From IMG/VR virus record IMGVR_UViG_3300032562_000004, positions 171,813 to 235,812 of that record: 64,000 nt of DNA. The stretch is one strand, 5' to 3'. Positions 1 through 64,000 of this stretch are shown here, piece after piece. Both the position numbers and the translations under genes were made by a program. Below the pieces are notes generated by a model. That model did not search any database. It was not told where the DNA came from and saw only the letters and a program-made list of their open reading frames with translations. Numbering within the stretch: the stretch's first letter is position 1; every line of letters starts with the position of its first letter.

Positions 1-294
1 TATTTTTTTATTAACTTGATATGGATTGGTGCTATAGTATCCAGCAATACTTCCAATAGTAATTAAAGTTACTTTTGAATCTTTTAAATCTTTTATGATA
101 TTTGCTTGTATAGTACCTGAATAGGCATTATTGAATACTATGTCCGCTGATTTCATTATAGACAAGCACTCGTCGTACTTTGTAGTTAAATCGTATCCGT
201 TACTACGACTTAACCCGATAACTTCTTCATTGGGGAATAATTCAACTATTTTGCTTCCTACTAAACCAGTATGTCCAGTGATTACTATCTTCAT
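1..294 (-). CDS. NAD(P)-binding Rossmann/SDR-like protein, 5' part only (runs off window)
   Basis: Manual translation from ATG at 294: MKIVITGHTGLVGSKIVELF...DIVFNNAY...ITIGSIAG (GxxGxxG and NNA motifs). Not in the ORF track because it is truncated. Confidence 0.75.
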   Translation of the reverse strand, partial: MKIVITGHTGLVGSKIVELFPNEEVIGLSRSNGYDLTTKYDECLSIMKSADIVFNNAYSGTIQANIIKDLKDSKVTLITIGSIAGYYSTNPYQVNKKI

Positions 295-310
295 TCTATA
301 TTTACCAACA

Positions 311-334
311 AAAAAAGGACCCGAAGGCCCTTTT
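311..334 (-). terminator. Rho-independent terminator with UUCG tetraloop
   Basis: Minus strand AAAAGGGCC-TTCG-GGTCC-TTTTTTT, directly after the 352..804 gene. Confidence 0.85.
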
Positions 335-351
335 AGTTTAACTCGTAAAAA

Positions 352-804
352 TTAGAACGAGTACTTAACACCTGCGGTTACGATGTTGCCATTGTAAGCC
401 TTAGTAATGTTATTACCTTTTTGGTAGGCATAATCAGCTACCAAATTTACATTCTTAACTACAGGATAGGCAATCCCTGCGCCAATAAATCCAGCACCAC
501 CATTACCTACGCCAGGTTTTTGTGTGTCAATAAATGCAGCTCCAGCACGAACATTAGTTTGTACGGGACCTAGTTTGATAACGTCATAACTCACAGATGC
601 TGTGTAACGATTAACATCAACAGCATTGGTAGTACTACGATCAAAAGTTCCTTGAACGCCAATTGCGCCAAATGATTGACCAACAGAAACGCCTGCGGTA
701 TCTTGTTTAGAGCCCATGTTGCGGCCACCAAAAACACCAACGTCAGTTGCGAAAGCAAAAGTAGTTGATGCTAATAATGCTACTGCTAAAATTACTTTTT
801 TCAT
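352..804 (-). CDS. Outer-membrane beta-barrel protein (Ail/Lom/OmpA-like)
   Basis: Signal peptide MKKVILAVALLASTTFAFA, alternating beta-strand pattern, C-terminal aromatic ...GVKYSF (BAM signal). Confidence 0.8.
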   Translation of the reverse strand: MKKVILAVALLASTTFAFATDVGVFGGRNMGSKQDTAGVSVGQSFGAIGVQGTFDRSTTNAVDVNRYTASVSYDVIKLGPVQTNVRAGAAFIDTQKPGVGNGGAGFIGAGIAYPVVKNVNLVADYAYQKGNNITKAYNGNIVTAGVKYSF

Positions 805-922
805 ACTAATAGTTCCTTTATGTTTATACTACTGAACAAATATTTATTGTTTTTTTGCGTTGGCCTGCAAAAATTGCTAGGTTTTGGCATATTTTTAAGT
901 TTAATATACGCATATAATGAAG

Positions 923-950
923 TCAAAAGAATAGGGGTCGAAGCCCCTAT
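923..950 (-). terminator. Rho-independent terminator ending the tmRNA transcript
   Basis: Minus strand ATAGGGG-CTTCGA-CCCCTAT-TCTTTT. Confidence 0.85.
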
Positions 951-1292
951 CTGTTATTTTCTGTTTCGACGGATAACTCCGCAAAGCAGTGATTAAACTG
1001 CTAATGTTTGGCGTTGTGCTGTACGAGCAGAGAAACGAATTCCCTTACCTGAAACAGTTACTTCGCCTTTAGATGCGTTTGCATTTAAGTTTTTCGCTTG
1101 ATTTACAGTCATCGCCTACTGTGTTGCCTCTTTCATTATCTCACCATGTCGAAACCTTGTCATCCCCACTGAAACATACTACAGCTTTTGGCCTCGCTAC
1201 CGATAACTCGGTTCGGTAATATGCTTCGGTGGAGATGCCGGGAATCGAACCCGGGTCCACAGCGCCTTCACTACGAAGGAATTACAACAATT
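951..1292 (-). ncRNA. ssrA: Circularly permuted (two-piece) tmRNA: acceptor piece ~1292..1228, intervening segment 1227..1168, coding piece 1167..~951
   Basis: T-arm plus 3' acceptor strand GGACCCGGGTTCGATTCCCGG-CATCTCC-ACC precedes the 5' strand GGGGATG-ACAAGGTTTCGAC. The 7-bp acceptor stem has G3.U70. A resume context AAACTTAAAT-GCA-AAC is followed by a tag ORF. Confidence 0.9.
993..1082 (-). other. tmRNA tag reading frame ANASKGEVTVSGKGIRFSARTAQRQTLAV*
   Basis: Resume codon GCA at 1082..1080, 29 sense codons, TAA at 995..993. Confidence 0.8.
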
Positions 1293-1294
1293 CT

Positions 1295-1498
1295 TTACAG
1301 CGGAAGAATATTTGATGCTTGCTTGCCTTTAGGGCCTGCCACTACATCGAATGTTACCGCTTGATTCTCTTTTAAACTCTTAAAACCATTTGTGCTAATT
1401 GCGGAAAAATGTGCAAACAATTCCTCACCACCAGCATCGGGGGTAATAAATCCAAACCCTTTTGCATCATTAAACCACTTTACTTTACCTGTTGCCAT
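1295..1498 (-). CDS. cspA: Cold-shock protein (CSD)
   Basis: [18 protein letters not shown] (RNP1) and LFAHFSAI (RNP2), 67 aa. Confidence 0.97.
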
Positions 1499-1525
1499 GT
1501 TACTTTACTTCCTTTATTAAAAACT

Positions 1526-1555
1526 ATTATACTACTATTTTACCTATTTTGTCAA
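1526..1555 (-). promoter_or_regulatory. sigma70-type promoter for cspA/tmRNA
   Basis: TTGACA-N18-TATAAT upstream of the cspA SD. Confidence 0.75.
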
Positions 1556-1742
1556 CCAATTTGATATAAACAAGCGTAGCGTGATACTTAATATATCTAA
1601 CCACTCTAAAACTCAAATGAGCATTAGTAGGTATATTTAGTATTGATCGGTTCCGAATTGCTGGCAATGGACCACAACCTAATCTGCTCCACTCTTCTTC
1701 AGAGTAATAATACTGTTCAACTGGTTTTTTGTTCTGTTCCAT
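1527..1742 (-). CDS. Hypothetical protein
   Basis: 71-aa ORF preceded by a TAAATA motif. Confidence 0.55.
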   Translation of the reverse strand: MEQNKKPVEQYYYSEEEWSRLGCGPLPAIRNRSILNIPTNAHLSFRVVRYIKYHATLVYIKLVDKIGKIVV

Positions 1743-1784
1743 AAATCTATTTAGTACTGGTAGGCCTTGTTACTTAAAGACATT

Positions 1785-1860
1785 TGGTGGTCCGGGTAGG
1801 ACTTGCACCCACACTCCCCGAATTATGAGTTCGACGCTTTACTTTTTAAGCTACCGGGCC
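1785..1860 (-). tRNA. tRNA with CAU anticodon, probably Ile2 (lysidine type) rather than Met
   Basis: GGCCCGG...TCGAA-CTCATAA-TTCGG...GTGGG-TGCAAGT-CCTAC-CCGGACC-A-CCA, 76 nt with encoded CCA. C4-G69/C5-G68 pairs favour Ile2. Confidence 0.88.
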
Positions 1861-1877
1861 ATCTTTACTACATTGTA

Positions 1878-1906
1878 AGTATAACATCGTTAGCTATAAT
1901 TGTCAA
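1878..1906 (-). promoter_or_regulatory. sigma70-type promoter for the tRNA
   Basis: TTGACA-N17-TATACT ending 17 nt before the tRNA 5' end. Confidence 0.75.
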
Positions 1907-2258
1907 GAAATTTTTCTAGACTACCATACAAATTAGCTAATACTGCTTCTTTACTACCAAAAAAAACAATAGACTTTGGTACACCTTTAGTAGTTATAAT
2001 ATAGTAAGGCATTTGAAGTTTTCTATCAAGGTCTAGTATTGTATGCTGATTAAACTTCATAGGATCATCAATGCGATATTCATAAAATTCAAGGTCTAAT
2101 GTATCGGCTAAAGCAAACCAACCTAATTGAGTTAATCTAAGTCCGCCAGTTGGACGCAAATTATACCACCATGATACTCTAGCTGATTCTACGCTAATGC
2201 GTTGTTCTTCCGGGAGTTGATTTACTAATTGTTCTGTAAGTTTGAGTTTGTTACGCAC
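1890..2258 (-). CDS. Hypothetical phage protein
   Basis: 122-aa ORF in operon. Confidence 0.7.
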   Translation of the reverse strand: MRNKLKLTEQLVNQLPEEQRISVESARVSWWYNLRPTGGLRLTQLGWFALADTLDLEFYEYRIDDPMKFNQHTILDLDRKLQMPYYIITTKGVPKSIVFFGSKEAVLANLYGSLEKFLDNYS

Positions 2259-2265
2259 AGTAATA

Positions 2266-2553
2266 TCAAGGATATACTTTTTCGCCTTGCTTGAGTAACA
2301 CTACGCTAAACTTATCAGTTTTGAATTGTGTGTTGAGTTTTTTGGCAAGATTGATTGCGTGACCTGGATTACTAAAACTTACTTTTTTATATTTAGGTCC
2401 AGGGTACTGAACTAATAAATTAGAAGTTTTAAGATTAACTGGTTTATTATCAAAGTAAACGGCCCATACTCCTTCCGAAGCAAGTACTTGCTCGGTTTTG
2501 TATGTTTGCTTGTTTGTAAGCTCAGCTAAAATGGTTGGCTTGGGGCGACTCAC
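2266..2553 (-). CDS. Hypothetical phage protein (MSRPKPT...)
   Basis: 95-aa ORF, GTG start overlapping the upstream stop (GTGA). Confidence 0.75.
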   Translation of the reverse strand: MSRPKPTILAELTNKQTYKTEQVLASEGVWAVYFDNKPVNLKTSNLLVQYPGPKYKKVSFSNPGHAINLAKKLNTQFKTDKFSVVLLKQGEKVYP

Positions 2554-3152
2554 TTAGAATTCCTTTTGAATAGTTCTTTTCGTGCTTCAGATATTTTTTT
2601 ACAAGTTTCTGGAGAACGCTTTTTACCTTTGTGGAGCAACGATATTTTTTGTTTGAATTCCTCACTTCGTGGAACCATTATTTGTTTAGCTCTAGCATCT
2701 TTTATTTTTTGTTTTGTTTCGTCACTATGCTTTTTTCCTAACATAGTAGGCGCTTGTTTTGCTCTAGCAGTTCGAATCTTTTCTTTACTAGACTCTGTAT
2801 GTCTATAGTTTTTACTATTTTCTCTAATTTTTTGTCTAGTGGACTCTTTTACAGTACCGTAACTACCTCCCATTAATCCATCTTCGGGTTTAATGTTAGC
2901 CCATTCTGCTGACTCGACAATTTTGTTTTCTGTAGAAAATTTTAAAGCGTATTCGACTAATGTTTCTTTATTATCGAATAGCTGACACCAAACGGTAGTA
3001 ACATCTAGACCGTGTTTATTAAGATGTGCCCGCCAGTGTACGCCAGATCCTAAATATTTGTTAGGATCCCGTATAGTTTTTCCAAAGTATTTTAGACCGG
3101 TAGTATTATGTTGCTTAATGTACAACCAGGTAGGTTTAAACGGTTTCGACAT
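2550..3152 (-). mobile_element. Free-standing GIY-YIG homing endonuclease with NUMOD3-type repeats
   Basis: WLYIKQHNTTGLKYFGKT...YLGSG..W N-terminus, ANIKPEDG, and repeats HTESSKEKIR / HSDETKQKIK / RSEEFKQKIS. Confidence 0.85.
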
Positions 3153-3190
3153 AGTATATTATTTAGTCATAATATACCTACTTATTTCAT

Positions 3191-3403
3191 TTATTTGAAC
3201 CCACCGCCATCAATTTTAAGTTCAATAACCTGGTCCTGCTGGGGCTTTAATGCGGCTGTTTGTAGGGTTCTAAGTTCAAGTAATAGCTCGGTTAAGTCCG
3301 CGGCCATGCCTTTAGCATCTTTCATTGGCATAACAAAGTCTTTACTACCCCGAGCATCATTACCTCGAACCCGCTCAATAAATTTTTGTAAGTGTAAGCT
3401 CAA
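3191..3403 (-). CDS. Hypothetical protein
   Basis: 70-aa ORF in operon. Confidence 0.7.
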   Translation of the reverse strand: MSLHLQKFIERVRGNDARGSKDFVMPMKDAKGMAADLTELLLELRTLQTAALKPQQDQVIELKIDGGGFK

Positions 3404-3774
3404 TGTTCTCTCTTTAAAAAGTTAGCTAGCTTAGGTGGTTCCCATCCCAATGGTTTAAGAATTTTACCATCTTCACGACGGCGTACTTTGCCCAGTTGAC
3501 GGTCAATTTTGGCAAAGTTAGTAGCCATTACCTCACGCCAAGCACCTTCACCATCTGCGCCCATCGAATTGATTGCTCCGATAGTAACGACAATAATATC
3601 GATTAAAGCATCAAGAGTTTCAACTTGATTTTTATTAGCAATAGCTACTTGTAGCTCGTCGTATTCTTCTGTAATCAATTTGGAGTAAAGTCTAAACTGA
3701 TCATCATTCATGCCTGAGATAGTCTGCTCGCAAGCTGTCATAAATTTTGCTGAATCCTTAAACGGGTTTGTCAT
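3400..3774 (-). CDS. MazG-like/all-alpha NTP pyrophosphohydrolase
   Basis: EEYDEL...ETLDALIDIIVV...SNFAK-like and GKILKP motifs. Start moved to ATG 3774 (MTNPFKD), which overlaps the upstream stop. Confidence 0.8.
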   Translation of the reverse strand: MTNPFKDSAKFMTACEQTISGMNDDQFRLYSKLITEEYDELQVAIANKNQVETLDALIDIIVVTIGAINSMGADGEGAWREVMATNFAKIDRQLGKVRRREDGKILKPLGWEPPKLANFLKREH

Positions 3775-4391
3775 ACTTTTTCCTTTTTCTTTAATTGTGC
3801 GTTGCGTCTTGCTTCGGACCAAGGCTTACCTTTATGCTGTGATCCATAAATCTTTTTTCTCTCTTCTTCTGTAAGAGAACTTCTATGTTGTAATGCCTTT
3901 TCTTGCATCACTACTTTTGTATCTTCTGAATGTTCTTTATCTCTAAACGGATTATTTTCCTTCATCCATTCTCTGTGTTTTTCTTTTCTTCTCTTTGCTT
4001 CTTCTTTATCCTGTTGTATCTCTTCGTAAGTCTTGCCTTTGTTTTTACCTGGCTTACCTCTGCTGGCATTGCCTATTTTAGTTTTTGCTTCTTCGGTATG
4101 ACTAAACGGACCACCATCGCCTGCTTCTGGTTTTAAGTTAGCCCACTCTGGACTATCTACTACCTGCCATAAGTCACTGTAGTACAGGCCCCAGGCTCTT
4201 ATTTCTTCATTATCTTTACACTCTTTTAATATTTCTGTATCAACATCATTGCCGTGTTTCTCGATATGAGCTGACCAACGCTTACCAGAACCTTTGTAAG
4301 TGTACGGATCTTGATTAGTCTTACCTAAATATTTTAATCCGGTTTTACGATGAGTTTTAATGTACAAGTAAATCATATTGTACTTAGTCAT
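3771..4391 (-). mobile_element. Free-standing GIY-YIG homing endonuclease
   Basis: YLYIKTHRKTGLKYLGKT..DPYTYKGSG, WANLKPEAGDGG, NUMOD3-like HTEEAKTKI / HSEDTK. Confidence 0.85.
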
Positions 4392-4408
4392 CGTAAAGGG
4401 TTAGTCAT

Positions 4409-4585
4409 TTATTTCTCTTGTATCTTTTTCACTTCTATACAAGCCCATCCCGATGCTGATTTAACAAGTACTCCATCATTCATTTCGCATTGGTTAGCTC
4501 TTTGTATTTGCTGATAAATCAAAAAAGGAACGGATAACAATATCAATAAAAGTATTGGCGGCCAAATTTTTTCAATTAAATTCAT
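4409..4585 (-). CDS. Small membrane protein (not in ORF track)
   Basis: Manual translation MNLIEKIWPPILLLILLSVPFLIYQQIQRANQCEMNDGVLVKSASGWACIEVKKIQEK*, 58 aa with one hydrophobic helix; overlaps the upstream stop. Confidence 0.7.
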   Translation of the reverse strand: MNLIEKIWPPILLLILLSVPFLIYQQIQRANQCEMNDGVLVKSASGWACIEVKKIQEK

Positions 4586-5031
4586 TTAGGTAGTGCCTCT
4601 TCTTTAGTTTGAAATGGACCCTCGTAAGGGTAGCGTTGTAATACAATTAATTTAGGATCTTGCATAGCCGCCCAATGACGACCTTTCTTGACTGTGTACC
4701 AACCAGCCGCATACCAAGATTTACTTTTCTTTGTTTTAGTGTAAACTGGTAGCTTTTGTGGAACGTCCCACATAGGATTATATACACGACCTGCTGCCGG
4801 AAAGCCATGTACTATATTGGTTGTTTTCTTTTTCTCAGGTTTAATAATAGCTTCAAAAGTAACATTGATATTTCGTTCAACTAATTTAATACTTTTGTAT
4901 TGTGCTACTACTTGATTATTAATCTTAACTTGATAGCCGCCATCGCAGGCTTCAATGTTCCCTACTTTATTATTATTTTCTTGTAAAATCCAAAACTGTT
5001 TATCTATTACGGGTTTAGCTACTAGACTCAT
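4582..5031 (-). CDS. Hypothetical phage protein
   Basis: 149-aa ORF in operon. Confidence 0.7.
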   Translation of the reverse strand: MSLVAKPVIDKQFWILQENNNKVGNIEACDGGYQVKINNQVVAQYKSIKLVERNINVTFEAIIKPEKKKTTNIVHGFPAAGRVYNPMWDVPQKLPVYTKTKKSKSWYAAGWYTVKKGRHWAAMQDPKLIVLQRYPYEGPFQTKEEALPK

Positions 5032-5228
5032 TTAGTCATCCTTTTTCTACATTGTTCTTTTACTGCTACAGGATAGTCGGGACTAATCTCTGCGATACCA
5101 CAATCATACTTTACTGTTACATGGCGTACATCTGCGGGCCAAAATGCTAAGGCTAATATAGTTAACAATACAGCAAATGTTACCGTAGTCCAAAACATAT
5201 CTTTAGCCATATTATTCTTCAACTCCAA
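5028..5228 (-). CDS. Small membrane protein
   Basis: Hydrophobic segment FWTTVTFAVLLTILALAFW. Confidence 0.6.
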   Translation of the reverse strand: MELKNNMAKDMFWTTVTFAVLLTILALAFWPADVRHVTVKYDCGIAEISPDYPVAVKEQCRKRMTK

Positions 5229-5424
5229 AATGTTCTTTAATTACTCTGCCTACACCTAGAGTAATACCTTCGGCTTCTGAATTATGGTCATTGGCAACTT
5301 CGGCACATTCCTGAACAATCAACTCGGCGAACTTGGCTAAATCGTCGTGCGACATATTGCCATCGCTTAGATTATTATCAGTGATACCAGCCTGTTCAGC
5401 AAGTTGTTTAATCTTCTCGTTCAT
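5212..5424 (-). CDS. Hypothetical protein (MNEKIKQLAEQAG...)
   Basis: Internal ATG downstream of a TTGACC-N17-TACAAT promoter is more plausible than the track start at 5478. Confidence 0.65.
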   Translation of the reverse strand: MNEKIKQLAEQAGITDNNLSDGNMSHDDLAKFAELIVQECAEVANDHNSEAEGITLGVGRVIKEHFGVEE

Positions 5425-5527
5425 TGCTTTAATTCCCAAATTTAATTGTATGCTACTATTGTAACAGAATTTAACCATACGGTCAACTATTTTGGTAACC
5501 TAATAAAATTAACGAAAGATAAATATG

Positions 5528-5597
5528 AACTAAATAAGTGTAGTTCGCGATCCTGGCAGATCCAACTACTCTAACAGTTAAAAAGGAACTATTAGCA
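5528..5597 (+). promoter_or_regulatory. Late promoter plus conserved structured leader of homing endonuclease (copy 1)
   Basis: AACTAAATA-AGTGTAGTTCGC-GATC-CTGGCA-GATC-CAACTACTCTAAC...AAGGA; shared with 36961 and 31025. Confidence 0.8.
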
Positions 5598-6338
5598 ATG
5601 ACTATTTACACGCTTTACATTAAGACGCATAAGAAAACAGGACTAAAATATTTAGGTCAAACTCATTACGATCCCTATGAATACAAAGGTTCGGGGATTG
5701 ATTGGAAAAAACATATTAAACAGTATGGAGACGATATTACTACTCAAGTTATTTATTCCGGAAAAAATCGTAATGAAATGTCGTCCTTGGGCAGATATTA
5801 CAGCAACCTATACCGCATTACAACTTCTGTGGATGATTTTGGCAACAGAATTTGGGCTAACAGAACTATAGAAAACGGTGGAGGCGGATGGAACATAGGT
5901 AAAACATACTCTACAGAAGAACGAAAAAAGTTTGGGCATACTAAGCATAAGGGTTCTAAACGAACAGATAAACAAAAACAAAAAATGAAGGATAATCACG
6001 CAGATTTTTCTGGTAGCAATAATCCTAACTATGGCAAAAAAGCAAAAGATTCAACACTTACAAAAATGAGAGTCTCAAAAGTAAGAGTATGTCGCATAGT
6101 TGATCGCAAAGAAATGTCTGTAAACGAACTTACTGGCTGGATTAAGCGAGGCTGTAATCTAAAAGACAACTATCGACATGATCCTACTATCTATTCATTT
6201 ACTAACCTAATAACTAACGAAACTATTACTGCTACTAAACGAGAAATGATTGAACGATACAATCTAGATCAAAGTGCTATGAGTAGAGTATTAACCAGAA
6301 AGTTAAAATCTACTAAGGGATGGTCTTTAACTTTGTAG
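5598..6338 (+). mobile_element. Free-standing GIY-YIG homing endonuclease, antisense to flanking genes
   Basis: TLYIKTHKKTGLKYLGQT..DPYEYKGSG, WANRTIENGGG, GSNNPNYGK and a C-terminal HTH-like tail; overlaps the RNase H 3' end. Confidence 0.85.
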
Positions 6339-7328
6339 TGATCCAGTGTAGTGCTTATTAAGCCAATCACCAAATGTTGCTGCGTTTTCGCTTACCTTTG
6401 TAAGTTCGTAACGCCCACAAAATTTAAGGAAGTGACTACCAACTTGTCCTACATCCTTGTGACTAATTTGTTCCTTAATAGTATCATCTACTACTTCTTT
6501 AACATCATCTGGTTGCGCTGTTAAATCTACTAATGCTACATTACGCTGATAATCGTCCAACACACGATGTTCTACACCATCTGGATCCGTCCAGCGTTGT
6601 AGCATCATATTGTTCCAATTATATCCCTTTTTGTCCTTGTCAGCGAATGCCTCCACAAGGCCAACCTTGTTTTTAGTGCCCTTTGTTCTGACACCGGGAA
6701 ATGCCGAAAAGACATTGTCGCTCGAATCGCCGCGCATACATTTCTCAAAAAGTAACCACTGTGGATCCGGTATTGTTTTTGGTTCTTTAGTTTTCTTGTC
6801 GATGACTGGTCTACCTTTGGCATCAAAGATTCCTTCTATAGTATGTAATTCGTCGGTAATTCCGTTATACTGCTTGACATTTTGTGCTAATAATTGAACA
6901 AAGTCAGTATCACTGCTGATAATAACGTGTTCATCTTGTGGATGTAATGCGATCCAACGAGCTATAATATCATCCCCTTCTGCTGTTGGGCAACGGATAA
7001 CACTACAGTTTGTTTTCTCTGACAAGTATTTAGTCAAGGAATCATAGGTTTCCCAGAACATCTTATCTTCTTCTTGTTCTGCTTCTGTAAGCGCAGCTCT
7101 AGATACAGCACGATTAGCCTTATATGGTTTGTAGAAGTCTTTGCGCCAACTGCGCCCTTCTAAAGCAAATACCACATGATCCGCCTCAAATCGACGAGCC
7201 ATTTTGTTAGCGGCCATTAATGTTACATGGAGGGCAAATCCTACCTTTTCCCAAGTATCACTAGCACGAAAGGCTCCATGTCTAGCACGAAAGAAAAGAT
7301 TAGCGGTATCTATAAGAACATATTTCAT
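6327..7328 (-). CDS. rnh: T4 RNase H-like 5'-3' exonuclease (FEN family)
   Basis: LIDTANLFFR, EGDDII, ISSDTDFVQL, GDSSDNV motifs. Confidence 0.9.
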   Translation of the reverse strand: MKYVLIDTANLFFRARHGAFRASDTWEKVGFALHVTLMAANKMARRFEADHVVFALEGRSWRKDFYKPYKANRAVSRAALTEAEQEEDKMFWETYDSLTKYLSEKTNCSVIRCPTAEGDDIIARWIALHPQDEHVIISSDTDFVQLLAQNVKQYNGITDELHTIEGIFDAKGRPVIDKKTKEPKTIPDPQWLLFEKCMRGDSSDNVFSAFPGVRTKGTKNKVGLVEAFADKDKKGYNWNNMMLQRWTDPDGVEHRVLDDYQRNVALVDLTAQPDDVKEVVDDTIKEQISHKDVGQVGSHFLKFCGRYELTKVSENAATFGDWLNKHYTGSLQS

Positions 7329-7334
7329 ACAAAC

Positions 7335-7363
7335 AGTATAGCAGAACTTATATTAAAAGTCAA
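7335..7363 (-). promoter_or_regulatory. sigma70-type promoter for rnh
   Basis: TTGACT-N17-TATACT just before the ATG; no SD visible. Confidence 0.7.
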
Positions 7364-7902
7364 ACGAAATTGTTGGTAATAATGTAATTTAGGAGTAAAC
7401 GGTTCCAAAAAGAATGCCCGTCTTTACCAAAATGCTTAGAATTTGGGGATACCGTTTCGATATTGGCATTACGAATTTTATCTTCGTAAGTATCTGATAT
7501 AAAGCTATTGTTCCAATCGTGTTGGATGTTAAAAGATTGGCTACTGTTAAAAAATATATGTTTAATATTTTGGTTGGCTAATTCCAAATGAAATTGCCAA
7601 ATTTTTCCTTCATCTTCAGCAGTAGCAGGCCATTGGATAATAACTAAAACATCCTGCTTTTTCTCGTCTAACCATTTTTTTGTTGCGGCTATAATATCAT
7701 CGGTGGTATTATCAACATACGCTTCGCAATGAAAACTATAACGAAGGGCTAGACTTAACATCTTGCCCCAACTGATTGCTATATTATCAGGATGCGGTAG
7801 TTGGCCTAAATGAGCTATTCTTGCGTCATCGCCGGCAACAATATATTGATTTACAGCTTCGGCGGCTGTGGTGTGACTATCACCGTTTACATATAATATC
7901 AT
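7360..7902 (-). CDS. Hypothetical, SGNH/GDSL-like
   Basis: N-terminal LYVNGDS and C-terminal HFGKDGH resemble SGNH blocks I and V. Confidence 0.5.
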   Translation of the reverse strand: MILYVNGDSHTTAAEAVNQYIVAGDDARIAHLGQLPHPDNIAISWGKMLSLALRYSFHCEAYVDNTTDDIIAATKKWLDEKKQDVLVIIQWPATAEDEGKIWQFHLELANQNIKHIFFNSSQSFNIQHDWNNSFISDTYEDKIRNANIETVSPNSKHFGKDGHSFWNRLLLNYIITNNFV

Positions 7903-8372
7903 TGTTGTTTTAAGAGTTTAAAAGTTTCAGCTTCGACTACACGTCTGCGTAAACTACTACTTGAAAACGAATGGTCACGATCGTTAAAAATACATTCGAT
8001 ACCTCGTCGATAACATTCACTCTTTCCAGTAAATTCTTTATCCTCATACTCAATACCCAATACACGAACATCCAAAGGCAGTATTAGAAGCAAATCAACT
8101 AAGTCTTGTTCTGTTTGATAAACAACAACTTCGTCTACATAGCGACAAGCGGCTAATTGTATTTGCCGTTCAACAATACTTTGTACAGGTTTGTTTTTAG
8201 TATCTCGGTCAATAGTAGGATCTGTTTGCAATCCAGCAATTAAGTAATCACAATGGTTCTTAGCTTCGGATAGCATAGCAATATGCCCAGCGTGTAGCAT
8301 ATCAAAAGTACTAAAGGTAATACCAATCTTTTTACCTTCTTCTGTAAGTCTGCGAATGTGATTAAAAATCAA
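7899..8372 (-). CDS. Cytidylyltransferase (TagD/RfaE-like, HxGH family)
   Basis: TFSTFDMLHAGH, GLQTDP, SSSSLR motifs. Confidence 0.88.
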   Translation of the reverse strand: MIFNHIRRLTEEGKKIGITFSTFDMLHAGHIAMLSEAKNHCDYLIAGLQTDPTIDRDTKNKPVQSIVERQIQLAACRYVDEVVVYQTEQDLVDLLLILPLDVRVLGIEYEDKEFTGKSECYRRGIECIFNDRDHSFSSSSLRRRVVEAETFKLLKQQ

Positions 8373-8734
8373 CTTACTTCACTCCTGCCATCGCCAACAT
8401 CGCGACTTTTAACTACTCGCGGCGACATTGCTTCGTATTGTTCTGCTGTTTCTAATACTACATTACGACATACTGCGGTAAACCAACGATCAATAATATC
8501 TGCGTCTGTATCTTTAGGATCCATCATATAGCCATGGCGAACCAAATCGGCAATCATTTTGTCATTCCAATCAAATTCAAATGCGCCTGAATTAATATCG
8601 TTAGGATCTATGTCCATACTTAATACTTCAAAGTATGCTTCGCCTTTTTCAGTAGCAACTTGTTTAGCTGACTTAGCTTGTTGTTGCGCTACAGCCGCAA
8701 TTGGCTTCTTTTTAAAAAAATCAAATATTCCCAT
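8369..8734 (-). CDS. Hypothetical phage protein
   Basis: 121-aa ORF. Confidence 0.7.
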   Translation of the reverse strand: MGIFDFFKKKPIAAVAQQQAKSAKQVATEKGEAYFEVLSMDIDPNDINSGAFEFDWNDKMIADLVRHGYMMDPKDTDADIIDRWFTAVCRNVVLETAEQYEAMSPRVVKSRDVGDGRSEVS

Positions 8735-9837
8735 TACTGATCCTTAAACAAATTTATTTCTTCCCATGGCAAATCTTTTTTGCCAAAGTGACCATAGTTA
8801 GTAGTCTTACTGTATATAGGTCTAAACAGCTTAAAGCGATTAATAATACCTAACGGAGTTAAATCTACATTATTATAAATCCACTCTGTTAACGCACGAC
8901 TATCACCGTCTGACTCTATATAAAAACTCATAGGTTGTGCTACCCCAATAGCATAACTAATTTGTACAGTAGCCCAGTTAGCACGACCAGCGGCAACAAT
9001 ATTCTTAGCCAAATAGCGAGCCATGTAAGCGGCGCTACGGTCTACCTTAGTAGGATCCTTGCCACTAAACGCACCACCGCCGTGTGGGCTATATCCACCG
9101 TATGTGTCTACAATAATCTTACGACCTGTTAATCCTGTGTCACCATCAGGACCACCTACTACAAAACGCCCTGTTGGGTTAATATAAAATTCTGTCTTTT
9201 CATCTACAAATTCTGTAGGTAATATATTACGAATAATATTGCCAACGTCTTTACGAACAGTTTCGATATCAACATCGGCATTATGTTGTGTAGAACAAAC
9301 TACTTTAGCAATACGAATAGGTTTGGCATCATCGCTGTATTCAAAAGTAACTTGACTCTTAGCATCTGGTCCAAGATAGTTAAGTACACCTTGTTTACGA
9401 ACTTGTGTTAACCCTTCTACAATTCTATGACTCCAGTAAATTGCCGAAGGCATAAAGTTTTCTGTTTCGTTACAAGCATATCCAAACATTAATCCTTGGT
9501 CGCCTGCGCCAAAGTTGTCTGTGCCTAACGCAATATCTGCGGACTGGCCATGTAGCAAGTTAATAATTTTAACAGTACGCCAATCAAATCCTGACTGCTC
9601 GTAACCAATATCTTTGATGACTCGACGAATAGCTGATTCTACTTCTTCTGAATGTAATACACCTTTATATTCTCCAGCAACAATTACTGTATCTGTAGTT
9701 ACCAATGTTTCACAAGCACAACGAAGACTAGTGTCTTCTTTACTCATTACTAAATCTAAAATAGCATCACTAATAGCATCTGCTACTTTGTCTGGATGTC
9801 CTTCTGATACTGATTCGCTTGTGAATAGATAGCTCAT
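8734..9837 (-). CDS. metK: S-adenosylmethionine synthetase
   Basis: FTSESVSEGHPDK, GAGDQG, GGGAFSGKDPTKVDRS signatures; start at MSYLFTSES (9837). Confidence 0.98.
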   Translation of the reverse strand: MSYLFTSESVSEGHPDKVADAISDAILDLVMSKEDTSLRCACETLVTTDTVIVAGEYKGVLHSEEVESAIRRVIKDIGYEQSGFDWRTVKIINLLHGQSADIALGTDNFGAGDQGLMFGYACNETENFMPSAIYWSHRIVEGLTQVRKQGVLNYLGPDAKSQVTFEYSDDAKPIRIAKVVCSTQHNADVDIETVRKDVGNIIRNILPTEFVDEKTEFYINPTGRFVVGGPDGDTGLTGRKIIVDTYGGYSPHGGGAFSGKDPTKVDRSAAYMARYLAKNIVAAGRANWATVQISYAIGVAQPMSFYIESDGDSRALTEWIYNNVDLTPLGIINRFKLFRPIYSKTTNYGHFGKKDLPWEEINLFKDQ

Positions 9838-10079
9838 TAATTTCCTTTTAATTTCCATATAAGATGTTCGGTACTGCTATGCCATTTGTATTGATACGCT
9901 GGTTCGCCTGGCCCGGACCATCCAGCTACGCCACGATAGGCATATTCTAGCCAGATTAACTTATTACTTAGCGCACATTTATGGGGTAGCCAAGAAAATT
10001 TGAGTTCCCAAAATGCCTTTCTATAAAAAGGATCGATTAAATCAGGTATAGGCATACCATGAAATCCTTGTGGATACAA
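9837..10079 (-). CDS. Hypothetical protein
   Basis: 80-aa ORF. Confidence 0.55.
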   Translation of the reverse strand: MYPQGFHGMPIPDLIDPFYRKAFWELKFSWLPHKCALSNKLIWLEYAYRGVAGWSGPGEPAYQYKWHSSTEHLIWKLKGN

Positions 10080-10934
10080 TCAAGTACCCCAGTCGTTTTT
10101 CCAAAGAACCACTTGAAGTCTATCACTATAGCGTAAGCCATTTGCCATAGCTAGTTCTGCTACTCGACGATTATTCAAAGTATAAACACTTTCAACCCCG
10201 CCAACTGGCATTAAGTAAATTGGGCCTTTAAACCCAGCCGCTTGATAAATTTGCGATACTGCTAGTGCTTCTTCGGCATCTTCTTCTGTAGAGATTACAA
10301 ATTTTAAATAAGTGTATCCAACTTCTTGATATTCGCAAACTACTTCAGGCTTAATAGCATCTTCACGCAATTCACCAGAGCAACTTAATTTAGCACTAAC
10401 ACTAAATGTAACTTGTTTAGGCTTGCCAACTCCATCTAATGACCAGTTAATCAAAAACTCTTTAAACTCTGGACTTAGCTTTTGAGTGCCATTCGTTTCA
10501 AAAGTAATTTCTCGTAAATTGGCCATCTTAGGATTGTTCAGCAAGTCTGGATAAGCACGTTGCCAACCTAACAAAGGTTCTCCGCCTGTGATAACCAAGT
10601 GCTCAGTGCCCCACTGACCAAATGGCAGAATCTCCATAATGCGATTAGCAATAGCATCTGACTCCATTAAAGGACTTAAATCTTTAAAGCGCGGATCCCA
10701 ACTAGCATAGCTATCACATCCTGTACTTACTAATGGCAAGTCTTCATATTTGGTAAACATATGAGCAACTTCTGCTATTTCTTCTACTTCTGTGCTAAGT
10801 TGACCTTTGGGCATACCAAATCCAGCACAGCGGAAATTACAGCCGAAAGTTCTAAGGAATATACTGGGCACTCCCATATAGCGACCTTCGCCTTGAATAC
10901 TATAAAATAGTTCTGCTACTTTTAATTTACTCAC
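10080..10934 (-). CDS. queE: 7-carboxy-7-deazaguanine synthase (radical SAM)
   Basis: ELFYSIQGEG...FLRTFGCNFRC...CDS, ITGGEP, ETNGT. Confidence 0.92.
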   Translation of the reverse strand: MSKLKVAELFYSIQGEGRYMGVPSIFLRTFGCNFRCAGFGMPKGQLSTEVEEIAEVAHMFTKYEDLPLVSTGCDSYASWDPRFKDLSPLMESDAIANRIMEILPFGQWGTEHLVITGGEPLLGWQRAYPDLLNNPKMANLREITFETNGTQKLSPEFKEFLINWSLDGVGKPKQVTFSVSAKLSCSGELREDAIKPEVVCEYQEVGYTYLKFVISTEEDAEEALAVSQIYQAAGFKGPIYLMPVGGVESVYTLNNRRVAELAMANGLRYSDRLQVVLWKNDWGT

Positions 10935-11220
10935 CGAATTCCTCTCTCATCATTTGATCATGTTCATTTTCTTCTTTAGCACCTTTCCGTGCTTTTTGTT
11001 CTTGATAGCCGCGACTACCGTCTCCTTTGCCTTTTACTCTGCGCCCACACTCCGTACATTCGTGAAATCCTTGTACAAACTCTTTTCCACTATCAAATGT
11101 TATTACTTCTGTGCCTTCGATTGTGAATTTTTTGTAACACTGGTTAAAGGTACAAACCACTTTCATAGTTTCAGGATCTATAAAAGATACGTCTACTTTT
11201 TTCTTTGACAATTTACTCAT
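10927..11220 (-). CDS. Hypothetical, Cys-motif (zinc-ribbon-like) protein
   Basis: CTFNQC...CTEC; start set at MSKLSKK (11220). Confidence 0.55.
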   Translation of the reverse strand: MSKLSKKKVDVSFIDPETMKVVCTFNQCYKKFTIEGTEVITFDSGKEFVQGFHECTECGRRVKGKGDGSRGYQEQKARKGAKEENEHDQMMREEFGE

Positions 11221-11771
11221 TTCTTCCACCACCCTTCATAAGGAAAATTAACCCATCGAGGGTCTTCGTTTTTATTAATCTCCATACCAGCATAGTTAAT
11301 AGTTAATTCACTCTTACTTGGTAAGTTATCGATTAGTACTGCTACTCGTACATTGTTGCCCCAAACTTGTTCCCAAACTTCTGTAGCCTGCGGTAAGCAA
11401 CTTGATTGCCAATCTTGTTTAATCCAGTTTAGAGTAGCACCTGTATCATTAATATCATCAACGATAAGAATATTTTTGCGTAGCTTTTTCTTAGAATATG
11501 ATTCGTGATCTTTGCGGATTTCTAAGTTGACATACCCAAAGGCATCACTTGCCATTCCGCAATCACTTACACAATCTTGATCATCCCGTAATGATACTTT
11601 AAGTGTTTGCATTGGCACGTCTAGATATTGGGATATAAGAACAGCTGGAAGTAACCCGCCACGAGTAAGTCCTACAACATAATCGGGTTTCCAGCCGTCT
11701 TTCGTAATTTGACGTAGAATGTCTTGAGTTAAACATTCTACGTCTTTGTAAGTTAAATTAGTATGGTCCAT
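11217..11771 (-). CDS. Type I phosphoribosyltransferase (Gpt/Hpt-like)
   Basis: VVGLTRGGLLPA, LIVDDINDTGAT PRPP-binding motif, WVNFPYE. Confidence 0.9.
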   Translation of the reverse strand: MDHTNLTYKDVECLTQDILRQITKDGWKPDYVVGLTRGGLLPAVLISQYLDVPMQTLKVSLRDDQDCVSDCGMASDAFGYVNLEIRKDHESYSKKKLRKNILIVDDINDTGATLNWIKQDWQSSCLPQATEVWEQVWGNNVRVAVLIDNLPSKSELTINYAGMEINKNEDPRWVNFPYEGWWKK

Positions 11772-11777
11772 ACAAGT

Positions 11778-11806
11778 ATTATACACACTTGTATTTAGGT
11801 CGTCAA
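11778..11806 (-). promoter_or_regulatory. sigma70 promoter with nested CTAAATA late motif
   Basis: TTGACG-ACCTAAATACAAGTGTG-TATAAT. Confidence 0.75.
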
Positions 11807-11810
11807 GCTA

Positions 11811-12704
11811 TTACGATAAAATTTGGCGAATACCTTCTTCAAACGACATAGGATTATAGTCAGGCATAATCGAACGAAGTTTGGTAATATCAGGACGGCG
11901 ATTAGCAACAGAACCTGGCATACTTGGTAACTGTTCAAATACTGCGTCTGGATGACCTAATTCGGTAGCAATAACTTTAACAGCATCACCAATTGAAATC
12001 TCGCGGTCATTGCCCACATTAACCAATTCACGAGTAGTGTTTTCGGCAACATAGATACTAGCACGGATAGCATCTGATACATGACAGAAGCTACGAGTTT
12101 CTTGTGCGCCGATTACAGAGAAAATACCGTTTTTAATCTTGTTAATTTGGTCACCTAAGAAATGACCTTGTTTACTGTTTTCACCATATACATTAAAGTA
12201 ACGGATCATAACATAAGGTAAGTCCGAATTAGCCAAATAGTTTTCACTAGTAATCTTAGCCAAACGATAACTCCAACGAGCATTGTGTATATCTTTAATA
12301 AACACATCTGAATTCTCTGGAACTGGACTCGTAGGATCATCTGCTACAATTTCACTGCTCGAAGCATATACTAAGCTCTTAAGATTAGTACATTTACGAG
12401 CAAAATTGAAAATGTTTAAATCGCAAACAAAGTTATTTTCTAATACCTTGTTAGGCATTTTGTAAAAGTTAGTTGTACCGTTAATAGCACCATAGTGATA
12501 AATGTAATCAAAATCAGTTGGCAATAATTCATCAAACAATACTGTGTTATTTAAGTCAGCGGCAACAAACTTATCACAATCAGGAATACTTGAACTACGA
12601 CTATGATTATCTAGTGCCCATACTTCATTGCCAGCGGCTTTAAGTTGTTTACAAAATTCTGTGCCTAGCAATCCGCTAGCGCCTGTAATTAAAATTTTAG
12701 CCAT
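11811..12704 (-). CDS. NAD-dependent nucleotide-sugar epimerase/dehydratase (extended SDR)
   Basis: ITGASGLLG, YASSSE, YRLAK (YxxxK), RYFNVYG. Confidence 0.92.
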   Translation of the reverse strand: MAKILITGASGLLGTEFCKQLKAAGNEVWALDNHSRSSSIPDCDKFVAADLNNTVLFDELLPTDFDYIYHYGAINGTTNFYKMPNKVLENNFVCDLNIFNFARKCTNLKSLVYASSSEIVADDPTSPVPENSDVFIKDIHNARWSYRLAKITSENYLANSDLPYVMIRYFNVYGENSKQGHFLGDQINKIKNGIFSVIGAQETRSFCHVSDAIRASIYVAENTTRELVNVGNDREISIGDAVKVIATELGHPDAVFEQLPSMPGSVANRRPDITKLRSIMPDYNPMSFEEGIRQILS

Positions 12705-13473
12705 TTACAATTTTCTCATTATCTTTAATAGTTGCTTCAATCATAGCGAAGTCAAGTCCTAAGTTCTTAACTAAGTTAGCCCACGCACTTGTATCTTTTG
12801 GCAAGCAATGTCCGCCAAAGCCACGCAAGTTTTCATTACACATCAAATATGCTGGATTAATACAATCACGCTTGGTAATAGCATTGTAAACATTATTATA
12901 ATCTGCGCCTAATGCTTTACATACTTCATAAGCAATATTAGCAAAAATAATTTGTACAGAATGATTTACATTGTTGAAGTATTTGATAACTTCTGCTTCT
13001 GCTGGCTTAACACAAGCAACATTTTGTGGCAAGTTACCATGGATAGCTTTAACAATAATATAATCTTCTTCGCGATTACTGCCAATTACTAATAAATCAT
13101 GATTGTACATAAAATCAGCTAACGCTGTTTTAGCACGAAGAAATTCTGGAACGGAGCAAATACGCAAGTTAGGGTATTGGGCAGATAGCTTATCGCAAGT
13201 ACCAGGAACACAAGTACTTTTAAGTCCTACTAAACCTTTGTAGCCAGCGTCGTTTAATTCGCCAACTACCTTTTCTACAATACTTGTATCGCAATCACCA
13301 TTTGGCGCTTGGTTAGTAGGAACACAAATGAATACACATTCTGTATCTAATACATCATTAAGTGTTGATCCTTCGTATGCTGGATCAAAGAAACTCATTT
13401 GGTGACCCAAATGATTTAATCCTTCATAAACTGCTTTGCCTACTGTGCCTTTTCCTATTAAACCAATCTTCAT
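12697..13473 (-). CDS. UDP-glucose/GDP-mannose dehydrogenase family (lacking the C-terminal domain)
   Basis: IGLIGKGTVG, FICVPT, KST, PEFLR, GFGGHCLPKD. Confidence 0.9.
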   Translation of the reverse strand: MKIGLIGKGTVGKAVYEGLNHLGHQMSFFDPAYEGSTLNDVLDTECVFICVPTNQAPNGDCDTSIVEKVVGELNDAGYKGLVGLKSTCVPGTCDKLSAQYPNLRICSVPEFLRAKTALADFMYNHDLLVIGSNREEDYIIVKAIHGNLPQNVACVKPAEAEVIKYFNNVNHSVQIIFANIAYEVCKALGADYNNVYNAITKRDCINPAYLMCNENLRGFGGHCLPKDTSAWANLVKNLGLDFAMIEATIKDNEKIVNG

Positions 13474-14070
13474 TCAATTCTCCTCTGGATATTTCATATC
13501 AACTAGTTGATTACTCTGAGCTGACGCCATGCTTAATATTTCTTGTGCCACATCTTCGGGTTCTAAACATATAGCCGAAGTTTTCATATCTATCATTTTA
13601 GTGCGTGTGCGTACTGGATTAATTAATCCTAATGTAACTTCACTGCCTTTAAAATACTCACAGGCACCTTGCCATACATTATATAGTGCTGCTTTACTGG
13701 CGGCGTATAAAATGTAGTCTTTGCGTCCTGACTTATACGCACTAGATCCAACCATAATAATCTTTACAGGTTTCTTAGTACCGTTACTAATGTAATGACG
13801 AATAATGGACCAATTCGATCCAATGTTTATATCAAATGTATTTGAATGTGTTTCGTTATTAGTTTTATCGAAATGACCTACACAATTTACAATAACATCT
13901 GGATCATTACTTGATAACATTTCTTGTATTTTAATATCGCTATCTAAATAAACAAAATTTACTTGATTTTTGCTAATAGGTTTGACAATATAGCCGGCTC
14001 GAGTGAAGGCTTCACAGGTAGCTTGACCGATGCCGCCATTAGATCCAAATATAACTGCTCGTTTAATCAT
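13474..14070 (-). CDS. Short-chain dehydrogenase/reductase
   Basis: IFGSNGGIG, YAASK. Confidence 0.85.
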   Translation of the reverse strand: MIKRAVIFGSNGGIGQATCEAFTRAGYIVKPISKNQVNFVYLDSDIKIQEMLSSNDPDVIVNCVGHFDKTNNETHSNTFDINIGSNWSIIRHYISNGTKKPVKIIMVGSSAYKSGRKDYILYAASKAALYNVWQGACEYFKGSEVTLGLINPVRTRTKMIDMKTSAICLEPEDVAQEILSMASAQSNQLVDMKYPEEN

Positions 14071-14476
14071 GTTTTGGTAAAATAGAATCTACACGGAATG
14101 TATCATTCTCGTAATCTTCGCCACCGCGTGGGCCTTCAGCAAAAGCAATAAACACACAGCCATCGCTACCAGCTTCCATACCGTGGATCTCATTAGGTTC
14201 GCTAATAACCATATCCCCAGGACCGGCAGTGATTCCAACGGCTGGCTCATCACTATCAACAGGCTTAGAGTAATAGTGTAAAGTACCAGCTAACACATAG
14301 GTATACTGCGTAGTAAGTTTGTGATAATGATTAGCACGAATAGCACCAGGAGCGTTAGTAATAATACAAGCATGATTCATATTTGCTTTGTAAAAAATAT
14401 CGGTAATCGAACCACGGTCGTCTGCGTGTTTGCCTAAACCTTCTTCTGTATTGTTATAAATGTTGTAATGTCTCAT
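14063..14476 (-). CDS. Cupin, sugar 3,4-ketoisomerase/epimerase-like (FdtA/WxcM type)
   Basis: DDRGSI, GAIRANHYH, EPNEIHG. Confidence 0.8.
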   Translation of the reverse strand: MRHYNIYNNTEEGLGKHADDRGSITDIFYKANMNHACIITNAPGAIRANHYHKLTTQYTYVLAGTLHYYSKPVDSDEPAVGITAGPGDMVISEPNEIHGMEAGSDGCVFIAFAEGPRGGEDYENDTFRVDSILPKHD

Positions 14477-15702
14477 TGTGATATAAACCTTGTGTTAGGG
14501 TTGATGCTTAATAGAGCTTTCTTTAGTGGCTCTCCGATATTCCAGCTTAGTACTAATGCGTATGGTTTTTCGTGTTTAGCAAACTCGTCATCGCTACGAA
14601 TAGGAATACGAGTTAATGGTGTGTATTTGCCTTGTTTAAATTGACTAGCATCTGTAATACAAGTTAATACTGTTTTATCTAGTTTGTGCCAGTTTAACCA
14701 AGTATTAGCTTTGGCTGCCGCCCCAACACCAATAATAACAGCATCAGGTTCATCTGCTAAAATTTGATAAAAGTTAAGTAGCCACGCATTGCGTTGCTTT
14801 TCAAACTTGTCTTGTAATTTGGTATAGAAAGTAGTATCAAACAAACCCATAGCAGTTTCGTTTTCGATAGCACCACGAACCAAGAATGGCATTCCGTTGT
14901 TAGTAGTATGTTTAGCAATAACTCTAATACTGCCGCCATGATAATCAACTATATCAAAATCTACAATATCTAAACCAACTTGCTGTAGCAAGTTCCAAGC
15001 ACTCTTAATAGTAAAGTAAGAAATGTGTTCGTGATAAACCATATCTACGAATCGACCACTTTCAATCATACTTGCCCAGTACGGTAACTCAAATACAAAT
15101 ATACCATCTTTATCTAATAACTGTGAAACTCCCGAAGCAAAGTTAACAGGATCGTTAGCATGATTGAATACATTGTTAGCTATAATTACCGAAGCCTTGC
15201 CATGTTCTTCGGCAACTTCAACTGCTGTATCAATATTGAATAAAGCAGCTAATGAGTCGACTCCTTTTTCTTTGGCAATATCGCACATAGTTTGGGAAGA
15301 ATCGATCCCAAGTACTTTGGTATCTGTATCTTGAAATTGTTTAATTAAGTAAGCATCGTTACTACCAATCTCTACAACCAATCCCTCAGTGTTGTATTTG
15401 CTTTTGATAGTAGAAGCATATTCATCCCAGTGATCTCTGGCAGTTTTTGAATTTGACGATGTATAGCTATAACTGTATAAGTTATAACGATCTTCGGCAT
15501 CGCTAACGAATCCTAATTGGATTTGCCCTGAACTAGAATTTAAATGTAGTTGTAGTGGAAATACTGGTTCAGACATATGAAGCTGATCTTCAGCAATGAA
15601 TGTATCAGCATAAGCGTGTTGCCCGAAGTCTAAAATTTTTGTAACAAACTCGCCTGTAATTAAACAGCGATCTAAGTGGGTGCTTTCAGTTATTTTACTC
15701 AT
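14473..15702 (-). CDS. NDP-hexose C-methyltransferase
   Basis: N-terminal C(L)ITG/DFG..AYA..F, VEIGSNDA, NVFNH, YHEHISYF, HGGSIR, GAAAKANT, SWN. Confidence 0.88.
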   Translation of the reverse strand: MSKITESTHLDRCLITGEFVTKILDFGQHAYADTFIAEDQLHMSEPVFPLQLHLNSSSGQIQLGFVSDAEDRYNLYSYSYTSSNSKTARDHWDEYASTIKSKYNTEGLVVEIGSNDAYLIKQFQDTDTKVLGIDSSQTMCDIAKEKGVDSLAALFNIDTAVEVAEEHGKASVIIANNVFNHANDPVNFASGVSQLLDKDGIFVFELPYWASMIESGRFVDMVYHEHISYFTIKSAWNLLQQVGLDIVDFDIVDYHGGSIRVIAKHTTNNGMPFLVRGAIENETAMGLFDTTFYTKLQDKFEKQRNAWLLNFYQILADEPDAVIIGVGAAAKANTWLNWHKLDKTVLTCITDASQFKQGKYTPLTRIPIRSDDEFAKHEKPYALVLSWNIGEPLKKALLSINPNTRFISQ

Positions 15703-16529
15703 TATCTTTTTACCGGAGTTTGTATCATTTGTTTATTAATATCATTCTTTTTAAGTTTTTCCCAAGGATCCTGTTGACCTAGTTTTACATTTTGCCAGAA
15801 AGAAAGGTCTTTACCTTTTGACACTAGATAAGAAGCAATCTTTTCAGCGTCAACTAATCTGCCATTGCCATATGAAGGATGATGGAAATCTTTTGGACTA
15901 CTAGGATTACCTTCTAATACCTCACGATTTTTAAATGTAAGGTCTGCGTTGCTACCAGTTAAGTCATGTCTATCGTGTGTAGCGTAAATTTCTACAATTT
16001 CCATAATGTCAAGCATATAAGCAATTTGACTTAACTCAGCATCAATCATTTGATGACGTGAGAAGAATCCAAATAAGTCATACCATTCTTTAGGAACAAT
16101 AGGGAAAATAGAATATGGATGTTCGCGATGAACATGGATTTTAAGTAGTTTGAATTCACCAGTATGATCAGTGATAATTTTATCCCAACCTGTAGTTTCC
16201 ATCAAAGCATCGTCATTCCAAACAAACAACCAATCAGCTGATGCTTGTGCGGCTAAGCCATTATAGTAACGATTTAATCCAACATAACCCATTGGTTCAA
16301 ATACCATTACAGTATAATGAATTCCTTTTTGTTCCATCCAAGGCTGGATTGATTCGGAAAAATATTTTAATCCAACTTCATCATCATTATCAAATGCTAA
16401 TAATAATTGGACCCCGTCAATATCAAGTACTCTGTTAAAAACACTAATAATACTTAATTTTAATGCTGTAGTTCTGCCTCTTGTAGGAAGCATTACCGCT
16501 ATTTTATAATCGTTTTTGGACTGGGCCAT
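15702..16529 (-). CDS. Glycosyltransferase, GT-A (GT2-like)
   Basis: AVMLPTRGR, WLFVWNDDA (DxD-like). Confidence 0.75.
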   Translation of the reverse strand: MAQSKNDYKIAVMLPTRGRTTALKLSIISVFNRVLDIDGVQLLLAFDNDDEVGLKYFSESIQPWMEQKGIHYTVMVFEPMGYVGLNRYYNGLAAQASADWLFVWNDDALMETTGWDKIITDHTGEFKLLKIHVHREHPYSIFPIVPKEWYDLFGFFSRHQMIDAELSQIAYMLDIMEIVEIYATHDRHDLTGSNADLTFKNREVLEGNPSSPKDFHHPSYGNGRLVDAEKIASYLVSKGKDLSFWQNVKLGQQDPWEKLKKNDINKQMIQTPVKR

Positions 16530-16588
16530 TGTTATCCTTTGTACAGTTTGTACTATTTACTGGATAATATAGGTACTTAATAATTTTC

Positions 16589-16873
16589 TTAATCTTTGTA
16601 GATAGTGGACCATGTAACTAACTTAGCTGACTTTTTTAAGGTAGCATCGTGTAGTTCTTTCTCAGTAAATAGTTCGTGAGCTTTGAGTAATTCAATTAAT
16701 AAAGTGACATCGCCTAATTCTTGTATCAATTCTTCGCGTTGAGTGCGCCCAGATTTGAGATTTTCTCCTTCTATCCCAAATCTGCGGCACTTGCTTATAG
16801 CTTGAATAACTTCAGCACACTCTTCTTGTAGAATGTCTAAAATTTCGTTAATTTTAGGCGAAGAGGTCTTCAT
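16589..16873 (-). CDS. MazG-like pyrophosphohydrolase
   Basis: LQEECAEVIQA...ELGDV. Confidence 0.8.
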   Translation of the reverse strand: MKTSSPKINEILDILQEECAEVIQAISKCRRFGIEGENLKSGRTQREELIQELGDVTLLIELLKAHELFTEKELHDATLKKSAKLVTWSTIYKD

Positions 16874-17357
16874 TCCATTCCCTGTGTCCTTCGCGATACG
16901 CCATGTTAGACATTGTTTCGCGAACTTCTACACGATAGCACCATAAGCGGTCAGCTTCGGATTGTCCCCACATATCAGGTATGTAAACTCCGTTAACATA
17001 TTTGTAAAGTTGATCAGCTAGGCCTTCACAACCTAATTTAGGAAGAATGGTTAGTTTAGCAAGATTGCGTTTTTCCATTTCTTTATAAAAGTCAAGTTCC
17101 GGATCATCTTCTGCTACTAACAATGTATGGTCAAACTGTGACTCTAATACCGATTTCAATTCTTTAAGTCCACCGTAATCGGCTGCCCAGTTGCGTACAT
17201 CTAAATCATTTGTACCAAAATAAAACTTCATACTAAATGAATAGCCATGAATTAAATTACAATGACTATCAGCTCTCCATTGACGATAAGCGCAAGGAAA
17301 TGCGTCATGATATTCTTTAGTACTTGTGTATTTGTATTGTATTGCTTGGTTTGCCAT
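16854..17357 (-). CDS. queD: 6-carboxy-5,6,7,8-tetrahydropterin synthase
   Basis: CNLIHGY, DYGGLK, FDHTLL, GCEGLA, VRET. Confidence 0.9.
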   Translation of the reverse strand: MANQAIQYKYTSTKEYHDAFPCAYRQWRADSHCNLIHGYSFSMKFYFGTNDLDVRNWAADYGGLKELKSVLESQFDHTLLVAEDDPELDFYKEMEKRNLAKLTILPKLGCEGLADQLYKYVNGVYIPDMWGQSEADRLWCYRVEVRETMSNMAYREGHREWNEDLFA

Positions 17358-17359
17358 TT

Positions 17360-17441
17360 ATTTCTCCTATGTTAGATTATAGCATAGGCAGCAGAATTTG
17401 TATACCGGGATGATGCTCAAAAGACCGGTTGAAACTATTTA
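17360..17441 (-). promoter_or_regulatory. Structured 5' leader of queD with late promoter and SD-sequestering hairpin
   Basis: TAAATA; ACCGG/CCGGT stem; CCTATG/CATAGG stem overlapping AGGAG. Confidence 0.55.
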
Positions 17442-17695
17442 TTATCAGATTCTGGTGTAGCAGCAGGAGCTACTGGCTTTTCGGTAGTACCCATCTTTTT
17501 AGCAAGGTATGGATCAACATATGGTTTGTTAACTGTTTCGTCGGCCACATTCCAACCAATGGCACTAAAGAATCCTACAATTAACCAAGTTCCTATAAGT
17601 TCAATGATCATATTTTTATTATTACGAAAAAAGATATTGTATAAATGCGACAAACATAATCCAATATATATAAATTTCGTGTAGTATCTGTTCAA
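17435..17695 (-). CDS. Small membrane protein (start probably internal, MIIELIGTW)
   Basis: Hydrophobic segment LIGTWLIVGFFSAIGW. Confidence 0.55.
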   Translation of the reverse strand: MNRYYTKFIYIGLCLSHLYNIFFRNNKNMIIELIGTWLIVGFFSAIGWNVADETVNKPYVDPYLAKKMGTTEKPVAPAATPESDNK

Positions 17696-18496
17696 TCATC
17701 TCGGGGCAAAGTCCTGTTGTAGTTTGATATTGTCCATAAACTCTTTCTTAGTGCCAGCATCTTCATTAAATGCTCCACGCAATACAGTAGTCTGTGTCAG
17801 ACTAGAGTGTGCCATAATACCTCTATTTTCGCAACAACCGTGAACAGCCTGTATATATACACCTACGTCTTTACTATCAGTTGCTTTCATTATTTCTTTA
17901 GCGATGTCATTACATAGTTCCTCTTGTAAAGTCCCACGGCGAGCACACCATTGAGCAATCCTTGTATACTTAGAAAGACCAATGAGCTTGTTGGCAGCGA
18001 TGATCCCGATATAGGCAACCCCACTAACTGGCTGATGATGATGACTACACATACTACGCAATTCACTGCGAACAACCAACATACCTTCATATCTATCCTC
18101 TGAATTATTTGGAAACGCTGTACAATCTGGAGCCGGCTCATATCGCCCTGCCATAATTTCGTTAAAATACATCTTAGCTAATCTTTTAGCTGTGCCTTTA
18201 CTGTTGGGATCATTTTCGCGATCAATAAGCAATGCGTCTAGTACACCTTCAAATGCTATAGTGGCATTAGCAATTAATTCATCTCTGTGCCCGACTACAT
18301 ACTCACTAATGTTATCCCCAGCCCAGAAGCGTTTCTTATCGCGTTTCATATTAAAACGGATAGCATCGGCTAAGGTTGCTTCTTCGTACCCTTTGTCGCT
18401 CATCATCATTGCGGCATCTTCGTAGCCAGGATGATACGGTGCTTCTTCTACTAATTTCTTAGCGTTTTCTCTATCTTCTGTTGTAAATGATGTCAT
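17696..18496 (-). CDS. folE: GTP cyclohydrolase I
   Basis: SMCSHH, IGLSKYTR, LQEEL, HGCCENRG. Confidence 0.95.
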   Translation of the reverse strand: MTSFTTEDRENAKKLVEEAPYHPGYEDAAMMMSDKGYEEATLADAIRFNMKRDKKRFWAGDNISEYVVGHRDELIANATIAFEGVLDALLIDRENDPNSKGTAKRLAKMYFNEIMAGRYEPAPDCTAFPNNSEDRYEGMLVVRSELRSMCSHHHQPVSGVAYIGIIAANKLIGLSKYTRIAQWCARRGTLQEELCNDIAKEIMKATDSKDVGVYIQAVHGCCENRGIMAHSSLTQTTVLRGAFNEDAGTKKEFMDNIKLQQDFAPR

Positions 18497-18891
18497 TCGT
18501 TTTCCTCTGATAATCTGTCAATAATTTCTTGTTGCTCTTGTTCTTTCATTTGATTTATGTCTAACTTTTCAAATCTATAGCCATATCTCATTGATGGCAT
18601 AAGCGCAATCTTTTCAAACATATCCATTTGGTCAGTTGTAACGCCATAGATATAGCCTCTAACTTCTTCACTTTCTGTTTCCGCGTTAGCAAGTTTAGAA
18701 CCTCTTTTGGAAGCGCCATGTAGTGTAGAACGCCAAGCATAGTATTCTTCATCGATTGAATCAACAAACCCTTTTAATTTAGGATCATCCTTTTTAGCAA
18801 CCCATACAATGTATAAGTTGTCAGATTCATATAACAAAGTATGCTCAGTTTCGTTAGAAGTTATACGCTCAAATTGTTCTGTTAGTATCAT
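18493..18891 (-). CDS. Hypothetical protein
   Basis: 132-aa ORF. Confidence 0.6.
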   Translation of the reverse strand: MILTEQFERITSNETEHTLLYESDNLYIVWVAKKDDPKLKGFVDSIDEEYYAWRSTLHGASKRGSKLANAETESEEVRGYIYGVTTDQMDMFEKIALMPSMRYGYRFEKLDINQMKEQEQQEIIDRLSEENE

Positions 18892-18901
18892 ATATGCTTT
18901 T

Positions 18902-18930
18902 ATTATAAAGGTTATTTAGGTTTAAGTCAA
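18902..18930 (-). promoter_or_regulatory. sigma70 promoter with nested CTAAATA late motif
   Basis: TTGACT-TAAACCTAAATAACCTT-TATAAT. Confidence 0.75.
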
Positions 18931-18933
18931 TTA

Positions 18934-19989
18934 CTATGTAATATTTTTTAACAGATTTGTAGCCGAAAAGAAGTTTTCAGAAAGATCCTTGGCTTGTTTT
19001 TCGATATATGGAATTCGAACATCATATGATTCCATATCTTCTATAATAACCTTACATAAGTCTGGACGATAAACATTATACGCTTCATAACTTTCAGTCC
19101 ATATACTAGGATATTTGAAATGATTATAATACATTTCAGTATAACTTAATCGATCCGGAACTAGGGGAATGGCTCCTAGTAATGCGCCTTCGTAACAGCT
19201 AATGCCAAGTGTTTCTTGTAAGTTAGCAGAGAACACAATCTTAGCTTCGCCCAACAATGTGTGATATTCATGTTTAGTAAGTTCTTGTTCTTGACAAACA
19301 ACGAATTCATATTGTGGTAAGTGTGTAGCCAAATCTTTAAAAATGTCTACTTGTTTTTCTGGAGCAATACGATGTGGAAATAAGATTAAGTCACGCTTTT
19401 TTAAATTCTTATAAGGAGCCAGTTCAGCTTCCATATACTCCATGGGCCATCCTGTTTGTGTTACATAAGGATTGGTACCATTATCTTCTACATCAAATAA
19501 GTTTTTAGCAAACATTTTGATATGAAAATCTGTAGCAAAGTAGTTGTGGTCGTATGAAAAGAAATAACTCTTTTCAGCGTGACGCACCCATGGCTTATCT
19601 CCAACTAAGCGTCCAAGAAAGTCTTGAGGATCATAACTGCCAGCATGCCATAAGCCATGTGTGGTTACAGGAATCTGTAACAACTCGCTCATGTATTTTA
19701 AGTTTATGATGCCAGGATGCCAAGCATCAGTAAAAATGAAATGATCACCAGGATTAACTGCTCCGGAGCAAAATAAACGGCCCATCTGCTCAACTTGATT
19801 AGCCTTGTATATATTGGTGCCACCAAAATTAAGAAAAGCACCAGGAGTAGTGGCTTTAGGAATATCCTCAGGGCCAGCGATAATTTGAACATCGTGTCCT
19901 CTCTTTCTAAGAAGGTTAGGTAAGTGAGTTTTCCACTCGCAGGTATAACGAGTGGAAACACTTTCTAGATCGACTAAAAAAACGGTCAA
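18934..19989 (-). CDS. Glycosyltransferase, GT-B (GT4-like)
   Basis: ILFPHRIAPEKQ, QETLGISCYEG (E-x7-E-like), P.RLSY.E. Confidence 0.75.
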   Translation of the reverse strand: MTVFLVDLESVSTRYTCEWKTHLPNLLRKRGHDVQIIAGPEDIPKATTPGAFLNFGGTNIYKANQVEQMGRLFCSGAVNPGDHFIFTDAWHPGIINLKYMSELLQIPVTTHGLWHAGSYDPQDFLGRLVGDKPWVRHAEKSYFFSYDHNYFATDFHIKMFAKNLFDVEDNGTNPYVTQTGWPMEYMEAELAPYKNLKKRDLILFPHRIAPEKQVDIFKDLATHLPQYEFVVCQEQELTKHEYHTLLGEAKIVFSANLQETLGISCYEGALLGAIPLVPDRLSYTEMYYNHFKYPSIWTESYEAYNVYRPDLCKVIIEDMESYDVRIPYIEKQAKDLSENFFSATNLLKNIT

Positions 19990-20207
19990 ATCGGTCTTCC
20001 TAAACGACGTGCGTCTTCAACCCACATATTCTTAGCATTTTTGCCTTGAATAAATTTGTTGTACTGTTGCCAAGCATAGCTCTTAAAGTTATACAAGTCT
20101 CCTTCGTTGAAACGATATCCGTAGTCAACGCAGAAGTCTAGAAACTTACCAAGGTCATCTTGGACTGATAGTGCGCGAGCACTGGGTTTATATTGTTGCT
20201 TACCCAT
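19986..20207 (-). CDS. Hypothetical protein
   Basis: 73-aa ORF. Confidence 0.65.
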   Translation of the reverse strand: MGKQQYKPSARALSVQDDLGKFLDFCVDYGYRFNEGDLYNFKSYAWQQYNKFIQGKNAKNMWVEDARRLGRPI

Positions 20208-20216
20208 TGTGTTTCC

Positions 20217-20672
20217 TTAAAATTTAATACTATTTGTTGGGCGAGAAAGTTCATACTTTATGAGGCAACCGTTCTCACCATCTTCGGCTACTTCAATCCA
20301 TACAGCACGTTCAGGATACCTGGCGGCTATTTGTACATACAAGTCATCGGCTATCATTTCACATGACTTAAAATCGAGTTCTAAAATATCTTTACTGTAC
20401 AAACTTTCTAACCAGCGTTTAAATTGTATGAACTCCAAATCTCTATTCGAATGCCAAACATCAATCCAAACTTTAAACCAGAACACGTGCCTGTGTGGAC
20501 TAGCTAAAAAGCTAACATCATATTCGCCGGCTGTACATAAATTAGGATCTGTGGCTGCCGCTGGATAACGATGGATACCTTCTCTACGGAAAGTACACCA
20601 AATTTTACGCTCGGCATTTTCTTTAATGCGGTTAGCTTTTTCTAATAATGCTTGTTGTCGTTGTTGATCCAT
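20217..20672 (-). CDS. Second QueD-like T-fold protein
   Basis: HRHVF (HxH), HSNRDLEF, SCEMIADDL, VAEDGENG parallel the QueD motifs HGH...TAENxA...V.E. Confidence 0.55.
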   Translation of the reverse strand: MDQQRQQALLEKANRIKENAERKIWCTFRREGIHRYPAAATDPNLCTAGEYDVSFLASPHRHVFWFKVWIDVWHSNRDLEFIQFKRWLESLYSKDILELDFKSCEMIADDLYVQIAARYPERAVWIEVAEDGENGCLIKYELSRPTNSIKF

Positions 20673-20673
20673 T

Positions 20674-21006
20674 TTAATGTTTCCAAAGTTCCATTGCTAC
20701 AATTTTTCCGATTGTTTCTGCTACATCTGTCCCATCCGGAATAATATGGGTTGAATAATTGGTACGACTGTTTTTATCATCGTACTTGCGGAGTTGTACA
20801 ATAGTGCCACCTTGTGCTGGCATTACATTAAATGATAGTCCGTTAACATCAATCGATGGGTCGTTACCGTCTAAACAAACTTCAGTAGGATAGCAGTCAT
20901 CTCTTTCAACAGTCATATAACCAGCACCTAGCCAGTTTAATATAGCAAGTCGCCATTTTCTTGGTAACATATTATTCCTTATTTCCGTAATCAAAAATTG
21001 ATCCAA
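20674..21006 (-). CDS. Hypothetical protein
   Basis: 110-aa ORF (start may be internal). Confidence 0.55.
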   Translation of the reverse strand: MDQFLITEIRNNMLPRKWRLAILNWLGAGYMTVERDDCYPTEVCLDGNDPSIDVNGLSFNVMPAQGGTIVQLRKYDDKNSRTNYSTHIIPDGTDVAETIGKIVAMELWKH

Positions 21007-21568
21007 ATGTAGATTTAGACATAGTTTTAAGTTTATCCATGTTGCTATCGGAAATTCGCCAATCTAAAGATCTTGTTTTGGTTGGATTTGTATTTTCAAA
21101 ATAACCATAAAATCCTCCTTTTTGGGAAGTGTATGCAATTTGAGGATTTTTGATTATTTGATTTCTTGCGTGTTTATAGGCTTGCTCGCATATATCTTGT
21201 ACATGAGGCTGATCAAAATCAATAAGGTCAATATCAACTATAATACTATTTTTGTCTAATGTAGCTCTTAATTGTTTTTTAATTTTTTTATGAATAGGTG
21301 TATCATACCAATTAACAATACTGATAACATCTTCTGGCAACATTGTGCCTACAGTTTGAGCACTGGTAGCATTTTCATGTCGAGTCTTGAACTCCCAGTC
21401 AAATTCTTTACAATCTACACCATTACCACGATTTATGTTAATGCCCATAGATTCAATTTTATTTTCAAAATCTCTGCCAGCATCTCCATGTTTTTCATTA
21501 GTTAGGACTGTGCCTATTAATGATTTTTTAATCATATCTAGAATGAATTTTTCTTGTGCGGTAATCAT
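20972..21568 (-). CDS. Possible PD-(D/E)xK nuclease-fold protein
   Basis: GRDFE...GVDC...WEFKTR pattern. Confidence 0.45.
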   Translation of the reverse strand: MITAQEKFILDMIKKSLIGTVLTNEKHGDAGRDFENKIESMGININRGNGVDCKEFDWEFKTRHENATSAQTVGTMLPEDVISIVNWYDTPIHKKIKKQLRATLDKNSIIVDIDLIDFDQPHVQDICEQAYKHARNQIIKNPQIAYTSQKGGFYGYFENTNPTKTRSLDWRISDSNMDKLKTMSKSTFGSIFDYGNKE

Positions 21569-22083
21569 TTGATTTCTTCATCTTGAGTATACTGATCCCA
21601 GTATGTATATTTGTCTTTGGCCATTAAATCATGTAGCTGGTGCGTCCATACTCCAGGATTACTATGACCCCATGTTGTGTCATCTAATTTAAGTGTAGCG
21701 TTATAATTAAATTGTTTAATGTAAGGCAATTTACAACTAATCATAGGAATAAATCTTGGATATTCAGAATAACCAGATTCGATAACACCTTCTGCGTGTT
21801 TAATATCAAAATCCAATGTAATCCAATACCCAGTTTCTAGCAATGGCATAATAACTTCATCCCAGGGCCGATATTCTGCCTGCGTTACTGCTTTAGGATT
21901 GAAACTTTGACTTGTGCCAAAATAGATATGTTTACAATCAGCTTCGATTGCTTTTTCGAGAATTTCTCTTACTGGCGGGGTACCGACTACAAATAATGTT
22001 TTCATACCATACGCAATAGTATGCTCGACTTCGTAGCCTGTAAAGTAAACTACATCTTGTCTTTGTTCAGTGTTTAATCCCAC
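21565..22083 (-). CDS. Conserved hypothetical phage protein
   Basis: 172-aa ORF (TLFVVG...HIYFG...WITLDFD...PGVWTH) within the modification cluster. Confidence 0.7.
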   Translation of the reverse strand: MGLNTEQRQDVVYFTGYEVEHTIAYGMKTLFVVGTPPVREILEKAIEADCKHIYFGTSQSFNPKAVTQAEYRPWDEVIMPLLETGYWITLDFDIKHAEGVIESGYSEYPRFIPMISCKLPYIKQFNYNATLKLDDTTWGHSNPGVWTHQLHDLMAKDKYTYWDQYTQDEEIK

Positions 22084-22964
22084 TTGATATAACCTCTACT
22101 GTAGCCGCTTGGACGGTCCTTACCATCCGCAAACGCCTGATCCCACTCTATGTTACGATTATAACACTTAGTCCAGAACTTGTCAACATCAAGTTGTCCA
22201 GATTGAATCCAATATACTGCTTTCTTCATATGCCAAATAAATTCTGGATTACGAGGACTAGGGAATACCATTGTACAGGCTTTCCATAATAAATTGGCAA
22301 AGTCTGTAGTTACTTTCTTTTGTGCTCCAAAAATAATTAAGGCTTGGTTAGCTAAAAAGTCTTCATCAAATACAGCAGAGCCAGAACTTAAATCGATAAC
22401 AATTTCGTATTTCTTTTCTGGAATAGTAGGAACCATAATATCGCCCCATAAGTCTTTATTACTACGACCTACTACAGTAATATCATTTTGTACCTTGTCA
22501 ATCTTAAGTGTGTTATACGCTACCCATGCTAAGAATCCGCTACCAAGAATTAGTATGTTACCGTTGCGCTTGTCAATTTCGTGTTGTGCTTGACGAATCA
22601 AATTGATACCACAAGCTACAGGTTCTATAATATATTTAGGATCAGCTTGGGGAATAACTACAAATTCATCTTTACGAACATTGTAGTAATCAGCATAAGC
22701 AGGTTCGCCGCGAGTAGCAACATAATCGCCTACTTGAACATCAACAACATTACCACCTACTTGGGTAACTTGACCAACACCTTCGTGTCCGCTCATTTCA
22801 ATAGGCAATGGACCAAATCCACCTGTCATCATATCAATGTCCGAACGGCATACTCCAGTCATTACAGCCTTGACTTCGATTTCGTTTTCGGTGTTATCTG
22901 GCTTGTCCCACGCTAGCTCACTGAACGAACCTTTGCCGTCAGTAGCTAATAATCTTACTTTCAT
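22074..22964 (-). CDS. Zinc-binding (MDR) alcohol/sugar dehydrogenase-like
   Basis: GVCRSD, GHEGVG.V..VG, EPVACG, ILGSG. Confidence 0.85.
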   Translation of the reverse strand: MKVRLLATDGKGSFSELAWDKPDNTENEIEVKAVMTGVCRSDIDMMTGGFGPLPIEMSGHEGVGQVTQVGGNVVDVQVGDYVATRGEPAYADYYNVRKDEFVVIPQADPKYIIEPVACGINLIRQAQHEIDKRNGNILILGSGFLAWVAYNTLKIDKVQNDITVVGRSNKDLWGDIMVPTIPEKKYEIVIDLSSGSAVFDEDFLANQALIIFGAQKKVTTDFANLLWKACTMVFPSPRNPEFIWHMKKAVYWIQSGQLDVDKFWTKCYNRNIEWDQAFADGKDRPSGYSRGYIKWD

Positions 22965-23872
22965 GCTAACTCGTAAATGTCAATGTTTTCAATAGTCTTG
23001 TGAATCCATACATCTAATTCTAGTTGTAGGTCCCAAAACGCCGGTGTGTCTTTCATTTCTATAGCAGTACTAATCATACGCTTATATGCATCTTCTGGAC
23101 ATAATCCAAGTTCGAAGTAGTAATGGCTACCATCTTCAAATGTCATTAAAATACTACGGTCATCACCAGTTAATGTGCGCCAGTTAGATTCAATAATCCA
23201 ATGGCAGCCATGTGTATCCACATAACTTAATTCCACTTGATCTTCTACATCATAGATACCGTTAACATCTACACGGCCATAATCTGTTTGTGTAAGTTCA
23301 GGTAATGTCCAAAAGCGTTCAGCCGATTCTGTAAGCATATTTGCTTGGTCGTAACTAAATCCAGATAATGATTGGAATAAACTTAACAAATGCGGAAGTA
23401 AATCTCTACTGACTCCACCGTATGCTAAACTCTTAGTAGTAAACCATGTACCCGGATTAGGAACACGGTCATTGTTGTTCCAAGTTAAGTTAATGATTTT
23501 TGCTTTGTGTGCTAGTTGTGTTAGTGTAGCAATATTTTCACGATACTGATTATTCTTAACCATCATGAAGCGTGTATCAGGATAATCGTCTACAAGATTA
23601 TACCACGCTACTGCTGACTCTAGTCCTGGCTTCTCGATAAACACAATACGAGTATGATTTGCTATAGCACGAGCAATATCTTCGTGTGTAAAATTAGGAG
23701 TACAAATATGAGCAGTATCAAAACAAGCATGATCCTTGAATACTTCTTCCAATTCATAATAATCGGCGTCTTTACTTAAATCAGGATCGACTGTAACAAT
23801 CTCATGACCAAGTTCAGTTAATACTTGTTTGTATAACTGCCCAATGCCCATTCCTACAATAAGACTTTTCAT
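22961..23872 (-). CDS. Gfo/Idh/MocA family oxidoreductase
   Basis: LIVGMGIG, ICTPNFTH, FIEKP, GGVSRDLLPH. Confidence 0.85.
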   Translation of the reverse strand: MKSLIVGMGIGQLYKQVLTELGHEIVTVDPDLSKDADYYELEEVFKDHACFDTAHICTPNFTHEDIARAIANHTRIVFIEKPGLESAVAWYNLVDDYPDTRFMMVKNNQYRENIATLTQLAHKAKIINLTWNNNDRVPNPGTWFTTKSLAYGGVSRDLLPHLLSLFQSLSGFSYDQANMLTESAERFWTLPELTQTDYGRVDVNGIYDVEDQVELSYVDTHGCHWIIESNWRTLTGDDRSILMTFEDGSHYYFELGLCPEDAYKRMISTAIEMKDTPAFWDLQLELDVWIHKTIENIDIYELA

Positions 23873-25551
23873 GCTTCACTTTCAAGTGCGTCAAGTTTAG
23901 TTTCATCCAATCCAGAATCATCCATATGGTGTTCTTCTGGTTCCTCTGCTTCAAATAAATTACTAAACATAGTACTAGCATTAACTGTTTTCTTACCAGT
24001 AGCGCCACGAGTACCGATAATGCTTTGCCAAAACTTATCATACAAATCAATAATAGCAATAGCTGTTTCACGATCCGGAGCAGCAAATATTGCTTCTACT
24101 ACATCCTTAAAGTATACAGTATCAAAGCGTTCATCTACAAGCATATTGGGACATTTGCCCGCATCATACTCGCGATTAGCTCGTTGTACTGATTCTAAGT
24201 GTGTCCAAACATTATGTCCCATGAGTAATGCGTAAGAGAATGAATCCCAACTTGTTTTACCTTCTTTGCCTACTTTATTTTTGTCGCCTGGTTTATATAT
24301 GCAAATATCTTTAATCTGTAAGTTATTACTAACAGGACTATCGTCGAAGTGATGAATTAGTTTATCTTGTAATACAGCATCGCTAAATTTGCGTGTATCT
24401 GTGGCATACTTTTTATCGTCAACGATAGCACTCATACGATAACACCACTTCTTACGATCTTCGATATCTATTTGATGGTAGACTTGTCCATTAGCGGTTG
24501 CTAAGAATGGACTAGCACAATCAAAACTAATAGTGAAAGCAGGATTAACATACTTACGAACAGCCCGTTGAATATCAGTCAACAATAATGCCCATTCTAG
24601 TTTACTTGTACCCAAGAAGTGCATCCAATCTTGTTTACCTTCTTGTAGTAATCCATCGAACTTCAGTGCTACTAGTCTACGCAATACTAAGTCAACGTCA
24701 CACATATTCTGGCCACCCATAGCCCAACCATTAAATGCCTTATTGCCGTAAATGTTTGGATCGCAGAAGTCTTTCATCTGAGCATACCAGTCATCGGCCT
24801 GTGCGTGATTTTCACCTTGTAGTACATTTAAGAACTTACAAGCACCTGTGCGGTGTTTGATAAAATATTCGTTATTGTACTTGGTTGCTTCGACGGCCTG
24901 CTGATAAGATTCAATACCGGTAGCGGCACGACCAGCTGGACTACGCTCTACCCACGCTGGAATATCAAGTACCATACCATAGTCCATAATACCGTCCATC
25001 CAAGCTAATACTTGGCTACGCTTTTTCTGTGCCGCATCTAATTTAGCTTGATATTCTTTTACATGGTCAATCTTAGTATATTTGGTGTTGCCGTTCTTAT
25101 CATGTTTAGGTGTACCATCTGGCTTTAACGCAGGAACTTGTTCTATGCCTTTAGCTATAGCCTCAGCCATTTTAGCGGCTACTTCCGGGCCGTTAGGATC
25201 ACGCCATTCACCTTCCCACACACCTTTACCAATTTGGAATCCGCCCGAATCGCCTAGAATGAAAGTGTTAGCACGATCCCTGTTACGAATCATGTCTTCA
25301 TTCCAGTCTTGTTTGTTAAGATCCAAGTTGGCGTGTCCTGCTGAATACAAACTCCACTTATATGTAAACAAACCTTTTTGACTATTAAGCCAATTAAGCA
25401 TTTCCATATCTTGGATATTAGTAGGCATACGGGCTTGGTCAACATATTGACTGCCTCGTTGTTTTCCTATGTAAGTACCGTAGAACCCCGACAATGCTGG
25501 CAAAAAGATAGCATAGTCGGATTGTTTGGCAGTTAAATTATCTTGCGCCAT
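23869..25551 (-). CDS. dpdA: DpdA/TGT-like guanine transglycosylase
   Basis: ILGDSGGFQ, MVLDIP, NVLQG, GWAMGG, HFLG, SFDCASP; located in a folE/queD/queE cluster. Confidence 0.8.
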   Translation of the reverse strand: MAQDNLTAKQSDYAIFLPALSGFYGTYIGKQRGSQYVDQARMPTNIQDMEMLNWLNSQKGLFTYKWSLYSAGHANLDLNKQDWNEDMIRNRDRANTFILGDSGGFQIGKGVWEGEWRDPNGPEVAAKMAEAIAKGIEQVPALKPDGTPKHDKNGNTKYTKIDHVKEYQAKLDAAQKKRSQVLAWMDGIMDYGMVLDIPAWVERSPAGRAATGIESYQQAVEATKYNNEYFIKHRTGACKFLNVLQGENHAQADDWYAQMKDFCDPNIYGNKAFNGWAMGGQNMCDVDLVLRRLVALKFDGLLQEGKQDWMHFLGTSKLEWALLLTDIQRAVRKYVNPAFTISFDCASPFLATANGQVYHQIDIEDRKKWCYRMSAIVDDKKYATDTRKFSDAVLQDKLIHHFDDSPVSNNLQIKDICIYKPGDKNKVGKEGKTSWDSFSYALLMGHNVWTHLESVQRANREYDAGKCPNMLVDERFDTVYFKDVVEAIFAAPDRETAIAIIDLYDKFWQSIIGTRGATGKKTVNASTMFSNLFEAEEPEEHHMDDSGLDETKLDALESEA

Positions 25552-26132
25552 TATTTAAGACCCATTTGTTTTCTTATTTCAGTCGCTGAAATAGAGTGCG
25601 TATCCTCGTCGAATACTTCGTTTTCAATTTTATAACCAACATTACGACCATAGGTAATGTTTGTAATATTAGGAACGAATACAATAATATACTGTCCTTC
25701 ATACTTTTCCTTTAAATCCGCATGGATGAAGTTTTCTACTTCTTCTTTTTTAAATGGATTAGAATCATTCCAACCTTCGCAATCACGGATCATAATACAA
25801 ACTTGACCTGTTTTAGCAATAGCACGGTCAAACAATGCTCTATGTCCGGCGTGCCATGGCTGCCAACGCCCTAGCATTTGAACAGTAGGCTTACGCCAAT
25901 CAAATCCATCTGGATGTGCGGTTGGCTTAGTATGTCTGCCCCATTTAATTTTATTCCAAACTCTTTCATGAAACCAAAATAAACATATTTTAGTTAACAC
26001 TTCGATAGAAGCGATACTACCAGCAACTACTAGTTCTCCTGTAACAAGAAAACTAACAATAAATGTGTCGATAGTACCAGTAAGGCGCCATGATAGCGCC
26101 TTAACTAAACTTCTAATATTAGTGTCAAACAT
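25551..26132 (-). CDS. DUF2061-like membrane domain fused to an HxGH nucleotidyltransferase-like domain
   Basis: SLVKALSWRLTGTIDT...ERVW N-terminus; LGRWQPWHAGH and ISATEIR C-terminus. Confidence 0.7.
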   Translation of the reverse strand: MFDTNIRSLVKALSWRLTGTIDTFIVSFLVTGELVVAGSIASIEVLTKICLFWFHERVWNKIKWGRHTKPTAHPDGFDWRKPTVQMLGRWQPWHAGHRALFDRAIAKTGQVCIMIRDCEGWNDSNPFKKEEVENFIHADLKEKYEGQYIIVFVPNITNITYGRNVGYKIENEVFDEDTHSISATEIRKQMGLK

Positions 26133-26854
26133 TATTTAGATTGAGCTGGTAGAATATAAGAATAAACAGCAAGTCCGGAATCAACAATAATCTGCATTGC
26201 GCCTTCATCACTAATACGCATTACTTTATCGCCATACAAGTCAAGAATGCCAATAACAGCTTTGACTGGCCAACTCCATGCTCGCTTGAGATCACCTTGT
26301 ACATCTGGTTGGAATACAAAGTTACCAGCGTGTGTTGAATGATCTCCAAAGAAGAACTTCAAATCACCGCCGTCTACTTTAACTTGGAAATTGTTTTCTT
26401 CGCTATTAGCTGTAGCTTGCATTTTCAAACGCTGAATAGCCGCTGCGCTTGGTTCAACCTCTAAGTTCCATTTAACACCTTTGAACTTAATAGTCTTAAT
26501 CTTTTCATTAGCAACTTCGGCTGCCATAAAACGATATGAATTCTTAAAGTCGCCTGCTTTGTTCACAAAGTTTAACTGATCCGGCGCATTGTCGGCTCTG
26601 CGATTAATAGCAAGTGTAGCATCTTCTTTGTACTCTTGTAAGTTCAAAAGAATTTTAAGTTTGGCTAAATTTGGCATACCAAATGTACCAATAAATTCTG
26701 CTACTGGATTGATTGTTTTACCTTCTACAACAATCGAATTATCTTCAGCTTTGCCAAAGATATTTGTTTCAGTGTCAGTTCCAACTACACGAACTTGTTC
26801 AATACTGCCCAAGTCAAAAGTATGTGAAACTAAGTCTAAAAGATGATCACGCAT
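26132..26854 (-). CDS. Probable sliding clamp (gp45-like)
   Basis: 240 aa, beta-rich two-domain size, next to DNA polymerase; a clamp loader is at 58079. Confidence 0.6.
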   Translation of the reverse strand: MRDHLLDLVSHTFDLGSIEQVRVVGTDTETNIFGKAEDNSIVVEGKTINPVAEFIGTFGMPNLAKLKILLNLQEYKEDATLAINRRADNAPDQLNFVNKAGDFKNSYRFMAAEVANEKIKTIKFKGVKWNLEVEPSAAAIQRLKMQATANSEENNFQVKVDGGDLKFFFGDHSTHAGNFVFQPDVQGDLKRAWSWPVKAVIGILDLYGDKVMRISDEGAMQIIVDSGLAVYSYILPAQSK

Positions 26855-26881
26855 TTAATATTTCCTTTAAGTAATGTTGAT

Positions 26882-26910
26882 AGTATAACAGGTTTATTTA
26901 GGTTTTACAA
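26882..26910 (-). promoter_or_regulatory. sigma70 promoter with nested CTAAATA late motif
   Basis: TTGTAA-AACCTAAATAAACCTGT-TATACT. Confidence 0.7.
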
Positions 26911-27819
26911 CTATTTTGAAACTATTTTCGCCAAAGGTTGTCCACCTTTAATCGAATCTAAAACGCCTGGCTTACGCAACTCTAGCCAAGTACTTGCTTC
27001 GTACGTATTATAAGAATACGCAATTTCATATCCTATATTAATGGCTAAATTTTTGATAAATGAACCAGGGGTATAGGATCTATGATTTTTTTCAGCTAAT
27101 CGAACAGCACTAACTCGGTCGCAATCATTAAATGTCATAATGAAAGTTCCTCCTGGTTTGAGCTTTTCGAAAACTTCTTTTAAATATTTTTGAATCATTT
27201 CAAAAGGACGATAATCCAAATAATCATAGGCCAAGCACAATCCAATTTGATTATTAGGTATTTTACTTAAAATTTCTCGATCAAAATCTTCGACAATAGT
27301 ATAAGAGCGTAGTCGATTTTGATATTGAGTACTAAAAGTGCTTAATGCTGGTAATAATAAATCATGTTTTAAATCCACAATGTATAATGGATCATGCCCT
27401 ACCATATCTTCAATAAAAGGTCCTGCGCTAGGTCTGATAATTAGTGCGGGCATACGCCAATCAGCATATAGCTTTACTCTACTACGGTATAGGTCCATGC
27501 TTATACGATTATTTGTACGGATCTTTAAGACTGTTGCGCTATCCTCGTATAATTCCCATTCAAGTACATCGGTATAAGATTTATAACTTTCTTGAAATAG
27601 TGGTGGTTCAGCATCACTAATATCTTTATCTAACTGAGTTTTTAAATTATTAAAATCGCGTTCAAACATATCAAACGCATCGTTGATATCCTGTTGTCGT
27701 TTATTAAGACTAGCGGCTAGATATGTAATTTCATTTAATGACTGATTAGCAATATCTCTGGCAGGTACCGCAGATAATTTATCTAACTGATTTTTTAAGA
27801 ATACGAGATCACTCAACAT
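26911..27819 (-). CDS. Class I SAM-dependent methyltransferase-like protein with N-terminal coiled coil
   Basis: C-terminal ...LKEVFEKLKPGGTFIMTF motif. Confidence 0.6.
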   Translation of the reverse strand: MLSDLVFLKNQLDKLSAVPARDIANQSLNEITYLAASLNKRQQDINDAFDMFERDFNNLKTQLDKDISDAEPPLFQESYKSYTDVLEWELYEDSATVLKIRTNNRISMDLYRSRVKLYADWRMPALIIRPSAGPFIEDMVGHDPLYIVDLKHDLLLPALSTFSTQYQNRLRSYTIVEDFDREILSKIPNNQIGLCLAYDYLDYRPFEMIQKYLKEVFEKLKPGGTFIMTFNDCDRVSAVRLAEKNHRSYTPGSFIKNLAINIGYEIAYSYNTYEASTWLELRKPGVLDSIKGGQPLAKIVSK

Positions 27820-27821
27820 AA

Positions 27822-30482
27822 TTAGAACTCAAATAAATTTTGAAATGTATTTTCAGTATTAGTAGCACTAGCTAAGTCCCAATCTAATACACTTAATAAG
27901 TTATCAATCTTTTGGTCTACAATAGTAGCTTCCATTAAGGCATCATCAAATGGAAGTTCTTTAAACCAATCAGGCAAACGTTGCTCATCTGTAGGGTAAC
28001 CAATACTAGTCCAACCCAATGGATTTGGCTTTAACTTACATACAATAGTTTTCATGCCGTCGACTACCGCAATAGAATAATTGTCGCTATTCATACGACG
28101 TAGATTGTTCCAGTTTAGTGCCGCACGAACGTGTCCTGGCATATTAGCTTTGCCTGCTTTTTCTTCAGCCGCACCATATTTGGTCAAGTTGTTTACACGT
28201 TTAGGTGTACCCTTTTCCCAAGCTGGACGCTCAGCAAACGCATACTTAAATTCTCTAATGCGCTCAACAATTTCTTCACGACCTGTACCAGTTAATACCT
28301 TTTCCAAAATCTCACTTAAAAACTCTTGAATTATTTTAGGAGTATCCGAACGCTTTAAGTCTAAGCCCATAGCTTTAATCTTGCCTGGCTTACCGTCTAC
28401 GTCAAGGCGCTTGCCTTCTAAGTCATAAATTAATACAGCATAACGCTTCTTAGTAATAAACAAACTATTAGATGCTACTAGTTCGCGACCCGCTTTAATA
28501 AGTTCGCCAGCTTCACGAGGACAGTGGAAAGCCTGTTCCATAAATGCCGGAAATGAATCATTAACTTGATCCGCAATGCTATCATAGAGTTGAATACAAC
28601 TTTCTTTACTCCAAGACATCTTTCCAGCCGCCACATCATCTTTGATAGCTGGCCACGCTGTAAAATAGCATGAGTCAGTGTCACCATAGATAATTGCTTG
28701 TCCTAAATGGTCTTTAACCCCAAAGATACATTCGTTAATATAACTAGCCATGTGTCGAGCAATACTACGACCCGATAGTGTAGTTGACTGTCCAATACGC
28801 TTGTCAAAGAAACGACAATGTGGATTTAAAATAGCACCGTATAACGAATTTAAGTTAATCTTCTTAACTAACTGTCGCTTATCCCAGAACGCAATCATCT
28901 TAGGATCAGTAGCTTCTTTTTTCTTAGCTTGAAGTTCTTTACGTTCAGCATACCAACGCTCTAACAATCCTGGCACAACACCTTTACGCTCATATGTAAC
29001 AATAGTGCCATTAGCGGTTAGCATCCAAGGTTTGTTAGAATTAAATACCATCTCCCAAATCTCAGCCGCACTATGTACAGTACTATCGCCATCTTGCCAG
29101 TCGATTGTAATTTCAGTACCACGCTGTTGATCCATGACCGCTGTATATTCTAATGTAGCAAACATACCTTCCCACGCTGCCGCAAATGATTTGCCTTTAC
29201 CAACAATTTCATTAATGTAACGATCAGTCATAATAGGACGAAGTTGTCCTACTACAGTTTCCATTCCCATGTTCAACGCACGAATAGCAGATGGATAAAG
29301 TGAGTTAATATCCACAGCGCCGATCCATTCATGAATACCCTTTTTAGGATACGCAACATAAGCACCTGCGGCCGCTGTATCTTCTTCGTCTGTTAATCTT
29401 TGTTTACGATTAGGTACAACAAGTCCACGCTCATGTGCTTCGTTAATAATAGCTTGTTCAGTAACAGCTACGGCACCCATTGTAGTTGCTAACAATACAG
29501 TATTGGCGTGTGCGAGTTCGTTAGCTAAGTCCAAGAAGCGTAACTTCTTATCTAACTTGTCTAACAACAATGTATCTTGCCTGTTATACACAATAAACTG
29601 TTTAAAGTCTTGATTGTATAATTGATCCAATGTGCCTTCGTATTGTGTTTTACTTTCGCCTAGTTCATATTCAGAAATAGCATCCAATGAATAACTGTGT
29701 CGTTCTTCATAGGTGTACTTACGATATAATTGCATATAGTCCATGTGTACACGACCTACGATATCATAAGTTGTGCTAGTAGCACCATATCGCTCAAATT
29801 CACGCTCTTTAGGGAATTGACCCCACAAGCAGAATCTGCGTGTATCATCTTTAGACAATACTCGCTTGATACGATTTACTGTGTATGGTATATCATAGCC
29901 TTCTGAGTTCCAACCTGAAATAACATCTGCGTCATCGATTAAGTCCAGGAATGTTTTTAACATATCCTCTTCTTTTTCAAACACAATACAGTTTTCAAAG
30001 TCTTTAGCAATATCATTAGCTGTTTCGATACTCATATGCTTGGGTGGCACAACCAATGTAACTAGTTGCTCCATCCATTGTAAGTAAACAGAAATAGCTG
30101 TAATGCCGTTGAATGGATCAGTGGTAGGAGAGAATCCTTTCTCCTTGTGAAAGTCTACTTCAATGTCGAAGAATGCCGCATGGAGTTCTGGAGCATCTTT
30201 ATTTTTGTAATTTTCTTCTAAACAACGGAAGATAGGATTGATATCAGATTCATAAAGTTGTTTGCCTTTTTGAATGGCTACTTCCTTACGAAACTCTTTA
30301 CTATTACGACTAGAAAAGCGGGCAACTGGTGTGCCATAGATAGAAGTAAATTTACCTCTAGGATCGTTGTAGTAAAAGATATAATCAGCGGGGTATTCTT
30401 TATAAATTCTTTCCCCGTTGATTCGTTCTACAACATGAATTCGATCGTGTTCACGATCATATAGACAATCTACATAACTCAA
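27822..30482 (-). CDS. Family B DNA polymerase (T4 gp43-like)
   Basis: Exo FDIE, DINSLYPS, KINLNSLYG, YGDTDS; TTG start with GGAG SD. Confidence 0.97.
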   Translation of the reverse strand: MSYVDCLYDREHDRIHVVERINGERIYKEYPADYIFYYNDPRGKFTSIYGTPVARFSSRNSKEFRKEVAIQKGKQLYESDINPIFRCLEENYKNKDAPELHAAFFDIEVDFHKEKGFSPTTDPFNGITAISVYLQWMEQLVTLVVPPKHMSIETANDIAKDFENCIVFEKEEDMLKTFLDLIDDADVISGWNSEGYDIPYTVNRIKRVLSKDDTRRFCLWGQFPKEREFERYGATSTTYDIVGRVHMDYMQLYRKYTYEERHSYSLDAISEYELGESKTQYEGTLDQLYNQDFKQFIVYNRQDTLLLDKLDKKLRFLDLANELAHANTVLLATTMGAVAVTEQAIINEAHERGLVVPNRKQRLTDEEDTAAAGAYVAYPKKGIHEWIGAVDINSLYPSAIRALNMGMETVVGQLRPIMTDRYINEIVGKGKSFAAAWEGMFATLEYTAVMDQQRGTEITIDWQDGDSTVHSAAEIWEMVFNSNKPWMLTANGTIVTYERKGVVPGLLERWYAERKELQAKKKEATDPKMIAFWDKRQLVKKINLNSLYGAILNPHCRFFDKRIGQSTTLSGRSIARHMASYINECIFGVKDHLGQAIIYGDTDSCYFTAWPAIKDDVAAGKMSWSKESCIQLYDSIADQVNDSFPAFMEQAFHCPREAGELIKAGRELVASNSLFITKKRYAVLIYDLEGKRLDVDGKPGKIKAMGLDLKRSDTPKIIQEFLSEILEKVLTGTGREEIVERIREFKYAFAERPAWEKGTPKRVNNLTKYGAAEEKAGKANMPGHVRAALNWNNLRRMNSDNYSIAVVDGMKTIVCKLKPNPLGWTSIGYPTDEQRLPDWFKELPFDDALMEATIVDQKIDNLLSVLDWDLASATNTENTFQNLFEF

Positions 30483-30550
30483 ATTAATCTCCGTTTATGG
30501 CCGGTAAGCCTTGTTTCATGTTCGTTAAGCGAACGACTCTTACTGCTAAC
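30483..30550 (-). promoter_or_regulatory. Structured leader of the DNA polymerase gene
   Basis: GTTCG-CTTAA-CGAAC hairpin and CCG-GCCATAAA-CGG hairpin overlapping GGAG. Confidence 0.5.
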
Positions 30551-30558
30551 TATAATAT

Positions 30559-30819
30559 TTATAGTGTTTTGCCCACTTGAGTTAAAATTTGTTCTAGCAA
30601 GCTATGGTCATCTTGTGTACGGCCAAATTCAGCTTTGTGAGCAATCTTAATAGCTTTTTTAAGGATAGCTGGTTTAATTTCTAATTCTTCAGCAATAGCT
30701 TTAACTGTGTCATTCAATCCACCTTGTAGTGTTTCGATTTCCATAGTAACAGCCATACCTTCATTGATAATTTGCTCTAATTTTTTAGTTTGTTCTGCTG
30801 TGAATACGCGGTCTGACAT
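30559..30819 (-). CDS. Small DNA-binding protein (DsbA/GapR-like)
   Basis: 86-aa helical protein, ...VKAIAEELEIKPAILKKAIKIAHK. Confidence 0.55.
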   Translation of the reverse strand: MSDRVFTAEQTKKLEQIINEGMAVTMEIETLQGGLNDTVKAIAEELEIKPAILKKAIKIAHKAEFGRTQDDHSLLEQILTQVGKTL

Positions 30820-30846
30820 TTAGTTCTCCTGTTAATAATGTTACAA

Positions 30847-30875
30847 GTATACAGGATATTTTGGATGAAGTCAAA
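30847..30875 (-). promoter_or_regulatory. sigma70-type promoter
   Basis: TTGACT-TCATCCAAAATATCCTG-TATACT. Confidence 0.75.
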
Positions 30876-30879
30876 TGAT

Positions 30880-30975
30880 AAAAGACACTTTTGGCTAAAC
30901 GGTAGCGAATCGCTTTACCAAGGCAGGCTCCGCCTACACCGGCCGTTTTACAACGGTCCTAAGGGTGTTCTTTAC
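30880..30975 (-). ncRNA. Candidate multi-stem ncRNA driven by a late promoter
   Basis: Closing stem AAAGAACAC/GTGTCTTT with three internal hairpins; GC-rich island in AT-rich DNA; TAAATA at 30988..30983. Confidence 0.55.
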
Positions 30976-31072
30976 ATATAAGTATTTACCGAAGTACAGT
31001 TTTCAAAATGCCAACGATTCATAGCATTAGAGTAGTTGGATATCCCCATATCGCGAACTACACTTTTATTTA
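30972..31072 (-). pseudogene. Homing-endonuclease relic: conserved leader (copy 3) fused to C-terminal MNRWHFENC
   Basis: TAAATAAAAGTGTAGTTCGC-GATAT-GGGG-ATATC-CAACTACTCTAATGCT followed by ATG AAT CGT TGG CAT TTT GAA AAC TGT. Confidence 0.75.
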
Positions 31073-31153
31073 TCTATAGATAACAGGTGCGTAAGGATTA
31101 AGTTTATAATCCTCATCACCGTGTTGTTCTGGATAAACTGGATATTCGTTCAT
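31070..31153 (-). CDS. 27-aa peptide MNEYPVYPEQHGDEDYKLNPYAPVIYR
   Basis: Manual translation; preceded by TAAATA. Confidence 0.5.
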   Translation of the reverse strand: MNEYPVYPEQHGDEDYKLNPYAPVIYR

Positions 31154-31161
31154 ATTAATAT

Positions 31162-32256
31162 TTATTTAAAATCGTTATCGGACAAATAATAGTCTTCAAT
31201 ATTAAATTTATGGATAATATTGAAATCAGTATCGATACCTTCAAACATCATACGCTGTAAGAAAACAGTTCGTAAGCTAGGCTTTTTGAGTTTATTATCG
31301 AGATAGTCTTGATTTTTATCAAATTCAAATATTTCTAATTTTGCTTGTTTTTTATACTCAACCCATTTTGTGATATTCCTAGCATCTTGCGAGTTAATAC
31401 TCCAAAGTTGGAAATCAGTTGAATCATAAAAATGGTGTAAGTATGTATTCATAAATTCTTCAGAAAAGTTATGCCATAGTTTCGGAGAGCATAACACTAA
31501 TAATCTAAATCTTACTGATTGCCACTTAAAGCAAAAGTTCCACCACCAAAACCAATCAGCATTTTTTTCTATTGTTATACCGTATGTGTCAGCTGAACGA
31601 CATACTGCGTCTATTAATAATGTAGAAACTTTAGGAACTTGTATTTTGCTGTTTAAGTACGAAAATATAATATCTTTAGAAAAGCTATTATTAAAAACAT
31701 CAGCTCTTTCTAACATAAAGTTTTTTAACATATCGCTACCAAATAATTGGTCGTTATGCTCACCTGTTACTAATATAATACTTTTATCAAATAACCAAGG
31801 AATAGTTTCACTATTGATTATTTGTAATTTGCCAGCAATATAATTTCTAAAGAATTCCTGATTTTCAATTACTGCGTCATAGCTTGTTAATACTCTAATT
31901 CTATCTTTAACTTCAGCTAACGGATAATTTTCTAAAAAACTAATCAACATTCTTGTACTGTCGATGCCGCCGCTCCACATAATGCCTAATGGCTTTTGTA
32001 GTCGAATGCTAAGTTCCCATAGTTCAGCAGCTCGTTTGTTACAACAATCTCTATAAGATAAAAAATTTGATGTTAATAGCGGTAACTCGCTACCTGGATA
32101 TACTTTAGTGTTGATTGGTTGTTTAAACTGGTTAGTTCTATCTACTAACCCAACAGCATTACTAATAGTTTTGTACATTGCTTTCCAGTCAGCAACTTCT
32201 GAATATAATGGTGTCGGTAATACAGCATTAGAATTAAAATAATAAACGGATTTCAT
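31162..32256 (-). CDS. PP-loop (N-type) ATP pyrophosphatase, QueC/asparagine-synthetase-like
   Basis: IMWSGGIDST, VTGEHNDQLFG; ATGA overlap with the upstream gene. Confidence 0.7.
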   Translation of the reverse strand: MKSVYYFNSNAVLPTPLYSEVADWKAMYKTISNAVGLVDRTNQFKQPINTKVYPGSELPLLTSNFLSYRDCCNKRAAELWELSIRLQKPLGIMWSGGIDSTRMLISFLENYPLAEVKDRIRVLTSYDAVIENQEFFRNYIAGKLQIINSETIPWLFDKSIILVTGEHNDQLFGSDMLKNFMLERADVFNNSFSKDIIFSYLNSKIQVPKVSTLLIDAVCRSADTYGITIEKNADWFWWWNFCFKWQSVRFRLLVLCSPKLWHNFSEEFMNTYLHHFYDSTDFQLWSINSQDARNITKWVEYKKQAKLEIFEFDKNQDYLDNKLKKPSLRTVFLQRMMFEGIDTDFNIIHKFNIEDYYLSDNDFK

Positions 32257-32885
32257 GTTTCGGCATTGCCCCAAAATTCTGTATATATTTGCATTCTTAC
32301 AATATCTAATTCTTCTTGCGTAATTGCTTGGTTAATCATATCTTTGAATTTTTCTGCTAGGGCAGTAATTCTAAATTTAGTTATATTTTCAGTCTCAATT
32401 TTCAAACTTAACTCAGCAAATACTTGTTCAACCGGACGCTCAACAATGCGAGCATACTCTTCTATCATAAGAGTATAAAATCCTTTACTAGGATCGCATT
32501 TTGTTATTTCTATATCGGCGACGGCACTAAACGCTGTCCATTTTGTTGTATCGACTCTTAATAAAGCATTTCCAGTATGGGTTTCCCATATACCAAATAA
32601 AATATGTCTGCGCTTTATAATTTCACGATTAATTAACCAAGATTCACTAACTTGAGTTGGATCAATAGGAACTAACTGTCCTGATCGCTTGTCATTTTTC
32701 CAAACATTATCATAAAATTCTGTTCGGTTTTTAAACTTTTCATAGTTATTTACAAATGGTGTAATACCACGCACAAAGCAATCAATAGAACTTGACGCTA
32801 ATGCGTTAGCTGTAACTAATCGATTGGTAGAAGTGTAAACACAAAAATTTTCGTGACTTACTACAAGGTAGTGCATATCGTACAT
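32253..32885 (-). CDS. Hypothetical protein
   Basis: 210-aa ORF coupled to the PP-loop gene. Confidence 0.65.
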   Translation of the reverse strand: MYDMHYLVVSHENFCVYTSTNRLVTANALASSSIDCFVRGITPFVNNYEKFKNRTEFYDNVWKNDKRSGQLVPIDPTQVSESWLINREIIKRRHILFGIWETHTGNALLRVDTTKWTAFSAVADIEITKCDPSKGFYTLMIEEYARIVERPVEQVFAELSLKIETENITKFRITALAEKFKDMINQAITQEELDIVRMQIYTEFWGNAET

Positions 32886-32921
32886 ATGATATACTTATAC
32901 TGCTAGATTTTGTTTAAATTA

Positions 32922-35408
32922 TTATTGACCTTGGATAGACCAGTCGTAGTCTACATTAACGACAACTTTGCCTTGCTTACCATAATATGCGTATGGATCA
33001 AACTCGTCACTAGTAACTTTGATACGCTTACTACTGCCATCATCAAAATATACTGTCCAAACAAAGTATTCGCCTGGGCGCAAACTTTCATTAACTTCGT
33101 CTTTAATCAAACGCAATGCTTCTTTGCGTACTTGAATATGACCGCCGTTATCTAAGTCTACTGTATAATATCCAGGAGCGCCTTTAAATGCGCCTGGACG
33201 GATTTCTCCAATAGTGCCCATTTGTCCAGCTTCAGGACCTTTAACAATCTTAACACGATTGCCTAAGTTCTTAGCTTCACTGATAGCTTCAGCTAACATA
33301 ACATCTAGGTTTTCGATACTTTCACAATGCCATTTTCTAAGTGATAATGCTTTACGAGTTGGCTCTCCGTTGGGCTTTTTCATAGGACCCTTCATGCCAC
33401 TCATACGAGCGCAAAATGATTTGCGGCGCTTATCATCTTTACTGCCTTTTTTAATTTTACTAGGCTTTTTAGTAACAGCGGTTTGTAGTTTAGATCCAGG
33501 ATGTTCTTTGCGATAAGAGTCAACACCTTTCTTGTTTAAGCCGCCGTTTTTATTCTTGCCTGATTTCTTTTGCCAAGCGGCTGTTTCGTCTACAGCTTTC
33601 TTTTTAGCAATAGCAATAGCAGCTTGTTGTGCTGGGTTAGCGGCTTCTTCAACAGATTCATTAGGCACACAGTTACGCACTCGGCCACCATTTTTGCCCT
33701 TCTTAGTTCCTTCTTCGTGTTTGCCAGGCCAACATTTGGAAAAACCATTTGAATCTTTTTGACCTTTTTTGATTTCTGTAAATGTTTTACGAGCTGATTC
33801 ATAGATAGCAGGTTTAGTAATATTGTATCCATTACGAACAGCCCACGATAAGAAATTATCTGATTCTTCAAGTTGACCAGTTAATCCTTTGTAAGCACCT
33901 TTAACCATGTCAATTTGTTTTTGTCCAACTTGTTGCATAAATGATTTTTTAGGTTCAGCTTTCTTAGGTGCCTTAGGAGCTGTCATTTGCTTAATAGCAT
34001 ATTCTTCAGCATCCTTGCGTAACTTAGCACCTTCTTCATCAGTCATTTCACCTAATCTAGCGGCAGCCGCTTTTTTCAATTGATTAGCGTGTTTGCCGGC
34101 ACCACTTTGCATTACTGACTTAGGAGCATGGGTACTTTTTCTAAGAGGTTGCGATAAAGGATTAGAGCGAACGGTCATGTTGCCATCAATGCCCTCATCT
34201 ACTTCTTGATCATCGCCGTTAATTTCGTGTTCGTCACCTTTGTGTAAATCTGGATCAGGTTGACTCTTCATACCTTTAGCTTTAGCAATTAAATATGCTA
34301 ATTCTTTATCACCCATTGGATTGTCTAACTCTTCCAAGCCGCCAAAACCTTGCCCTGGCTTAGGAGGATTTGGATCTGTACCTTTCCAGTATCCGCCAAA
34401 CTTAGGACCATCTGGATGATGTGCGGCTGCAGCCATTGATCCTTCCTTCATGATAGGATTTAATGTAATCTTATCTGCTTTTTCTTTTTCGCCTTGGTTG
34501 TATAATTTCTTCTTCCAGTTATCGTGAAAGCGGCGAGCATCTTCATAGTAATCAAACTGTTTAACGGACTTGCCGGCTAAACAAACTTCATATGGCTCTA
34601 CTTTGTTAAAGTCTTGCCAACCTTCTACTTTAATTAATTCATCCTGGTCAGGCTCGCCTGGGGCAGAATCTTTCCATTCTTCGACTGTAGCAGGAGCTTT
34701 AGTAATACCATGTTCTTTGTTAGCTTTTTTACGCCAAGCGATATAACTACCATTATTGTTTACACCACCACCATGCTCATCTAAGTCTGCTTTGCGAGCT
34801 CGCATAGCATTATGGCCTTTGGACCACAATAAATGTTCTGGCGATCCTTTTGGATGCGGATTGCTATCATATGATTTACCTTTAATAGCGGCATGCATGC
34901 CAGCATCGTGCGGGCTTACTTTTAAACTTTCGTCTACATCGCGATTTTTGTTATTGTAGAATTTTTTAATACTACGAGCACTTGTGCGTGGCTTTGGAGC
35001 AATACGATAATCTCTGCCTGGGGCTTGTTCTTTTTTGCGACGAACTACAGCTTTAGCTTCTTCCTTGCTACCGTAAGTTCCTTCTTTAGTGCCGTCAATA
35101 AAAACTGTATATGTATAATTTGTATCTGCGTAGTCTTCTTCTAAATCAAACGCATCTAAATTACTTTGTGCTGTTCTTTCATTATGGGCCAATGTTTCTG
35201 CGCCCGGAGCTTCATCTACTTTTAGTTTGTAATAACTGTCGCGCTCTGCTTTAGCTTTAGCGTATGCGTGACGCATAGCTTCTTTATATTTAGGATCGTT
35301 TGATTCTTTAGCACGAGCTAAAAAGTCATCCATTTTAGCATTTAAGTCTTCAATACGACGTGCTTCAAGGTCGTCGATAGCCCCTTCAAATATATCAAAT
35401 AAATTCAT
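32922..35408 (-). CDS. Large mosaic, probably virion-internal polyprotein (includes a DUF6321-like module, a CWPG..K..C motif and a KOW-like module)
   Basis: Many short modules separated by V/L-x-E linkers; AWQKKSGKNKNGGLNKKG...RRKSFCARM; RVKIVKGPEAGQMGTI. Confidence 0.75.
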   Translation of the reverse strand: MNLFDIFEGAIDDLEARRIEDLNAKMDDFLARAKESNDPKYKEAMRHAYAKAKAERDSYYKLKVDEAPGAETLAHNERTAQSNLDAFDLEEDYADTNYTYTVFIDGTKEGTYGSKEEAKAVVRRKKEQAPGRDYRIAPKPRTSARSIKKFYNNKNRDVDESLKVSPHDAGMHAAIKGKSYDSNPHPKGSPEHLLWSKGHNAMRARKADLDEHGGGVNNNGSYIAWRKKANKEHGITKAPATVEEWKDSAPGEPDQDELIKVEGWQDFNKVEPYEVCLAGKSVKQFDYYEDARRFHDNWKKKLYNQGEKEKADKITLNPIMKEGSMAAAAHHPDGPKFGGYWKGTDPNPPKPGQGFGGLEELDNPMGDKELAYLIAKAKGMKSQPDPDLHKGDEHEINGDDQEVDEGIDGNMTVRSNPLSQPLRKSTHAPKSVMQSGAGKHANQLKKAAAARLGEMTDEEGAKLRKDAEEYAIKQMTAPKAPKKAEPKKSFMQQVGQKQIDMVKGAYKGLTGQLEESDNFLSWAVRNGYNITKPAIYESARKTFTEIKKGQKDSNGFSKCWPGKHEEGTKKGKNGGRVRNCVPNESVEEAANPAQQAAIAIAKKKAVDETAAWQKKSGKNKNGGLNKKGVDSYRKEHPGSKLQTAVTKKPSKIKKGSKDDKRRKSFCARMSGMKGPMKKPNGEPTRKALSLRKWHCESIENLDVMLAEAISEAKNLGNRVKIVKGPEAGQMGTIGEIRPGAFKGAPGYYTVDLDNGGHIQVRKEALRLIKDEVNESLRPGEYFVWTVYFDDGSSKRIKVTSDEFDPYAYYGKQGKVVVNVDYDWSIQGQ

Positions 35409-35409
35409 T

Positions 35410-36486
35410 CTATTTTTCTTCTATGTAATCAGCCGATTGCTCAGCGTCATGTTTGGCTTTACGACGAGCCATATACATTTCTAATGCTATTTCACATTCT
35501 TCTAAACTGCTAAAACGACTTGGTAATTCTTTGCCAGCACGTTTGATACAAAAGCCATTGCGCTCATCGCCGTGGATCTCAACTAATACAGAGCCGCCGC
35601 CACCTGAGCCAATGCCAACATCCTCGACTGGAACATTAACTGTTTTAACTGGAGCTGTTGCGCTTTCTGCGTATGTAGGATCAGTTAACCCAGCAGGCGC
35701 TTCGCCTTGTGCCGGAGTTTGATTTGGATCTTCGTCCAACTCATTTTCGTGTTCGCCGTATTCGTCGGCATCTTCATCATCGGCGTATTGATTGTATTCA
35801 ACATTAGCAGCATTAAAACTGTGTGTTCCGTGATTGTATAAATTTACAATTATAAAATTACTGCGTTGTCCAAAATCAACAATTTCGCCAGTAGCGCCGC
35901 TAAACTGTACATCGCCAATAATTTCAACTGGGTCACCAATTCGTAATTCTTGACCTTCTTCTAAACTATCAGGGATAGCTTCTTCTACATCTTGTTCTTT
36001 TTTCTTTGCTAACTCAGCACGAGTTTGTTGTGCTAACTTGTTGCCTACGCCTGTGCCTTGTTTGTTGAAGCCCGGAGGATTGCGAAACGGTTTAGCCGGA
36101 GCCGGTGTGTATGGTGCGTCGGGATCTTGATCAGCTTCGTCGACTGATTCTTTAGACTGTAGTTCTAAATCTTTTAATTCTTTTTTCTTTAAGTCTAAGT
36201 CTTGTTTTTTCTTAGTAATTAAATCTTTGTCTTGTTTGAGTGAATCTTCTGCTGATTTTAAATAATCAACTAAACTTGCTTTAACTTTTGATAGTACATC
36301 GTCTGACTTCTCTTCGGCAAACTCAACACCACCGACACCAGGAGTAAAATCCTCTTCGGCTTTTTTTAAATTATTAAAGAGTGCTGGTTTCTTCTGTTTA
36401 GATTCAGCAATATGCTCATGCTTAGGAGCTATGCGCCCCTCAAGTATGGCTAATTTTTCTACAATACTATAAAAGTTATGGTCCAT
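35410..36486 (-). CDS. Acidic mosaic protein, probably virion-internal
   Basis: LEG/FAEE/VDEA/VEEA/LEEG/LDED/YAES linkers; KOW-like LRIGDPVEIIG...GATGEIVD. Confidence 0.65.
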   Translation of the reverse strand: MDHNFYSIVEKLAILEGRIAPKHEHIAESKQKKPALFNNLKKAEEDFTPGVGGVEFAEEKSDDVLSKVKASLVDYLKSAEDSLKQDKDLITKKKQDLDLKKKELKDLELQSKESVDEADQDPDAPYTPAPAKPFRNPPGFNKQGTGVGNKLAQQTRAELAKKKEQDVEEAIPDSLEEGQELRIGDPVEIIGDVQFSGATGEIVDFGQRSNFIIVNLYNHGTHSFNAANVEYNQYADDEDADEYGEHENELDEDPNQTPAQGEAPAGLTDPTYAESATAPVKTVNVPVEDVGIGSGGGGSVLVEIHGDERNGFCIKRAGKELPSRFSSLEECEIALEMYMARRKAKHDAEQSADYIEEK

Positions 36487-36926
36487 TATGCTCTAGCTTC
36501 TTTCAAAAAACTTTGTAGCATCCAGATAAACTTGTTTGTGGCAGTTAATCTTTCAGCGATAAAATTTGCGATATCTTGCTTGTTCTCTGCTGTAGCAGCC
36601 GCAAAACATTCATTAAGAAGGTTGATCATAACATGGGAATCAGCTAGTAATTCCTCAAGCATGAGTTGTGCTCTAGGCACTTTAGTTTGGTCTTGAATAC
36701 GGGATAACTCGTTATAACGAGTAAGGCTAGCAGGAGTGTATTCTCCCAGGGTGCGGATAAACTCCCCGAGCGGGTCAACGGCAGAATATGCGTCCTCATA
36801 CACTTTTTGTAGGAATTTATGATATTGATAGAAGTCTTTGCCTTCTACATTAAAATGAAAGAAATGGGCTTTTAAGTAATAAGCGAAGTCACTCGCGAGT
36901 AAAATTTTCATCAATTCAGCCAGCAT
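36486..36926 (-). CDS. dps: Dps/ferritin-like DNA-protection protein
   Basis: HFFHFNVEGKDFYQYHKFLQKVYED...D..GE.IR...WML. Confidence 0.88.
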   Translation of the reverse strand: MLAELMKILLASDFAYYLKAHFFHFNVEGKDFYQYHKFLQKVYEDAYSAVDPLGEFIRTLGEYTPASLTRYNELSRIQDQTKVPRAQLMLEELLADSHVMINLLNECFAAATAENKQDIANFIAERLTATNKFIWMLQSFLKEARA

Positions 36927-36948
36927 TTTAAATCCTTTAAATTATATA

Positions 36949-36969
36949 TTATTTAGTTAAAACTAAATA
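36949..36969. promoter_or_regulatory. Back-to-back TAAATA late promoters (inverted repeat)
   Basis: TATTTAGTT-AA-AACTAAATA serves dps (minus) and the HNH gene (plus). Confidence 0.65.
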
Positions 36970-37031
36970 GAAGTGTAGTTCGCGGATCTCGACAATCCCA
37001 ACTACTCTAACGCTTATAAGGAGCAATCAGC
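36961..37031 (+). promoter_or_regulatory. Late promoter plus conserved structured leader of homing endonuclease (copy 2)
   Basis: AACTAAATAGAAGTGTAGTTCGC-GGAT-CTCGACA-ATCC-CAACTACTCTAAC...AAGGAG. Confidence 0.8.
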
Positions 37032-37613
37032 ATGAGTATTTACAGAAAAGATAGCTACCATCGTAAAATATACGAGGATCACTATGGGCCAATTCCAAAA
37101 GATTCAGAAGGTCGTAGCTACGAAATACATCATATAGACGGAAATCACGAAAATAACAACATTGATAATCTTCTCTGTGTAAGCATACAGGAACATTATA
37201 ATATACACTATTCTCAAGGAGATTTCAAGGCTTGCCTTATAATGTCTAAAAGAATGGACATTTCTCCGGAAGAAAAATCGAGGCTAGCAAAAATAACTAA
37301 CGCAGGCAAAAACAATCCAAGTTATGGGATTTATTGGTGGACTAATGGAGTTGAAGAAAAGAAATCAAAAACTCAACCGGGACCAGAATGGACTCGCGGA
37401 AGATCTGCTATATTAAAAACTCGTGTATCGTCTACTATAGTTAAAAAGGATATTCGAGCAGGGGCAAAAAATACAAGTTATGGAAAATATTGGTGGACTA
37501 ACGGAATAGATAGCATTAAATCAGATAAGTGCCCAGAGGGATATTACAGAGGGGTAGGAGAAATACAGAGAATGAAGTCAAGAAATAAGTTGGCTAAATC
37601 TTGGATTTTTTAG
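37032..37613 (+). mobile_element. Free-standing HNH homing endonuclease, antisense to flanking genes
   Basis: YEIHHIDGNHENNNIDNL...EHYNIH; two YG.YWWTNG repeats. Confidence 0.88.
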
Positions 37614-37806
37614 TTGATTTGTATGCTTTATATTCTTTAGGAGTATTAGGAGTAAGATCGTTAGTTTCGACACCTGTAAAGAATGAGCCCTGGGGTATTC
37701 TTCGCTGTACGGCTCCTAGAGGAGTAGCCACGGGCGCAATACTTCCTGCGCTAGTACTAGCTACACTGGCGTCTTCTTTTAACCCTATAATTTCAAATAG
37801 TTTCAT
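37594..37806 (-). CDS. Small late protein (MKLFEIIGLKEDASVASTSAGSIA...)
   Basis: 70-aa ORF with CTS-like N-terminus. Confidence 0.6.
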   Translation of the reverse strand: MKLFEIIGLKEDASVASTSAGSIAPVATPLGAVQRRIPQGSFFTGVETNDLTPNTPKEYKAYKSTKKSKI

Positions 37807-38090
37807 TCTAAAATCCTAAATTTTAAGTTATCTATAACTGCTCCGGGCCCGTATTCTACTTTTAAACTTTTAACATTTAGTTGGGCTAAATGCGGGGCAA
37901 CTAACTCATAGCGTAACGTGTATTCACCCGGTTCGGCACTAATTTGTAAATCTTCTTCCAAAGCACTATCAGTCCAAATCCATGTACGTTCTGCAAATAA
38001 TTCGTCATTAACATACAAACGATAGATAGGACTTAATCCTTCCCAATCGCAGTCAATATTACTCAGTATACGCACAAATTTTTTGCTCAT
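37803..38090 (-). CDS. Hypothetical (probably structural) protein
   Basis: 95-aa beta-rich ORF after TAAATA. Confidence 0.65.
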   Translation of the reverse strand: MSKKFVRILSNIDCDWEGLSPIYRLYVNDELFAERTWIWTDSALEEDLQISAEPGEYTLRYELVAPHLAQLNVKSLKVEYGPGAVIDNLKFRILE

Positions 38091-38108
38091 ACTGTATTTA
38101 GCGGAATT

Positions 38109-39914
38109 TTATTTAGGTGCGGCAACTAATCGAACATTCTGTGCGATATCGCCTCTGTAGCCGTGTGTTGATTCAGGGTCATCTGCCCCGGTATTGATAG
38201 GTTTGTTAGTTTTCATATTAAATGCGTAAACATTTAATGAACGCCCATAACGTTGTTCTAAATCTTGCCATACTCTTTGGCCGCCTGGGGATTGATATTT
38301 GTCACTAACTAGCGTAAGCCCTTGGTTTTTAACCAACCAAGCATACAAATCTGCGGCACGAATAGGAGCTTTAGGACCTCCATATATACCAAATATTTCA
38401 AATGAATGTGGTTTGTTTGTTCCGCTAATGGTCATTTGACTAACGCGAGTTTTAGGATCAAAAACGGAGTAAGCAGAATCGTTACCCTTGTCCCACTTAT
38501 ATACTTCTAACTGTCCTAAGTTCCCTACTAAGTTACCAAGTAAACGTTTTTCTTTACCTGGAGGCACTGGTTCGCCTTTGTTTACTAAACCTGACTTGTC
38601 TTGATTTTTAGTTTTGATATTGTTATGATAAATCACTTCACTTAACTCTCGTTCTTTATTTACGCGAGCCATATGCTGATCATATGTTTCTTCATCATCG
38701 TCTGACTCTAAGGGAACATAAGCTGGCATAGAAGTCATACCCATATCTCTAGCAGCCACAGCTCTGTGGTTGCCGTCAATAATCCAGCCTTCATTATCTA
38801 CTACAATAGGTTTATTTTTAATGTCTTGTGCTGTAATATCTTTAACATAATTGTAGTCAACTAAGTTGATTTGATCGTACGGACTAACTTCATCTGAATC
38901 TATATGTAAACTAGTTAGAGGTACCGTAGTGAGTTCCCATTTAGCATGATTCATTACAGCATGGTCTATAGTAAATTCATCTTTAGGATGTATTTTTTTA
39001 ACATAAGACAATATTTCTTTGTTACTTTCTTCGCTGACTGGTTCCCATGACATTGGTTTAGCACCTTTAGCGACGGGTTTAAAACCATGACGCTTATATA
39101 ACTTAGTTAATGAGGCTTGACTTACATTACCCTTAGCCCAAGGATACAATGTTAACTTAATACCCGCTTCTTGTGCTTGACGCTGTAGCTCTTTAATAGC
39201 ACGACTACCAACACCTTTGCGTTGTTCGGGCCCGGCCATGATCCAATCTATTTCTACTGTATCAGGTTTCATACTAGGTTTGAGTTTGAACGCGGCAAAT
39301 TGCTGATCTTCGCCTTCTCCCCATACCATAACTTTATCTGCTTGACCATACGGCCAATCAGGATACTGACTATATACCCTGTCAATAAATTCTTGTGCTT
39401 TATTTGATTCTACAGCTTCATTTAAATTTTTTTTTAAAAAAGTATCGGCTAACTTTTTACACAGTAATTTAATCTTGCTATTTTCTGTAATAATGATTGT
39501 AAACTTTTCTTGGGTATTATCTTGTGATGGATCACTATACCCGCAATAAGCTAATTTGATATGTTTTTCATTTAATAAATCTGTACAGCTAACGCCATAG
39601 CGATTATCGCCAGTATCTTCACAGCATGGGCTCAGTGTAGTAATTACAATACTGCCCTTTGGCAATTCTCCGTACTCTTCTTCATACTTGTCTATGGCTG
39701 CTCGTTCCGCATGGATTCTTGAATTTCCATATAGATAATTTACACCAGTGACTAATCTACCCCGAGTATCTAATACCGCGGCGGCTACCATACCATAAAA
39801 GTCTGGATTATCTTGTTGTCCTTCGATGACCATATCGCAAAGCTCAACAAGAACTGCGTCTAGTTTTTCACGACTAAACTTTAGTTTAGGTTGGATAAAA
39901 TCGTTTAAAATCAT
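38109..39914 (-). CDS. Multi-domain protein: Zn-deaminase + GNAT + ParB-like + GNAT-like
   Basis: HAERAAI...TLSPCC..C; QRKGVGSRAI; PIVVDNEGWIIDGNHR; SDKYQSPGGQRVW. Domains joined at LNE, VSEE and LSE. Confidence 0.8.
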   Translation of the reverse strand: MILNDFIQPKLKFSREKLDAVLVELCDMVIEGQQDNPDFYGMVAAAVLDTRGRLVTGVNYLYGNSRIHAERAAIDKYEEEYGELPKGSIVITTLSPCCEDTGDNRYGVSCTDLLNEKHIKLAYCGYSDPSQDNTQEKFTIIITENSKIKLLCKKLADTFLKKNLNEAVESNKAQEFIDRVYSQYPDWPYGQADKVMVWGEGEDQQFAAFKLKPSMKPDTVEIDWIMAGPEQRKGVGSRAIKELQRQAQEAGIKLTLYPWAKGNVSQASLTKLYKRHGFKPVAKGAKPMSWEPVSEESNKEILSYVKKIHPKDEFTIDHAVMNHAKWELTTVPLTSLHIDSDEVSPYDQINLVDYNYVKDITAQDIKNKPIVVDNEGWIIDGNHRAVAARDMGMTSMPAYVPLESDDDEETYDQHMARVNKERELSEVIYHNNIKTKNQDKSGLVNKGEPVPPGKEKRLLGNLVGNLGQLEVYKWDKGNDSAYSVFDPKTRVSQMTISGTNKPHSFEIFGIYGGPKAPIRAADLYAWLVKNQGLTLVSDKYQSPGGQRVWQDLEQRYGRSLNVYAFNMKTNKPINTGADDPESTHGYRGDIAQNVRLVAAPK

Positions 39915-39915
39915 T

Positions 39916-41256
39916 TTAGTGGAACATTAGGAAACTGTTGATTACATCCAATCTGTTGGCAGCACGGTCTCCGTGTCCTGCTGGAAATATAACCACATTC
40001 CACTTAGGTTTAGGGCCTTCAGGGATGGTTAACATCTGATCGTATGTGATAATTGATGCTGGATCAATTTTATATCTAGTGGCCAACATTTTTTTAAATT
40101 CTTCCCATGCTTCGGGACTTTTAACCTGTGTACGACCTTTGGCATCTTTAACATATTTCCCTTTAGCATCCGTAACAAACAATGTGCGGAACAAGTCTTT
40201 GGGTAATGTTACAGCATCTTTAACTGCATTTCCTTGAGCTTTGTGTAGTTCAATTTGCTTTTCTTCACCGCGCTTACTTCCCGAACTAAAGTTAACAATA
40301 AAATTATCTGGTTTGTTGGCAGTTGCAGCCGCGGCTATTTTTGTATAAGCATAAAATTTTACATCTGGATTAGTACGAGCAACGTTAAATGCTAGATCTA
40401 AATATTCTTTACTAAAGAAATCTCCAGCATCATGCCAGCGTACAACTAATCTAATACCATGCTTGTCTGCTTTGCCTTTAAGACCTTGTATTTCTTTGTT
40501 AACCATGGCCATATATCCAGCAGGGTCATTGACTAAAAAGTTTAATGCTTGTGCGGCTGACATGCTACTAGCAGGGAACATTACATATCCACCTTTACGA
40601 GCGTAGCAAAATAATTGACATCCGCCAGCACCAGGGCAAGTAGTAATTTCTACAAAATCGCCTGTTTCCTCGTCCACAACAACACCGCTTAATGCTGGCA
40701 ATGTTAAGTCATAAACAATTTCGCCTTCTGTAGCACTCTTACTCATTTTAGCATTAGTGCCTAATAATGAACGAGGACGGGTAGTGATTTGACGGGCCAA
40801 ATCATCTAAATCCCATTCGGTACCTTCGTCATCTTTAGTAATTGCTTTGATATTGCTACCGTGTATGATTGGAGCAAATCTATCTTTCTTTGTCTTAGTA
40901 CCAGTTTTAATACGATCGGCATAGCCTTGTAACTCATCGCGACTCATTCGGCGATGTGGAGCATTTAACCCAATAGCTTCATTTGTAATTTCTTCTACAT
41001 TTAAAATTTTAGCCCCGGGGTGGTGAATCTCAACTTTATGTTGTGCGATTCGTGCGCTCTGAGCTTTGACCTTAAAATGTTTTGTGACACCGTATATATT
41101 TGCTGTAATTCTAAATTGTTTATTAAATTGGCCGGCTGCTAATAACCCACTAATGTCAGATTCTTCAACACCTTGATCTTCAATATGTAACGGAGTGACT
41201 TTAAATCCACCTAGTGTTGTTTGTGCAGATTCAAAGATAAATTCATGGGCTTTCAT
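39916..41256 (-). CDS. Gene-product-88-like protein with a CTS-like N-terminus
   Basis: MKAHEFIFES; TCPGAGGCQLFCYA; VRWHDAGDF; YAYTK. Confidence 0.7.
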   Translation of the reverse strand: MKAHEFIFESAQTTLGGFKVTPLHIEDQGVEESDISGLLAAGQFNKQFRITANIYGVTKHFKVKAQSARIAQHKVEIHHPGAKILNVEEITNEAIGLNAPHRRMSRDELQGYADRIKTGTKTKKDRFAPIIHGSNIKAITKDDEGTEWDLDDLARQITTRPRSLLGTNAKMSKSATEGEIVYDLTLPALSGVVVDEETGDFVEITTCPGAGGCQLFCYARKGGYVMFPASSMSAAQALNFLVNDPAGYMAMVNKEIQGLKGKADKHGIRLVVRWHDAGDFFSKEYLDLAFNVARTNPDVKFYAYTKIAAAATANKPDNFIVNFSSGSKRGEEKQIELHKAQGNAVKDAVTLPKDLFRTLFVTDAKGKYVKDAKGRTQVKSPEAWEEFKKMLATRYKIDPASIITYDQMLTIPEGPKPKWNVVIFPAGHGDRAANRLDVINSFLMFH

Positions 41257-42731
41257 TAATACGTCCTTTTAAATAATTCTAATTCTTCCATCATCCGATG
41301 GACGATGCCATCTGGACGAAGTTCTTGTGGTTTACCTTGTGCGTCGGTGTCTAATAAAAATGCATTAGCACAACGACCAATTTCTCCTGGACGCACATCA
41401 ACAGTTAGCGCCATTAAGAAGCGTGGATCTTTTGCTTCTGCGGCTGTTGGAATATAGCCCGTAGCTTCATTTAATTCGATAGCCATAAACAATTCAGGAT
41501 GTAGTTGAGCATACTTACGCATCAATACACCAGCTTTGGCATTAGCTTCATTTTCATATGGACTGCCATCTTCTCCAGCGTCTGCTGGAACTGGTCCTAT
41601 TTCATTTTGTTTTTGATGTACAAGTTCGTGTGCTACAGTTCTTAATACATCCATAATATGACGGCCGCCTACACCAACTTCAAGTTCATTGGTTCCATCA
41701 TTGTAGCGTCCAAAAGTTTTGTTTCTTACGGACCATTGTGGGTCACGACGAATTCTTAAGTTAATTTCTTTTTTTAATTTTAAATGGGAAACACAAAAAT
41801 TAATAAAATCTTCAATAATGTCTTTGTCATTATGTTTGTCTTCGTTAGCAAACATACAAGTACTAGGATTGGTTCCGTCTGGAGTAACACCAACTTCATC
41901 TAATTGTGCTTCGTTGGTAAACTCGGAAGTAGTAGGATTAGTACCGTCTGGTGTAATGCCAACTTCTTCGATATAGTCAGGACCAAAACCATATTTTACA
42001 GGAGCTTGTGGCTTACGCTCTTTTAAACTTAACTCTTGGCTTCTTGCTTCTTTACGAGCATTATGTAACTTTTTCAATTCACCACTATTGCGTAGTAATT
42101 TGAAGGCTAAATTTTCTGGGCCAAACTCGCCGTGATTAGCTAGTCCTGTACCACGCATATTTTTAATTTTATCTAATAGAGCATTCATTTGGTCTATAGA
42201 TTTAGATTTAATTGCTTGTTTAATACGCTTACTTAAATCCTTGTATTTGCTCTTAACGCTCATATCATCGATATCAGCGTGTTTGCGTCTAGGAATTTGT
42301 ATCCATTCGTTATCTACAATACTGTAAATTCCTTGACTATGATGTTCTTCGCTTATGTCCTGTACATACAATTCAACAGGAATACCTTTAATAGTAATTT
42401 TATGTTCGTTGTTATAGATAAACTTTTTAGCATCAAAAAGTTCACGATATATTTCTTTGTTTTCGTCATTGCCTAAATCTACAATTAAATGTAAATCTAT
42501 ATCAGAATGTGGAGTATAAGAAAATGCGGCATTACTACCCGAACTTGTTATATCTTTTAAATTTAAGTTGTCGACGCCAAGTGATTCAGCAAAGTCTGAA
42601 GCAATAGCTAATAACTGCTCACGGATTTCAGGATGTAAATGTTCGCTTTTATCCCATAATAAAGGATTAAGTTTATCGTGAAATTTAACTGCGTCTGCTA
42701 AATTGAAGGATTCTAATTGTTCAATGTTCAT
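41256..42731 (-). CDS. Pol-beta-like nucleotidyltransferase fused to a zincin (HExxH) domain
   Basis: SGSNAAFSYTPHSDIDLHL...PVELYVQ; RTVAHELVHQKQ...ENEANA. Confidence 0.8.
   Translation of the reverse strand: MNIEQLESFNLADAVKFHDKLNPLLWDKSEHLHPEIREQLLAIASDFAESLGVDNLNLKDITSSGSNAAFSYTPHSDIDLHLIVDLGNDENKEIYRELFDAKKFIYNNEHKITIKGIPVELYVQDISEEHHSQGIYSIVDNEWIQIPRRKHADIDDMSVKSKYKDLSKRIKQAIKSKSIDQMNALLDKIKNMRGTGLANHGEFGPENLAFKLLRNSGELKKLHNARKEARSQELSLKERKPQAPVKYGFGPDYIEEVGITPDGTNPTTSEFTNEAQLDEVGVTPDGTNPSTCMFANEDKHNDKDIIEDFINFCVSHLKLKKEINLRIRRDPQWSVRNKTFGRYNDGTNELEVGVGGRHIMDVLRTVAHELVHQKQNEIGPVPADAGEDGSPYENEANAKAGVLMRKYAQLHPELFMAIELNEATGYIPTAAEAKDPRFLMALTVDVRPGEIGRCANAFLLDTDAQGKPQELRPDGIVHRMMEELELFKRTY
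41841..41970 (-). repeat. Tandem duplication of a ~23-aa module EVG(I/V)TPDGTNP(T/S)T..F.NE
   Basis: Two copies visible in both protein and DNA. Confidence 0.85.
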
Positions 42732-42748
42732 TAATATATTTAGCGTAA

Positions 42749-42783
42749 AAAACAAAAGCCGTTACAGACTTAACTGTAACGGC
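42749..42783 (-). terminator. Rho-independent terminator immediately followed by a TAAATA promoter
   Basis: GCCGTTACAG-TTAAGT-CTGTAACGGC-TTTTGTTTTTT. Confidence 0.85.
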
Positions 42784-42809
42784 CTTTGCCCGTTTATAAA
42801 CTACCCAGT

Positions 42810-43745
42810 TTATTTTTTCTTTTTGCCTTTGCTTGAAGCAACTACAGTAGCTTTAGGAGCTTCTGGTGCTGCTACAGGAGCGTCAGATACAGCGGCTGCC
42901 TGTGCTTGGGCTGGTAATGACTGTGCTGGTTGCTGATTACTAATAGCCAAAGAATGTAAGTCTTTGTATAGTTGATCTTGTGTAGCATAGTCAAATACAT
43001 AGGTGCCTGTGTGCTTGAGCAATACACGCTTGTCTACCCAAACTTTACCACCTAAATCACGCCAGTTTTCGCAGAATGTCCAGTCTTCACTGTAATAACG
43101 ATTCTCGCGAACTGCTGTGTCAAAATATGTTTTCATATAAACATTTAACTCTGGTGGCAAACCAATATCAGAGTTGAAAGGCTTAACTGCTGGGTGGGCA
43201 TTTAACTTCTCAAATACGCCACGCTTCATTAAGAGGAATCCTGTGCCAGTTTTAGTAACTTCTTGTAAGCCATCTGGGCCTTCTTCGGCACCGTCAAATC
43301 CATTAACACACCACTTAACTGGTAAGGATTTCATTGGATACAAACCGCCAATAACATCTACGTCACGATTTAACATAACGAGCAAGTGCCATGGCTCCCA
43401 ACCGATGTCAGCATCGATAAACATTAAGTGTGTTGAATCTGGGTTAGAAAGGAACTTAGCAGTAAGAGTATTACGAGCACGACTAATCAATGACTCATTG
43501 GTCATAGTTTCCATAGTCCAATCAATGCCTAATTGACGGGCTGTATTTGCCCATTTAATGTAGCTCATAAATGTAGATTCAGTAAGCATACCACCATAAC
43601 AAGGCATACAAATATGTACACGGGTAGTTTTTAAGTAATCAATGTTGATTTGCACTTGGCCTGCTTGTGGAGCTGACGGTGCTTGTGCTGTTGGGGTAGC
43701 TGCTTCTGTGGTTGCATCTAGGTTAGTTTGTTGGGTTGATACCAT
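42810..43745 (-). CDS. GT-A glycosyltransferase-like protein with Ala/Pro-rich ends
   Basis: HICMPCYGG, NESLISRARN, MFIDADIGW, SEDWTFC. Confidence 0.75.
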   Translation of the reverse strand: MVSTQQTNLDATTEAATPTAQAPSAPQAGQVQINIDYLKTTRVHICMPCYGGMLTESTFMSYIKWANTARQLGIDWTMETMTNESLISRARNTLTAKFLSNPDSTHLMFIDADIGWEPWHLLVMLNRDVDVIGGLYPMKSLPVKWCVNGFDGAEEGPDGLQEVTKTGTGFLLMKRGVFEKLNAHPAVKPFNSDIGLPPELNVYMKTYFDTAVRENRYYSEDWTFCENWRDLGGKVWVDKRVLLKHTGTYVFDYATQDQLYKDLHSLAISNQQPAQSLPAQAQAAAVSDAPVAAPEAPKATVVASSKGKKKK

Positions 43746-43791
43746 GGGTTCCTCTTATAAATGTGTAACATATTTACACGAGTAAGGAGAC

Positions 43792-44730
43792 CTAGTAAAA
43801 TTTTCTGTCGTCTAATTGAATATAAACTTCGTTAATAGGAATAGCTATTTGATTGTTTTTTATTATAGATTTAAATCGCTTATTTGTTACATCAGGATCT
43901 AGTCCAAAATACCTAGCCATATCTTGTTGGGTAGCTATTCTAAGATCCATAATCTTTTCAAATCCATGATATTTAATTCGCGGAGTTGTGTGTGGAAAAT
44001 GTGATCTCATCATAATTGTTTTAGCAGGCACATCGATTGACCCTGATTTTAATATGTAAGGATTGTTTATTAACATCTGATTAACAGGATCTTGAAGATA
44101 TGCGCTATGTATTTCTGATGTTGTTTGATAGAAAAATACGCTGTGATTTAAACTATTTTTCCTACACCATTCTAACGGAGCAAGTGAGCCGATATCGTAG
44201 GTATCGCATACAGGATCATTATTTGGATCAACTTCATTATATATTTTTTGTTCTAACCCTAGCCCAGCACTTTTGCCACCAAAAATACCAAATCCATTCA
44301 TATCTTCTATGTGCTGTAATAGTTCAATTGTATAGTATCTAAAAACATTATTCGACACAAGATTTTGATTAAGATATTTCTTGTAGCCTTCTTTTAAAAA
44401 AGACAGCATATCAAATTCAAAAAATTTGTACTCAACCTTATTTGCTTCGCACCAACTAATAGCGTAACTTATATCGTGTGTGTTTAAATCGTCTGGAAAT
44501 TTGGCAATCAATGCCTTGAAAGGAATATTTGCGTTTTTAAATGTGCTAGCAACAACTTCACTATCAATCCCGCCAGACATACATACCCAAATATCTTTAG
44601 TGGTCGATTCTGCTATAGTGGTAGCAGCAATTTTAATTTCTTCAATCCAAGATAATGGTTTTCTAACACAAGGTGAGTACCAAATTTTGAAGGCAATAGG
44701 ATCGTAATTTATACCAAAACTTTTATACAT
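43792..44730 (-). CDS. Second PP-loop ATP pyrophosphatase-like protein
   Basis: VCMSGGIDSEVV. Confidence 0.65.
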   Translation of the reverse strand: MYKSFGINYDPIAFKIWYSPCVRKPLSWIEEIKIAATTIAESTTKDIWVCMSGGIDSEVVASTFKNANIPFKALIAKFPDDLNTHDISYAISWCEANKVEYKFFEFDMLSFLKEGYKKYLNQNLVSNNVFRYYTIELLQHIEDMNGFGIFGGKSAGLGLEQKIYNEVDPNNDPVCDTYDIGSLAPLEWCRKNSLNHSVFFYQTTSEIHSAYLQDPVNQMLINNPYILKSGSIDVPAKTIMMRSHFPHTTPRIKYHGFEKIMDLRIATQQDMARYFGLDPDVTNKRFKSIIKNNQIAIPINEVYIQLDDRKFY

Positions 44731-44739
44731 TATTTGTTT

Positions 44740-45558
44740 TTAATAAAATTTTCGACCAGTTTTTTCGTCGATGAAATTAGGAATTAAATCTTCTTCAAAA
44801 CTTCTATAGCAATGTGCGGCGGTGCGTTCTGCTAGAATTGTTGACTCTAATAATTTTGCTAACTTGGCTCTATGTTGTTTACTTTCATTGCGTACTACTG
44901 GCATAGGTTGATCAATTACATCGCCGTCAAGGTCAGGCTGTTGAATTACTATGTCGCGAGCTTTTTGTGCTACGCCTAATTTCTTATCAAATAATTGTTG
45001 TAGGGCAGTATCATCAGTACCATATAAGTCATGTAAGATTTGTTTACGATCCGCTTCGCTACCATTAGAATACATATTGCGTATTGCTGAAGCAGAGTCA
45101 GCATCTTTGCCTCTAACTTTAAATGTAACAGTTGGAGTAACCATTACATAAGCGTGTTTGGTCAACGGTTGAAGTTTGCCATCTTTAGGATAAGGTTGCA
45201 TATAACTTGGCTCACCGTTCTTTTTAACACCAAACTTGAAGCGTGGATTTTCGCCCATGTCTTTTTCTGATACAGCAAACACTAACGCAGTATTTTCTGG
45301 ATCTGGAATATCTTTTGTAATTTCTTGTGCTTGATAAGGATTGCGTACTTGTACAATGTGACTAGCAGGTATTCCTATTTTTGTAAGCATCTCTACTTTG
45401 TCAGCAAAACTAAAGGGATTTGTCACAGGAGCAGTTACATCAGAAGTAGCTACATACACATTTTCAGCACCAAATTTCTTAGCTAGATAATCGTAGCTAG
45501 ACTTATGACCTTTGTGGCCAGGCTGAAATCTTCCGGGATATATTACAACTGTACGCAT
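44740..45558 (-). CDS. HxGH nucleotidyltransferase-like protein
   Basis: YPGRFQPGHKGH, NPFSF, SASAIR. Confidence 0.75.
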   Translation of the reverse strand: MRTVVIYPGRFQPGHKGHKSSYDYLAKKFGAENVYVATSDVTAPVTNPFSFADKVEMLTKIGIPASHIVQVRNPYQAQEITKDIPDPENTALVFAVSEKDMGENPRFKFGVKKNGEPSYMQPYPKDGKLQPLTKHAYVMVTPTVTFKVRGKDADSASAIRNMYSNGSEADRKQILHDLYGTDDTALQQLFDKKLGVAQKARDIVIQQPDLDGDVIDQPMPVVRNESKQHRAKLAKLLESTILAERTAAHCYRSFEEDLIPNFIDEKTGRKFY

Positions 45559-45575
45559 TCTAATATTTAGCTATA

Positions 45576-45944
45576 TTAGAATATTACGTTTGCTGAATTA
45601 ATAGTTCCGCCAGTAAAGGATGATACATTGGCTCGCAACCATACGAAATTGCCAATCATATTAATAGCTTGGGTATCTGTAGTAGCTACATTGGCATTAC
45701 CGTAAGTTTCAATTCTGAACCATTCAGCTTGCTGAGTCCAATCGTTCAAACTACCTTCTATAGTAAGAACACCAACAAAATCTGTTGTTTGAATCATAGC
45801 TGTTTGAGCAGATCCTTGTCCGCCATAGTAATTTGCGGCTGGAATAGCATTACCATAAAATTGTGTATTAGCCCCATTATAATTACCAGATGGGATTCTG
45901 TATGTAGTTGGAGGCAATAAACCTTCATTAGTAAAAGTCGTCAT
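45576..45944 (-). CDS. Probable virion structural protein
   Basis: Beta-rich T/G/N composition; flanked by TAAATA motifs. Confidence 0.55.
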   Translation of the reverse strand: MTTFTNEGLLPPTTYRIPSGNYNGANTQFYGNAIPAANYYGGQGSAQTAMIQTTDFVGVLTIEGSLNDWTQQAEWFRIETYGNANVATTDTQAINMIGNFVWLRANVSSFTGGTINSANVIF

Positions 45945-45954
45945 AGTATATTAT

Positions 45955-46683
45955 TTATGCTGGGATGATTTCCAGCGTTTTTCTAATTATACCAGGGGAT
46001 ATAAGCTCTAGCATAACTAGCCAGCCTTCCCCATCGTGATCTATAAAGAAATAATCTTGGGTCCGCAAATAAGGGGACTTTGATAGCCATTTAGCAAAAG
46101 CCGGAGCAACTCTTATAGTATCTTGTTGATTATTAAAAAAGTTAATTAAACTGTCTTTATTAGCTTGTGTTAGTTTTACGCTTTTAAAATAACTTCTGTG
46201 GGTAAACTTAGGAACTTTTAATTTAACAGTATTTTTAGGTCTCGATATTATAGCTTCTGTATATTCCTTATTGTCAAGGAAACTCATAGCATTAAGTCTT
46301 TTAAGTAAAGACATATTGTTACTGTATATCCAACCCAAGTTAACCGATGTAACTAATTTAAAATCAGCGGTTGTTGTAAGTAGTAACTCAGCTAATTCGT
46401 GAAGATCCTCAGAAGTTTTATCAGTAATATCTTTCCAACGCCTTGTTAATATAGTTTGAGCTAGTTGAGGTTGGCCGCCGGGACGAACTAAAGTCCAACG
46501 CTGTTGTGCGACTTCTCGCCACAACTTTCTACGATCAATAATAGCATCGATATAGTTGTGGTCGAGAGTCTTCATAGCACTTACTTCATCTAAAGCAAAT
46601 GCTACGCAGTATCGATATTTGTCGTAAAAGTATCTATCTTTATCGACAGGCTTAAACGTTAGGAGATTCGCCATCAAGAACAA
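45955..46683 (-). CDS. Hypothetical protein
   Basis: 242-aa ORF. Confidence 0.65.
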   Translation of the reverse strand: MFLMANLLTFKPVDKDRYFYDKYRYCVAFALDEVSAMKTLDHNYIDAIIDRRKLWREVAQQRWTLVRPGGQPQLAQTILTRRWKDITDKTSEDLHELAELLLTTTADFKLVTSVNLGWIYSNNMSLLKRLNAMSFLDNKEYTEAIISRPKNTVKLKVPKFTHRSYFKSVKLTQANKDSLINFFNNQQDTIRVAPAFAKWLSKSPYLRTQDYFFIDHDGEGWLVMLELISPGIIRKTLEIIPA

Positions 46684-48931
46684 TAATACCAGAATTGTCT
46701 ACAATCGCCAATGGAGCAGTTTGGATAATTGTAAAATCAATCTTATCATCGATTATGATAGCATTGACGGTGCAGTCAGATAAGCGTTCAAACAAAATCT
46801 TCTTAGACAAAGGTACACGAATCAATTCGTCAATCTTACGATTAAGTGGACGAGCACCCATCTTAGGATCATAACCTTTATCAGCTAGCATATCAATAAC
46901 TGCTTCGGATAAATTAAGTCTAATATTTTTATTGTTCAAACTAACTTGTAACTGTTCAACAAATTTAAGTACAACTTTCTTAATAGCAAGGGTATCAAGT
47001 TTCTTAAACTTACAAATTTGATCGATACGATTACGCAACTCAGGTTTGAAGAAGTCCTTCATTGCTTTATCTTCTGATCCTGTTTTTTGTAGTGCTTGAC
47101 CAAATCCAATGTTATTGTTTTCGTTATCGCGAGCACCTAAGTTACTTGTCATAATGATAATAGTATTCTTAAGGTTAACAGTTTTGCCGTTAGCACTAGT
47201 AATACGAGCTTCGTCTAACATCTGTAACATAATGTTAATAACATCAGGGTGAGCTTTTTCAATTTCATCAAACAGGATGATTGAATACGGATTCTTACTA
47301 ATATCACTGATTAACTTGCCGCCACCTACATTGCCATCTTCAAATCCTACATATCCTGGAGGCGCACCAATCAACGAACTTACAGTATGCTTTTCTTGAT
47401 ATTCTGACATATCATACTTTAATAATTGCATATCTAAGTTTGTAGCTAGTAACTTAGCAAGTTCTGTTTTACCAGTACCAGTTGGTCCTAAGAATAAGAA
47501 ACTAGCAATAGGACGATTGTCGTTGCCAATACCAGAAAAGTTAATATAAACTCGCTCAAGTACGCTGTCTACTGCTTCGTCCTGACCATATAATTTTTCT
47601 TTAATATTCGATTCAAGTTCTACAATATTAGCTGAACGCTCGTTTTGTAATCGATCCATAGGAACTTCAGTAACACGACTTAATTGTTCCATAATCATTT
47701 CTTTAGTAATAGTTACATTACCTTGATCCTTAACTCGTTCCTTAGCGCAAGCGCCGTCTAACAAGTCAATACTCTTATCTGGATTCTTACGGTCGTGTAT
47801 ATAACGACCTGATAAATCTACAGCGGCCGTGATAGCATCTGTATCAATTAATACATTGTGGAATGATTCTAAGCGTGGGCTAAGTCCAATAAGGATTTGT
47901 TCTGTAACTTCGTTAGTTGGTTCATCGATACTTACACGATGGAAACGACGCATTAACGCACGATCCTTTTCAAAGGACTCGTAGTATTCTTCCCATGTTG
48001 TACTTGCGATTACCTTAAGTTTACCTTTAGTAATAGCAGGTTTTAACATATTAGCAAAGTCAAGTGTAGATTGTGAGCTAGCGCCAGCACCTTTCATAGT
48101 GTGTGCTTCGTCTACAAACAAAATACAATTACCTTTAGTTTCTAATGCGCCAATAACTTGTTTGAACTTTTCTTCAAATTCGCCGCGATATTTAGAACCA
48201 GCTAACAATGATCCAATCTCTAATGCCCATACTTCATGAGCAATTAAGAACTTAGGAACACGATTATTAATAATCTCTTGAGCTAGGCCTTCTGCGATAG
48301 CAGTTTTACCTACCCCGGGATCTCCAACCATCAATACATTAGCTTTAAATTTACGAGCTAATACTGTAATCATTTCATCAAGTTCAGCACCGCGGCCAAT
48401 CATTGGCTCAAGGCGATCTTCTACCGCCATCTTAGTTAAGTTAACACAGTATTCAGTTAAAATTTCATCTGCTTGCGTAGTTGTAAGAACTACATCATCA
48501 TGTTTGTAGTGTGCTTGCCAGTATTCCATGAACTCTTGTTTCTTAACACCATACTTTAATAAAAAGTAATGTGCGTGTGAATTATTTTCAGCCATCATAG
48601 CAAGATACAAGTCGCCAGTATTCATTGAACGGCGCCCTGTGAACAATACTTGTGTCATTGCTCTGTTGAAGCAACGCTCGAGAGCATTTGTTTTCTTAGG
48701 CTGATTGTCTTTTTTAGTAGTAACCAAACTAGTTAAACTTTGTAAGTAAGCATCTAACTCCATATCTAATAAATCTACACTAGTCCCAAAAGATTCTAGT
48801 ACTTTATAAAATGGAGCATGGCGTATTAATACCAATAAGACGTGCTCAGTTAAAACATATTCGTGTTGACGCTCTTTAGCCAATTTAACAGCTTGGGCGA
48901 CGATTTGTTCGATTTCTTTATTGTTTTGCAT
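46652..48931 (-). CDS. clpA: ATP-dependent Clp protease ATP-binding subunit ClpA
   Basis: Clp N-domain, two AAA+ modules (GDPGVGKT, GPTGTGKT), DMSEY, LFDEIEKAHPD, MGARPL; no ClpB middle domain. Confidence 0.93.
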   Translation of the reverse strand: MQNNKEIEQIVAQAVKLAKERQHEYVLTEHVLLVLIRHAPFYKVLESFGTSVDLLDMELDAYLQSLTSLVTTKKDNQPKKTNALERCFNRAMTQVLFTGRRSMNTGDLYLAMMAENNSHAHYFLLKYGVKKQEFMEYWQAHYKHDDVVLTTTQADEILTEYCVNLTKMAVEDRLEPMIGRGAELDEMITVLARKFKANVLMVGDPGVGKTAIAEGLAQEIINNRVPKFLIAHEVWALEIGSLLAGSKYRGEFEEKFKQVIGALETKGNCILFVDEAHTMKGAGASSQSTLDFANMLKPAITKGKLKVIASTTWEEYYESFEKDRALMRRFHRVSIDEPTNEVTEQILIGLSPRLESFHNVLIDTDAITAAVDLSGRYIHDRKNPDKSIDLLDGACAKERVKDQGNVTITKEMIMEQLSRVTEVPMDRLQNERSANIVELESNIKEKLYGQDEAVDSVLERVYINFSGIGNDNRPIASFLFLGPTGTGKTELAKLLATNLDMQLLKYDMSEYQEKHTVSSLIGAPPGYVGFEDGNVGGGKLISDISKNPYSIILFDEIEKAHPDVINIMLQMLDEARITSANGKTVNLKNTIIIMTSNLGARDNENNNIGFGQALQKTGSEDKAMKDFFKPELRNRIDQICKFKKLDTLAIKKVVLKFVEQLQVSLNNKNIRLNLSEAVIDMLADKGYDPKMGARPLNRKIDELIRVPLSKKILFERLSDCTVNAIIIDDKIDFTIIQTAPLAIVDNSGIIVLDGESPNV

Positions 48932-48994
48932 GTTTTCCTTTGCTTGGTACTAGTTAAGTATATAGCATTACTAAACAAAATACAATGATTATGG

Positions 48995-49789
48995 TTACTT
49001 CTTTTGTGCTTCTTTGATAAGATTGGTTAGTTCGTCACTTAGGCTAGATGGCATTTTGGCATGAATTCTAACTAATAAATCGCCAACAGGTCCTTGGCGT
49101 GAAGCTAGTCCTCTACCTTTCAGACGCAATAGTCCGCCTGGCTGTGTTAACGGTGGAATGGTTAAAGTTAATTGGTTACCCAAAATATCTTTTACTTCTG
49201 TTTCTCCGCCAACTAAACAATCCCAAATAGATACTTGCTGGTCCATTGTTAAGTTTAATCCTTGGCGATGCCATTTTGGATGTTGATGTATTCTAAAATT
49301 AACAATTAAATCTGTGTTACCAGGACCTATGCCAGGATATTGAATATTATCGCCATCGTTAAGTCCCAATGGGATTTCTATTTCAATTGTCATTGAGCCT
49401 TGCTGTGTACCTACAGTAACAGGCCGCTTGCCGCCTTGTGCTACATCTTGTAATGTTACCCATAAGCTCATTCTGGTATGGGTTTGTCGTTGCTGTCCTG
49501 GATGTTGATGCCCTGGATGAAACTGTGCGCCAAACATACTAAAGATATTGTTAAAATCGAACCCGCCACCATTAAATTCAAAATGTATATTTTGATTAGG
49601 ATTATCGTATTGGGCTCGTTTACTAGGATCGCTTAATGTTTCATAAGCCGACTGAACCGATTGAAATTTAGCTTTATCGCCACCTTCGCGGTCTGGATGA
49701 TACTTTGCCGCCATACGGCGATATGCTTTTTTAATATCGTCAGCAGACGCATTACGGTCTACTCCTAAGGTTTGATAGTGATCTGTCAT
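48995..49789 (-). CDS. dnaJ: DnaJ/CbpA-type co-chaperone (J-domain + C-terminal domain, no zinc finger)
   Basis: [10 protein letters not shown]...YHPD..GD...AYETLSD; LRLKGRG..GDLLV. Confidence 0.92.
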
Positions 49790-50385
49790 ATTGTAATAAA
49801 TGTGCAATTTTTTCGTATTAGATAGGGAGATAAATTTGTAGCCGCCATTGCTTCTCTAATAGAAGCATATTCAATACCATTAAGTAATAACGGTTTTGAG
49901 GCGGCGTTCTCTTTACCTGTCCTGTTGCCTTTTTGTTTTTGACTGCTCTTACGTTTTCTATCATTGGAACAAGGTATTCCATATAATGGATGATTACTAC
50001 CTTTCATTCGTTCGCTTTGTGCTGGATTCTTCTTACCGCCCCAGACACTTAGCTCACCGACGTATACACCTTTTAATGCTTTACTTCGTTTGGCTCGAAC
50101 TTCTGGAGATATATTACTTCCGCCTTCGCCGCCATCTGTTTGATTTGCTAATATGCCAGTACCGATGTCTTTGCGCCCAAACTTTTTAATAAGTTTTTTT
50201 TCGAGGTCAAACGCTTCCTCCTCAAATAAAGATTTGGCAATTATTATAATTCGATTTTTATCTGATGGTGGTTTATAAGTGCGTTTTTTTGACCATGCTC
50301 GATCACCGGACCCCTTACCTATGTAGTAAGGGGATTGCCCGTCTTTACGAAGATAAGCATAAACATAGAATTTTGGGTCAGTCAT
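49786..50385 (-). mobile_element. Free-standing GIY-YIG homing endonuclease
   Basis: FYVYAYLR...PYYIGKG...E...N.TDGGEG; NUMOD3-like tail; own TTTACA-N17-TATAAT promoter. Confidence 0.88.
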
Positions 50386-50421
50386 AATATTAATTATACT
50401 ACAAACAACCTGCGGTGTAAA

Positions 50422-50604
50422 TTATTTCTTCTTTTTGGATTTAGGAGTAGGTTCTGGAACTACTGTGCCTTCTACTTTTTTGTGTACTTTGACATTTTTA
50501 CATACTTGTTTGCCTTTTTGTTCATGACAAACTTTTTCCATAACGCCACCTGCGTGTGCTACTGTAAATCCTAATGTTAATGCGATTACTAATATAGATT
50601 TCAT
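50422..50604 (-). CDS. Small secreted protein
   Basis: Signal peptide MKSILVIALTLGFTVAHA, two Cys. Confidence 0.6.
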   Translation of the reverse strand: MKSILVIALTLGFTVAHAGGVMEKVCHEQKGKQVCKNVKVHKKVEGTVVPEPTPKSKKKK

Positions 50605-50620
50605 TTTATTATCCTTATCC

Positions 50621-51304
50621 TTATAGTGCTGGGAATGACTGTGTTGGGCCACTTGGCTTACCGCTAGCTGTTATTGGCGGTGTTGAATTAAAGGTTGGAG
50701 GAGTGGCTGTTGAGCCAAATCCGCCTGACGCAGGAGCGCCGAATCCGCCCGCTGTACTACCCCCGAAACCTCCTGCTGCCGGAGCGCCAAATGTTGAAGC
50801 CCCGCTTGATGATGAACCGAATCCGCCACTTTGTTGTCCTCCAAAACCGCCCCCTGCTGGAGCGCCAAAACCGCCACTTTGTTGACCACCAAAGCCTCCG
50901 CCCATTCCGGAGTTCATACCGTTATTCATACCGTTATTCATCATGCCAGGTTGCATACCTGGTGGAATATATGTGGTTCCAGCTCCAGGACCAAAGCCTT
51001 CGGCTAACCCGCCTTGCTCTGCGCCGGCCATCTTTTCTTTAGTGCGACCATAAGCGGCAATGCCTAATACCGCACCCATAGCAATATGAAATAGCCCAGC
51101 ACCTTGTAGTGTAAGTGGCTGCCATTGACTTAAAGGTCCAACTCTTTGCATAGTTTGAACCAACGCCCACAATACAGGAAATAACATAAAGTCACAACAA
51201 CATACAGCCATATACATCCAGCCCATCATTGGACGCCATTTGGCATTCATCCAATCTTCTTTTTTCTTCTCACTTGCGCTTAGTTGATTCTCGCAGTTAG
51301 ACAT
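50621..51304 (-). CDS. Holin-like membrane protein (3TM-holin type) with a Gly/Phe repeat tail
   Basis: WRPMMGWMY...PLTLQGAGLFHIAMGAVLGIAAYGRTKEK; located in the lysis cassette. Confidence 0.65.
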   Translation of the reverse strand: MSNCENQLSASEKKKEDWMNAKWRPMMGWMYMAVCCCDFMLFPVLWALVQTMQRVGPLSQWQPLTLQGAGLFHIAMGAVLGIAAYGRTKEKMAGAEQGGLAEGFGPGAGTTYIPPGMQPGMMNNGMNNGMNSGMGGGFGGQQSGGFGAPAGGGFGGQQSGGFGSSSSGASTFGAPAAGGFGGSTAGGFGAPASGGFGSTATPPTFNSTPPITASGKPSGPTQSFPAL

Positions 51305-51341
51305 ATTAGCTCCTTGTTATTGTTATTATTTTGTATTTATA

Positions 51342-51752
51342 TTATTGCGGTGCTACTAAAGGTGGAGCTTCTGGATCTGTTACTTGTTCTAACTGTGCCG
51401 GTGTAAGAGCTGTAGGATCTATAGCAACAGGAGCTGTAACTACTACAGGTGCTACAGGAGCAGCACGATTCATAATTTCTTCGGCTTTTCGAGCGGCAGC
51501 TTCTGCTTCGGTTGCTAATGCTTCTGCGGCAGCTTGTGCCTTAGCTACATCAGCTCGGGCACGTGCGGCGGCAGCTTGTGCGGCTTGACTAGCAGTTTGC
51601 GCGGCTTTAGCAGCTTTAACTTTAGCGGCTTGTAATGCTTGTTCAGCATGAGCAATATCTGCTTCTGCGTGTTCTGCTATTTGTTTAGCATCAATAAATG
51701 CGGCTTTTAATTTTTCTGCGGCCGCTTTTTCAATTTTTGTAAACCATCCCAT
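51342..51752 (-). CDS. Ala-rich coiled-coil protein
   Basis: MGWFTKIEKAAA..., long Ala/Gln/Lys helix. Confidence 0.6.
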   Translation of the reverse strand: MGWFTKIEKAAAEKLKAAFIDAKQIAEHAEADIAHAEQALQAAKVKAAKAAQTASQAAQAAAARARADVAKAQAAAEALATEAEAAARKAEEIMNRAAPVAPVVVTAPVAIDPTALTPAQLEQVTDPEAPPLVAPQ

Positions 51753-51762
51753 GTTATTCTCC

Positions 51763-52023
51763 TTAATATACTGCGCCAATAATAGTTAATAATCCACTAA
51801 TAACTGTGTTTAGTGTTTCTTTAAACTGTAACTGACTCATTTCTTGTACAACGGCTAATTGTCGTTGTGTATCTTTTAATAGCTCTGCTAAATCTTGTGT
51901 ACTAAACTGTCCAGCTTGTGCGGCTTGGGTAGCTTGTTGAATATTCTGTGCCGCTTGAGCAAACGCAGGATCTCCACAGTTAGCTAAGTCCGATAATGCT
52001 TGATTGATTTGATCCATATTCAT
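51763..52023 (-). CDS. Hypothetical protein with C-terminal hydrophobic segment
   Basis: 86 aa. Confidence 0.6.
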   Translation of the reverse strand: MNMDQINQALSDLANCGDPAFAQAAQNIQQATQAAQAGQFSTQDLAELLKDTQRQLAVVQEMSQLQFKETLNTVISGLLTIIGAVY

Positions 52024-52421
52024 CGAGGTCTACTCCCTATAACGTGTTGAATTATTTCTGCTGTATTCTCAACATTAGACATTTTGAGTTTACAGAATAA
52101 CGGCGACACTGGTGTGCTTTCTGTGTATCTAGTTGCTAACCCTTGTGCTATTTCGTTTAATGACTTTGCGGCTTTATAGCCGTTGTCATTGTGTGGTAAT
52201 TCTTGACTATACTTTTCATACAATTCTGTTTTATATGCTAATGCTGTAGCATTGGATTGCGCTAGTAAAGGATTACTACATTGATTTTTATACATACTAG
52301 CATCTACACGAATTTCTGTAATTTGATGATATTCAATGTTATCAAACTTAGTCATTAACACAGCATCTACTACTGTACAACTAACTAATACAGGTAATAA
52401 TAGTGCTATAAGGCGTTTCAT
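52020..52421 (-). CDS. Lipoprotein
   Basis: Lipobox LVSC. Confidence 0.7.
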   Translation of the reverse strand: MKRLIALLLPVLVSCTVVDAVLMTKFDNIEYHQITEIRVDASMYKNQCSNPLLAQSNATALAYKTELYEKYSQELPHNDNGYKAAKSLNEIAQGLATRYTESTPVSPLFCKLKMSNVENTAEIIQHVIGSRPR

Positions 52422-52690
52422 TTAGATTCACCGTAAATGTTTTTGTTTGTGTTATACCATTGTATCCAAGTTTCAACTCGTTCCTTTAACAAATAGTATT
52501 GAGCAAAATTATCATTTGCGTTTTCAATCATATCTGTTAGTGTGCGCTTGTCTTCTGGCAATGGAGTTAAATCTGGTGGCGGTGCTAACATTTCATCACT
52601 AGCAGTAGGCCACTTTAATGTAACTGGAACAGTATTATTAGCACAACCGGCAATAGTAACCACAAATAATAGTATTAATAATTTTTTCAT
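52418..52690 (-). CDS. o-spanin-like lipoprotein (Rz1-like)
   Basis: Lipobox IAGC and Pro-rich segment; follows the i-spanin candidate. Confidence 0.7.
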   Translation of the reverse strand: MKKLLILLFVVTIAGCANNTVPVTLKWPTASDEMLAPPPDLTPLPEDKRTLTDMIENANDNFAQYYLLKERVETWIQWYNTNKNIYGESK

Positions 52691-53166
52691 TTTGTTGGCC
52701 CTACGGTAACAAATCCATTAGTAGCTTGATTTTTAACAGCGCGATTATAAGTATCAAAAGCTATATCATTTATAGTACATTCTTTGTTTATTACTACACG
52801 ATTTTGTTCAGCTTGTTGTTTAACTCCATAAGTATGACCTTTAATTAAATTTTCATTAGCTTTAAGAGCTTGAGTAAGTTGTGCGTTGGCAGCATCACTT
52901 TTTTGTTCTAGTAATTGCATTTGCTGTTGTGCGTCTTTTAAATCTTGTTGATATATAGCTACTACACCAGAGCCACCATACATAAAAATACTAACCAACA
53001 TTACTATACCACTAACTGGTTTAAGGAATATAGCATAAGGTTTACATTCAGGAATATGTGTTAATATTCCAGATAAAAAATAAATTGCGGCGGCACCACC
53101 TGCGGCAGCTGGCCATACCCAGACTGGTATGTTACCTAACAAGTAGTGGACAGCAAAAGCATACAT
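52687..53166 (-). CDS. i-spanin-like membrane protein (Rz-like)
   Basis: N-terminal TM helices plus periplasmic coiled coil; follows the endolysin. Confidence 0.65.
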   Translation of the reverse strand: MYAFAVHYLLGNIPVWVWPAAAGGAAAIYFLSGILTHIPECKPYAIFLKPVSGIVMLVSIFMYGGSGVVAIYQQDLKDAQQQMQLLEQKSDAANAQLTQALKANENLIKGHTYGVKQQAEQNRVVINKECTINDIAFDTYNRAVKNQATNGFVTVGPTK

Positions 53167-53777
53167 TATGAACTCAATATCTGATAAGCACGACTACAAT
53201 GTTGTTCGCGTTCAGGAAGACCTAATTCGCCGCCATTGATTTTAATACTTAACTCACGAATATTGCCAGCATCGGCATATTGATTAAGATTATTATTTTC
53301 CCAGAACCAGCAAGCTGATTGAATAGCGCCTTCGAATGTAGTAAGGAACGCAGGAACATCGTCGATATTCATTTGTAGACTGTCAGCAAATGCTTGATAG
53401 TTACTACGACCAGTAACTTGAATCAAACCGCGGCCACAAAACTTCCAACCATCGCCTGATGCTTCGTCGCCATTGCCCATACGACCAGCATAAGCACGAT
53501 TAGCAATCTTTTCTGGATTGTGTGCGTATTGGTCAGCAATGTCTGGTGTAAAGTGACTAGGCCAAACACGACATAAGCTAGCCGCCTGATAATTTAAATT
53601 TTCATGTAATGCTGTATAGCCAGCAGACTCAACATAAGTTTCACCTAAAAAGGCAGCTACCCGATTGATTGTTGTGATATCGTAATCAGGAAGAATTTTG
53701 TTTAATGCGTTACACCAGTGTTCAACATATTCGTTGCCTGGTAATATTTGTGCTAATTGATCTTGTCTTATTTCCAT
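53166..53777 (-). CDS. Glycoside hydrolase family 19 endolysin
   Basis: AAFLGETYVES, ENLNY, GDGWKFCGRGLIQVTGRSNY, INGG. Confidence 0.9.
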   Translation of the reverse strand: MEIRQDQLAQILPGNEYVEHWCNALNKILPDYDITTINRVAAFLGETYVESAGYTALHENLNYQAASLCRVWPSHFTPDIADQYAHNPEKIANRAYAGRMGNGDEASGDGWKFCGRGLIQVTGRSNYQAFADSLQMNIDDVPAFLTTFEGAIQSACWFWENNNLNQYADAGNIRELSIKINGGELGLPEREQHCSRAYQILSS

Positions 53778-53815
53778 AGTAGATGTGCTCCGTGTCTACT
53801 AATATTTAGTTAGAT

Positions 53816-54223
53816 TTAAGGTAAAATGTTGCTGGCTATTATACTAGCCCAACGCTCAGCATCTTGTTCTGTTACACGATAATCGTATGTTTTAGGGCTT
53901 TTAAATAAGGCATTAGTATCAGCAAATCTGCCCTCTTTAATAGTATCTACCCATATTGTAATCTCCGGGGCAAATATTTCACGCATTTCTAGTAATGGGC
54001 ATACGAAATCAGCAATAGCATATTCTGATTCACTTGCGTCACATAGTTCACGCATACGACGACTTTGACGAATTCTTCCTTCTTCGCTAAAGTCCCAATC
54101 GTTAAATTGTGCTCTAATTTCGTCAGCATTAAAATGCTGTGCGTTAATTTTTTCTACTAAGGATTTTGCTAAGGTAGTTTTTCCTGAGCCAGGAAGGCCC
54201 AGGATTAAAATACGATGTGCCAT
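53816..54223 (-). CDS. P-loop kinase, adenylylsulfate-kinase-like
   Basis: ILGLPGSGKTT, NADEIR..DWDFSEEGRIRQ, DFVCP. Confidence 0.8.
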   Translation of the reverse strand: MAHRILILGLPGSGKTTLAKSLVEKINAQHFNADEIRAQFNDWDFSEEGRIRQSRRMRELCDASESEYAIADFVCPLLEMREIFAPEITIWVDTIKEGRFADTNALFKSPKTYDYRVTEQDAERWASIIASNILP

Positions 54224-54378
54224 TATTATTATAATCTTTCAATAGTTACATAACTACCGTACGGCGTTGTGTTTGTGGTAAGCATCCAGGTGCTCATTTA
54301 GCTTGTCCTGTTTTTATTCTTCTTTGACCCAACGGCAAGTTGTTTCGTCAAATGTGTAGCCATCGCCCGGTGTAGGTG

Positions 54379-54522
54379 CTATGAATGCGTCACGACCTGA
54401 GTCATATGTAAATCCAACGCCGGCTCTATCACTGCTACAGGCTCTTGTACAACTTTCTCGGCTCCTGTACCATGTTGTTCTATTGTGTCAGCTAATGCTC
54501 TTAATATTTCTTCAAATCTCAT
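54379..54522 (-). CDS. Short ORF, probably a gene-fusion relic
   Basis: MRFEEILRALADTIE...; overlaps an out-of-frame fragment of another gene. Confidence 0.4.
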   Translation of the reverse strand: MRFEEILRALADTIEQHGTGAEKVVQEPVAVIEPALDLHMTQVVTHS

Positions 54523-54523
54523 T

Positions 54524-55081
54524 TTATAATATCCCCGCGGCGGCTTGTAGAGCTTTGATAGATTCATCTTGCTCGTAATATGCTTTTGTAGGCAACCCAG
54601 CTGCCACTCGCATTTCGTTTAATCCTTCATCGTGTGTTTCACGATATGCTTTTGGCGATAGTGGAACTATGCGCTCAAATTCTTCTTGAGTGTAAGGATA
54701 TTCCTTACCTTCATAAACCATTGTCCAATCTTTTGGCTCAAATTCTGTTAAGGTAGACAAATCATCTAATAACTGTTGTACATGGGAACCTGCTGTACTG
54801 CGTCTACGAATTTCAACATATACTAAGTAACGATTTGGTTTAATTTCGCCTGGACTACGGTCAGCATCAATAATAAAATCATAACCTTTTTCGAACCAAT
54901 TCATTAAATCTTTCGAAGCATTAGGGTCGCGAACAAAGAAAGAGATAACAATAATGTCATCATCCTCGCCCATCTTGCTAGTAAACTCGTCAATATGAAT
55001 AACTGGCTTTAATAAGCCTTCCATGTCTTTATATTCTAAAGTTTCAAATATAAAATTAGAGTTGAGGTTCTTGTTGTCCAT
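54524..55081 (-). CDS. Conserved hypothetical phage protein
   Basis: 185-aa acidic ORF. Confidence 0.7.
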   Translation of the reverse strand: MDNKNLNSNFIFETLEYKDMEGLLKPVIHIDEFTSKMGEDDDIIVISFFVRDPNASKDLMNWFEKGYDFIIDADRSPGEIKPNRYLVYVEIRRRSTAGSHVQQLLDDLSTLTEFEPKDWTMVYEGKEYPYTQEEFERIVPLSPKAYRETHDEGLNEMRVAAGLPTKAYYEQDESIKALQAAAGIL

Positions 55082-55628
55082 TGTCTGTATAGTTAGGTTG
55101 TGTTTGTTCTTTGTCTAAATCTTTACTGTACGCATTGTCTAAGTCTTCCAAGTCCATTTCTTCCTCTTCCAACGCAATACTTCCAGTACGGATATCACTC
55201 ATTAAATTCTTAGGCATAGTAATTTCTACTAGCCAAATCTTTTTCTCGATAATTCTAGCAATTTTAGTGCCAGGACGATAATCGGATGGATCCTCAATTT
55301 TAAGAGGAATCTTCATGTTAGTTTTTTTAAATTTTACTTCACAATCAAAAGGAAGTAATCTGCGAGCCCCGCGTGGGTCTGGCATTAAATTCTCAGGCCA
55401 CATAAAAATACAAGAAACTTTGTATTTGGAAATAGTAGGGCCTTGTACTAATTCACCAATTCCCCAGTTCTTAAATGCGTATAAATCCAAAGAATCCAAC
55501 ACACGCTCGTAGTCAAGTAAAGTTAATAAACTACCTTCACTAAGGTAGATATCTTTAATGTTGGCGGCGACCTGCCAATAGTCGGCATGATCTTTAAAGA
55601 TTTCAGAGTCAAAAGGTTTATTTGCCAT
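55056..55628 (-). CDS. Conserved hypothetical phage protein
   Basis: 190-aa ORF after a TAAATA motif. Confidence 0.7.
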   Translation of the reverse strand: MANKPFDSEIFKDHADYWQVAANIKDIYLSEGSLLTLLDYERVLDSLDLYAFKNWGIGELVQGPTISKYKVSCIFMWPENLMPDPRGARRLLPFDCEVKFKKTNMKIPLKIEDPSDYRPGTKIARIIEKKIWLVEITMPKNLMSDIRTGSIALEEEEMDLEDLDNAYSKDLDKEQTQPNYTDNGQQEPQL

Positions 55629-55817
55629 AGTAATGTATTTAGTTAAATGGAAAGGTTAAGGTTATTTTGAAATTTAAGCGCAGAACAGCACTTTGGACTA
55701 TTACTTATGCTTGAAATATAAGATATTAACACCCATAGAATATAAAAATCATGGGTCGTAAATACTCTTGACAGCAAGGTGCTGTCGGAAGTAACTCAAC
55801 TACAAACGGAGTCTAAA

Positions 55818-56552
55818 TTGAGTAGACAAAGAGCAGCAAAATCTCAAAAACGTCAAATGACACATCAAGAAAATACGATAAGGTTCGATCAGGCAAAACC
55901 AGTAAAACAGCGCCCAATTGATATAGTTCCTAGAACTAGAAATCAAGAGCGTTTAGTGCTGGCTTTACAAAGTGACGAGCAACATATCGTTGTAACAGCA
56001 GGCCCTGCGGGCACAGGCAAGACATATCTTGCCGTCCTGGCGGCAATAAAAGCCTTTAGAGAAGGAGAAGTAGATCGCATAGTACTAACTAGACCAGCAG
56101 TTTCTGTTGAAAACGAAAATCACGGATTTTTACCGGGTGACTTAAATCAAAAAATGGACCCGTGGATTAAACCAATTACAGACATACTGAGAGAGTATTA
56201 TCGTCCGCAAGACATTGCAGCGATGATCGAAGATCAGAAAATTGAAATTGCTCCGTTGTCGTTTATGCGTGGACGCACATTCAAAGACAGTTTTATTATT
56301 GCCGATGAAATGCAAAATGCCACGCCTAATCAAGTAAAAATGCTAATGACCCGTATTGGCGAAGGCAGTAAAATTGTAATCACGGGCGACGTAGAACAAG
56401 CCGATCGTAATCGCGGCAACAATGGTTTGATGGACCTTTGTTTAAGATTATCGAAAGGGGGTGTAAAGGGTATTGCTGTTTGCGATTTAGATTGTCGCGA
56501 TATACAGCGGCACAAGATCATTGATAGTGTGCTAAACCTTTACGCTGATTGA
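55818..56552 (+). CDS. phoH: PhoH-like ATPase
   Basis: GPAGTGKT, RPAV...GFLPG, MRGRT, DEMQN, TR.G..SK...GD..Q.D; TTG start after GGAG. Confidence 0.95.
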   Translation: MSRQRAAKSQKRQMTHQENTIRFDQAKPVKQRPIDIVPRTRNQERLVLALQSDEQHIVVTAGPAGTGKTYLAVLAAIKAFREGEVDRIVLTRPAVSVENENHGFLPGDLNQKMDPWIKPITDILREYYRPQDIAAMIEDQKIEIAPLSFMRGRTFKDSFIIADEMQNATPNQVKMLMTRIGEGSKIVITGDVEQADRNRGNNGLMDLCLRLSKGGVKGIAVCDLDCRDIQRHKIIDSVLNLYAD

Positions 56553-57151
56553 CCAGTAATTAGCTCGTAAATGTGCTTCCAGTTCTTTACGAGCGTTACT
56601 CCAGGATGGTAGTGATGCATGTTGTGGCCGTGCTCTATTAGTAGGGAATTTAATCCATACTTGTATCCGGCCTCAGCATTCTCGATTTTGTCTTCAATCC
56701 AAACTAGGCCAGTGCCTTCATATTCTTCTAAGGCCTCATCTTTGTGTGCGCCAGTATCCAGACACACGATGCGTTCAAAAGTATGCTCACCAAACAATTT
56801 ACTTAGATTCATCTCACGAAGTCTCTGAGCATTAGGATCTAGACTTAGTGAAGTAATACAGTGGAATTTATAACCGTGTTCCTCGACTAAGCGTTTTACA
56901 TAGTACATGGCATCGCGCTGGGCGGGAAGGAATCCAATGGCCGCACTTTCATTAAAAATGCGTATCAGCTTGACTACTTGTTCACGAGGTATGCCATAAC
57001 GGATAGACATATCGTAATTGAGCTTGCTACCTGGAACTTCTTCGAATCCGTGTTCTTGCATCCAGACATTAAAGGCCCATTCCCAATCTAACAAACAACC
57101 GTCAGCATCGGTTAGGATAAGTTTTTTTCTGTTTCTATATTTCGATTTCAT
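56540..57151 (-). CDS. HAD-family phosphatase (5'(3')-deoxyribonucleotidase-like)
   Basis: LTDADGCL, TS, WIEDK. Confidence 0.82.
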   Translation of the reverse strand: MKSKYRNRKKLILTDADGCLLDWEWAFNVWMQEHGFEEVPGSKLNYDMSIRYGIPREQVVKLIRIFNESAAIGFLPAQRDAMYYVKRLVEEHGYKFHCITSLSLDPNAQRLREMNLSKLFGEHTFERIVCLDTGAHKDEALEEYEGTGLVWIEDKIENAEAGYKYGLNSLLIEHGHNMHHYHPGVTLVKNWKHIYELITGQSA

Positions 57152-57202
57152 ATTACTATTATAGTATAATATGAATTGTTTGTCAAGTTAGTGCGTACTA
57201 AC

Positions 57203-57811
57203 TTAGACTTTGTGAGTCCCATTATACATAGGGTGATCAAACTCGGCTGACGAAATAGTGCTAAAAATATGAATTGGAAGTACTATAAGTTCAGAATCAT
57301 TAGTTTTGAAATGATGGGGAGTCATTTTTCCAAGCAAAATAACATCACCACAATTTAATTGGTACTCTTGTTGAGAATCAGCTGTACCAACAATAGATAT
57401 ACCTTGTCCCTGTACAACATAAACTACTCTTGGCGTAGCATGAATGTGATGAGCTTGTTCAGATGTATAAGGGGGAATACATAACATTTGGAATGTTGGG
57501 TCGCCTGGCCGAACTGGATTAATTAATTGTTTTGTGCTACATCCGTTGATGTAAGGTAAATCAGTTCCGCGATTAAATGTACTAGTTCTTGTTTCTGGTG
57601 TATAGCCAAAAATTTCCACACACATTTTTGTAGATAATAATGTTGTACCGTCACCTGTTTTTGATACAGCGGTATCATTGTCCAAATACCAGTAACTCGA
57701 TAGTTGATTAGTTAAAATAGTTTGCTCACCGATATACACTTTATATTGATATAAATCGCTACTCACTGATTCGTATGTAGATGGTGTGTTTGAATTAAGT
57801 ATTTGGAACAT
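57203..57811 (-). CDS. Cupin-domain protein
   Basis: QAHHIHATPRVVYVVQGQG...LNCGD...PHHF; start set at MFQIL (57811). Confidence 0.75.
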   Translation of the reverse strand: MFQILNSNTPSTYESVSSDLYQYKVYIGEQTILTNQLSSYWYLDNDTAVSKTGDGTTLLSTKMCVEIFGYTPETRTSTFNRGTDLPYINGCSTKQLINPVRPGDPTFQMLCIPPYTSEQAHHIHATPRVVYVVQGQGISIVGTADSQQEYQLNCGDVILLGKMTPHHFKTNDSELIVLPIHIFSTISSAEFDHPMYNGTHKV

Positions 57812-58091
57812 TTTTGCTTTCAGTAGGTAATGCGTGGCCATTTTCTTGTAACAATCTTTCCATAATAGCAGGATAAAATGGATAATAGTAGCCAACTATA
57901 CGCTCCCAATCTTTTGGAATAGTGCTATCACGCAACGATGCTTTAAGTACTTTGCATTCTTTAAAGTCCAAAATAACACTAGCAGTTTGCCAATCTTTAG
58001 TACGAACCCTAGTAGTTACAGTCATACCTTCGTCAATTTTACCGTTGGCTTGGTAAAAATAAGTTAACATTAAATATCTCATAGTTGGCAC
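57795..58091 (-). CDS. Hypothetical protein
   Basis: 98-aa ORF. Confidence 0.65.
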   Translation of the reverse strand: MPTMRYLMLTYFYQANGKIDEGMTVTTRVRTKDWQTASVILDFKECKVLKASLRDSTIPKDWERIVGYYYPFYPAIMERLLQENGHALPTESKNVPNT

Positions 58092-58999
58092 AATTCAGTT
58101 AATGTAGCGGACAAGTTAATTTCTTGGTCAGCTACCATAGGAACATTTACAAGCCCATTGCGAATAATAATAATTGCTTGATCCTGTTTGTGTGTATCAG
58201 TACTCCATAAGTCTAAGTTATCATACATCCAGCGGAACATACTGTCCATATCTTCAGTACTTGCTTGACTACAAATAATCTTACGGGCTTCGTTAGTCTT
58301 GCCAGCTTTAAATAATGCTACAGCGTCTAGCTTCCAATCTTTAACTGACTGATCATTGTCGCCTGGTTTAACTAAAGTGCCGGTCATGCTATTGGGTTGT
58401 ACTAAATTTAAACATTTGCGCAAGTCTGGGTAAGTGGCACGCACATAAGAATCTAGTGTGTCTAAATCAAATTCAACTTCCTCAGTCACTAATACAGTTG
58501 CTACACGAGCAGTAAACTCTGTAATATCTGTTTTTTCAATATGAAAGCCTTGGCAACGACTATGAATCGCTGGCATAATTTTATTAGGATAGTTACAAGT
58601 TAAAATAAAACGCACAGATTCTGCGTAGTCTTCCATTAAGTTACGAAGTGCTGGTTGAACAGAGTTAATGTTCATATAATCAGCTTCGTCAATCAATACT
58701 ACTTTAAATTTGCCAAATGGCATAGTACTACAAAAGCCAATTAGCTTATCAATCCACTCAACTTTTCTGGCATCTTTAGAACCGTTAGCTGACATTACAT
58801 CATATTCATCTACACCTAGCTCGTTAATTAATAACTTAGCTAATGTAGTCTTGCCTGTGCCAGGGCTACCGCTTAATAATAAATGCGGAATACTGCCTTG
58901 TTTAATCCAAGTTGTAACTTGTTGTTTTTGACTTTCGTCGGTAAACACATACCCTTCAGTAGTGTTGGGCCTAAATTTTTCTGTCCAAAGAGCCTGCAT
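58079..58999 (-). CDS. Clamp loader AAA+ subunit (gp44/RFC-like)
   Basis: WTEKFRP, GSPGTGKT, IDEADY, SRC. Confidence 0.93.
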   Translation of the reverse strand: MQALWTEKFRPNTTEGYVFTDESQKQQVTTWIKQGSIPHLLLSGSPGTGKTTLAKLLINELGVDEYDVMSANGSKDARKVEWIDKLIGFCSTMPFGKFKVVLIDEADYMNINSVQPALRNLMEDYAESVRFILTCNYPNKIMPAIHSRCQGFHIEKTDITEFTARVATVLVTEEVEFDLDTLDSYVRATYPDLRKCLNLVQPNSMTGTLVKPGDNDQSVKDWKLDAVALFKAGKTNEARKIICSQASTEDMDSMFRWMYDNLDLWSTDTHKQDQAIIIIRNGLVNVPMVADQEINLSATLTELCQL

Positions 59000-59267
59000 C
59001 TATTTCTTCCTTATCCAATATTAATTTTACATCATATCCTGCTAATTTTACAGCCGCCAAAGTTGTTTCATCTGTGCCTTTAATGTTTTCTTTATCGTAC
59101 TTAGATACTAGTCTTTCTTCATTATACACATTTAAAGGGTCGTCGTCAACTGGTTTGGCTGGTTGTGTTTTGCCAAAGATTGAATCCCAATTATTTTGAA
59201 CTGTTTCGTTTGATACTAGATTCGGCCTGCGGCCATAGCCTTTGCCACCGTCTCCGGATAATGCCAT
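58971..59267 (-). CDS. Hypothetical protein
   Basis: 98-aa ORF. Confidence 0.5.
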   Translation of the reverse strand: MALSGDGGKGYGRRPNLVSNETVQNNWDSIFGKTQPAKPVDDDPLNVYNEERLVSKYDKENIKGTDETTLAAVKLAGYDVKLILDKEEIDAGSLDRKI

Positions 59268-59479
59268 TATACCAACTCTTCAGCAATACCTAATAATTCA
59301 GCAAACACCAATAGGTATCCAGCTGACTGAATGTAAGGATTCATTTCTAACCAACCACCACCAGCAAGTGCTAGTCCAGCTATAATTCGTAATGCGCTTT
59401 TAGCTAAACTAATTCTTAAATGTTTGGCGGCATTTGGATGTTTTTCTATTTGTGTTGCGTTAGGTCTAGTTAATCCCAT
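59267..59479 (-). CDS. Small membrane protein
   Basis: Two hydrophobic segments. Confidence 0.6.
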   Translation of the reverse strand: MGLTRPNATQIEKHPNAAKHLRISLAKSALRIIAGLALAGGGWLEMNPYIQSAGYLLVFAELLGIAEELV

Positions 59480-59480
59480 A

Positions 59481-59666
59481 TTATTTTCCTTTAAAAAAAT
59501 GAAGTATATTATAAAATCTAGTTTTATAATGGGTGAACAGGGGTTTTAATATTGCTGGATGGTACGGACAGCGTCCTTGCCGATAATCACACTCAGGAGT
59601 GTATTCGTGTCCGCAAGTTGAACAATCTATCTTTTTAGTAGTTGAATTAATCTTTCTTGATCCCAT
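59481..59666 (-). CDS. Small Cys-rich protein
   Basis: CSTC...C...CPYH. Confidence 0.55.
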   Translation of the reverse strand: MGSRKINSTTKKIDCSTCGHEYTPECDYRQGRCPYHPAILKPLFTHYKTRFYNILHFFKGK

Positions 59667-59848
59667 ATTTCTTCTCCAGCAAATTTTGGTAATGAAACAA
59701 ACGCATCATCTAAATATCGTTTGAGCATATATAAATCTCTTTTACAATTCATTTGAGTAAATCCATCATTCATTGGAGAACTGATTTCACTAATCGATTC
59801 TCTTATTGCTTGATAAGCTGGATTTAAGTTGGGCTGTTTAAAACCCAT
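59627..59848 (-). CDS. Hypothetical protein
   Basis: 73-aa ORF. Confidence 0.6.
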   Translation of the reverse strand: MGFKQPNLNPAYQAIRESISEISSPMNDGFTQMNCKRDLYMLKRYLDDAFVSLPKFAGEEIWDQERLIQLLKR

Positions 59849-60243
59849 TAGCTTGGCATTTCTTGTTTTTCAATATGTACAGCAGTTGAAATACCTTCCA
59901 ATGTTGGGCACTCAACATCGTCGGATACAAGTAGTATATCCTTAGGATCAATCTTACGAACAGTTTGTTCGCCGTTTTCATCTTCTATTTCTAAACCGCG
60001 AGTCCAACGACCGTGTGCTACAAGAATCCACTGTCCTACTTTGACTGTAGTTTGTTTTGGTCCTACCGCATATACCTTACCCCAGCGTGGACGAATGCCA
60101 TGGCCCTTACCATTGTCGTTTGGAATCCAAATACCACCTTGAGTAATACGCACATCAAAAGCCATGTCATGTACAATCACATGATCTTTCACAGCTTTAA
60201 ACTGTTCTCTTTTTATTTTATGCGGTTCAAACTGATGTTTCAT
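59848..60243 (-). CDS. groES: GroES-like co-chaperonin
   Basis: DHVIV...TQGGIWIP...GKVYAVGP...VKVGQWIL...DILLV. Confidence 0.85.
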   Translation of the reverse strand: MKHQFEPHKIKREQFKAVKDHVIVHDMAFDVRITQGGIWIPNDNGKGHGIRPRWGKVYAVGPKQTTVKVGQWILVAHGRWTRGLEIEDENGEQTVRKIDPKDILLVSDDVECPTLEGISTAVHIEKQEMPS

Positions 60244-60717
60244 TTAAATCTTTCTTACAGGTTTATCTTGTTGTTGTTGACGAGCTGTTTTTTCTAACTC
60301 TTGCTTAACTGTTTTAGCACGAGCGATAGCTCCTGCCAACCCACCTTGATCGTCTGTTGTGGTTTCTGTAATACTTGCTGGTGTCGAATCTGCTACCGGC
60401 AATGGATCAGCTTGTGGGGCTATAGGAGCTGATGCTACAACTGGCTGGCCTGTTGCCATAGCTGGCGCTTGTACTGGAGCTTCTGTTGAATGTTGATGGT
60501 TAGTTTGTACTGGGCCATCTGATACATTAGTTTGGCGCTGAATGCGTCTTTGTAATTGTTGATTTCTAGAATCGATAATATTACCTTGAGCATCGATTCT
60601 GTCGCCGCGAGCATTTACGCCCATATTGCCAACAGCTCTAACATTTTCATTTTGTAAACGCATAGATCCAATGTCTACTTGTTTGCCTCTCGCTGTTTTA
60701 TATACTTTAGTTGTCAT
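60244..60717 (-). CDS. Hypothetical protein
   Basis: 157-aa ORF after TAAATA. Confidence 0.65.
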   Translation of the reverse strand: MTTKVYKTARGKQVDIGSMRLQNENVRAVGNMGVNARGDRIDAQGNIIDSRNQQLQRRIQRQTNVSDGPVQTNHQHSTEAPVQAPAMATGQPVVASAPIAPQADPLPVADSTPASITETTTDDQGGLAGAIARAKTVKQELEKTARQQQQDKPVRKI

Positions 60718-60743
60718 AATATTCTCCTGAATTCTTACTGTAT

Positions 60744-61262
60744 TTAACGCAAAAATTCGCCGATGTTTAATTTATAGTGCATAGAATCTATTTTATGTAC
60801 TCCCATTTTATATAATATAAAACTGGATACTGAACTTCCACGCCCTACACCCCAAATTACACGATTTTCTTTCATAATATCCACGAGGTACTTTAAAAAT
60901 TTGAGCAAATCAAATAAATTACGCTCTTGATATAATAATAGTTCTTCCCCGCATCGTTGTAATTCGGCTTCATTGTTACATAAATCTAGGATATACTGAG
61001 CTATATCCATATCTTTATATGCTTGTGGCACGTGCCAATTTTGTTGTTTTTCGTAATCCCATGCTGGGACAGTTTTATTGCCTTCGATAGTCCAAGGTAA
61101 AAAAGTATTTGGAAATCTTTCAACGAATTTAATTATCTTTTCAATATCAACTGTATTATCTACAATCATACCTTTGAATGAATCTAGTTTACGGCCTTGC
61201 ATTAACAGATCAACTACATCTGTTTCATTAAAAATCATTTCGCCGTAATTATTCTGTTTCAT
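60744..61262 (-). CDS. Stand-alone fragment resembling part of DNA polymerase III alpha (DnaE)
   Basis: EELLLYQERNL...KYLVD...WGVGRGSSVSS...GVHKID...L..GEFL. Confidence 0.75.
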   Translation of the reverse strand: MKQNNYGEMIFNETDVVDLLMQGRKLDSFKGMIVDNTVDIEKIIKFVERFPNTFLPWTIEGNKTVPAWDYEKQQNWHVPQAYKDMDIAQYILDLCNNEAELQRCGEELLLYQERNLFDLLKFLKYLVDIMKENRVIWGVGRGSSVSSFILYKMGVHKIDSMHYKLNIGEFLR

Positions 61263-61878
61263 CTAATCTTTTAAAATCAGCATAAACTACTGTGTTACCA
61301 TATTCATCGTCTTCTTCTGGCTTTTCAGTTATATCTTCTATATCTGGCCATTGTAAGTCTAAATCACGCCAAACACTTCCTTGATGTATTGTAACAACTT
61401 TATCAACATCAATCAAGTCTCCTTCGCAATGTACTAAATCAGCAGAGTCCCACCAAGTAGGAGATTCCAAACTGTCGATGTTTTCATTATCGCCATGTAT
61501 ATAAATTACACCATCGCCAATTACACTACTAATTTCAACTTCGCCTAGTACAATACGGTCTTCCATAATAGCTGATAACTTTTGGAATAACATTATTCCC
61601 ACTAATTGATCTACTGGATCGCCCGGAAATGTAACAACACGCAAGCCAGCATCCGCATACTTTTTACATTGTTCTTCGTGCTCGGCACTAATAAACATTG
61701 AGCTATCTAGTATATTATACACGAAATACTTAATACGGTCAAATGCTACATTATTAGCAGCACCGTCTGGTGTATTAGTCATCATGTATAACTTGGCCAC
61801 ATAGTTGTTCATTTGCATTTGACCATTATAATAAATGCCGGCGGTAAAATTAAGGGGGTATTGTATTCTTACGTTCAT
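61249..61878 (-). CDS. Hypothetical protein
   Basis: 209-aa ORF. Confidence 0.65.
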   Translation of the reverse strand: MNVRIQYPLNFTAGIYYNGQMQMNNYVAKLYMMTNTPDGAANNVAFDRIKYFVYNILDSSMFISAEHEEQCKKYADAGLRVVTFPGDPVDQLVGIMLFQKLSAIMEDRIVLGEVEISSVIGDGVIYIHGDNENIDSLESPTWWDSADLVHCEGDLIDVDKVVTIHQGSVWRDLDLQWPDIEDITEKPEEDDEYGNTVVYADFKRLDETE

Positions 61879-62099
61879 GAGATGTCAATCATTCCATCAA
61901 AGTCTGTGCCTGATTGTGCGGCCTTCATTTTACTTTGATATTTGTTTTGATAAGTTTCTAGTGCCATACGAATTTGGTTACACAAATCGTGATTCCCTAA
62001 ACGATAAGCAATACTAAGTTTTTTGTTTAATTCGGCAATCTTACCAGAGAGTTCGTCAGTAGTAAGATTATCAATACTAGGTAATAGTGGATGTTCCAT
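61875..62099 (-). CDS. Hypothetical protein
   Basis: 74 aa; TTGACA-N17-TACAAT promoter upstream. Confidence 0.65.
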   Translation of the reverse strand: MEHPLLPSIDNLTTDELSGKIAELNKKLSIAYRLGNHDLCNQIRMALETYQNKYQSKMKAAQSGTDFDGMIDIS

Positions 62100-62141
62100 A
62101 TACTAATTGTATAGGAAAAATATGGTTATGTCAATAGCTTT

Positions 62142-63041
62142 TTAGCTAAATGAAACGCCGTTGTTACCAATACAATACCAACTGCCATTGCCAAATTGTA
62201 ATGTACAAGCTGAGCCTGTAGAACTTAATGTAACATTACCAGTATTGCCTAAATTCCATCCAGCACTAGTAACAGCTACAACCATAGAGCCTGCCGCTAC
62301 ATTGGCTGCCACTAAAGTTTTAATTTGTCCAGAAACTCCATTTGGAAGTGTAGCTGTTTCAGCTGAACCTGTAGTAATATAACTTGTAGTTACTGCTAAA
62401 TTAGATACCGCACTAGCTGCTAATGATTCACTGGAATTATTAAATGGCTGTAATTCTTGATTAGTTTGATTAATCGAAATAGTAGCACCGTTAGATGATG
62501 TACTAAATGTAAATGAGTATACACCAGATGCCGCAAAAGTTATTACATTGGTACTAGGATTTAATCCTTGAATACCAGTAGTGTTAACACTAACTGCTGT
62601 AGGTAATGTTACAGTATGTGCCGCACTAGCTACAGTAATTTGAACTGTAACAACACCTTGTTGTCCTGCTATAGGCCAATTACTAAATCCTAAACTTACT
62701 GATCCACTAGTAGTAAAAGATTGGAAATGTCCTGCGGAGTAATCAATAGTAACTACATTTGATACTGGGACTAACCCAGAAACTGCTACAAATGCAAAGT
62801 CAGATACAAGAGCATTAGTTAATGGGGAATTCAACATATTGTTTTGAACAGAAAGATTTGCTCCGCCTGTTAACTGAGAATTTACAATGGATTTATTTTG
62901 TAAATCGGTAATTTCTTGTGCCGCATAGTTAAAATTCGTAGAAGTATTCGTGAAGTTATCACGAAAACCTTGCGAGTTGTTATCTTGACCGGCTACTGGG
63001 TAAGCGCCGTTAATGTTATTTGGGTTAATCTGACTTGTCAT
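62142..63041 (-). CDS. Probable virion structural protein
   Basis: YPVAGQDNNSQGFRDNF N-terminus; Ser/Thr/Asn/Gly-rich beta sequence; TAAATA-type motif upstream. Confidence 0.65.
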   Translation of the reverse strand: MTSQINPNNINGAYPVAGQDNNSQGFRDNFTNTSTNFNYAAQEITDLQNKSIVNSQLTGGANLSVQNNMLNSPLTNALVSDFAFVAVSGLVPVSNVVTIDYSAGHFQSFTTSGSVSLGFSNWPIAGQQGVVTVQITVASAAHTVTLPTAVSVNTTGIQGLNPSTNVITFAASGVYSFTFSTSSNGATISINQTNQELQPFNNSSESLAASAVSNLAVTTSYITTGSAETATLPNGVSGQIKTLVAANVAAGSMVVAVTSAGWNLGNTGNVTLSSTGSACTLQFGNGSWYCIGNNGVSFS

Positions 63042-63094
63042 TCTTAGTATCCTTGAATATGCTATTATTTAGCTAATTTGATAACTGTTTAAAA

Positions 63095-64000
63095 TTAGTA
63101 ATTAAAACTTGCTCTAGGGTAAGTTTGTCCCGTTACGGGCCTTGGACCTACTACATACCCTGGAAAAACAGGGCCTTGAGTTGATTGGCTAAACAACGCG
63201 GCAATAGCTGTTCCAATTGGGCTACCTAATCCAGTACATGCATCCCAGCCAGGAGTTGCGCTATATCCAGTAGATAAATTAGATGCGTTATCGCCTACAG
63301 TTATATCGTTAAATGCTTGGTGATTATTATAAAATAATGTATTCAATAATCCACCTTGTCTTCCGTAAAGTTGTATTAATCTAGCAATCATGCCAGCATA
63401 TAATGGACAACAAGCACTGGTTCCACCATACTGACTAAATGTATTGCCAGTGCCCCAATAAAATTGATATCCTGTATTTGGATCAGAATTGCCGGCAACA
63501 TCAGGTACTCCGCGTACTGTTAAAGGAGATACTGTTCCAGCCGGATATAATTTTGTTGTTAACCCCACTTGAAACGCTGGCTTGGCGTTATAAACACTTT
63601 TGCCACCGCCCGAAGGAGTCCAAGTTACTTCGCTAGTAATTGTAGTTCCGCTTATTTGAAGTGTTGTTCCGCCGCAACCTAATACATAAGGACTGGACGC
63701 TGGAAATAGTACTTCGGGAGACGAACTTGCCCAAGTTGAACCTTCGTCACCTGATGCTACACATACTGGGATACCAATAACTACTGCTTGAGCTAGTACT
63801 GCATTCATAGAAGCTATAGAGCCCGAAGACCAATAAGTTGTTTCGCCTGCGCCCCAACTTATAGTAAGAACACAAGGGTTATTAACAGTATCGTGTATTG
63901 CTGTATTAATTGGGTCGTACCAATCAGGTCCTGGTACAGGACTACTATCACCGCCACCATATCCAAAATACATGGCTATTGTAGCATTTGGAGCTACTCC
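63095..64000 (-). CDS. Peptidase S53 (sedolisin/kumamolisin), 3' part; ORF continues beyond the window
   Basis: ISWG, ASGDEG, PASSPYV..GGT, PDVAG, GGTSACCP, DITVGDN...GWDACTGLGSP. Confidence 0.9.
   Translation of the reverse strand, partial: GVAPNATIAMYFGYGGGDSSPVPGPDWYDPINTAIHDTVNNPCVLTISWGAGETTYWSSGSIASMNAVLAQAVVIGIPVCVASGDEGSTWASSSPEVLFPASSPYVLGCGGTTLQISGTTITSEVTWTPSGGGKSVYNAKPAFQVGLTTKLYPAGTVSPLTVRGVPDVAGNSDPNTGYQFYWGTGNTFSQYGGTSACCPLYAGMIARLIQLYGRQGGLLNTLFYNNHQAFNDITVGDNASNLSTGYSATPGWDACTGLGSPIGTAIAALFSQSTQGPVFPGYVVGPRPVTGQTYPRASFNY

What the first reader, a model, noticed from the sequence alone, without database searches (positions are those of the whole stretch)
30880..30990. Orphan ~95-nt multi-branched RNA with its own late promoter
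Seen (minus): TAAATA, then AAAGAACAC...GTGTCTTT closing three hairpins: GGACCG/CGG-CC, AGGC(GG)/(CCT)GCCT and GGTA-GCG/CGC-TACC. It is a GC-rich island with no ORF and is followed by a separate sigma70 promoter for the next gene, so it is unlikely to be that gene's leader. It has four-way-junction topology but lacks tRNA D- and T-loop consensus. Inference: an undescribed phage small RNA, perhaps a tRNA mimic, decoy or antitoxin.
Basis: partly seen in the sequence, partly recalled or inferred. Interest (0 to 1): 0.65.

Follow-up and report, generated by a model that had tools for sequence, protein, structure and literature searches.

The report
Phage RNA antisense to 23S rRNA
This is a real small folded RNA, absent from Rfam, that occurs once per genome in a large group of uncultured jumbo phages, and its two near-invariant exposed segments are exact antisense copies of one of the most conserved stretches of bacterial 23S ribosomal RNA, so it probably binds the host's large ribosomal subunit.

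Summary
The ~95-nt GC-rich island (window 30879-30973, minus strand) is a genuine structured RNA. A covariance model finds it in 120 related viral loci. It occurs once in the window's own partial record and once at high score in each of five 300-353 kb relatives. Rfam and ARAGORN give nothing.

Covariation supports P1/P2, a P3 hairpin whose loop forms a pseudoknot with the 3' tail, and a P4 hairpin with a 9-nt loop: 86% of cells paired against 64% in shuffles, 0 of 500 shuffles as high.

The two invariant motifs are antisense to adjoining 23S rRNA segments. CCUUAGGACCG is the complement of C1920-G1930 (3' strand of helix 69 into helix 70). The P4 loop AUUCGCUACC is the complement of G1929-A1937. 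All 170 distinct members keep this, with 10-15 contiguous nucleotides in the first motif (13 in the window copy). An unrelated small phage carries a stand-alone, terminator-flanked version.

Best reading (about 0.5): an antisense RNA, probably late-expressed, that pairs with free or assembling 50S subunits. The effect on the ribosome is unknown and expression is untested. It is not a tRNA mimic.

The parts
30879..30973 (-). The structured RNA (covariance-model match, whole model)
   Evidence: cmsearch with R1: 62 bits, E 5.8e-20. It is the only match in the 158.5-kb record.
30983..30988 (-). TAAATA, a possible T4-late-type promoter for the RNA (unproven)
   Evidence: The motif is strand-biased, 42 against 19. 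The same motif lies 6-7 nt before P1 in stand-alone copies L114, L157, L347, L135 and L188. Here it lies 14 nt before P1.
30964..30968 (-). P1 5' strand (ACACC), pairs with 30936-30940 (GGUGU)
   Evidence: Helix 1: 4-5 of 5 pairs have changes on both sides.
30952..30964 (-). Seed 1: CCUUAGGACCGUU, perfect antisense of 23S rRNA A1918-G1930 (the 11-nt core is invariant in the family)
   Evidence: 170 of 170 members complementary over 1920-1930. Numbering fixed.
30941..30959 (-). P2 hairpin GGACCG-UUGUAAAA-CGGCC, an antisense image of rRNA helix 69
   Evidence: P2 covaries (helix 2). It is absent in the 'short' members, where seed 1 is a hairpin loop.
30921..30935 (-). P3 hairpin AGGC-GGAGCCU-GCCU; the 7-nt loop is the 5' strand of the pseudoknot
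   Evidence: 99.7% paired, and all 4 pairs have changes on both sides.
30893..30919 (-). P4 hairpin (GGUAAAGCG / CGUUUAGCC) with loop AUUCGCUAC
   Evidence: Helices 5-7. The mutual-information scan ranks its pairs highest.
30901..30910 (-). Seed 2: AUUCGCUACC, of which UUCGCUACC is the antisense of 23S rRNA G1929-A1937 (helix-70 loop)
   Evidence: A 9-nt complement in 121 members and a 10-nt complement in 11 of 170. Coverage profile.
30884..30889 (-). 3' strand of the pseudoknot (AGUGUC), preceded by the conserved AAA linker
   Evidence: Helix 4. Fully compensated variants occur in L087, L086, L342, L005 and L079. The pseudoknot is weak in this copy.
30846..30874 (-). Sigma-70-type promoter-like site (TTGACT-17-TATACT) of the next gene; not part of the RNA
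   Evidence: Conserved in relatives with and without the RNA.
30559..30819 (-). 86-aa DsbA-like DNA-binding protein gene, the syntenic downstream neighbour
   Evidence: phrog_12534 and phrog_639. One cultured relative is annotated DsbA. 168 of 211 pattern-selected RNA loci have this gene 74 nt to 5.5 kb downstream on the same strand.
31003..31028 (-). Hairpin followed by UUUU: a weak terminator-like end of the upstream unit
   Evidence: Fold. It was not listed by the consensus scan because it has few G-C pairs.

Best explanation
The element is a folded ~85-95-nt phage RNA whose job is to base-pair with bacterial 23S rRNA at nucleotides ~1918-1937 (E. coli numbering). That stretch is the 3' strand of helix 69 and the stem and loop of helix 70, on the subunit-interface face of the 50S subunit.

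Shown:
- The RNA family, its secondary structure and its strand.
- Its single-copy occurrence.
- The exact, family-wide complementarity of its two invariant unpaired segments to adjoining rRNA segments.

Inferred mechanism:
- The P4 loop (AUUCGCUAC, containing a YUNR-type UUCG) kisses the helix-70 loop.
- The first seed (CCUUAGGACCG, 11-15 nt, presented as a hairpin loop or bulge) pairs with C1920-G1930 and invades the helix-69 stem.
- P1/P2, P3 with its pseudoknot, and the P4 stem act only as a scaffold that holds the two seeds out.

Binding should be possible only on free 50S subunits, late assembly intermediates or nascent rRNA, because in 70S ribosomes this surface is buried (bridge B2a; established knowledge).

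The likely consequence is that bound subunits cannot join 30S or finish maturing. That would shut down or re-direct translation, or expose the rRNA to degradation. This last step is speculation.

The RNA is made either from its own TAAATA-type promoter (a minority of loci, possibly this one) or as the 3' end of the upstream gene's transcript.
For: (1) Real RNA.
- 120 covariance-model matches, 110 of them distinct.
- 86.4% of cells paired against 64.0% in shuffles; 24 of 28 pairs with double changes; covariation 0.474 against 0.138; 0 of 500 shuffles as high; slid controls 0.03-0.08.
- Replicated on the second alignment.
- Pseudoknot variants are fully compensated: GCCCCCA/UGGGGG, GCCUACA/UGUAGG and AUCCCC/GGGGAU.

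(2) Strand.
- G-U pairs outnumber A-C pairs 161 to 62 in the helices.
- The RNA has the same orientation as the flanking genes.
- U-tract terminators follow the stand-alone copies.

(3) Complementarity.
- The rRNA sequence was read from a bacterial genome and from E. coli, and the numbering was derived from the annotated rrl gene.
- All 170 distinct members are complementary over 1920-1933, and 80-95% as far as 1937, with sharp edges.
- Contiguous matches in seed 1 run mostly 11-15 nt, and 41 members have 15 nt.
- The expected number of 15-mer matches to a 2.5-kb rRNA is about 2e-4 (my calculation).
- The 11-mer occurs in the sampled bacterial genomes only once or at the rrl copies.

(4) The invariant nucleotides of the family are exactly the complementary ones. 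They stay invariant while their structural context changes between hairpin loop, bulge and partly paired. Flanking bases tend to extend the complementarity.

(5) Energetics.
- Co-folding with rRNA 1896-1962 gains -20.7 kcal/mol, against -5.2 +/- 2.4 for 200 shuffles (best shuffle -13.2).
- The family mean is -19.0.
- This tile is the best of all 67-nt LSU tiles, -20.5 against -12.0 for the next.

(6) A variant lacking P3 and the pseudoknot keeps both seeds (UUCGCUACCU is a 10-nt complement). It sits between terminators, upstream of terS/terL/portal, in a small phage that shares no detectable protein with the held 158.5 kb of this genome. That points to a host target rather than a phage protein partner.

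(7) One copy per genome: 1 in the window's own partial record and one strong match in each of five large relatives, one of which also has a second weak match.

(8) The flanking genes are highly variable, 58 clusters upstream and 37 downstream, so the RNA is not tied to one regulated gene.
Against: - No expression data: no RNA run was listed.
- No experiment shows binding.
- In mature subunits C1920-C1924 is paired within helix 69, so invasion has a cost that was not modelled in the context of the whole ribosome.
- The two seeds overlap on G1929-G1930 (by 5 nt in the 15-nt subgroup). Their order in the RNA is co-linear with the target rather than the order of a simple antisense, so both cannot pair fully at once without an unusual geometry.
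- A 9-nt match by itself occurs by chance in a conserved family; a sense 9-mer match elsewhere in the LSU appears in 58 members.
- Why a phage that still needs ribosomes would disable 50S subunits is unexplained.
- The same rRNA stretch also occurs in SENSE orientation, co-oriented with tRNA arrays, in other phages. It is also the classical homing-endonuclease site of LSU rDNA (from memory). Some other logic may therefore link phages to this sequence.
- Most copies abut a stop codon, which could mean a cis role.
Confidence: 0.5

Rival explanations
1. Cis-acting mRNA element. Sitting directly after a stop codon, and often 8-30 nt before an SD-less start codon, it tethers the released ribosomal subunit through rRNA complementarity. 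This would promote re-initiation on the next gene or otherwise affect termination and recycling, in the way the calicivirus TURBS motif pairs with 18S rRNA.
For: - In most loci the RNA begins 0-10 nt after the stop codon of a same-strand ORF, whatever that ORF encodes.
- Even here a minimal AUG-UAA precedes it.
- Where a gene follows directly it lacks a Shine-Dalgarno sequence.
- In at least four unrelated phage groups a contiguous antisense piece of the same rRNA stretch lies 3-14 nt after a same-strand stop codon.
Against: - Stand-alone copies lie between terminators with no ORF upstream.
- In about 40% of loci a strong promoter and Shine-Dalgarno sequence separate the RNA from the next gene.
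- In several phages the antisense piece is followed at once by a terminator with no downstream gene.
- Initiation begins on the 30S subunit, not the 50S (established knowledge).
- Compact phage genomes place any intergenic element next to a stop codon.
Confidence: 0.13
2. The RNA binds a protein or has another structural role, for example as a processing or stability element at the end of a late transcript. In that case the rRNA complementarity is a relic of origin from a captured antisense rDNA fragment, or a coincidence.
For: - The window's P2 looks like an antisense copy of helix 69, which is compatible with descent from rDNA.
- Strong synteny with the DsbA-like gene, 168 of 211 loci, could hide a protein partner.
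- U-rich tracts often follow the pseudoknot strand.
Against: - A relic would decay. Instead the complementary bases are the only invariant ones across 170 members and two unrelated phage types, and the flanks extend the pairing.
- No protein is shared between the two phage types in the sequence held.
- The structural context of seed 1 varies, which is unusual for a protein site.
Confidence: 0.15
3. The true partner is not ribosomal RNA but another nucleic acid carrying the same sequence. Candidates are sense-orientation helix 69-70 look-alike RNAs such as those in phage tRNA arrays, or the rrl DNA itself (R-loop or guide function at the classical LSU homing site).
For: - Isolated 19-46-nt copies of exactly this rRNA stretch are over-represented in viral contigs: 25 stretches against 3 and 4 for two other universal 23S 17-mers.
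- They occur in both orientations.
- The stretch coincides with the I-CeuI / I-PpoI-type homing sites (from memory).
Against: - The window's genome holds no sense copy.
- No endonuclease, recombinase or Cas-like gene is consistently nearby.
- rRNA is by far the most abundant matching molecule in a cell.
Confidence: 0.1
4. Riboswitch or self-cleaving ribozyme: the conserved loops and the pseudoknot form a ligand pocket or an active site.
For: - An H-type pseudoknot with an embedded hairpin and about 25 invariant nucleotides is typical of aptamers and ribozymes.
- In four loci the pseudoknot's 3' strand can alternatively pair with the next gene's start region.
- Gene context is variable, as for ribozymes.
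Against: - The downstream genes are unrelated and usually have their own promoter.
- The pseudoknot domain is dispensable in the second class.
- Stand-alone copies start at P1, leaving no upstream cleavage substrate.
- There is no Rfam match.
- The invariant bases are fully explained by rRNA complementarity.
Confidence: 0.07

Closest known systems
Kissing-loop antisense RNAs (CopA/CopT of plasmid R1, RNAI/RNAII of ColE1, Sok/hok)
   Same: Stable hairpins present 6-9-nt loops containing YUNR-type motifs (here CUUA and UUCG) that are exactly complementary to the target. Two recognition loops would allow stepwise binding (inference from established knowledge of those systems).
   Different: Those RNAs are encoded opposite their targets and act on one mRNA. 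This RNA is encoded by a phage, its target would be host ribosomal RNA, and it has a pseudoknotted scaffold. It is not homologous to them.
Box H/ACA and box C/D guide RNAs of archaea and eukaryotes
   Same: Small structured RNAs that pair through short guide segments with universally conserved LSU rRNA, including the helix-69 region.
   Different: No C/D or H/ACA boxes and no pseudouridylation pocket. The order of the two arms is co-linear with the target instead of the antisense order with an inserted stem. No partner proteins. The setting is a bacterium and its phage.
preQ1-II-type H-type pseudoknots with an embedded hairpin (riboswitch architecture)
   Same: The topology of P3, the pseudoknot and P4: the hairpin loop pairs with the 3' tail, a hairpin is inserted in the third loop, and an A-rich linker is present.
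   Different: No sequence or model similarity. No consistent downstream gene. The pseudoknot domain is absent in the second class.
Calicivirus TURBS and other mRNA-rRNA complementarity elements
   Same: A viral RNA segment complementary to conserved rRNA, placed at a stop/start junction.
   Different: TURBS pairs with small-subunit rRNA and lies upstream of the stop codon. This RNA pairs with large-subunit rRNA and also exists as a stand-alone gene.
Ribosome-associated non-coding RNAs (for example the yeast TRM10-derived 18-mer and tRNA fragments in Haloferax)
   Same: Small RNAs proposed to bind ribosomal subunits and tune translation (from memory).
   Different: Those lack long Watson-Crick complementarity to rRNA and lack a conserved fold. 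None is phage-encoded.
tRNA / tRNA-like structures
   Same: Similar size and three hairpins. Seed 1 (CUUAGGA) superficially resembles an anticodon loop.
   Different: No acceptor stem that covaries, no D or T loop, and no match by ARAGORN or the tRNA model.

Membership tests
tRNA / tmRNA | Cloverleaf with acceptor stem and D and T loops, detectable by ARAGORN or the Rfam tRNA model | tested here: not met
   ARAGORN finds only the tRNA-Met and the tmRNA elsewhere in the window. There is no tRNA-clan match at E up to 10. The closing helix does not covary.
Any Rfam 15 family (4227 models, including riboswitches, ribozymes and phage motifs) | A covariance-model match at or near the gathering score | tested here: not met
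   No match over the element at gathering score or at E up to 10. No match at E up to 5 in eight diverse members.
Riboswitch (cis-regulatory aptamer) | Lies in the 5' UTR of a functionally coherent set of genes, with an expression platform | tested here: not met
   There are 37 downstream gene clusters. The commonest downstream gene has its own promoter between it and the RNA. Stand-alone copies lie between terminators.
Riboswitch (cis-regulatory aptamer) | Binds a small-molecule ligand | not testable with these tools
   Needs in-line probing or ITC.
Small self-cleaving ribozymes | Site-specific self-scission | not testable with these tools
   No known catalytic core was matched. Stand-alone copies begin at P1, which argues against a 5' cleavage site.
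Trans-acting antisense RNA | Conserved, exposed seed exactly complementary to a defined target | tested here: met
   Seeds of 10-15 nt and 7-10 nt against 23S 1919-1937 in 170 of 170 members. They are unpaired or loop-exposed in the consensus fold.
Trans-acting antisense RNA | Made as a discrete transcript with its own promoter and terminator | tested here: inconclusive
   Motif evidence exists only for a minority: 11 of 233 loci have TAAATA upstream, and the class-2 copies have terminators. No RNA-seq run was listed.
Trans-acting antisense RNA | Physical pairing with the target in vivo | not testable with these tools
   Needs pull-down, sedimentation or structure probing.
Box C/D or H/ACA guide RNA | C/D or H/ACA boxes, a k-turn, and guide arms flanking a pocket in antisense order | tested here: not met
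   No such boxes appear in the consensus. The arm order is co-linear with the target.
Homing-endonuclease target site (DNA level) | A contiguous 19-26-bp site, independent of orientation, with no RNA-level constraint | tested here: not met
   In this family the two half-sites are separated by 40-60 nt and permuted. The intervening helices covary with G-U asymmetry. The contiguous pieces in other phages were not resolved.

The most novel reading that the evidence does not exclude
Phages of at least two unrelated kinds encode RNAs that bind the host's 23S rRNA by Watson-Crick pairing at helix 69/70. That is the intersubunit bridge B2a region and the same spot that some toxins and homing endonucleases exploit. 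The binding would disable, re-programme or dismantle 50S subunits late in infection. This would be a direct RNA-on-rRNA mode of ribosome takeover. It may be part of a wider contest over this rRNA segment, which also includes sense-strand look-alikes in phage tRNA arrays.
Probability: 0.42. Interest if true: 0.92.

Novelty: categorically new. Interest (0 to 1): 0.8.

Why it matters
If the pairing is functional, this is the first natural bacterial or phage RNA known (to me, and in the literature I could search) to target ribosomal RNA by extended antisense pairing. It would be a new way for viruses to control translation. It would add to the tRNAs, tmRNA, ribosomal proteins and translation factors that large phages already carry; this window itself holds a two-piece tmRNA and a tRNA-Met.

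The idea is directly testable. The target is identical in E. coli, so the RNA can be expressed in a laboratory strain and followed by sedimentation, probing and cryo-EM.

It also offers a natural design for RNA ligands of helix 69/70, a region of interest for ribosome biology.

Even if the mechanism is wrong, the family is a well-supported new RNA class: hundreds of members, a pseudoknot, and strong covariation. It deserves a database entry.

Tried and rejected
- tRNA or tmRNA mimic: rejected.
- Known RNA family: none found.
- MAFFT plus RNAalifold recovered only P3. A hand-drawn structure on a 14-sequence seed, followed by covariance-model realignment, was needed.
- Leader of the DsbA-like or polymerase genes: rejected, because a conserved promoter intervenes and accessory genes are inserted between them in many genomes.
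- Antisense regulator of phage mRNAs: one-mismatch complements of seed 1 are mildly enriched in the window (7 against 1.6 expected), but the three sites I translated, all in one gene, fall at ordinary coding sites (APK, GPK, WSK) without context; the other three were not examined. Dropped.
- Extra tertiary pairs between the conserved loops or with the 5' flank: the mutual-information scan gave only one extra P4 pair.
- CsrA sponge (single AGGA), sarcin-ricin or L11-region mimicry, and complementarity of the pseudoknot strands to rRNA: rejected, because those positions covary or the motifs are incomplete (reasoning).
- Cellular homologues: 80 pattern hits in prokaryote genomes all failed the model, as chance predicts. 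0 of 151 genomes of one betaproteobacterial order matched. The nearest cultured phage with the same DsbA-like/polymerase synteny lacks it.
- Expression: no RNA run was listed for the window.
- Homing endonucleases among the flanking genes: none found.
- Variant P4 loop (GUCGUGC) against rRNA GCACGA: only 6 nt, about 12% of members. Kept as a weak observation only.

Full report
**What is there.**
On the minus strand, window 30973-30879 carries a GC-rich stretch (GC 0.49) in an AT-rich region. Reading 5' to 3' on that strand, the features around it are:
- A tiny conserved ORF at 31153-31070.
- Two hairpins, the second followed by UUUU.
- A TAAATA motif.
- The element itself.
- A TTGACT-17-TATACT promoter-like site.
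- An 86-aa DsbA-like gene.
- A family-B DNA polymerase.

The window belongs to a 158.5-kb viral record estimated to be 45% complete. Its relatives are 300-353-kb phages known only from metagenomes. No cultured phage matches the DNA.

**Is it more than chance?**
The fold of the single sequence is unremarkable (-30.6 kcal/mol, z = -1.79). Homologues are abundant, however.
- The 86-aa neighbour recovered at least 596 viral loci. Many of them carry a related element just upstream.
- A motif scan that ignores that neighbour recovered at least 120 more.
- MAFFT plus RNAalifold recovered only one helix.
- I therefore built a covariance model from 14 sequences with a hand-drawn structure. It matched 120 loci, 110 of them distinct, all at full length. 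The window scored 62 bits with E = 6e-20.
- There is one match in the window's own record. Each of five large relatives has one strong match, and one of them also has a second weak match.

**Structure.**
On 79 sequences the structure, including a pseudoknot, gives:
- 86.4% paired cells against 64.0% for shuffles.
- 24 of 28 pairs with changes on both sides.
- A covariation score of 0.474 against 0.138, with 0 of 500 shuffles as high.
- Slid-partner controls of 0.03-0.08.

The second alignment reproduces this result. An independent mutual-information scan ranks the same pairs first and adds one further P4 pair.

The parts are:
- P1, enclosing the invariant CCUUAGGACC.
- An optional P2 hairpin.
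- P3, with 4 bp and a 7-nt loop.
- P4, closing a 9-nt loop AUUCGCUAC.
- An AAA linker.
- A 3' strand that pairs with the P3 loop.

The pseudoknot is shown by complete swaps: GCCCCCA/UGGGGG, GCCUACA/UGUAGG, AUCCCC/GGGGAU, GGCUACU/AGUAGCC and GGGUGCU/GUGACC.

G-U pairs outnumber A-C pairs 161 to 62, which identifies the gene-sense strand as the RNA.

**Context.**
- The RNA always has the orientation of its neighbours.
- It usually starts 0-10 nt after a stop codon.
- It has 58 different upstream and 37 different downstream gene clusters.
- Among 211 loci chosen by RNA motif alone, 168 have the DsbA-like gene 74 nt to 5.5 kb downstream on the same strand, with accessory genes inserted in between.

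It is therefore a fixed landmark in a variable region, not the leader of one gene.

**Other checks.**
- Rfam has nothing for it.
- Pattern hits sampled from prokaryote genomes were all chance.
- 151 betaproteobacterial genomes had no match.
- No RNA sequencing run was listed.

**A second, simpler form.**
Four or five loci keep the first domain and a hairpin whose loop holds (U)UCGCUACCU, but they lack P3 and the pseudoknot. In L157:
- A terminator precedes it.
- TAAATA lies 6-7 nt before P1.
- The hairpin is followed by a U-tract and then by a second strong terminator.
- The next genes are small terminase, large terminase and portal.

No protein in these loci resembles any ORF in the held 158.5 kb of the window's genome. 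This form is a stand-alone small-RNA gene in an unrelated phage.

In the main class only a few loci, possibly including this window, have TAAATA upstream: 11 of 233. Elsewhere the RNA is probably the tail of the upstream transcript.

**The key finding.**
I searched the literature for the two invariant words. This returned papers on 23S rRNA m5U1939 that contain both words, which led me to compare the RNA with 23S rRNA.

I read the rRNA from a Methylophilaceae genome and from E. coli, and took the numbering from the annotated rrl gene. The stretch reads A1918-A-C-G-G-U-C-C-U-A-A-G-G-U-A-G-C-G-A-A1937.
- CCUUAGGACCG is the exact complement of C1920-G1930.
- The P4 loop is the exact complement of G1929-A1937.
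- In the window copy the first seed extends to 13 nt (A1918-G1930).
- The window's P2 hairpin is an antisense image of helix 69.

Across 170 distinct members:
- Complementarity covers 1920-1933 in essentially all and reaches 1937 in 80-95%, with sharp edges.
- Nearly all members have 11-15 contiguous nucleotides in the first seed, and 41 have 15.

The invariant bases of the family are the complementary bases. They remain so whether they sit in a hairpin loop, in a bulge or in a partly paired segment.

Co-folding with rRNA 1896-1962 gains -20.7 kcal/mol, against -5.2 +/- 2.4 for shuffles. It is the best of all LSU tiles.

By established knowledge (not tested here), the target is the 3' strand of helix 69 and the stem-loop of helix 70. 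It lies at the subunit interface, next to bridge B2a and to m5U1939. From memory, it is also a region cleaved by some MazF toxins and used as a homing site by several intron endonucleases.

**Interpretation.**
The simplest reading is an antisense RNA against 23S rRNA. It would bind free 50S subunits, late assembly intermediates or nascent rRNA.

What follows from binding is not known. It could be a block of subunit joining, arrested maturation, or exposure of the rRNA to decay. I give the pairing itself about even odds of being the function.

The main caveats are:
- There are no expression or binding data.
- The two seeds overlap on the target and are arranged co-linearly with it.
- Part of the target is paired in mature subunits.
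- The benefit to the phage is unclear.

**Wider pattern (partly followed).**
A contiguous 17-mer antisense to the same stretch occurs in 25 viral stretches, of which only about three are true rDNA. Two other universal 23S 17-mers occur in only 3 and 4 stretches.

In at least four unrelated groups the antisense piece lies 3-14 nt after a same-strand stop codon. In two cases it follows an endolysin or a protease gene and is followed directly by a strong terminator. That is the layout of a 3'-UTR-derived small RNA.

In another set the same piece is in SENSE orientation relative to large phage tRNA arrays and has its own conserved flanks.

This rRNA segment therefore recurs in phages in both polarities. 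That raises the interest, but it also leaves room for explanations other than simple rRNA binding.

**Verdict.**
'Undescribed phage small RNA' is right. 'tRNA mimic' is wrong. The most likely function is pairing with 23S rRNA helix 69/70, which would be a new kind of phage-ribosome interaction.

Noticed in passing
L418-L442 (viral contigs), e.g. L429:784-860, L431:836-920, L426:2280-2296: Isolated 19-46-nt pieces identical to the antisense of 23S rRNA ~1912-1960 in unrelated phages. Several lie 3-14 nt after a same-strand stop codon (endolysin, protease) and are followed at once by a strong intrinsic terminator. There are 25 such stretches, against 3-4 for control rRNA 17-mers.
   Followed up: partly
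L419, L423:240-256, L425:436-452, L440, L442, L432, L418: The same rRNA stretch in SENSE orientation, co-oriented with large phage tRNA arrays (up to 27 tRNAs, and one locus with a tmRNA). It has conserved flanks: GGGAUUACA upstream, and UAGCGA repeated on either side of a hairpin downstream. This may be a separate RNA family that mimics helix 69/70.
   Followed up: partly
window 1024-1330 (-) and 1785-1860 (-): A two-piece (permuted) betaproteobacterial-type tmRNA (Rfam 117-118 bits) and a tRNA-Met are encoded in the same window. The phage invests in translation, and the tmRNA type hints at a betaproteobacterial host.
   Followed up: no
window 31070-31153 (-); relatives such as L004, L010, L014, L034: A conserved ~27-aa ORF (M..YPVYPEQ..GD.D..YK.NPYAPV) often lies directly upstream of the RNA. 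Radical-SAM/SPASM genes are among the variable neighbours. It may be a small peptide gene or a precursor peptide.
   Followed up: no
window e.g. 45958, 32753, 305, 31165 (-); many related loci: (A/G)TAAATA lies 4-8 nt before the ATG of many genes that lack a Shine-Dalgarno sequence, and it is strongly strand-biased (ATAAATA 8 against 1). It looks like a T4-late-type promoter giving leaderless or near-leaderless mRNAs, or like an A/U-rich initiation signal.
   Followed up: partly
window 31162-32274 (-): The 370-aa ORF has an SGGxDS PP-loop motif (GIMWSGGIDST) but no Pfam or PHROG match. Its likely true start is the ATG 4 nt after a GTAAATA motif.
   Followed up: no
window 38109-39914 (-): A 601-aa protein combines dCMP/cytidine deaminase, GNAT acetyltransferase and ParB-like nuclease signatures, an unusual fusion that may be involved in nucleotide or DNA modification.
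   Followed up: no
L022:1716-1740 and L023:282-306: A truncated extra copy of the RNA's 5' end (TATAGAATACCCTTAGGAC followed by unrelated sequence) lies about 600 nt upstream of the full copy. It is a trace of rearrangement at this variable locus.
   Followed up: no
L015, L016, L020, L021, L034 (upstream of the DsbA-like gene): Close relatives lack the RNA at the position upstream of the DsbA-like gene. In L015 and L020 the junction (..TAACAATAGCC / ..TAACATAGCC) resembles the sequence that flanks the RNA in L005. It was not checked whether their RNA lies further upstream beyond the 2.5-kb flank.
   Followed up: no

Follow-up and report, generated by a model that had tools for sequence, protein, structure and literature searches.

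The cluster of genes described here appears to form the locus for internal proteins (ejection cargo) in a freshwater jumbo phage that is uncultured and belongs to the T4 superfamily, with the cargo made as multi-enzyme polyproteins; we give this reading a probability of roughly 0.55. On balance, it is this construction as multi-enzyme polyproteins that would be new relative to the T4 internal-protein system.

We infer that the proteins are targeted, cleaved by a prohead protease and ejected, and that the cargo affects the host. Each cargo module would be made with a leader that, like the capsid-targeting sequence of T4, directs the protein into the assembling prohead core, where a gp21-type (S77) prohead protease would cleave behind the last Glu of the leader and free the mature module. 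As cargo genes are packed end to end, small deletions could join neighbours in frame and turn the downstream leader into an internal linker, the targeting part of which would decay while the hydrophobic-x-Glu cut site would stay. One leader would carry the whole string of modules into the head, the protease would separate them there, and the pieces would be ejected with the DNA, acting at the very start of infection. The predicted ejected cargo comprises a deaminase, two GNAT-like folds, a ParB-like module, a nucleotidyltransferase, an HExxH module, GP88 and many small basic modules such as DUF6321.

Layout of the cluster and its modules

The window is the whole stretch of 64,000 nucleotides that was analysed. 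A sequence-only reading had quoted five N-termini from this region; all are present in the window, on minus-strand genes (MKAHEFIFES, 446 aa; MNLFDIFEG, 828 aa; MNIEQLES, 491 aa; MILNDF, 601 aa; the fifth, of a 70-aa protein, is given below). These genes had been called consecutive, which is not the case: they are interrupted by genes for a 95-aa protein, a Dps/ferritin-like protein and a 358-aa protein and by an HNH endonuclease gene on the opposite strand. The features are as follows (↓ follows the Glu of a putative cut site).

41256–42731, minus strand: 491-aa polyprotein; Pol-beta-type nucleotidyltransferase (residues 1–245), two short repeats, HExxH module (about 301–415), 70-aa C-terminal module
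41460–41477, minus strand: junction of the HExxH and C-terminal modules of the 491-aa protein, L-N-E422↓A
39916–41256, minus strand: 446-aa protein; leader, small removable module, GP88 domain (PF17338, 3e-35)
41230–41256, minus strand: leader MKAHEFIFE↓S of the 446-aa protein, strict-pattern match
40981–41160, minus strand: optional 60-residue module of the 446-aa protein (residues 33–92)
38109–39914, minus strand: 601-aa polyprotein; deaminase, GNAT, ParB-like module, C-terminal GNAT-like fold
39408–39428, minus strand: deaminase/GNAT linker of the 601-aa protein (residues 163–169), L-N-E166↓A-V-E-S
39024–39044, minus strand: GNAT/ParB-like linker of the 601-aa protein, V-S-E295↓E
38631–38648, minus strand: junction before the C-terminal module of the 601-aa protein, L-S-E426↓V-I-Y
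37803–38090, minus strand: 95-aa gene, conserved, without leader or family match
37594–37806, minus strand: conserved 70-aa basic protein, leader MKLFEIIGLKE↓D; quoted N-terminus MKLFEIIGLKED
37032–37613, plus strand: HNH homing endonuclease (PF13392, 3e-14)
36486–36926, minus strand: conserved Dps/ferritin-like protein (PF00210, 6.5e-17; phrog_3636)
35410–36486, minus strand: 358-aa acidic protein (pI 4.6), variable middle modules; N-terminus ...IVE↓KLAILE↓G
32922–35408, minus strand: 828-aa protein; about 12 small modules, short linkers each with a hydrophobic-x-Glu site
35385–35408, minus strand: leader MNLFDIFE↓G of the 828-aa protein, conserved in orthologs, strict-pattern match
33321–33584, minus strand: DUF6321 module of the 828-aa protein, very basic (PF19846, 4e-21), preceded by V-D-E608↓T

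Orthologs support the ATG at 42731, instead of the upstream TTG at 42755, as start of the 491-aa protein. The 95-aa gene, which has no Pfam or PHROG family match, is kept in most related loci, and the Dps/ferritin-like gene, which carries no clear leader, in nearly all. The HNH endonuclease gene sits between the 70-aa and Dps-like genes, a position that it occupies in none of the related loci; it is not part of the cargo system.

The domain content claimed for these proteins was recovered in part. The 601-aa protein matches cytidine/dCMP deaminase (4e-8) and GNAT (1.5e-4) above the Pfam thresholds and its ParB-like module a PHROG family at 3e-6; in relatives its four modules are found alone or otherwise combined. 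GP88, to which all ESM Atlas matches of the 446-aa protein belong, and DUF6321 were likewise found. The Pol-beta assignment in the 491-aa protein is weak, with PF01909 at E 0.013, below the Pfam threshold; the module matches phrog_36119 at 1e-48 and its cyanophage homologs are annotated as nucleotidyltransferase. The claimed KOW domain of the 828-aa protein did not stand (17.7–20.6 bits against a gathering threshold of 22.3), and a small beta domain is modelled by AlphaFold at residues 714–768. The claimed zincin comes down to its HExxH motif, the conserved module of about 115 residues having no match in Pfam or among PDB sequences. A mixture of domains of the polyvalent type was confirmed, since the 601-aa and 491-aa proteins each carry at least two conflict-type domains and their architectures are shuffled in relatives.

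The N-terminal leader

Stand-alone modules share the N-terminal consensus M-[K/R]-x-x-[E/D]-[F/L/I]-[I/V/L]-x-E (5–11 residues, mostly 8–9), close to MKTYQEFIAE of T4. The T4 proteins start with MKTYQEFIAE↓A (IPII and IPIII), MNEPQLLIE↓T (gp21) and MLKEQLIAE↓A (gp22), and relatives of the cluster carry leaders such as MRAHEFIAE↓N and MKISELLIE↓T; the closest match to MKTYQEFIAE↓A in the window is MKAHEFIFE↓S of the 446-aa protein. Orthologs of the 828-aa protein begin MNLFDLFEG, MNIFDLFEG or MNLLDIFEG, and those of the 70-aa protein, the homologs of which come from metagenomes only, begin MRLHEFVNLQE, MRAHEFIAEN and the like.

Across 158 distinct locus N-termini from 51 related loci, position 5 is D or E in 49% (5% of other window genes) and position 6 is hydrophobic in 71% (41% of other window genes). 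With patterns that were defined after looking at the data, the strict leader was found twice among the 1185 candidate starts of the window, each time within the cluster (446-aa and 828-aa proteins), and the loose one in 75 of the 171 ORFs of the locus, compared with 38 of the 395 ORFs that flank it (Fisher p ~1e-19), many of these 38 being further cargo genes. An N-terminal address label common to unrelated cargo, as had been proposed, is thus borne out by the position 5/6 bias and the strict pattern; the leader is real and is restricted to this locus. A T4-type label is carried by the 446-, 828- and 70-aa proteins and by most stand-alone modules in relatives, while the N-termini of the 601-aa (MILNDF...) and 491-aa proteins are atypical as leaders. 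One label is found on at least ten unrelated module families, and gene content varies among close relatives. Leader codons vary between sequences, therefore selection acts on the protein.

The enzymes might instead be ordinary cytoplasmic proteins of early or middle infection that are never packaged, their shared N-terminus serving translation initiation, localisation or turnover. Consistent with this, the cluster lies among replication and chaperone genes (DNA polymerase, cytidylyltransferase, Clp-like ATPase and a DnaJ-like gene) and a search of the window sequence found no T4-type late promoter, TATAAATA, upstream of it, so that the former designation as late genes is not supported; the AT-rich leader codons (AAA, AGA, GAA, TTT, ATT) could also favour initiation. 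However, other window genes have the same codon bias and the leader pattern occurs in just 1 of 80 of them, retention of Glu at internal junctions lies beyond the reach of translation signals, enzymes in the virion proteome of cyanophage S-CREM2 bear the same kind of label, and in T4 this label is an experimentally defined targeting signal. We therefore regard unpackaged cytoplasmic enzymes as improbable.

Glu sites at module junctions

The 51 related metagenomic loci represent one hypervariable locus adjoining a T4-type DNA polymerase, in which a module may stand by itself or be joined to others in many different combinations. Fusion junctions retain a Glu, usually with a hydrophobic P3, the type of site cut by the T4 prohead protease. 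The residue aligned with the terminal Glu of the leader is Glu in 22 of 48 non-redundant junctions, with 14 more shifted by two residues, compared with 2–10 (median 3) in the other alignment columns; 15 of the 22 have L, V or I at P3. Such retention is seen in about ten module families that are unrelated to one another. The shuffling of modules and the retention of Glu where they join are plain observations; each such Glu could simply mark the point where conservation of its module begins.

Module gain and loss had been expected to map to Glu linkers and it does, the leader Glu of stand-alone forms aligning with the Glu retained in fused forms. In the 601-aa protein, 9 BLAST segments stop exactly at E166, which aligns with the leader MKIREVIVES of stand-alone GNAT genes; segments end or start at residues 290–300, around E295, and stand-alone ParB genes begin MKIKELLVEN or MKISELRT; and at E426 a stand-alone 180-aa gene of locus L008 begins MRIDE↓VIYHNN in the same register. 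In the 491-aa protein, 20 BLAST segment ends of relatives gather at residues 413–424, and relatives carry 90–220 added residues at the E422 junction. Stand-alone DUF6321 starts (MKITEIIVE↓T, MRVAELFDE↓S, MKIEELLE↓S) are in register with E608 of the 828-aa protein. The 60-residue module of the 446-aa protein is flanked by V-E-E32 and by V-E-E89 and T-N-E92, and is cleanly missing in the L010 and L011 orthologs, where the junction is V-D-E↓A. The idea that Glu linkers allow modules to be swapped is thus better reversed: leaders of adjacent genes turn into linkers on fusion, which would be tolerated if the protease re-separates the parts.

The 13 x-x-Glu sites listed for the 828-aa protein were all located (residues 66, 91, 160, 211, 244, 360, 405, 454, 515, 588, 608, 711 and 774). 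Compared with composition-preserving shuffles, [VLI]xE[ASDG] is enriched in this protein (11 observed, 2.6 expected, z 5.5), as is [VLI]xE (17 against 8.8), and the former weakly in the 358-aa protein (6 against 2.4); no overall enrichment was found in the 601-, 446- and 491-aa proteins, and [SAG]xE, the phiKZ-type motif, is enriched in no cluster protein. In AlphaFold models that are poor overall for both proteins (mean pLDDT 54–55), 13 of 18 motif Glu of the 828-aa protein fall in low-confidence linkers, compared with 16 of 48 other Glu, and 5 of 7 short linkers contain exactly one site each; in the 601-aa protein the linker with E166 is the sole low-confidence gap between the confidently folded deaminase and GNAT domains. 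Overall, 20 of 52 homology boundaries coincide with [VLIM]xE, where 13 are expected (p 0.003), in line with the predicted match of domain boundaries to Glu sites.

The same junctions could be read as uncut vestiges: the polyproteins would be packaged intact, with the N-terminal leader alone at work, whether removed or not. The fusions clearly arise from leader-bearing genes, and those in L007 and L045 keep nearly the whole leader internally; such an origin explains the leader-like look of the junctions. Three of the four large proteins lack overall motif enrichment, and the virion RNA polymerase of N4, which is a polyvalent protein, is packaged without being processed (PMC5512222). However, older junctions have lost the M, K/R and E-F parts of the leader but still show its terminal Glu and the hydrophobic P3, which suggests that the cut site itself is under selection, and sites in the 828-aa protein are about four times as many as expected, one per short linker. 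Packaging of intact polyproteins is thus rather unlikely in our view.

Still less likely, to the point of being doubtful altogether, is that the polyproteins are cut, in the head or once delivered, by an HExxH metallopeptidase module of their own. This module recurs as cargo, fused in the 491-aa protein and stand-alone with a leader in L034 and L047, and Iyer et al. 2017 proposed autoprocessing by zincin peptidase modules of polyvalent proteins (PMC5512222). Against this, it matches no peptidase family, it is absent from the 601-, 446- and 828-aa proteins, and sites with P1 Glu and an aliphatic P3 are the hallmark of gp21-type serine proteases.

Lineage and comparison with known systems

The phage DNA polymerase is of the T4 type and 47–50% identical to those of jumbo phages Atu_ph07 and Phosso, and the locus is syntenic with T4-like cyanophages (cytidylyltransferase, nucleotidyltransferase and DNA polymerase in order). 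A gp21-type (S77) prohead protease of this phage is assumed from its lineage. Neither the window nor the 51 related loci contain prohead protease, capsid or portal genes; the T4 ip genes likewise lie away from the head-gene block. In three S77 protease scans of the sequence collection, the phage's own contig was not among the matches listed, which include many S77 genes that agree with it in GC content and come from the same kinds of sample.

In S-CREM2, a cultured T4-like cyanophage, exactly 4 of 4841 candidate starts carry a T4-type decapeptide, those of gp6, gp13, gp14 and gp154, three of which were examined as already known virion proteins, gp13 being the one blind prediction. All four are in the proteome of CsCl-purified virions (Table 3 of PMC10665884), as are gp156 and gp160; the authors caution that abundant proteins may co-purify with virions, and a targeting sequence is not discussed in their paper (PMC10665884). 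Purified S-CREM2 virions contain non-structural enzymes (for example SAM hydrolase, APH-like kinase and cytidylyltransferase) with T4-type starts (MKDFDSFLEE, (M)KRFDAFLTE, MKNFSSFLTE). The S-CREM2 locus is syntenic with this one and encodes two homologs of modules of the cluster's family: gp156 shares 37% identity with the nucleotidyltransferase module of the 491-aa protein, and gp160 shares 42% with a cargo protein from a related locus. In contrast to the polyproteins here, the S-CREM2 proteins are single enzymes. Virion association of leader-bearing enzymes and module homologs is shown, by homology, in cultured S-CREM2, which gives the cluster indirect experimental support.

Tentatively, a grammar of address label plus cut site may be common to the T4 superfamily (T-even phages, cyanomyoviruses and freshwater jumbo phages), making any gene injected cargo and letting neighbours fuse into protease-separable polyproteins. 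If so, the effectors that thousands of uncultured phages inject could be deduced from sequence, and there would be a concrete mechanism by which polyvalent proteins are processed.

T4 IPI, IPII, IPIII and Alt also bear a short N-terminal label closing in hydrophobic-x-Glu, and their genes lie outside the head-gene block as well. The T4 label is removed after Glu by the prohead protease, gp21, which cleaves after Glu in I/L-x-E motifs, with weaker cleavage at other x-x-E sites (PMC12991175), and among T-even internal proteins the cargo is highly diverse, only the label being conserved (PMC3012670). The label here is one residue shorter; the T4 proteins are single and small, whereas multi-domain enzymes and strings of up to about 12 modules are encoded here, with internal junctions that appear to reuse the cut site. 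This phage is a distant uncultured jumbo relative, in which packaging and cleavage are predicted.

Polyvalent proteins similarly combine GNAT, Pol-beta nucleotidyltransferase, ParB-like and HExxH domains in one polypeptide, with extensive mosaicism and predicted delivery with the DNA, and their description includes no targeting signal or linker grammar (PMC5512222). In the cluster, by contrast, prohead-protease-type sites lie between the domains and a T4-like label in front, and the genes are not beside late or virion structural genes. In the giant phages phiKZ, 201phi2-1 and SPN3US, many head-internal proteins are cut after Glu by the S77 prohead protease, some at several sites, and propeptides of phiKZ-like phages are thought to direct proteins to the prohead (PMC5694885); these propeptides are mostly longer than 100 residues and end in an S/A/G-x-E site, in contrast to the T4-type label of 8–11 residues found here.

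Content and setting of the cluster

The cluster is a single minus-strand run of tightly packed genes, named here by product length in residues; only the homing endonuclease lies on the plus strand.

Genes of the cluster (window coordinates, strand, gene)
41256-42731, minus, p491
39916-41256, minus, p446
38109-39914, minus, p601
37803-38090, minus, p95, without leader
37594-37806, minus, p70
37032-37613, plus, HNH homing endonuclease between p70 and the Dps-like gene, overlapping the p70 3′ end by 20 bases
36486-36926, minus, p146, Dps/ferritin-like, without leader
35410-36486, minus, p358
32922-35408, minus, p828

The endonuclease has no counterpart at the same place in any related locus. The five N-termini quoted in the sequence-only reading are all present in the cluster, as are all 13 x-x-Glu sites it listed for p828. 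Its description of these genes as consecutive was not borne out, nor was the term late; no late promoter is evident. The exact T4-type late-promoter motif TATAAATA occurs twice in the 64 kb, at 51334-51341 (minus) and 30556-30563 (minus), and nowhere before the cluster. As 10 would be expected by chance, the motif is avoided in the window, and its one-mismatch matches are below chance there. The first copy, 30 bases upstream of a holin-like gene (50621-51304), fits a candidate T4-type late promoter; the second lies upstream of the DNA polymerase.

Among the proposed cargo domains, deaminase, GNAT, GP88 and DUF6321 exceed Pfam thresholds and the ParB-like domain is a PHROG match, whereas the nucleotidyltransferase and KOW assignments are sub-threshold and the 'zincin' is an HExxH motif only. 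A sequence search of solved structures returned the deaminase and a weak GNAT match only, and p70 has only unnamed metagenomic homologs in protein databases. Residues 427-601 of p601 (38112-38636, minus) match no sequence family; by predicted-structure comparison they form a second GNAT-fold-like module (TM 0.68-0.74 to viral GNAT clusters).

The window is the final 64 kb of a 235,812-bp IMG/VR metagenomic viral contig, IMGVR_UViG_3300032562_000004, and starts at contig base 171,813; its GC content is about 37%. An overlapping 158.5-kb contig, 3300031884_000939, reaches further, which puts the probable genome size at about 320 kb or more. When the region was compared by megablast with 50,697 phage records, no cultured relative close in DNA emerged, and protein searches for cultured relatives gave single-domain matches only. 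The T4-type DNA polymerase (27822-30482) is 50% identical to that of Sinorhizobium jumbo phage Phosso and 47% to that of Agrobacterium phage Atu_ph07. Clamp loader, flap endonuclease, Clp-like ATPase, DnaJ-like, cytidylyltransferase-like and lysis genes and a sugar-modification block are also present; the 64 kb contain no head or tail genes.

The window also encodes a two-piece (permuted) tmRNA of betaproteobacterial type (1024-1330, minus; RF01850 117.6 bits, RF04321 118.4 bits), which hints at a freshwater betaproteobacterial host, and a tRNA-Met (1788-1860, minus). A sugar/cofactor block (8734-16529, minus) encodes SAM synthetase, phosphoribosyltransferase, NAD-dependent epimerase/dehydratase, UDP-glucose/GDP-mannose dehydrogenase, short-chain dehydrogenase, cupin and sugar C-methyltransferase, and could function in the modification of DNA or of surface glycans. 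A few kb upstream of the cluster, a Clp-type AAA+ ATPase gene (phrog_4871, 1e-236; 46652-48931, minus) adjoins a DnaJ-like gene (48995-49807, minus), a pair with predicted phage-encoded chaperone or unfoldase functions.

Collection scans yielded 51 related loci. The locus keeps a fixed place: the cytidylyltransferase-like gene and phrog_1574, an unnamed gene of 311 aa, lie upstream of it, and a regulator-like gene of 86 aa and the DNA polymerase lie downstream. A core of p95, p70, the Dps-like gene and p358-like and p828-like genes is conserved, and the remaining content varies even among loci with 80-90% identity in the genes they share. In particular, the window's deaminase is fused to GNAT, ParB and a C-terminal domain; in locus L004 its only partner is GNAT, in L010 it is joined to ParB, and in L008, L009 and L011 it stands essentially by itself. 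The p828-like proteins range from about 500 to 1978 residues, and one 58-residue module recurs at about 80% identity in ten different positions. A single-linkage count of cargo families was useless, as mosaic proteins merged 111 ORFs into one component.

A shared N-terminal leader

Modules encoded by their own gene have a short N-terminus in common. Such starts include MKIREVIVES (GNAT), MKIKELLVEN (ParB), MRIDEVIY (the p601 C-terminal domain), MKITEIIVET and MRVAELFDES (both DUF6321), MKANEFLTEK, MRSKEFVREM, MRFAEFVAEL and MRAHEFIAEN. We compared residue frequencies in 158 distinct locus N-termini with those of other window genes, with no pattern pre-selection. Position 5 was D or E in 49% versus 5%, position 6 hydrophobic in 71% versus 41%, and position 2 K or R in 39% versus 20%. 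A loose leader pattern was found in 75 of 171 locus ORFs versus 38 of 395 ORFs in the flanks (p about 1e-19); these 38 include many that are clearly further cargo genes just beyond the crude locus limits. Of the 1185 candidate starts in the six frames of the window, the strict pattern matched 2, those of p446 and p828; p601 and p491 have atypical leaders.

Codon usage of the leader residues is varied, so the leader is conserved at the protein level and not as a DNA recombination site; a DNA-level recombination linker was rejected, since codons and residues both vary. Translation-initiation bias as sole cause was also rejected, as the leader is absent from other genes and internal junctions would be left unexplained. 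The leader is close to the experimentally defined capsid-targeting sequence of T4: in the T4 record, IPII and IPIII both begin MKTYQEFIAE|A, gp21 begins MNEPQLLIE|T and gp22 MLKEQLIAE|A.

Leader-like starts were also seen elsewhere. A 47-aa ORF outside the cluster (54379-54522, minus) begins MRFEEILRALAD and could be a small extra cargo gene or a chance match. Directly downstream of the DNA polymerase, a 302-aa gene (26911-27819, minus) with no known family match has a conserved N-terminus, M-x-L-S-[D/E]-L-V-x-L, which fits the loose pattern; orthologs occur in L007, L008, L034, L038, L043, L047 and L051. The cytidylyltransferase (NMNAT-like) gene beside the locus (44740-45558) begins MRTVVIYPGRF... 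and has no leader, whereas leaders (MFLTELAEPQ, MYINELAEPQ, MNLNQLFET, MLLREFFES) are found in several relatives (L044, 8709-9692; L045, 6031-7029; L047, 5096-6205; L021, 9056-10675; L032, 4734-6254). The enzyme thus seems to alternate between a packaged and an unpackaged form.

Fusion junctions and predicted cut sites

T4 gp21 cleaves after Glu; its sites are I/L-x-E motifs and, with weaker cutting, other x-x-E (PMC12991175). The sequence-only reading held that modules are repeatedly bounded by (V/L/I)-x-E|(A/S/D/G) linkers. In composition-preserving shuffles, [VLI]xE[ASDG] was enriched in p828 (11 observed, 2.6 expected, z 5.5) and p358 (6 observed, 2.4 expected) and not in p601, p446 or p491; none of about 70 other window genes was enriched to that level. 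The phiKZ-type S/A/G-x-E cut motif was not enriched in the cluster and was rejected.

That reading had also suggested asking if module gain and loss map to the Glu linkers, and Glu is indeed kept where stand-alone and fused modules meet. When stand-alone genes were aligned to fused proteins in ungapped BLAST register, the residue opposite the leader's terminal Glu was itself Glu in 22 of 48 non-redundant junctions, with 14 more shifted by two residues; other junction columns held 2-10 Glu (median 3). P3, the third residue before the cut, was L, V or I in 15 of the 22. Thus in p601, L-N-E166|A-V-E-S aligns with MKIREVIVE|S and L-S-E426|V-I-Y with MRIDE|VIY; in p828, V-D-E608|T-A-A-W aligns with MKITEIIVE|T-A-T-W and L-G-E454|M-T-D with MRSKEFVRE|M-T-D. 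About ten unrelated module families show this retention. A 60-residue module of p446, flanked by V-E-E and T-N-E, is cleanly missing from L010 and L011, which read V-D-E|A.

Young fusions carry a nearly whole internal leader (...KKKPT-MKIHELIFES... in L007, ...IAE-SKIFEIMYES... in L045), and older junctions keep only hydrophobic-x-Glu, as expected if the cut site and not the address is needed internally. In five large proteins, 20 of 52 homology boundaries fell at [VLIM]xE versus 13 expected when sites were drawn from all Glu residues (p 0.003). Only coarse features of the p828 (AlphaFold) and p601 models were used, because both are poor overall (mean pLDDT 54-55): low-confidence linkers of p828 hold 13 of 18 motif Glu and 16 of 48 other Glu, five of seven short linkers contain exactly one site each, and E166 of p601 lies within the sole low-confidence gap (163-169) between confidently folded deaminase and GNAT domains.

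Where DUF6321 is the last module (e.g. L009 9051-10004, L015 524-823, L048 2117-3805), the protein ends ...RRWNCE before the stop codon; at the same point p828 reads ...RKWHCE|S and runs on. Module ends, like starts, therefore fall at Glu. Most of the fragments predicted for p828 have 25-190 residues; half of the fragments are basic (pI 9-11), and the largest, containing DUF6321, has a net charge of +20; such pieces would fit DNA-associated head contents.

The junctions would fit cleavage by a protease of the gp21 type, which strips the targeting sequence from internal proteins within the T4 prohead (PMC9958956). Cargo packaged without internal cleavage would agree with the lack of motif enrichment in p601, p446 and p491, and has an appreciable probability; retained Glu at junctions speaks for cutting. 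Cleavage by the cluster's own HExxH module, a motif-level assignment, keeps an appreciable though smaller probability.

Proposed packaging and known systems

T4 head proteins had no tblastn match in the window or any related locus. Scans of the collection for the S77 (gp21-type) family, using Atu_ph07 gp204, a profile and the protease of a GC-matched 328-kb contig, gave hundreds of genes, this contig not being among the matches listed. Contigs with the Dps-like gene (degenerate DNA pattern) and protease contigs did not overlap among the matches listed.

The locus is syntenic with T4-like cyanophages, in which the cytidylyltransferase and a p491 nucleotidyltransferase homolog lie near the late sigma factor or DNA polymerase. 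One of these phages, S-CREM2, encodes a T4-type prohead protease, gp143, and has a published proteome of CsCl-purified virions (PMC10665884, Table 3). It includes gp156, 37% identical to p491 residues 14-237, gp160, 42% identical to a cargo protein of L048, and the cytidylyltransferase gp154. Of its non-structural virion enzymes, SAM hydrolase gp6 starts MKDFDSFLEE, kinase gp14 (M)KRFDAFLTE and gp154 MKNFSSFLTE, all with the same shape as the T4 decapeptide. Across six frames of the entire genome (174,876 bp), exactly 4 of 4841 candidate starts matched M[KR]x[FLIYM]xx[FLIM][FLIVM]xE: gp6, gp13, gp14 and gp154. Each of these belongs to the 52 virion proteins. The pattern had been drawn up after three of the four were seen, so that only gp13 was predicted before the proteome table. 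A targeting sequence is not mentioned in that paper, whose authors caution that abundant proteins may co-purify (PMC10665884). That the cluster proteins are not packaged at all keeps an appreciable probability, to be set beside the T4-like leader and these four matches.

Taken together, the most economical reading is that this is the phage's putative internal-protein locus. The leader would direct each protein to the prohead core, the prohead protease would take it off and cut fused strings at the kept sites, and the pieces would exit with the DNA. Fusion and fission of genes would be cheap when the protease restores the parts, which, if these rules hold, would explain the rapid turnover. To our knowledge, the phage proteins that enter the cell with DNA are mostly unknown beyond a few model phages. 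Such proteins act before any phage gene expression and are for this reason prime counter-defence candidates. Should the rules for label and cut site hold, injected cargo would be predictable from sequence in T4-like and jumbo phages, including abundant freshwater and marine phages without cultured host, and the delivery and separation of large multi-enzyme phage proteins would be explained. The label is also a possible tool for loading foreign proteins into non-T4 capsids.

The principle of hypervariable cargo behind a conserved capsid-targeting label is already known from T-even phages (PMC3012670). GNAT, Pol-beta nucleotidyltransferase, ParB-like and HExxH domains are also catalogued in polyvalent proteins, for which delivery with the DNA and autoprocessing by a peptidase module were proposed, with no targeting rule (PMC5512222). 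Full-text literature searches on the targeting-sequence phrase found no paper describing such labelled polyprotein cargo. What appears new here is that the label would extend to a distant uncultured jumbo lineage and, by scan, to cyanomyoviruses, that its predicted cargo consists of multi-enzyme polyproteins, and that their junctions seem to descend from leaders with the cut site kept.

Follow-up and report, generated by a model that had tools for sequence, protein, structure and literature searches.

What kind of protein is made from a 601-codon phage gene in which motifs of four different enzyme families follow one another, and when would the phage use it? We studied this gene, here called P0001 together with its product, in a 64,000-nucleotide stretch of the IMG/VR virus record IMGVR_UViG_3300032562_000004 (positions 171,813 to 235,812; this whole stretch is referred to as the window). 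A sequence-only reading of the window had described the gene as a fusion of four enzymes and proposed that it is an injected counter-defence or host-takeover toolkit. The gene is a single ATG-started ORF, and all five noted motifs were found in its translation: HAE (residues 68-70) with PCC (96-98), QRKGVG (231-236), DGNHR (380-384), SPGG (542-545) and VW (548-549). The source contig also carries T4-like DNA polymerase, clamp loader and endolysin genes; the phage is an uncultured giant (jumbo) T4-related lake phage. The identical protein was encoded on 14 contigs, two of them other IMG/VR records, and DNA of the locus was present in many lake-water metagenome runs, which excludes an assembly artefact as the origin of the ORF. 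The runs holding the locus were lake or freshwater DNA metagenomes only, with zero RNA runs among them. Searches of the INPHARED phages with the gene (megablast) and the protein (tblastn) gave no match at 1e-5; therefore no cultured relative carries P0001.

The AF2 model of the full protein (pLDDT 80, pTM 0.36) had the appearance of beads on a string, and the domain parsing that had been suggested as a check gave four confident domains between low-pLDDT linkers. Module borders drawn by BLAST against ~140 relatives (~170, ~295 and ~425) matched these linkers (Table 1). P0001 is one chain of four autonomous enzyme modules, named D, G, P and C, joined by disordered linkers; the described four-enzyme fusion held, with the last module identified as a GNAT fold at the structural level only. 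The motifs are not chance occurrences, because the Pfam matches passed the gathering cut-offs, a PHROGs match was obtained and the fold of every module is found in the PDB. Catalytic residues of the modules were kept across relatives down to 40% identity.

Table 1 Features of the P0001 locus. Positions refer to the window, residues to P0001; a slash marks a module border or putative cleavage position.
Feature	Position	Strand	Basis
P0001, gene of a 601-aa (68-kDa) putative polyvalent polyprotein	38109..39914	(-)	ORF list and translation; stop codon 38109-38111
N-terminal leader, residues 1-14 (MILNDF...), candidate capsid-targeting sequence	39873..39914	(-)	pLDDT, relatives
Module D, residues 1-166, CDA-superfamily zinc deaminase (TadA/RibD-like), ~18.7 kDa	39417..39914	(-)	Pfam, PDB, VIA
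Junction site 1, L164-N165-E166 / A167, disordered linker	39417..39425	(-)	low pLDDT 162-170
Module G, residues 167-295, compact GNAT acetyltransferase, AcrVA5-like, ~14.6 kDa	39030..39416	(-)	Pfam, PDB profile, VIA
Junction site 2, V293-S294-E295 / E296, disordered linker	39030..39038	(-)	low pLDDT 276-296
Module P, residues 296-426, ParB/sulfiredoxin-fold domain and acidic tail, ~15.1 kDa	38637..39029	(-)	PHROGs, VIA, PDB profile
Junction site 3, L424-S425-E426 / V427, disordered linker	38637..38645	(-)	low pLDDT 422-434
Module C, residues 427-601, divergent GNAT-fold domain, ~19.4 kDa, pI 9.6	38112..38636	(-)	AF2, VIA, Foldseek, ESM Atlas
DUF6321 protein, 828 aa, same conserved locus, starts MNLFDIFE/G (leader-like)	32922..35408	(-)	Pfam DUF6321
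Upstream neighbour, 446 aa, Pfam GP88 (PF17338, E 3e-35), starts MKAHEFIFE/S	39916..41256	(-)	Pfam and T4 leader comparison
Neighbour beyond GP88 (491 aa, start ATG at 42731), Pol-beta-type nucleotidyltransferase-like	41256..42731	(-)	ESM Atlas

Module D has an intact zinc site (H68-A-E70 ... P96-C97-x12-C110). It matched Pfam dCMP_cyt_deam_1 (PF00383, E 5e-9, 36 bits against a cut-off of 25), RibD in the PDB by sequence (2hxv, E 2e-4) and, by VIA structure comparison of residues 15-166, TadA (2b3j, Z 15.6) and RibD (2b3z, Z 15.5). The zinc deaminase read from HAE...PCC..C stood in its fold and in H68, E70, C97 and C110, which were invariant (34-35 relatives), but not in the second Cys of PCC: position 98 was usually S or N among relatives, and C98 is therefore not a zinc ligand. 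The fold (Z 15-16) and the H-A-E ... P-C ... C site are shared with the RibD/TadA/guanine-deaminase branch, within which RibD-type pyrimidine deaminases were the closest in sequence. A long insert between the cysteines is typical of RibD (PC-x8-9-C); that of module D has 12 residues and, unlike RibD, its own conserved Asp103 and Arg105. An identity as RibD was ruled out: the equivalog model TIGR00326 scored 12 bits against a cut-off of 156, and neither a reductase domain nor rib genes giving a riboflavin context were found in P0001 or nearby. The label 'RibD-like' given by JGI to relatives is a domain-level name only.

The QRKGVG motif had been read as an acetyl-CoA-binding loop, which our results bear out. 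Module G matched Pfam Acetyltransf_1 (PF00583, E 1.3e-5, 25.8 bits against a cut-off of 20.7) and has a GNAT fold in which the motif A loop (Q231-R-K-G234-V-G236) and Tyr273 of motif B are conserved. The sole significant match of its profile in the PDB was AcrVA5 (6iuf, E 1.4e-5), and VIA aligned 92 of 95 residues with 6iuf_B (Z 7.1, 23% identity); in NCBIfam the best match was RimI, a weak one. AcrVA5, an anti-CRISPR GNAT which acetylates Cas12a (PDB 6IUF), has the acetyl-CoA loop R/Q-x-G-x-G-S in common with module G and is of comparable size (96 aa vs 129 aa). It is a stand-alone protein of Moraxella mobile elements, whereas module G is part of a fusion and ~23% identical to it; nothing ties module G to Cas12a.

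In module P, the D380-G-N-H-R384 motif was invariant among relatives and is followed by the acidic tail. Its proposed ParB/Srx identity was confirmed by a PHROGs ParB-like match (E 3e-6) and by the fold, since VIA matched residues 326-406 with sulfiredoxin (6ky4, Z 8.7), SerK (5x0b, Z 8.1), PadC and KorB (both Z 7.6) and SbnI. All the top profile matches in the PDB were likewise ParB/Srx proteins, with weak E-values (0.05-0.25). DpdB, with a DGQHR motif, was the best NCBIfam match (1e-3, 18 bits against a cut-off of 300). No Pfam ParB-family model reached E 1 on this module; membership in the DdrB-like clade is therefore not established.

Module C, the final 'SPGG..VW GNAT-like module' of the sequence-only reading, proved GNAT-like in fold but lacks a sequence-family match or a canonical CoA loop. 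The model of residues 421-601 was confident (pLDDT 81, pTM 0.78), and all 50 VIA matches listed had the GNAT fold, the best among them being the C-terminal domain of Mycobacterium tuberculosis ICL2 (6edw, Z 8.9) and Rv1916 (Z 8.8), with an rmsd of 2.8 over 112 residues. Foldseek matches were nearly all GNATs and weak (best E 1.9e-3; none at E 1e-3 or better against the PDB), and the structural neighbours in the ESM Atlas were phage 'N-acetyltransferase' clusters (TM 0.66-0.72). Neither Pfam nor NCBIfam gave a GNAT match at E 1 or any sequence family. Sequence and profile matches in the PDB to a beta-lactamase N-terminus and to antibody light chains were rejected as chance local matches. The most conserved stretch was L-T-L-V-S537-D538-x-x-Q541-S-P-G-G545-x-R-V-W549. 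Judged by the order of secondary structures in the model, the equivalent of motif A looks to be the loop G-G-P-K-A-P, a degenerate acetyl-CoA loop, and we infer that Q-S-P-G-G lies one element after it, before the next helix; module C may be catalytically inactive. An hhalign comparison of modules G and C detected no homology (probability 0.2%), so module C is not a recent duplicate of module G.

The ~140 relatives, all metagenomic proteins, reuse these modules in many orders and combinations. We counted 34 module orders among 141 proteins, stand-alone modules included, in a tally that still labels P0007, P0008 and P0015 as D-G-P-C. These three, taken by BLAST as full D-G-P-C relatives, were discarded as such on alignment, where a basic linker module (NFADGK...) replaces G. 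Partner modules in the Pfam tally were extra GNATs, DUF6934, GH19, Pol-beta NTase (NTP_transf_2/Polbeta), Tox-PLDMTX and ART-PolyVal, the last found in one relative. The genes flanking P0001 were conserved in 12 related loci, and this one conserved locus is where the modules occur as shuffled cassettes in related phages.

Polyvalent proteins are phage chains of 2-15 conflict-type domains with extreme mosaicism (Iyer, Burroughs, Anand, de Souza and Aravind 2017; PMC5512222). The relatives of P0001 are polyvalent proteins, given their module mosaicism and the partners ART-PolyVal, Pol-beta NTase, GH19 and Tox-PLDMTX, and P0001 itself has at least two unrelated effector-type domains in a phage chain and an architectural mosaicism with the characteristic repertoire. 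That repertoire covers GNAT, ParB-like, Pol-beta NTase, ART and peptidoglycan-hydrolase domains, as in the P0001 family (PMC5512222). Unlike the described polyvalent proteins, P0001 is without a MuF, zincin peptidase or DarB-type helicase/methylase module. The same paper refers to the deaminase fold only in passing, lists no zinc-deaminase module and is silent on linkers, on capsid-targeting sequences and on processing by a prohead protease (PMC5512222).

What is new here is an [L/I/V]-x-E triplet in the disordered linker at every module border of P0001 and its relatives. P0001 has eight [LIV]-x-E sites, of which exactly three lie at the low-confidence module junctions, one at each. The triplet took up 5.6% of positions in junction zones vs 0.96% in module cores. 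At the end of module D it occurred at the aligned position in 65 of 76 distinct contexts, irrespective of the module that follows, and in relatives module G closes with ...WEP-[VIL]-x-E/ or an equivalent shifted by one residue. The border of module C reads [LIVM]-x-E/V in 34 of 45 distinct contexts, stand-alone genes that start MRIDE/VI included; P3 is T or A in the remaining 11. The triplet also precedes recurrent module-start words, LKIDN (16/16), NFADG (55/60), AFDQP (8/8), GGW (7/7) and DQEEY (3/3), against a background rate of 1.5% per position; conservation of the motif among related sequences is not independent evidence. Where module C is encoded as a stand-alone gene, its leader ends at the same residue as the border in the polyprotein (MRIDE/VIYHNN vs ...LSE/VIYHNN).

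The prohead protease gp21 of phage T4 cleaves after L/I-X-E (PMC9026906). With the specificity of the phage's own protease taken from T4 gp21, the [L/I/V]-x-E present at every cassette border looks like a gp21-type prohead protease cleavage motif. P3 deviates from the T4 L/I consensus at junction 2 (Val) and in the common ...KKKTNE/ linker of relatives (Thr). The triplet at borders could also serve another purpose.

A second record of 235,812 bp (G001), which has 74 kb in common with the window's record at 100% identity and encodes the identical P0001, supplied the head genes of this phage. It encodes a Peptidase_S77 protein of the gp21 family (214 aa, E 5.6e-33), a gp23 capsid protein (E 7e-142) with L-N-E52 ahead of the conserved core, as L-T-E65 in T4 gp23, and a scaffold with 17 [LI]-x-E sites (3.9% vs 1.0% genome-wide). 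On the window's own record, which beyond the common 74 kb is not covered by G001, Peptidase_S77 and Gp23 were not found. In G001 the head module is >110 kb from the P0001 gene, which sits among replication and auxiliary genes, and the putative link of P0001 to packaging consists of leader and cleavage-site motifs.

At the N-terminus of P0001, residues 1-8 had pLDDT <50, no helix or strand was modelled before the first helix at residue 15, and alignments of module D with PDB deaminases begin at about that residue. MILNDF hardly varied among relatives with the deaminase at their start and was missing from internal copies of module D. The P0001 leader, MILNDFIQPK, keeps a D-F-I core, is without a Glu cleavage site and is only loosely like a T4 capsid-targeting sequence (CTS), a stretch of about 10-19 residues that ends in L/I-x-E. 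Leaders of relatives were MILQDLFE/, MRAREFITE/, MRAQEFIFE/ and MRIDE/, the first three sorts resembling T4-type leaders; MRAREFITE/S, MRAQEFIFE/S and the start of the upstream GP88 neighbour are similar to MKTYQEFIAE/A of T4 IPIII and IPII (T4 record). Among relatives without module D at the start, 26 of 46 distinct N-termini showed the pattern M-x(2-4)-[DE]-[FLIV]-... together with [LIVF]-x-E within 12 residues, as did only 7 of the 339 ORFs of the phage. Candidate capsid-targeting leaders are MILNDFIQPKLKFS, MKAHEFIFE (neighbour gene) and MRAREFITE (relative).

The GP88 neighbour is likely a second head-targeted protein, to judge from its leader. Its only tblastn matches among isolated phages were unannotated Streptomyces phage sequences, and no mention of PF17338 was found in the literature. 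The 491-aa neighbour beyond it had an ESM Atlas feature score of 0.97 to phage clusters bearing NTP_transf_2; it is fused upstream of module D in relatives P0105-P0119, and its N-terminus (MNIEQLESFNLADAVKFHD) matches those of P0105, P0107, P0114 and P0119. Residues ~542-711 of the DUF6321 protein recur as a module in the variable polyprotein of related phages (loci L012-L014 and L018, searched by tblastn with the neighbours). Two copies of TATAAATA, the late-promoter word of T4, occurred in the window, neither of them upstream of the P0001 gene cluster, and sigma-70-like and terminator-like sites were not above shuffle expectation.

These features recall the internal proteins of T4-like phages. 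T-even internal proteins are diverse injected anti-defence proteins with only the CTS in common (PMC3012670; PMC12373910). Like T4, whose IPI, IPII, IPIII and Alt are packaged in the head, processed by gp21 and injected, the P0001 phage encodes a protease of the gp21 type along with a gp23 capsid protein and a scaffold (on G001), and P0001 has three junction motifs of the L/I-x-E type, at motif level and with Val at P3 of site 2. The short leaders and L/I-x-E sites of the T4 proteins are paralleled in relatives and neighbours of P0001, and both loci are polymorphic and hold diverse non-homologous payloads, for which an anti-defence or host-takeover role is expected. They differ in that the T4 internal proteins are single small non-enzymatic inhibitors and Alt a single enzyme, whereas the P0001 group strings together up to at least six enzyme cassettes with internal sites; several cassettes on one chain mean that one targeting signal could load several enzymes. 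P0001 is likened to the T4 internal proteins from sequence, and its own leader is without a cleavage Glu. In giant myoviruses (phiKZ, SPN3US), published accounts describe many head-loaded proteins that are cut after Glu by a gp21-related protease and then ejected (PMC5694885, PMC7411985, PMC10052503). These phages are of another lineage, and their substrates are mostly of unknown fold and not shuffled strings of recognisable enzymes. The prohead protease motif of the phiKZ/SPN3US type is S/A/G-x-E.

We lean towards the reading that P0001 is a polyprotein of enzymes which is packaged in the head, processed by a protease and injected: its linkers resemble sites of the phage's own head protease, so that it probably enters the capsid, is cut and passes into the host. 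The protein would be made late and pulled into the prohead core through its N-terminal leader, like the T4 internal proteins and Alt. The gp21-type protease would then cut after E166, E295 and E426, releasing four free enzymes of ~19, 15, 15 and 19 kDa that would be retained in the head and ejected with the DNA into the host, and so would act before any phage gene expression. Part of the earlier toolkit proposal, in which nucleotide-signal or tRNA deamination and protein acetylation are hypothetical activities, gains indirect but specific support from the border triplets, the T4-CTS-like leaders of relatives and neighbours, the gp21-type protease on an overlapping contig, the polyvalent partners and the AcrVA5 homology; the packaging and cleavage it requires are read from sequence alone. 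The candidate roles of the modules, in falling order of confidence, are as follows. By analogy with AcrVA5 and Cas12a, module G likely acetylates a host protein, possibly an immune effector. The predicted substrate of module D is a small molecule of nucleotide type or a base in RNA, which it would deaminate, and module P would likely bind or hydrolyse an NTP or nick DNA. For module C, binding of an acyl-CoA-like ligand or acylation of a substrate is the likely role, with the lowest confidence of the four.

P0001 could instead be an uncleaved polyvalent effector whose modules stay tethered and are packaged in some other way or expressed early, [LIV]-x-E being a non-proteolytic feature of linkers. 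We consider this unlikely, but it agrees with several observations: in other phages and in conjugative elements, polyvalent proteins have been described as chains of several domains (PMC5512222), the P0001 gene is not part of the head module, its leader has no cleavage site, and Val and Thr at P3 depart from the T4 consensus. It leaves unexplained, however, why hydrophobic-x-Glu is kept at every border of unrelated modules in otherwise variable disordered linkers, why stand-alone modules have a short leader with the same triplet at the same residue, and why the motif is enriched in the phage's scaffold and protease.

The nearest relationship of the deaminase to RibD-type pyrimidine deaminases, the DpdB match of module P (DpdB being part of a DNA-modification system), the cytidylyltransferase-like and kinase-like genes near P0001 and the radical-SAM enzymes in relatives would suit a cytoplasmic multi-enzyme of nucleotide or DNA modification, neither packaged nor directed at the host. 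There the deaminase would yield a modified pyrimidine, DNA would be the target of the ParB/DpdB-like domain, and acylation of a base or precursor would fall to the GNATs. We regard this as improbable: in fusions of pathway enzymes the domains and their order do not change, whereas here there are 34 orders, single modules and partners such as Tox-PLDMTX, ART-PolyVal and GH19, and the RibD equivalog (with no reductase domain) and DpdB scores fall far below their cut-offs. That P0001 is a decaying or accidental fusion without function, or a set of chance motif matches, is scarcely credible. It could appeal to the weak E-values of the ParB module against the PDB and of module C, and to nothing else; the frame of 601 codons is unbroken, many independent samples contain identical copies, catalytic residues are invariant down to 40% identity and all four domains were modelled confidently, so that the conservation data effectively refute it.

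Phages are known to bring ready-made weapons into a cell as polyvalent proteins and as T4 internal proteins, two routes that have so far been treated separately; the P0001 locus suggests their combination. A hydrophobic-x-Glu in a disordered linker together with a CTS-like leader would serve as a simple rule by which injected enzyme payloads of metagenomic T4-like phages could be recognised and taken apart. The modules of P0001, from the RibD/TadA-like deaminase and the AcrVA5-like acetyltransferase to modules P and C, are individually expressible candidates for new anti-defence enzymes, and the protein hints that the T4 CTS packaging system used in phage engineering has a multi-cargo counterpart in nature. 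More tentatively, and as a possibility for which we would not claim an even chance, lake T4-related jumbo phages may possess a plug-and-play delivery in which protease-bounded cassettes stand behind one capsid-targeting leader, so that one gene loads a changeable set of free enzymes injected ahead of expression. If true, this would be the first deaminase and the first Acr-type acetyltransferase delivered pre-made in a virion, and would explain how polyvalent proteins come apart after delivery. The putative delivery cassettes seen so far are a zinc deaminase, an AcrVA5-like acetyltransferase, a ParB-type domain, NTases, ARTs and papain-like toxins.

The gene for the 601-aa protein P0001 belongs to a tightly packed, co-directional gene run, and all the motifs named for it in the sequence-only reading were found at the expected residues. 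Matches to Pfam dCMP_cyt_deam_1 (E 5e-9) and Acetyltransf_1 (E 1.3e-5) were above the curated cut-offs, and PHROGs ParB-like matched with E 3e-6. With 78 relatives and fragments in the alignment, AlphaFold2 modelled full-length P0001 at a mean pLDDT of 80 and a pTM of only 0.36; the model presented four well-folded blocks with low-confidence stretches between them (162-170, 276-296 and 422-434). This domain parsing matched the four-module fusion proposed earlier; the blocks, assigned by exhaustive structural comparison, correspond to a zinc deaminase (D), a GNAT (G), a ParB/sulfiredoxin (P) and a second GNAT-fold module (C).

Features of the 64-kb window, of P0001 and of the overlapping record G001 (window coordinates unless stated; slash, predicted cut)
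Feature	Position	Strand	Remarks
Window	G000:10057-74056		
TATAAATA copies	30556-30563 and 51334-51341	-	T4 late-promoter word
Dps/ferritin-like gene	36486-36926	-	Pfam Ferritin E 6.5e-17
HNH homing-endonuclease gene	37032-37613	+	between 95-aa ORF and Dps-like gene
95-aa ORF	37803-38090	-	follows polyprotein gene
P0001 ORF, 601 codons	38109-39914	-	ORF call, ATG start
P0001 block, module D	residues 15-166		TadA (Z 15.6), RibD (Z 15.5), other CDA-fold deaminases
P0001 block, module G	residues 175-291		anti-CRISPR acetyltransferase AcrVA5 (Z 7.1, 92/95 residues)
P0001 block, module P	residues 326-406		sulfiredoxin, SerK, PadC, KorB, SbnI (Z 7.3-8.7)
P0001 block, module C	residues 462-601		M. tuberculosis ICL2 GNAT-like C-terminal domain (Z 8.7)
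P0001 junction triplets	L164-N-E166/A, V293-S-E295/E, L424-S-E426/V		
GP88-family neighbour	39916-41256	-	immediately upstream of P0001 gene
122-aa ORF	45576-45943	-	fills apparent 396-nt intergenic gap
ClpB-type double-AAA+ protein, 759 aa	46652-48931	-	phrog_4871, E 1e-236
Two tandem paralogous genes, 194 and ~172 aa	L019 2429-3410 (G001 ~89.1-90.3 kb)		beside prohead protease

Module C folded alone with pLDDT 81 and pTM 0.78; the GNAT fold was present in 50/50 structural matches listed, and its neighbours in ESM Atlas were phage N-acetyltransferase clusters. No sequence family recognised it in Pfam, NCBIfam and PDB profile searches or in a profile comparison with module G, so the earlier 'GNAT-like' label holds at the level of fold and not at that of sequence family. 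Relatives kept the deaminase active site (H68, E70, C97 and C110), Q231-x-x-G234-x-G236 and Y273 of module G, D380-G-N-H-R384 of module P and the S537-D538-x-x-Q541-S-x-G-G545-x-x-V-W549 block of module C, whose motif-A loop would read G-G-P-K-A-P by secondary-structure order. In the PCC..C zinc motif C97 and C110 were conserved but C98 was variable, which reduces the motif to PC-x12-C, with RibD-like spacing.

In metagenomes, a word-indexed search recovered 336 relatives, the longest of their contigs reaching 375 kb; mapped onto P0001, they delimited the modules cleanly at about residues 170, 295 and 425. They presented 34 different module orders (e.g., D-C, D-P-C, D-P-X, G-X-C and X-D-G, X being a segment not mapped to P0001), besides stand-alone C, G and D genes. 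The X segments contained more GNATs, DUF6934, glycoside hydrolase 19, Pol-beta nucleotidyltransferases, the papain-like toxin domain Tox-PLDMTX and ART-PolyVal, a Pfam family whose name refers to polyvalent proteins. Such free combination of modules is the hallmark of the polyvalent proteins described by Iyer et al. 2017 (PMC5512222), whose listed repertoire shares GNAT, ParB-like, NTase and ART domains with the P0001 family but lacks the zinc deaminase; linkers, capsid-targeting sequences and prohead-protease processing are not mentioned there. A highly basic linker module of ~70-90 aa, starting with NFADGKVKGKSRPGRVKKAGASC and ending in MYHWCANMKSGKKKTNE followed by a predicted cut site, takes the place of G in the nearest full-length relatives and was found in P0007 (residues 168-310), P0008, P0015, P0130 and P0131; it had no Pfam match, was preceded by [LIVM]-x-E in 55/60 contexts and is reminiscent of the small basic internal proteins of T4.

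The T4 prohead protease gp21 cuts after Glu in L/I-X-E (PMC9026906), and the module borders look like sites of this type. Of the eight [LIV]-x-E triplets in P0001, five lie inside helices or strands and the other three at the low-confidence module junctions, one in each. Among 76 distinct contexts of the D module, 65 had T-F-L-x-x-x-[LIV]-x-E at its end, irrespective of the next module; the G module of relatives finished with W-E-P-[VIL]-x-E or its shifted counterpart, and the C module was preceded by [LIVM]-x-E in 34/45 contexts and by T/A-x-E in the others. Recurrent start words of other modules were also preceded, always or nearly so, by [LIVM]-x-E (LKIDN 16/16, NFADG 55/60, AFDQP 8/8, GGW 7/7 and DQEEY 3/3, against a background of 1.5% per position); as counts over related sequences overstate independence, we place weight on the recurrence at borders of unrelated modules. 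In non-redundant contexts, triplets occupied 5.6% of positions in junction zones vs 0.96% in module cores. Val and Thr at P3 of candidate sites deviate from the T4 consensus.

T4 internal proteins enter the prohead by a 10-19-residue capsid-targeting sequence that gp21 later removes: MKTYQEFIAE/A in IPIII and IPII and MKTFKEFTSTTTPVSTITE/A in IPI (T4 record). Relatives of P0001 that start with different, unrelated modules have leaders much like each other and those of T4, e.g., MRAREFITE/S, MRAQEFIFE/S, MRVQEFITE/Q, MRAKDFITE/V, MKIREVIVE/S, MILQDLFE/T and MRIDE/V; the leader pattern with an early [LIVF]-x-E was present in 26/46 distinct non-D N-termini vs 7/339 phage ORFs. Stand-alone C genes start MRIDE/VIYHNN and the polyprotein equivalent reads LSE/VIYHNN, so that the predicted mature end of C would be identical in both. 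In the window, the GP88-family neighbour starts MKAHEFIFE/S and the DUF6321 gene MNLFDIFE/G. P0001 itself starts MILNDFIQPK, with residues 1-8 of low confidence and no secondary structure before residue 15; this stretch is missing from internal D copies; it opens with M-I-L-x-D-[FL], as do the cleavable MILQDLFE/ leaders, but lacks a Glu where processing would occur. In T4 an altered processing residue was reported to block cleavage and not targeting, which makes a non-cleaved leader plausible by analogy; this is the weakest link of the packaging model.

The window's own IMG/VR virus record (G000, 158,513 bp) shares its bases 1-74,056, at 100% identity, with the last 74 kb of G001 (235,812 bp), an overlapping record of the same phage. 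G001 encodes a protein identical to P0001 and, far from that gene, a T4-like head module: a gp21-family Peptidase_S77 (E 5.6e-33) with nine [LI]-x-E sites of its own, a gp23-family capsid protein (E 7e-142) with L-N-E52 immediately ahead of its conserved core, as L-T-E65 in T4 gp23, and a 441-aa scaffold with 17 [LI]-x-E sites (3.9% vs 1.0% genome-wide). The tandem paralogues beside the protease share the C-terminal motif NAMYQRGQFN-x-PAAFN-x-x-PYNL and may be head-decoration or core proteins. G000 continues for 84 kb absent from G001, which would give a phage genome of at least ~320 kb. CheckV rated G001 100% complete at 235,812 bp; either G001 is incomplete or G000 and G001 represent distinct arrangements of the genome. 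The T4-type DNA polymerase was closest to those of jumbo phages Phosso and Atu_ph07 (47-50% identity), and also to Rak2-like phages. The phage DNA was found solely in lake and freshwater metagenomes, and nucleotide and translated searches detected no homologue of the P0001 gene among isolated phages.

P0001 is thus a phage protein of four modules that are shuffled as cassettes; its catalytic motifs are intact, each border has an [LIV]-x-E, and the phage has a T4-type head-maturation system. Judged from its sequence, it is most likely a polyvalent protein built as a T4-style, protease-cleavable internal-protein polyprotein. It would be synthesized late and recruited by its leader to the scaffolding core; cleavage after E166, E295 and E426 would give products of 18.7, 14.6, 15.1 and 19.4 kDa, to be kept in the head and ejected with the DNA, by analogy with the T4 internal proteins and Alt, injected anti-restriction and host-modifying proteins whose sole common feature is the capsid-targeting sequence (PMC3012670, PMC12373910). 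Of the injected four-enzyme toolkit proposed earlier, the four modules with conserved sites stand, and injection is supported in part, by border triplets and leaders. An effector that stays uncleaved, with its modules tethered, fits the published polyvalent-protein model but does not account for the conservation of triplets at borders or for the leader and site carried by stand-alone modules, and we regard it as rather unlikely. Less probable still is a multi-enzyme of metabolism or DNA modification, which the free shuffling of modules and the toxin-type partner modules contradict: nucleotide-type genes do lie nearby, but the weak RibD-like and DpdB-like matches that suggest it score far under family cut-offs. 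Chance motifs or a decaying gene were excluded by conservation.

Module G offers the best substrate lead, since its only significant solved relative by profile (E 1.4e-5) was AcrVA5, which inactivates Cas12a through acetylation (PMC10799925). In module D, the RibD-like insert between the zinc cysteines carries conserved Asp103 and Arg105 and points to a phosphorylated small molecule as substrate, although the fold is equally close to tRNA deaminases. Module P has a fold associated with CTP or ATP binding and at times with DNA cleavage. The role of module C, like that of the ICL2 domain, may be limited to binding a CoA-like ligand.

At least 12 related contigs keep the locus in the order phrog_1574 protein, NTase-like protein, (GP88 protein), variable D-led polyprotein, 95-aa ORF, Dps/ferritin-like gene, 358-aa protein and DUF6321 protein, and only the module content of the polyprotein changes. 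In relatives P0105-P0119 the NTase-like neighbour is joined to the front of D, and part of the DUF6321 neighbour reappears within the polyprotein of other phages; as read from these sequences, modules also move between neighbouring genes. The GP88 neighbour keeps residues 1-33 (the leader region) and 88-446 in related loci, with 34-87 variable or lost, which suggests that its N-terminal part is modular too. The 95-aa ORF, directly downstream where the polyprotein ends in C, follows it in most related loci (66-72% identity) regardless of its modules, and could be a chaperone or inhibitor of one enzyme or a mere synteny neighbour. The HNH gene is missing at the syntenic locus of related phage L002 and thus looks like a recent mobile insertion. 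The Dps/ferritin-like gene lies beside payload genes in all related loci, and the ClpB-type gene, a relative of which has Clp_N and ClpB_D2-small domains, sits a few genes upstream of the polyprotein gene.

No recognisable T4 late promoter was found directly upstream of the P0001 gene. The late-promoter word TATAAATA had two copies in the window vs ~10 expected, a depletion suggesting that it is functional in this phage; the copies precede a holin-like gene by 30 nt and the DNA polymerase gene by 74 nt. The 122-aa ORF, which fell below the 150-aa ORF threshold, is preceded by CATAAATA, with one mismatch to the T4 word.
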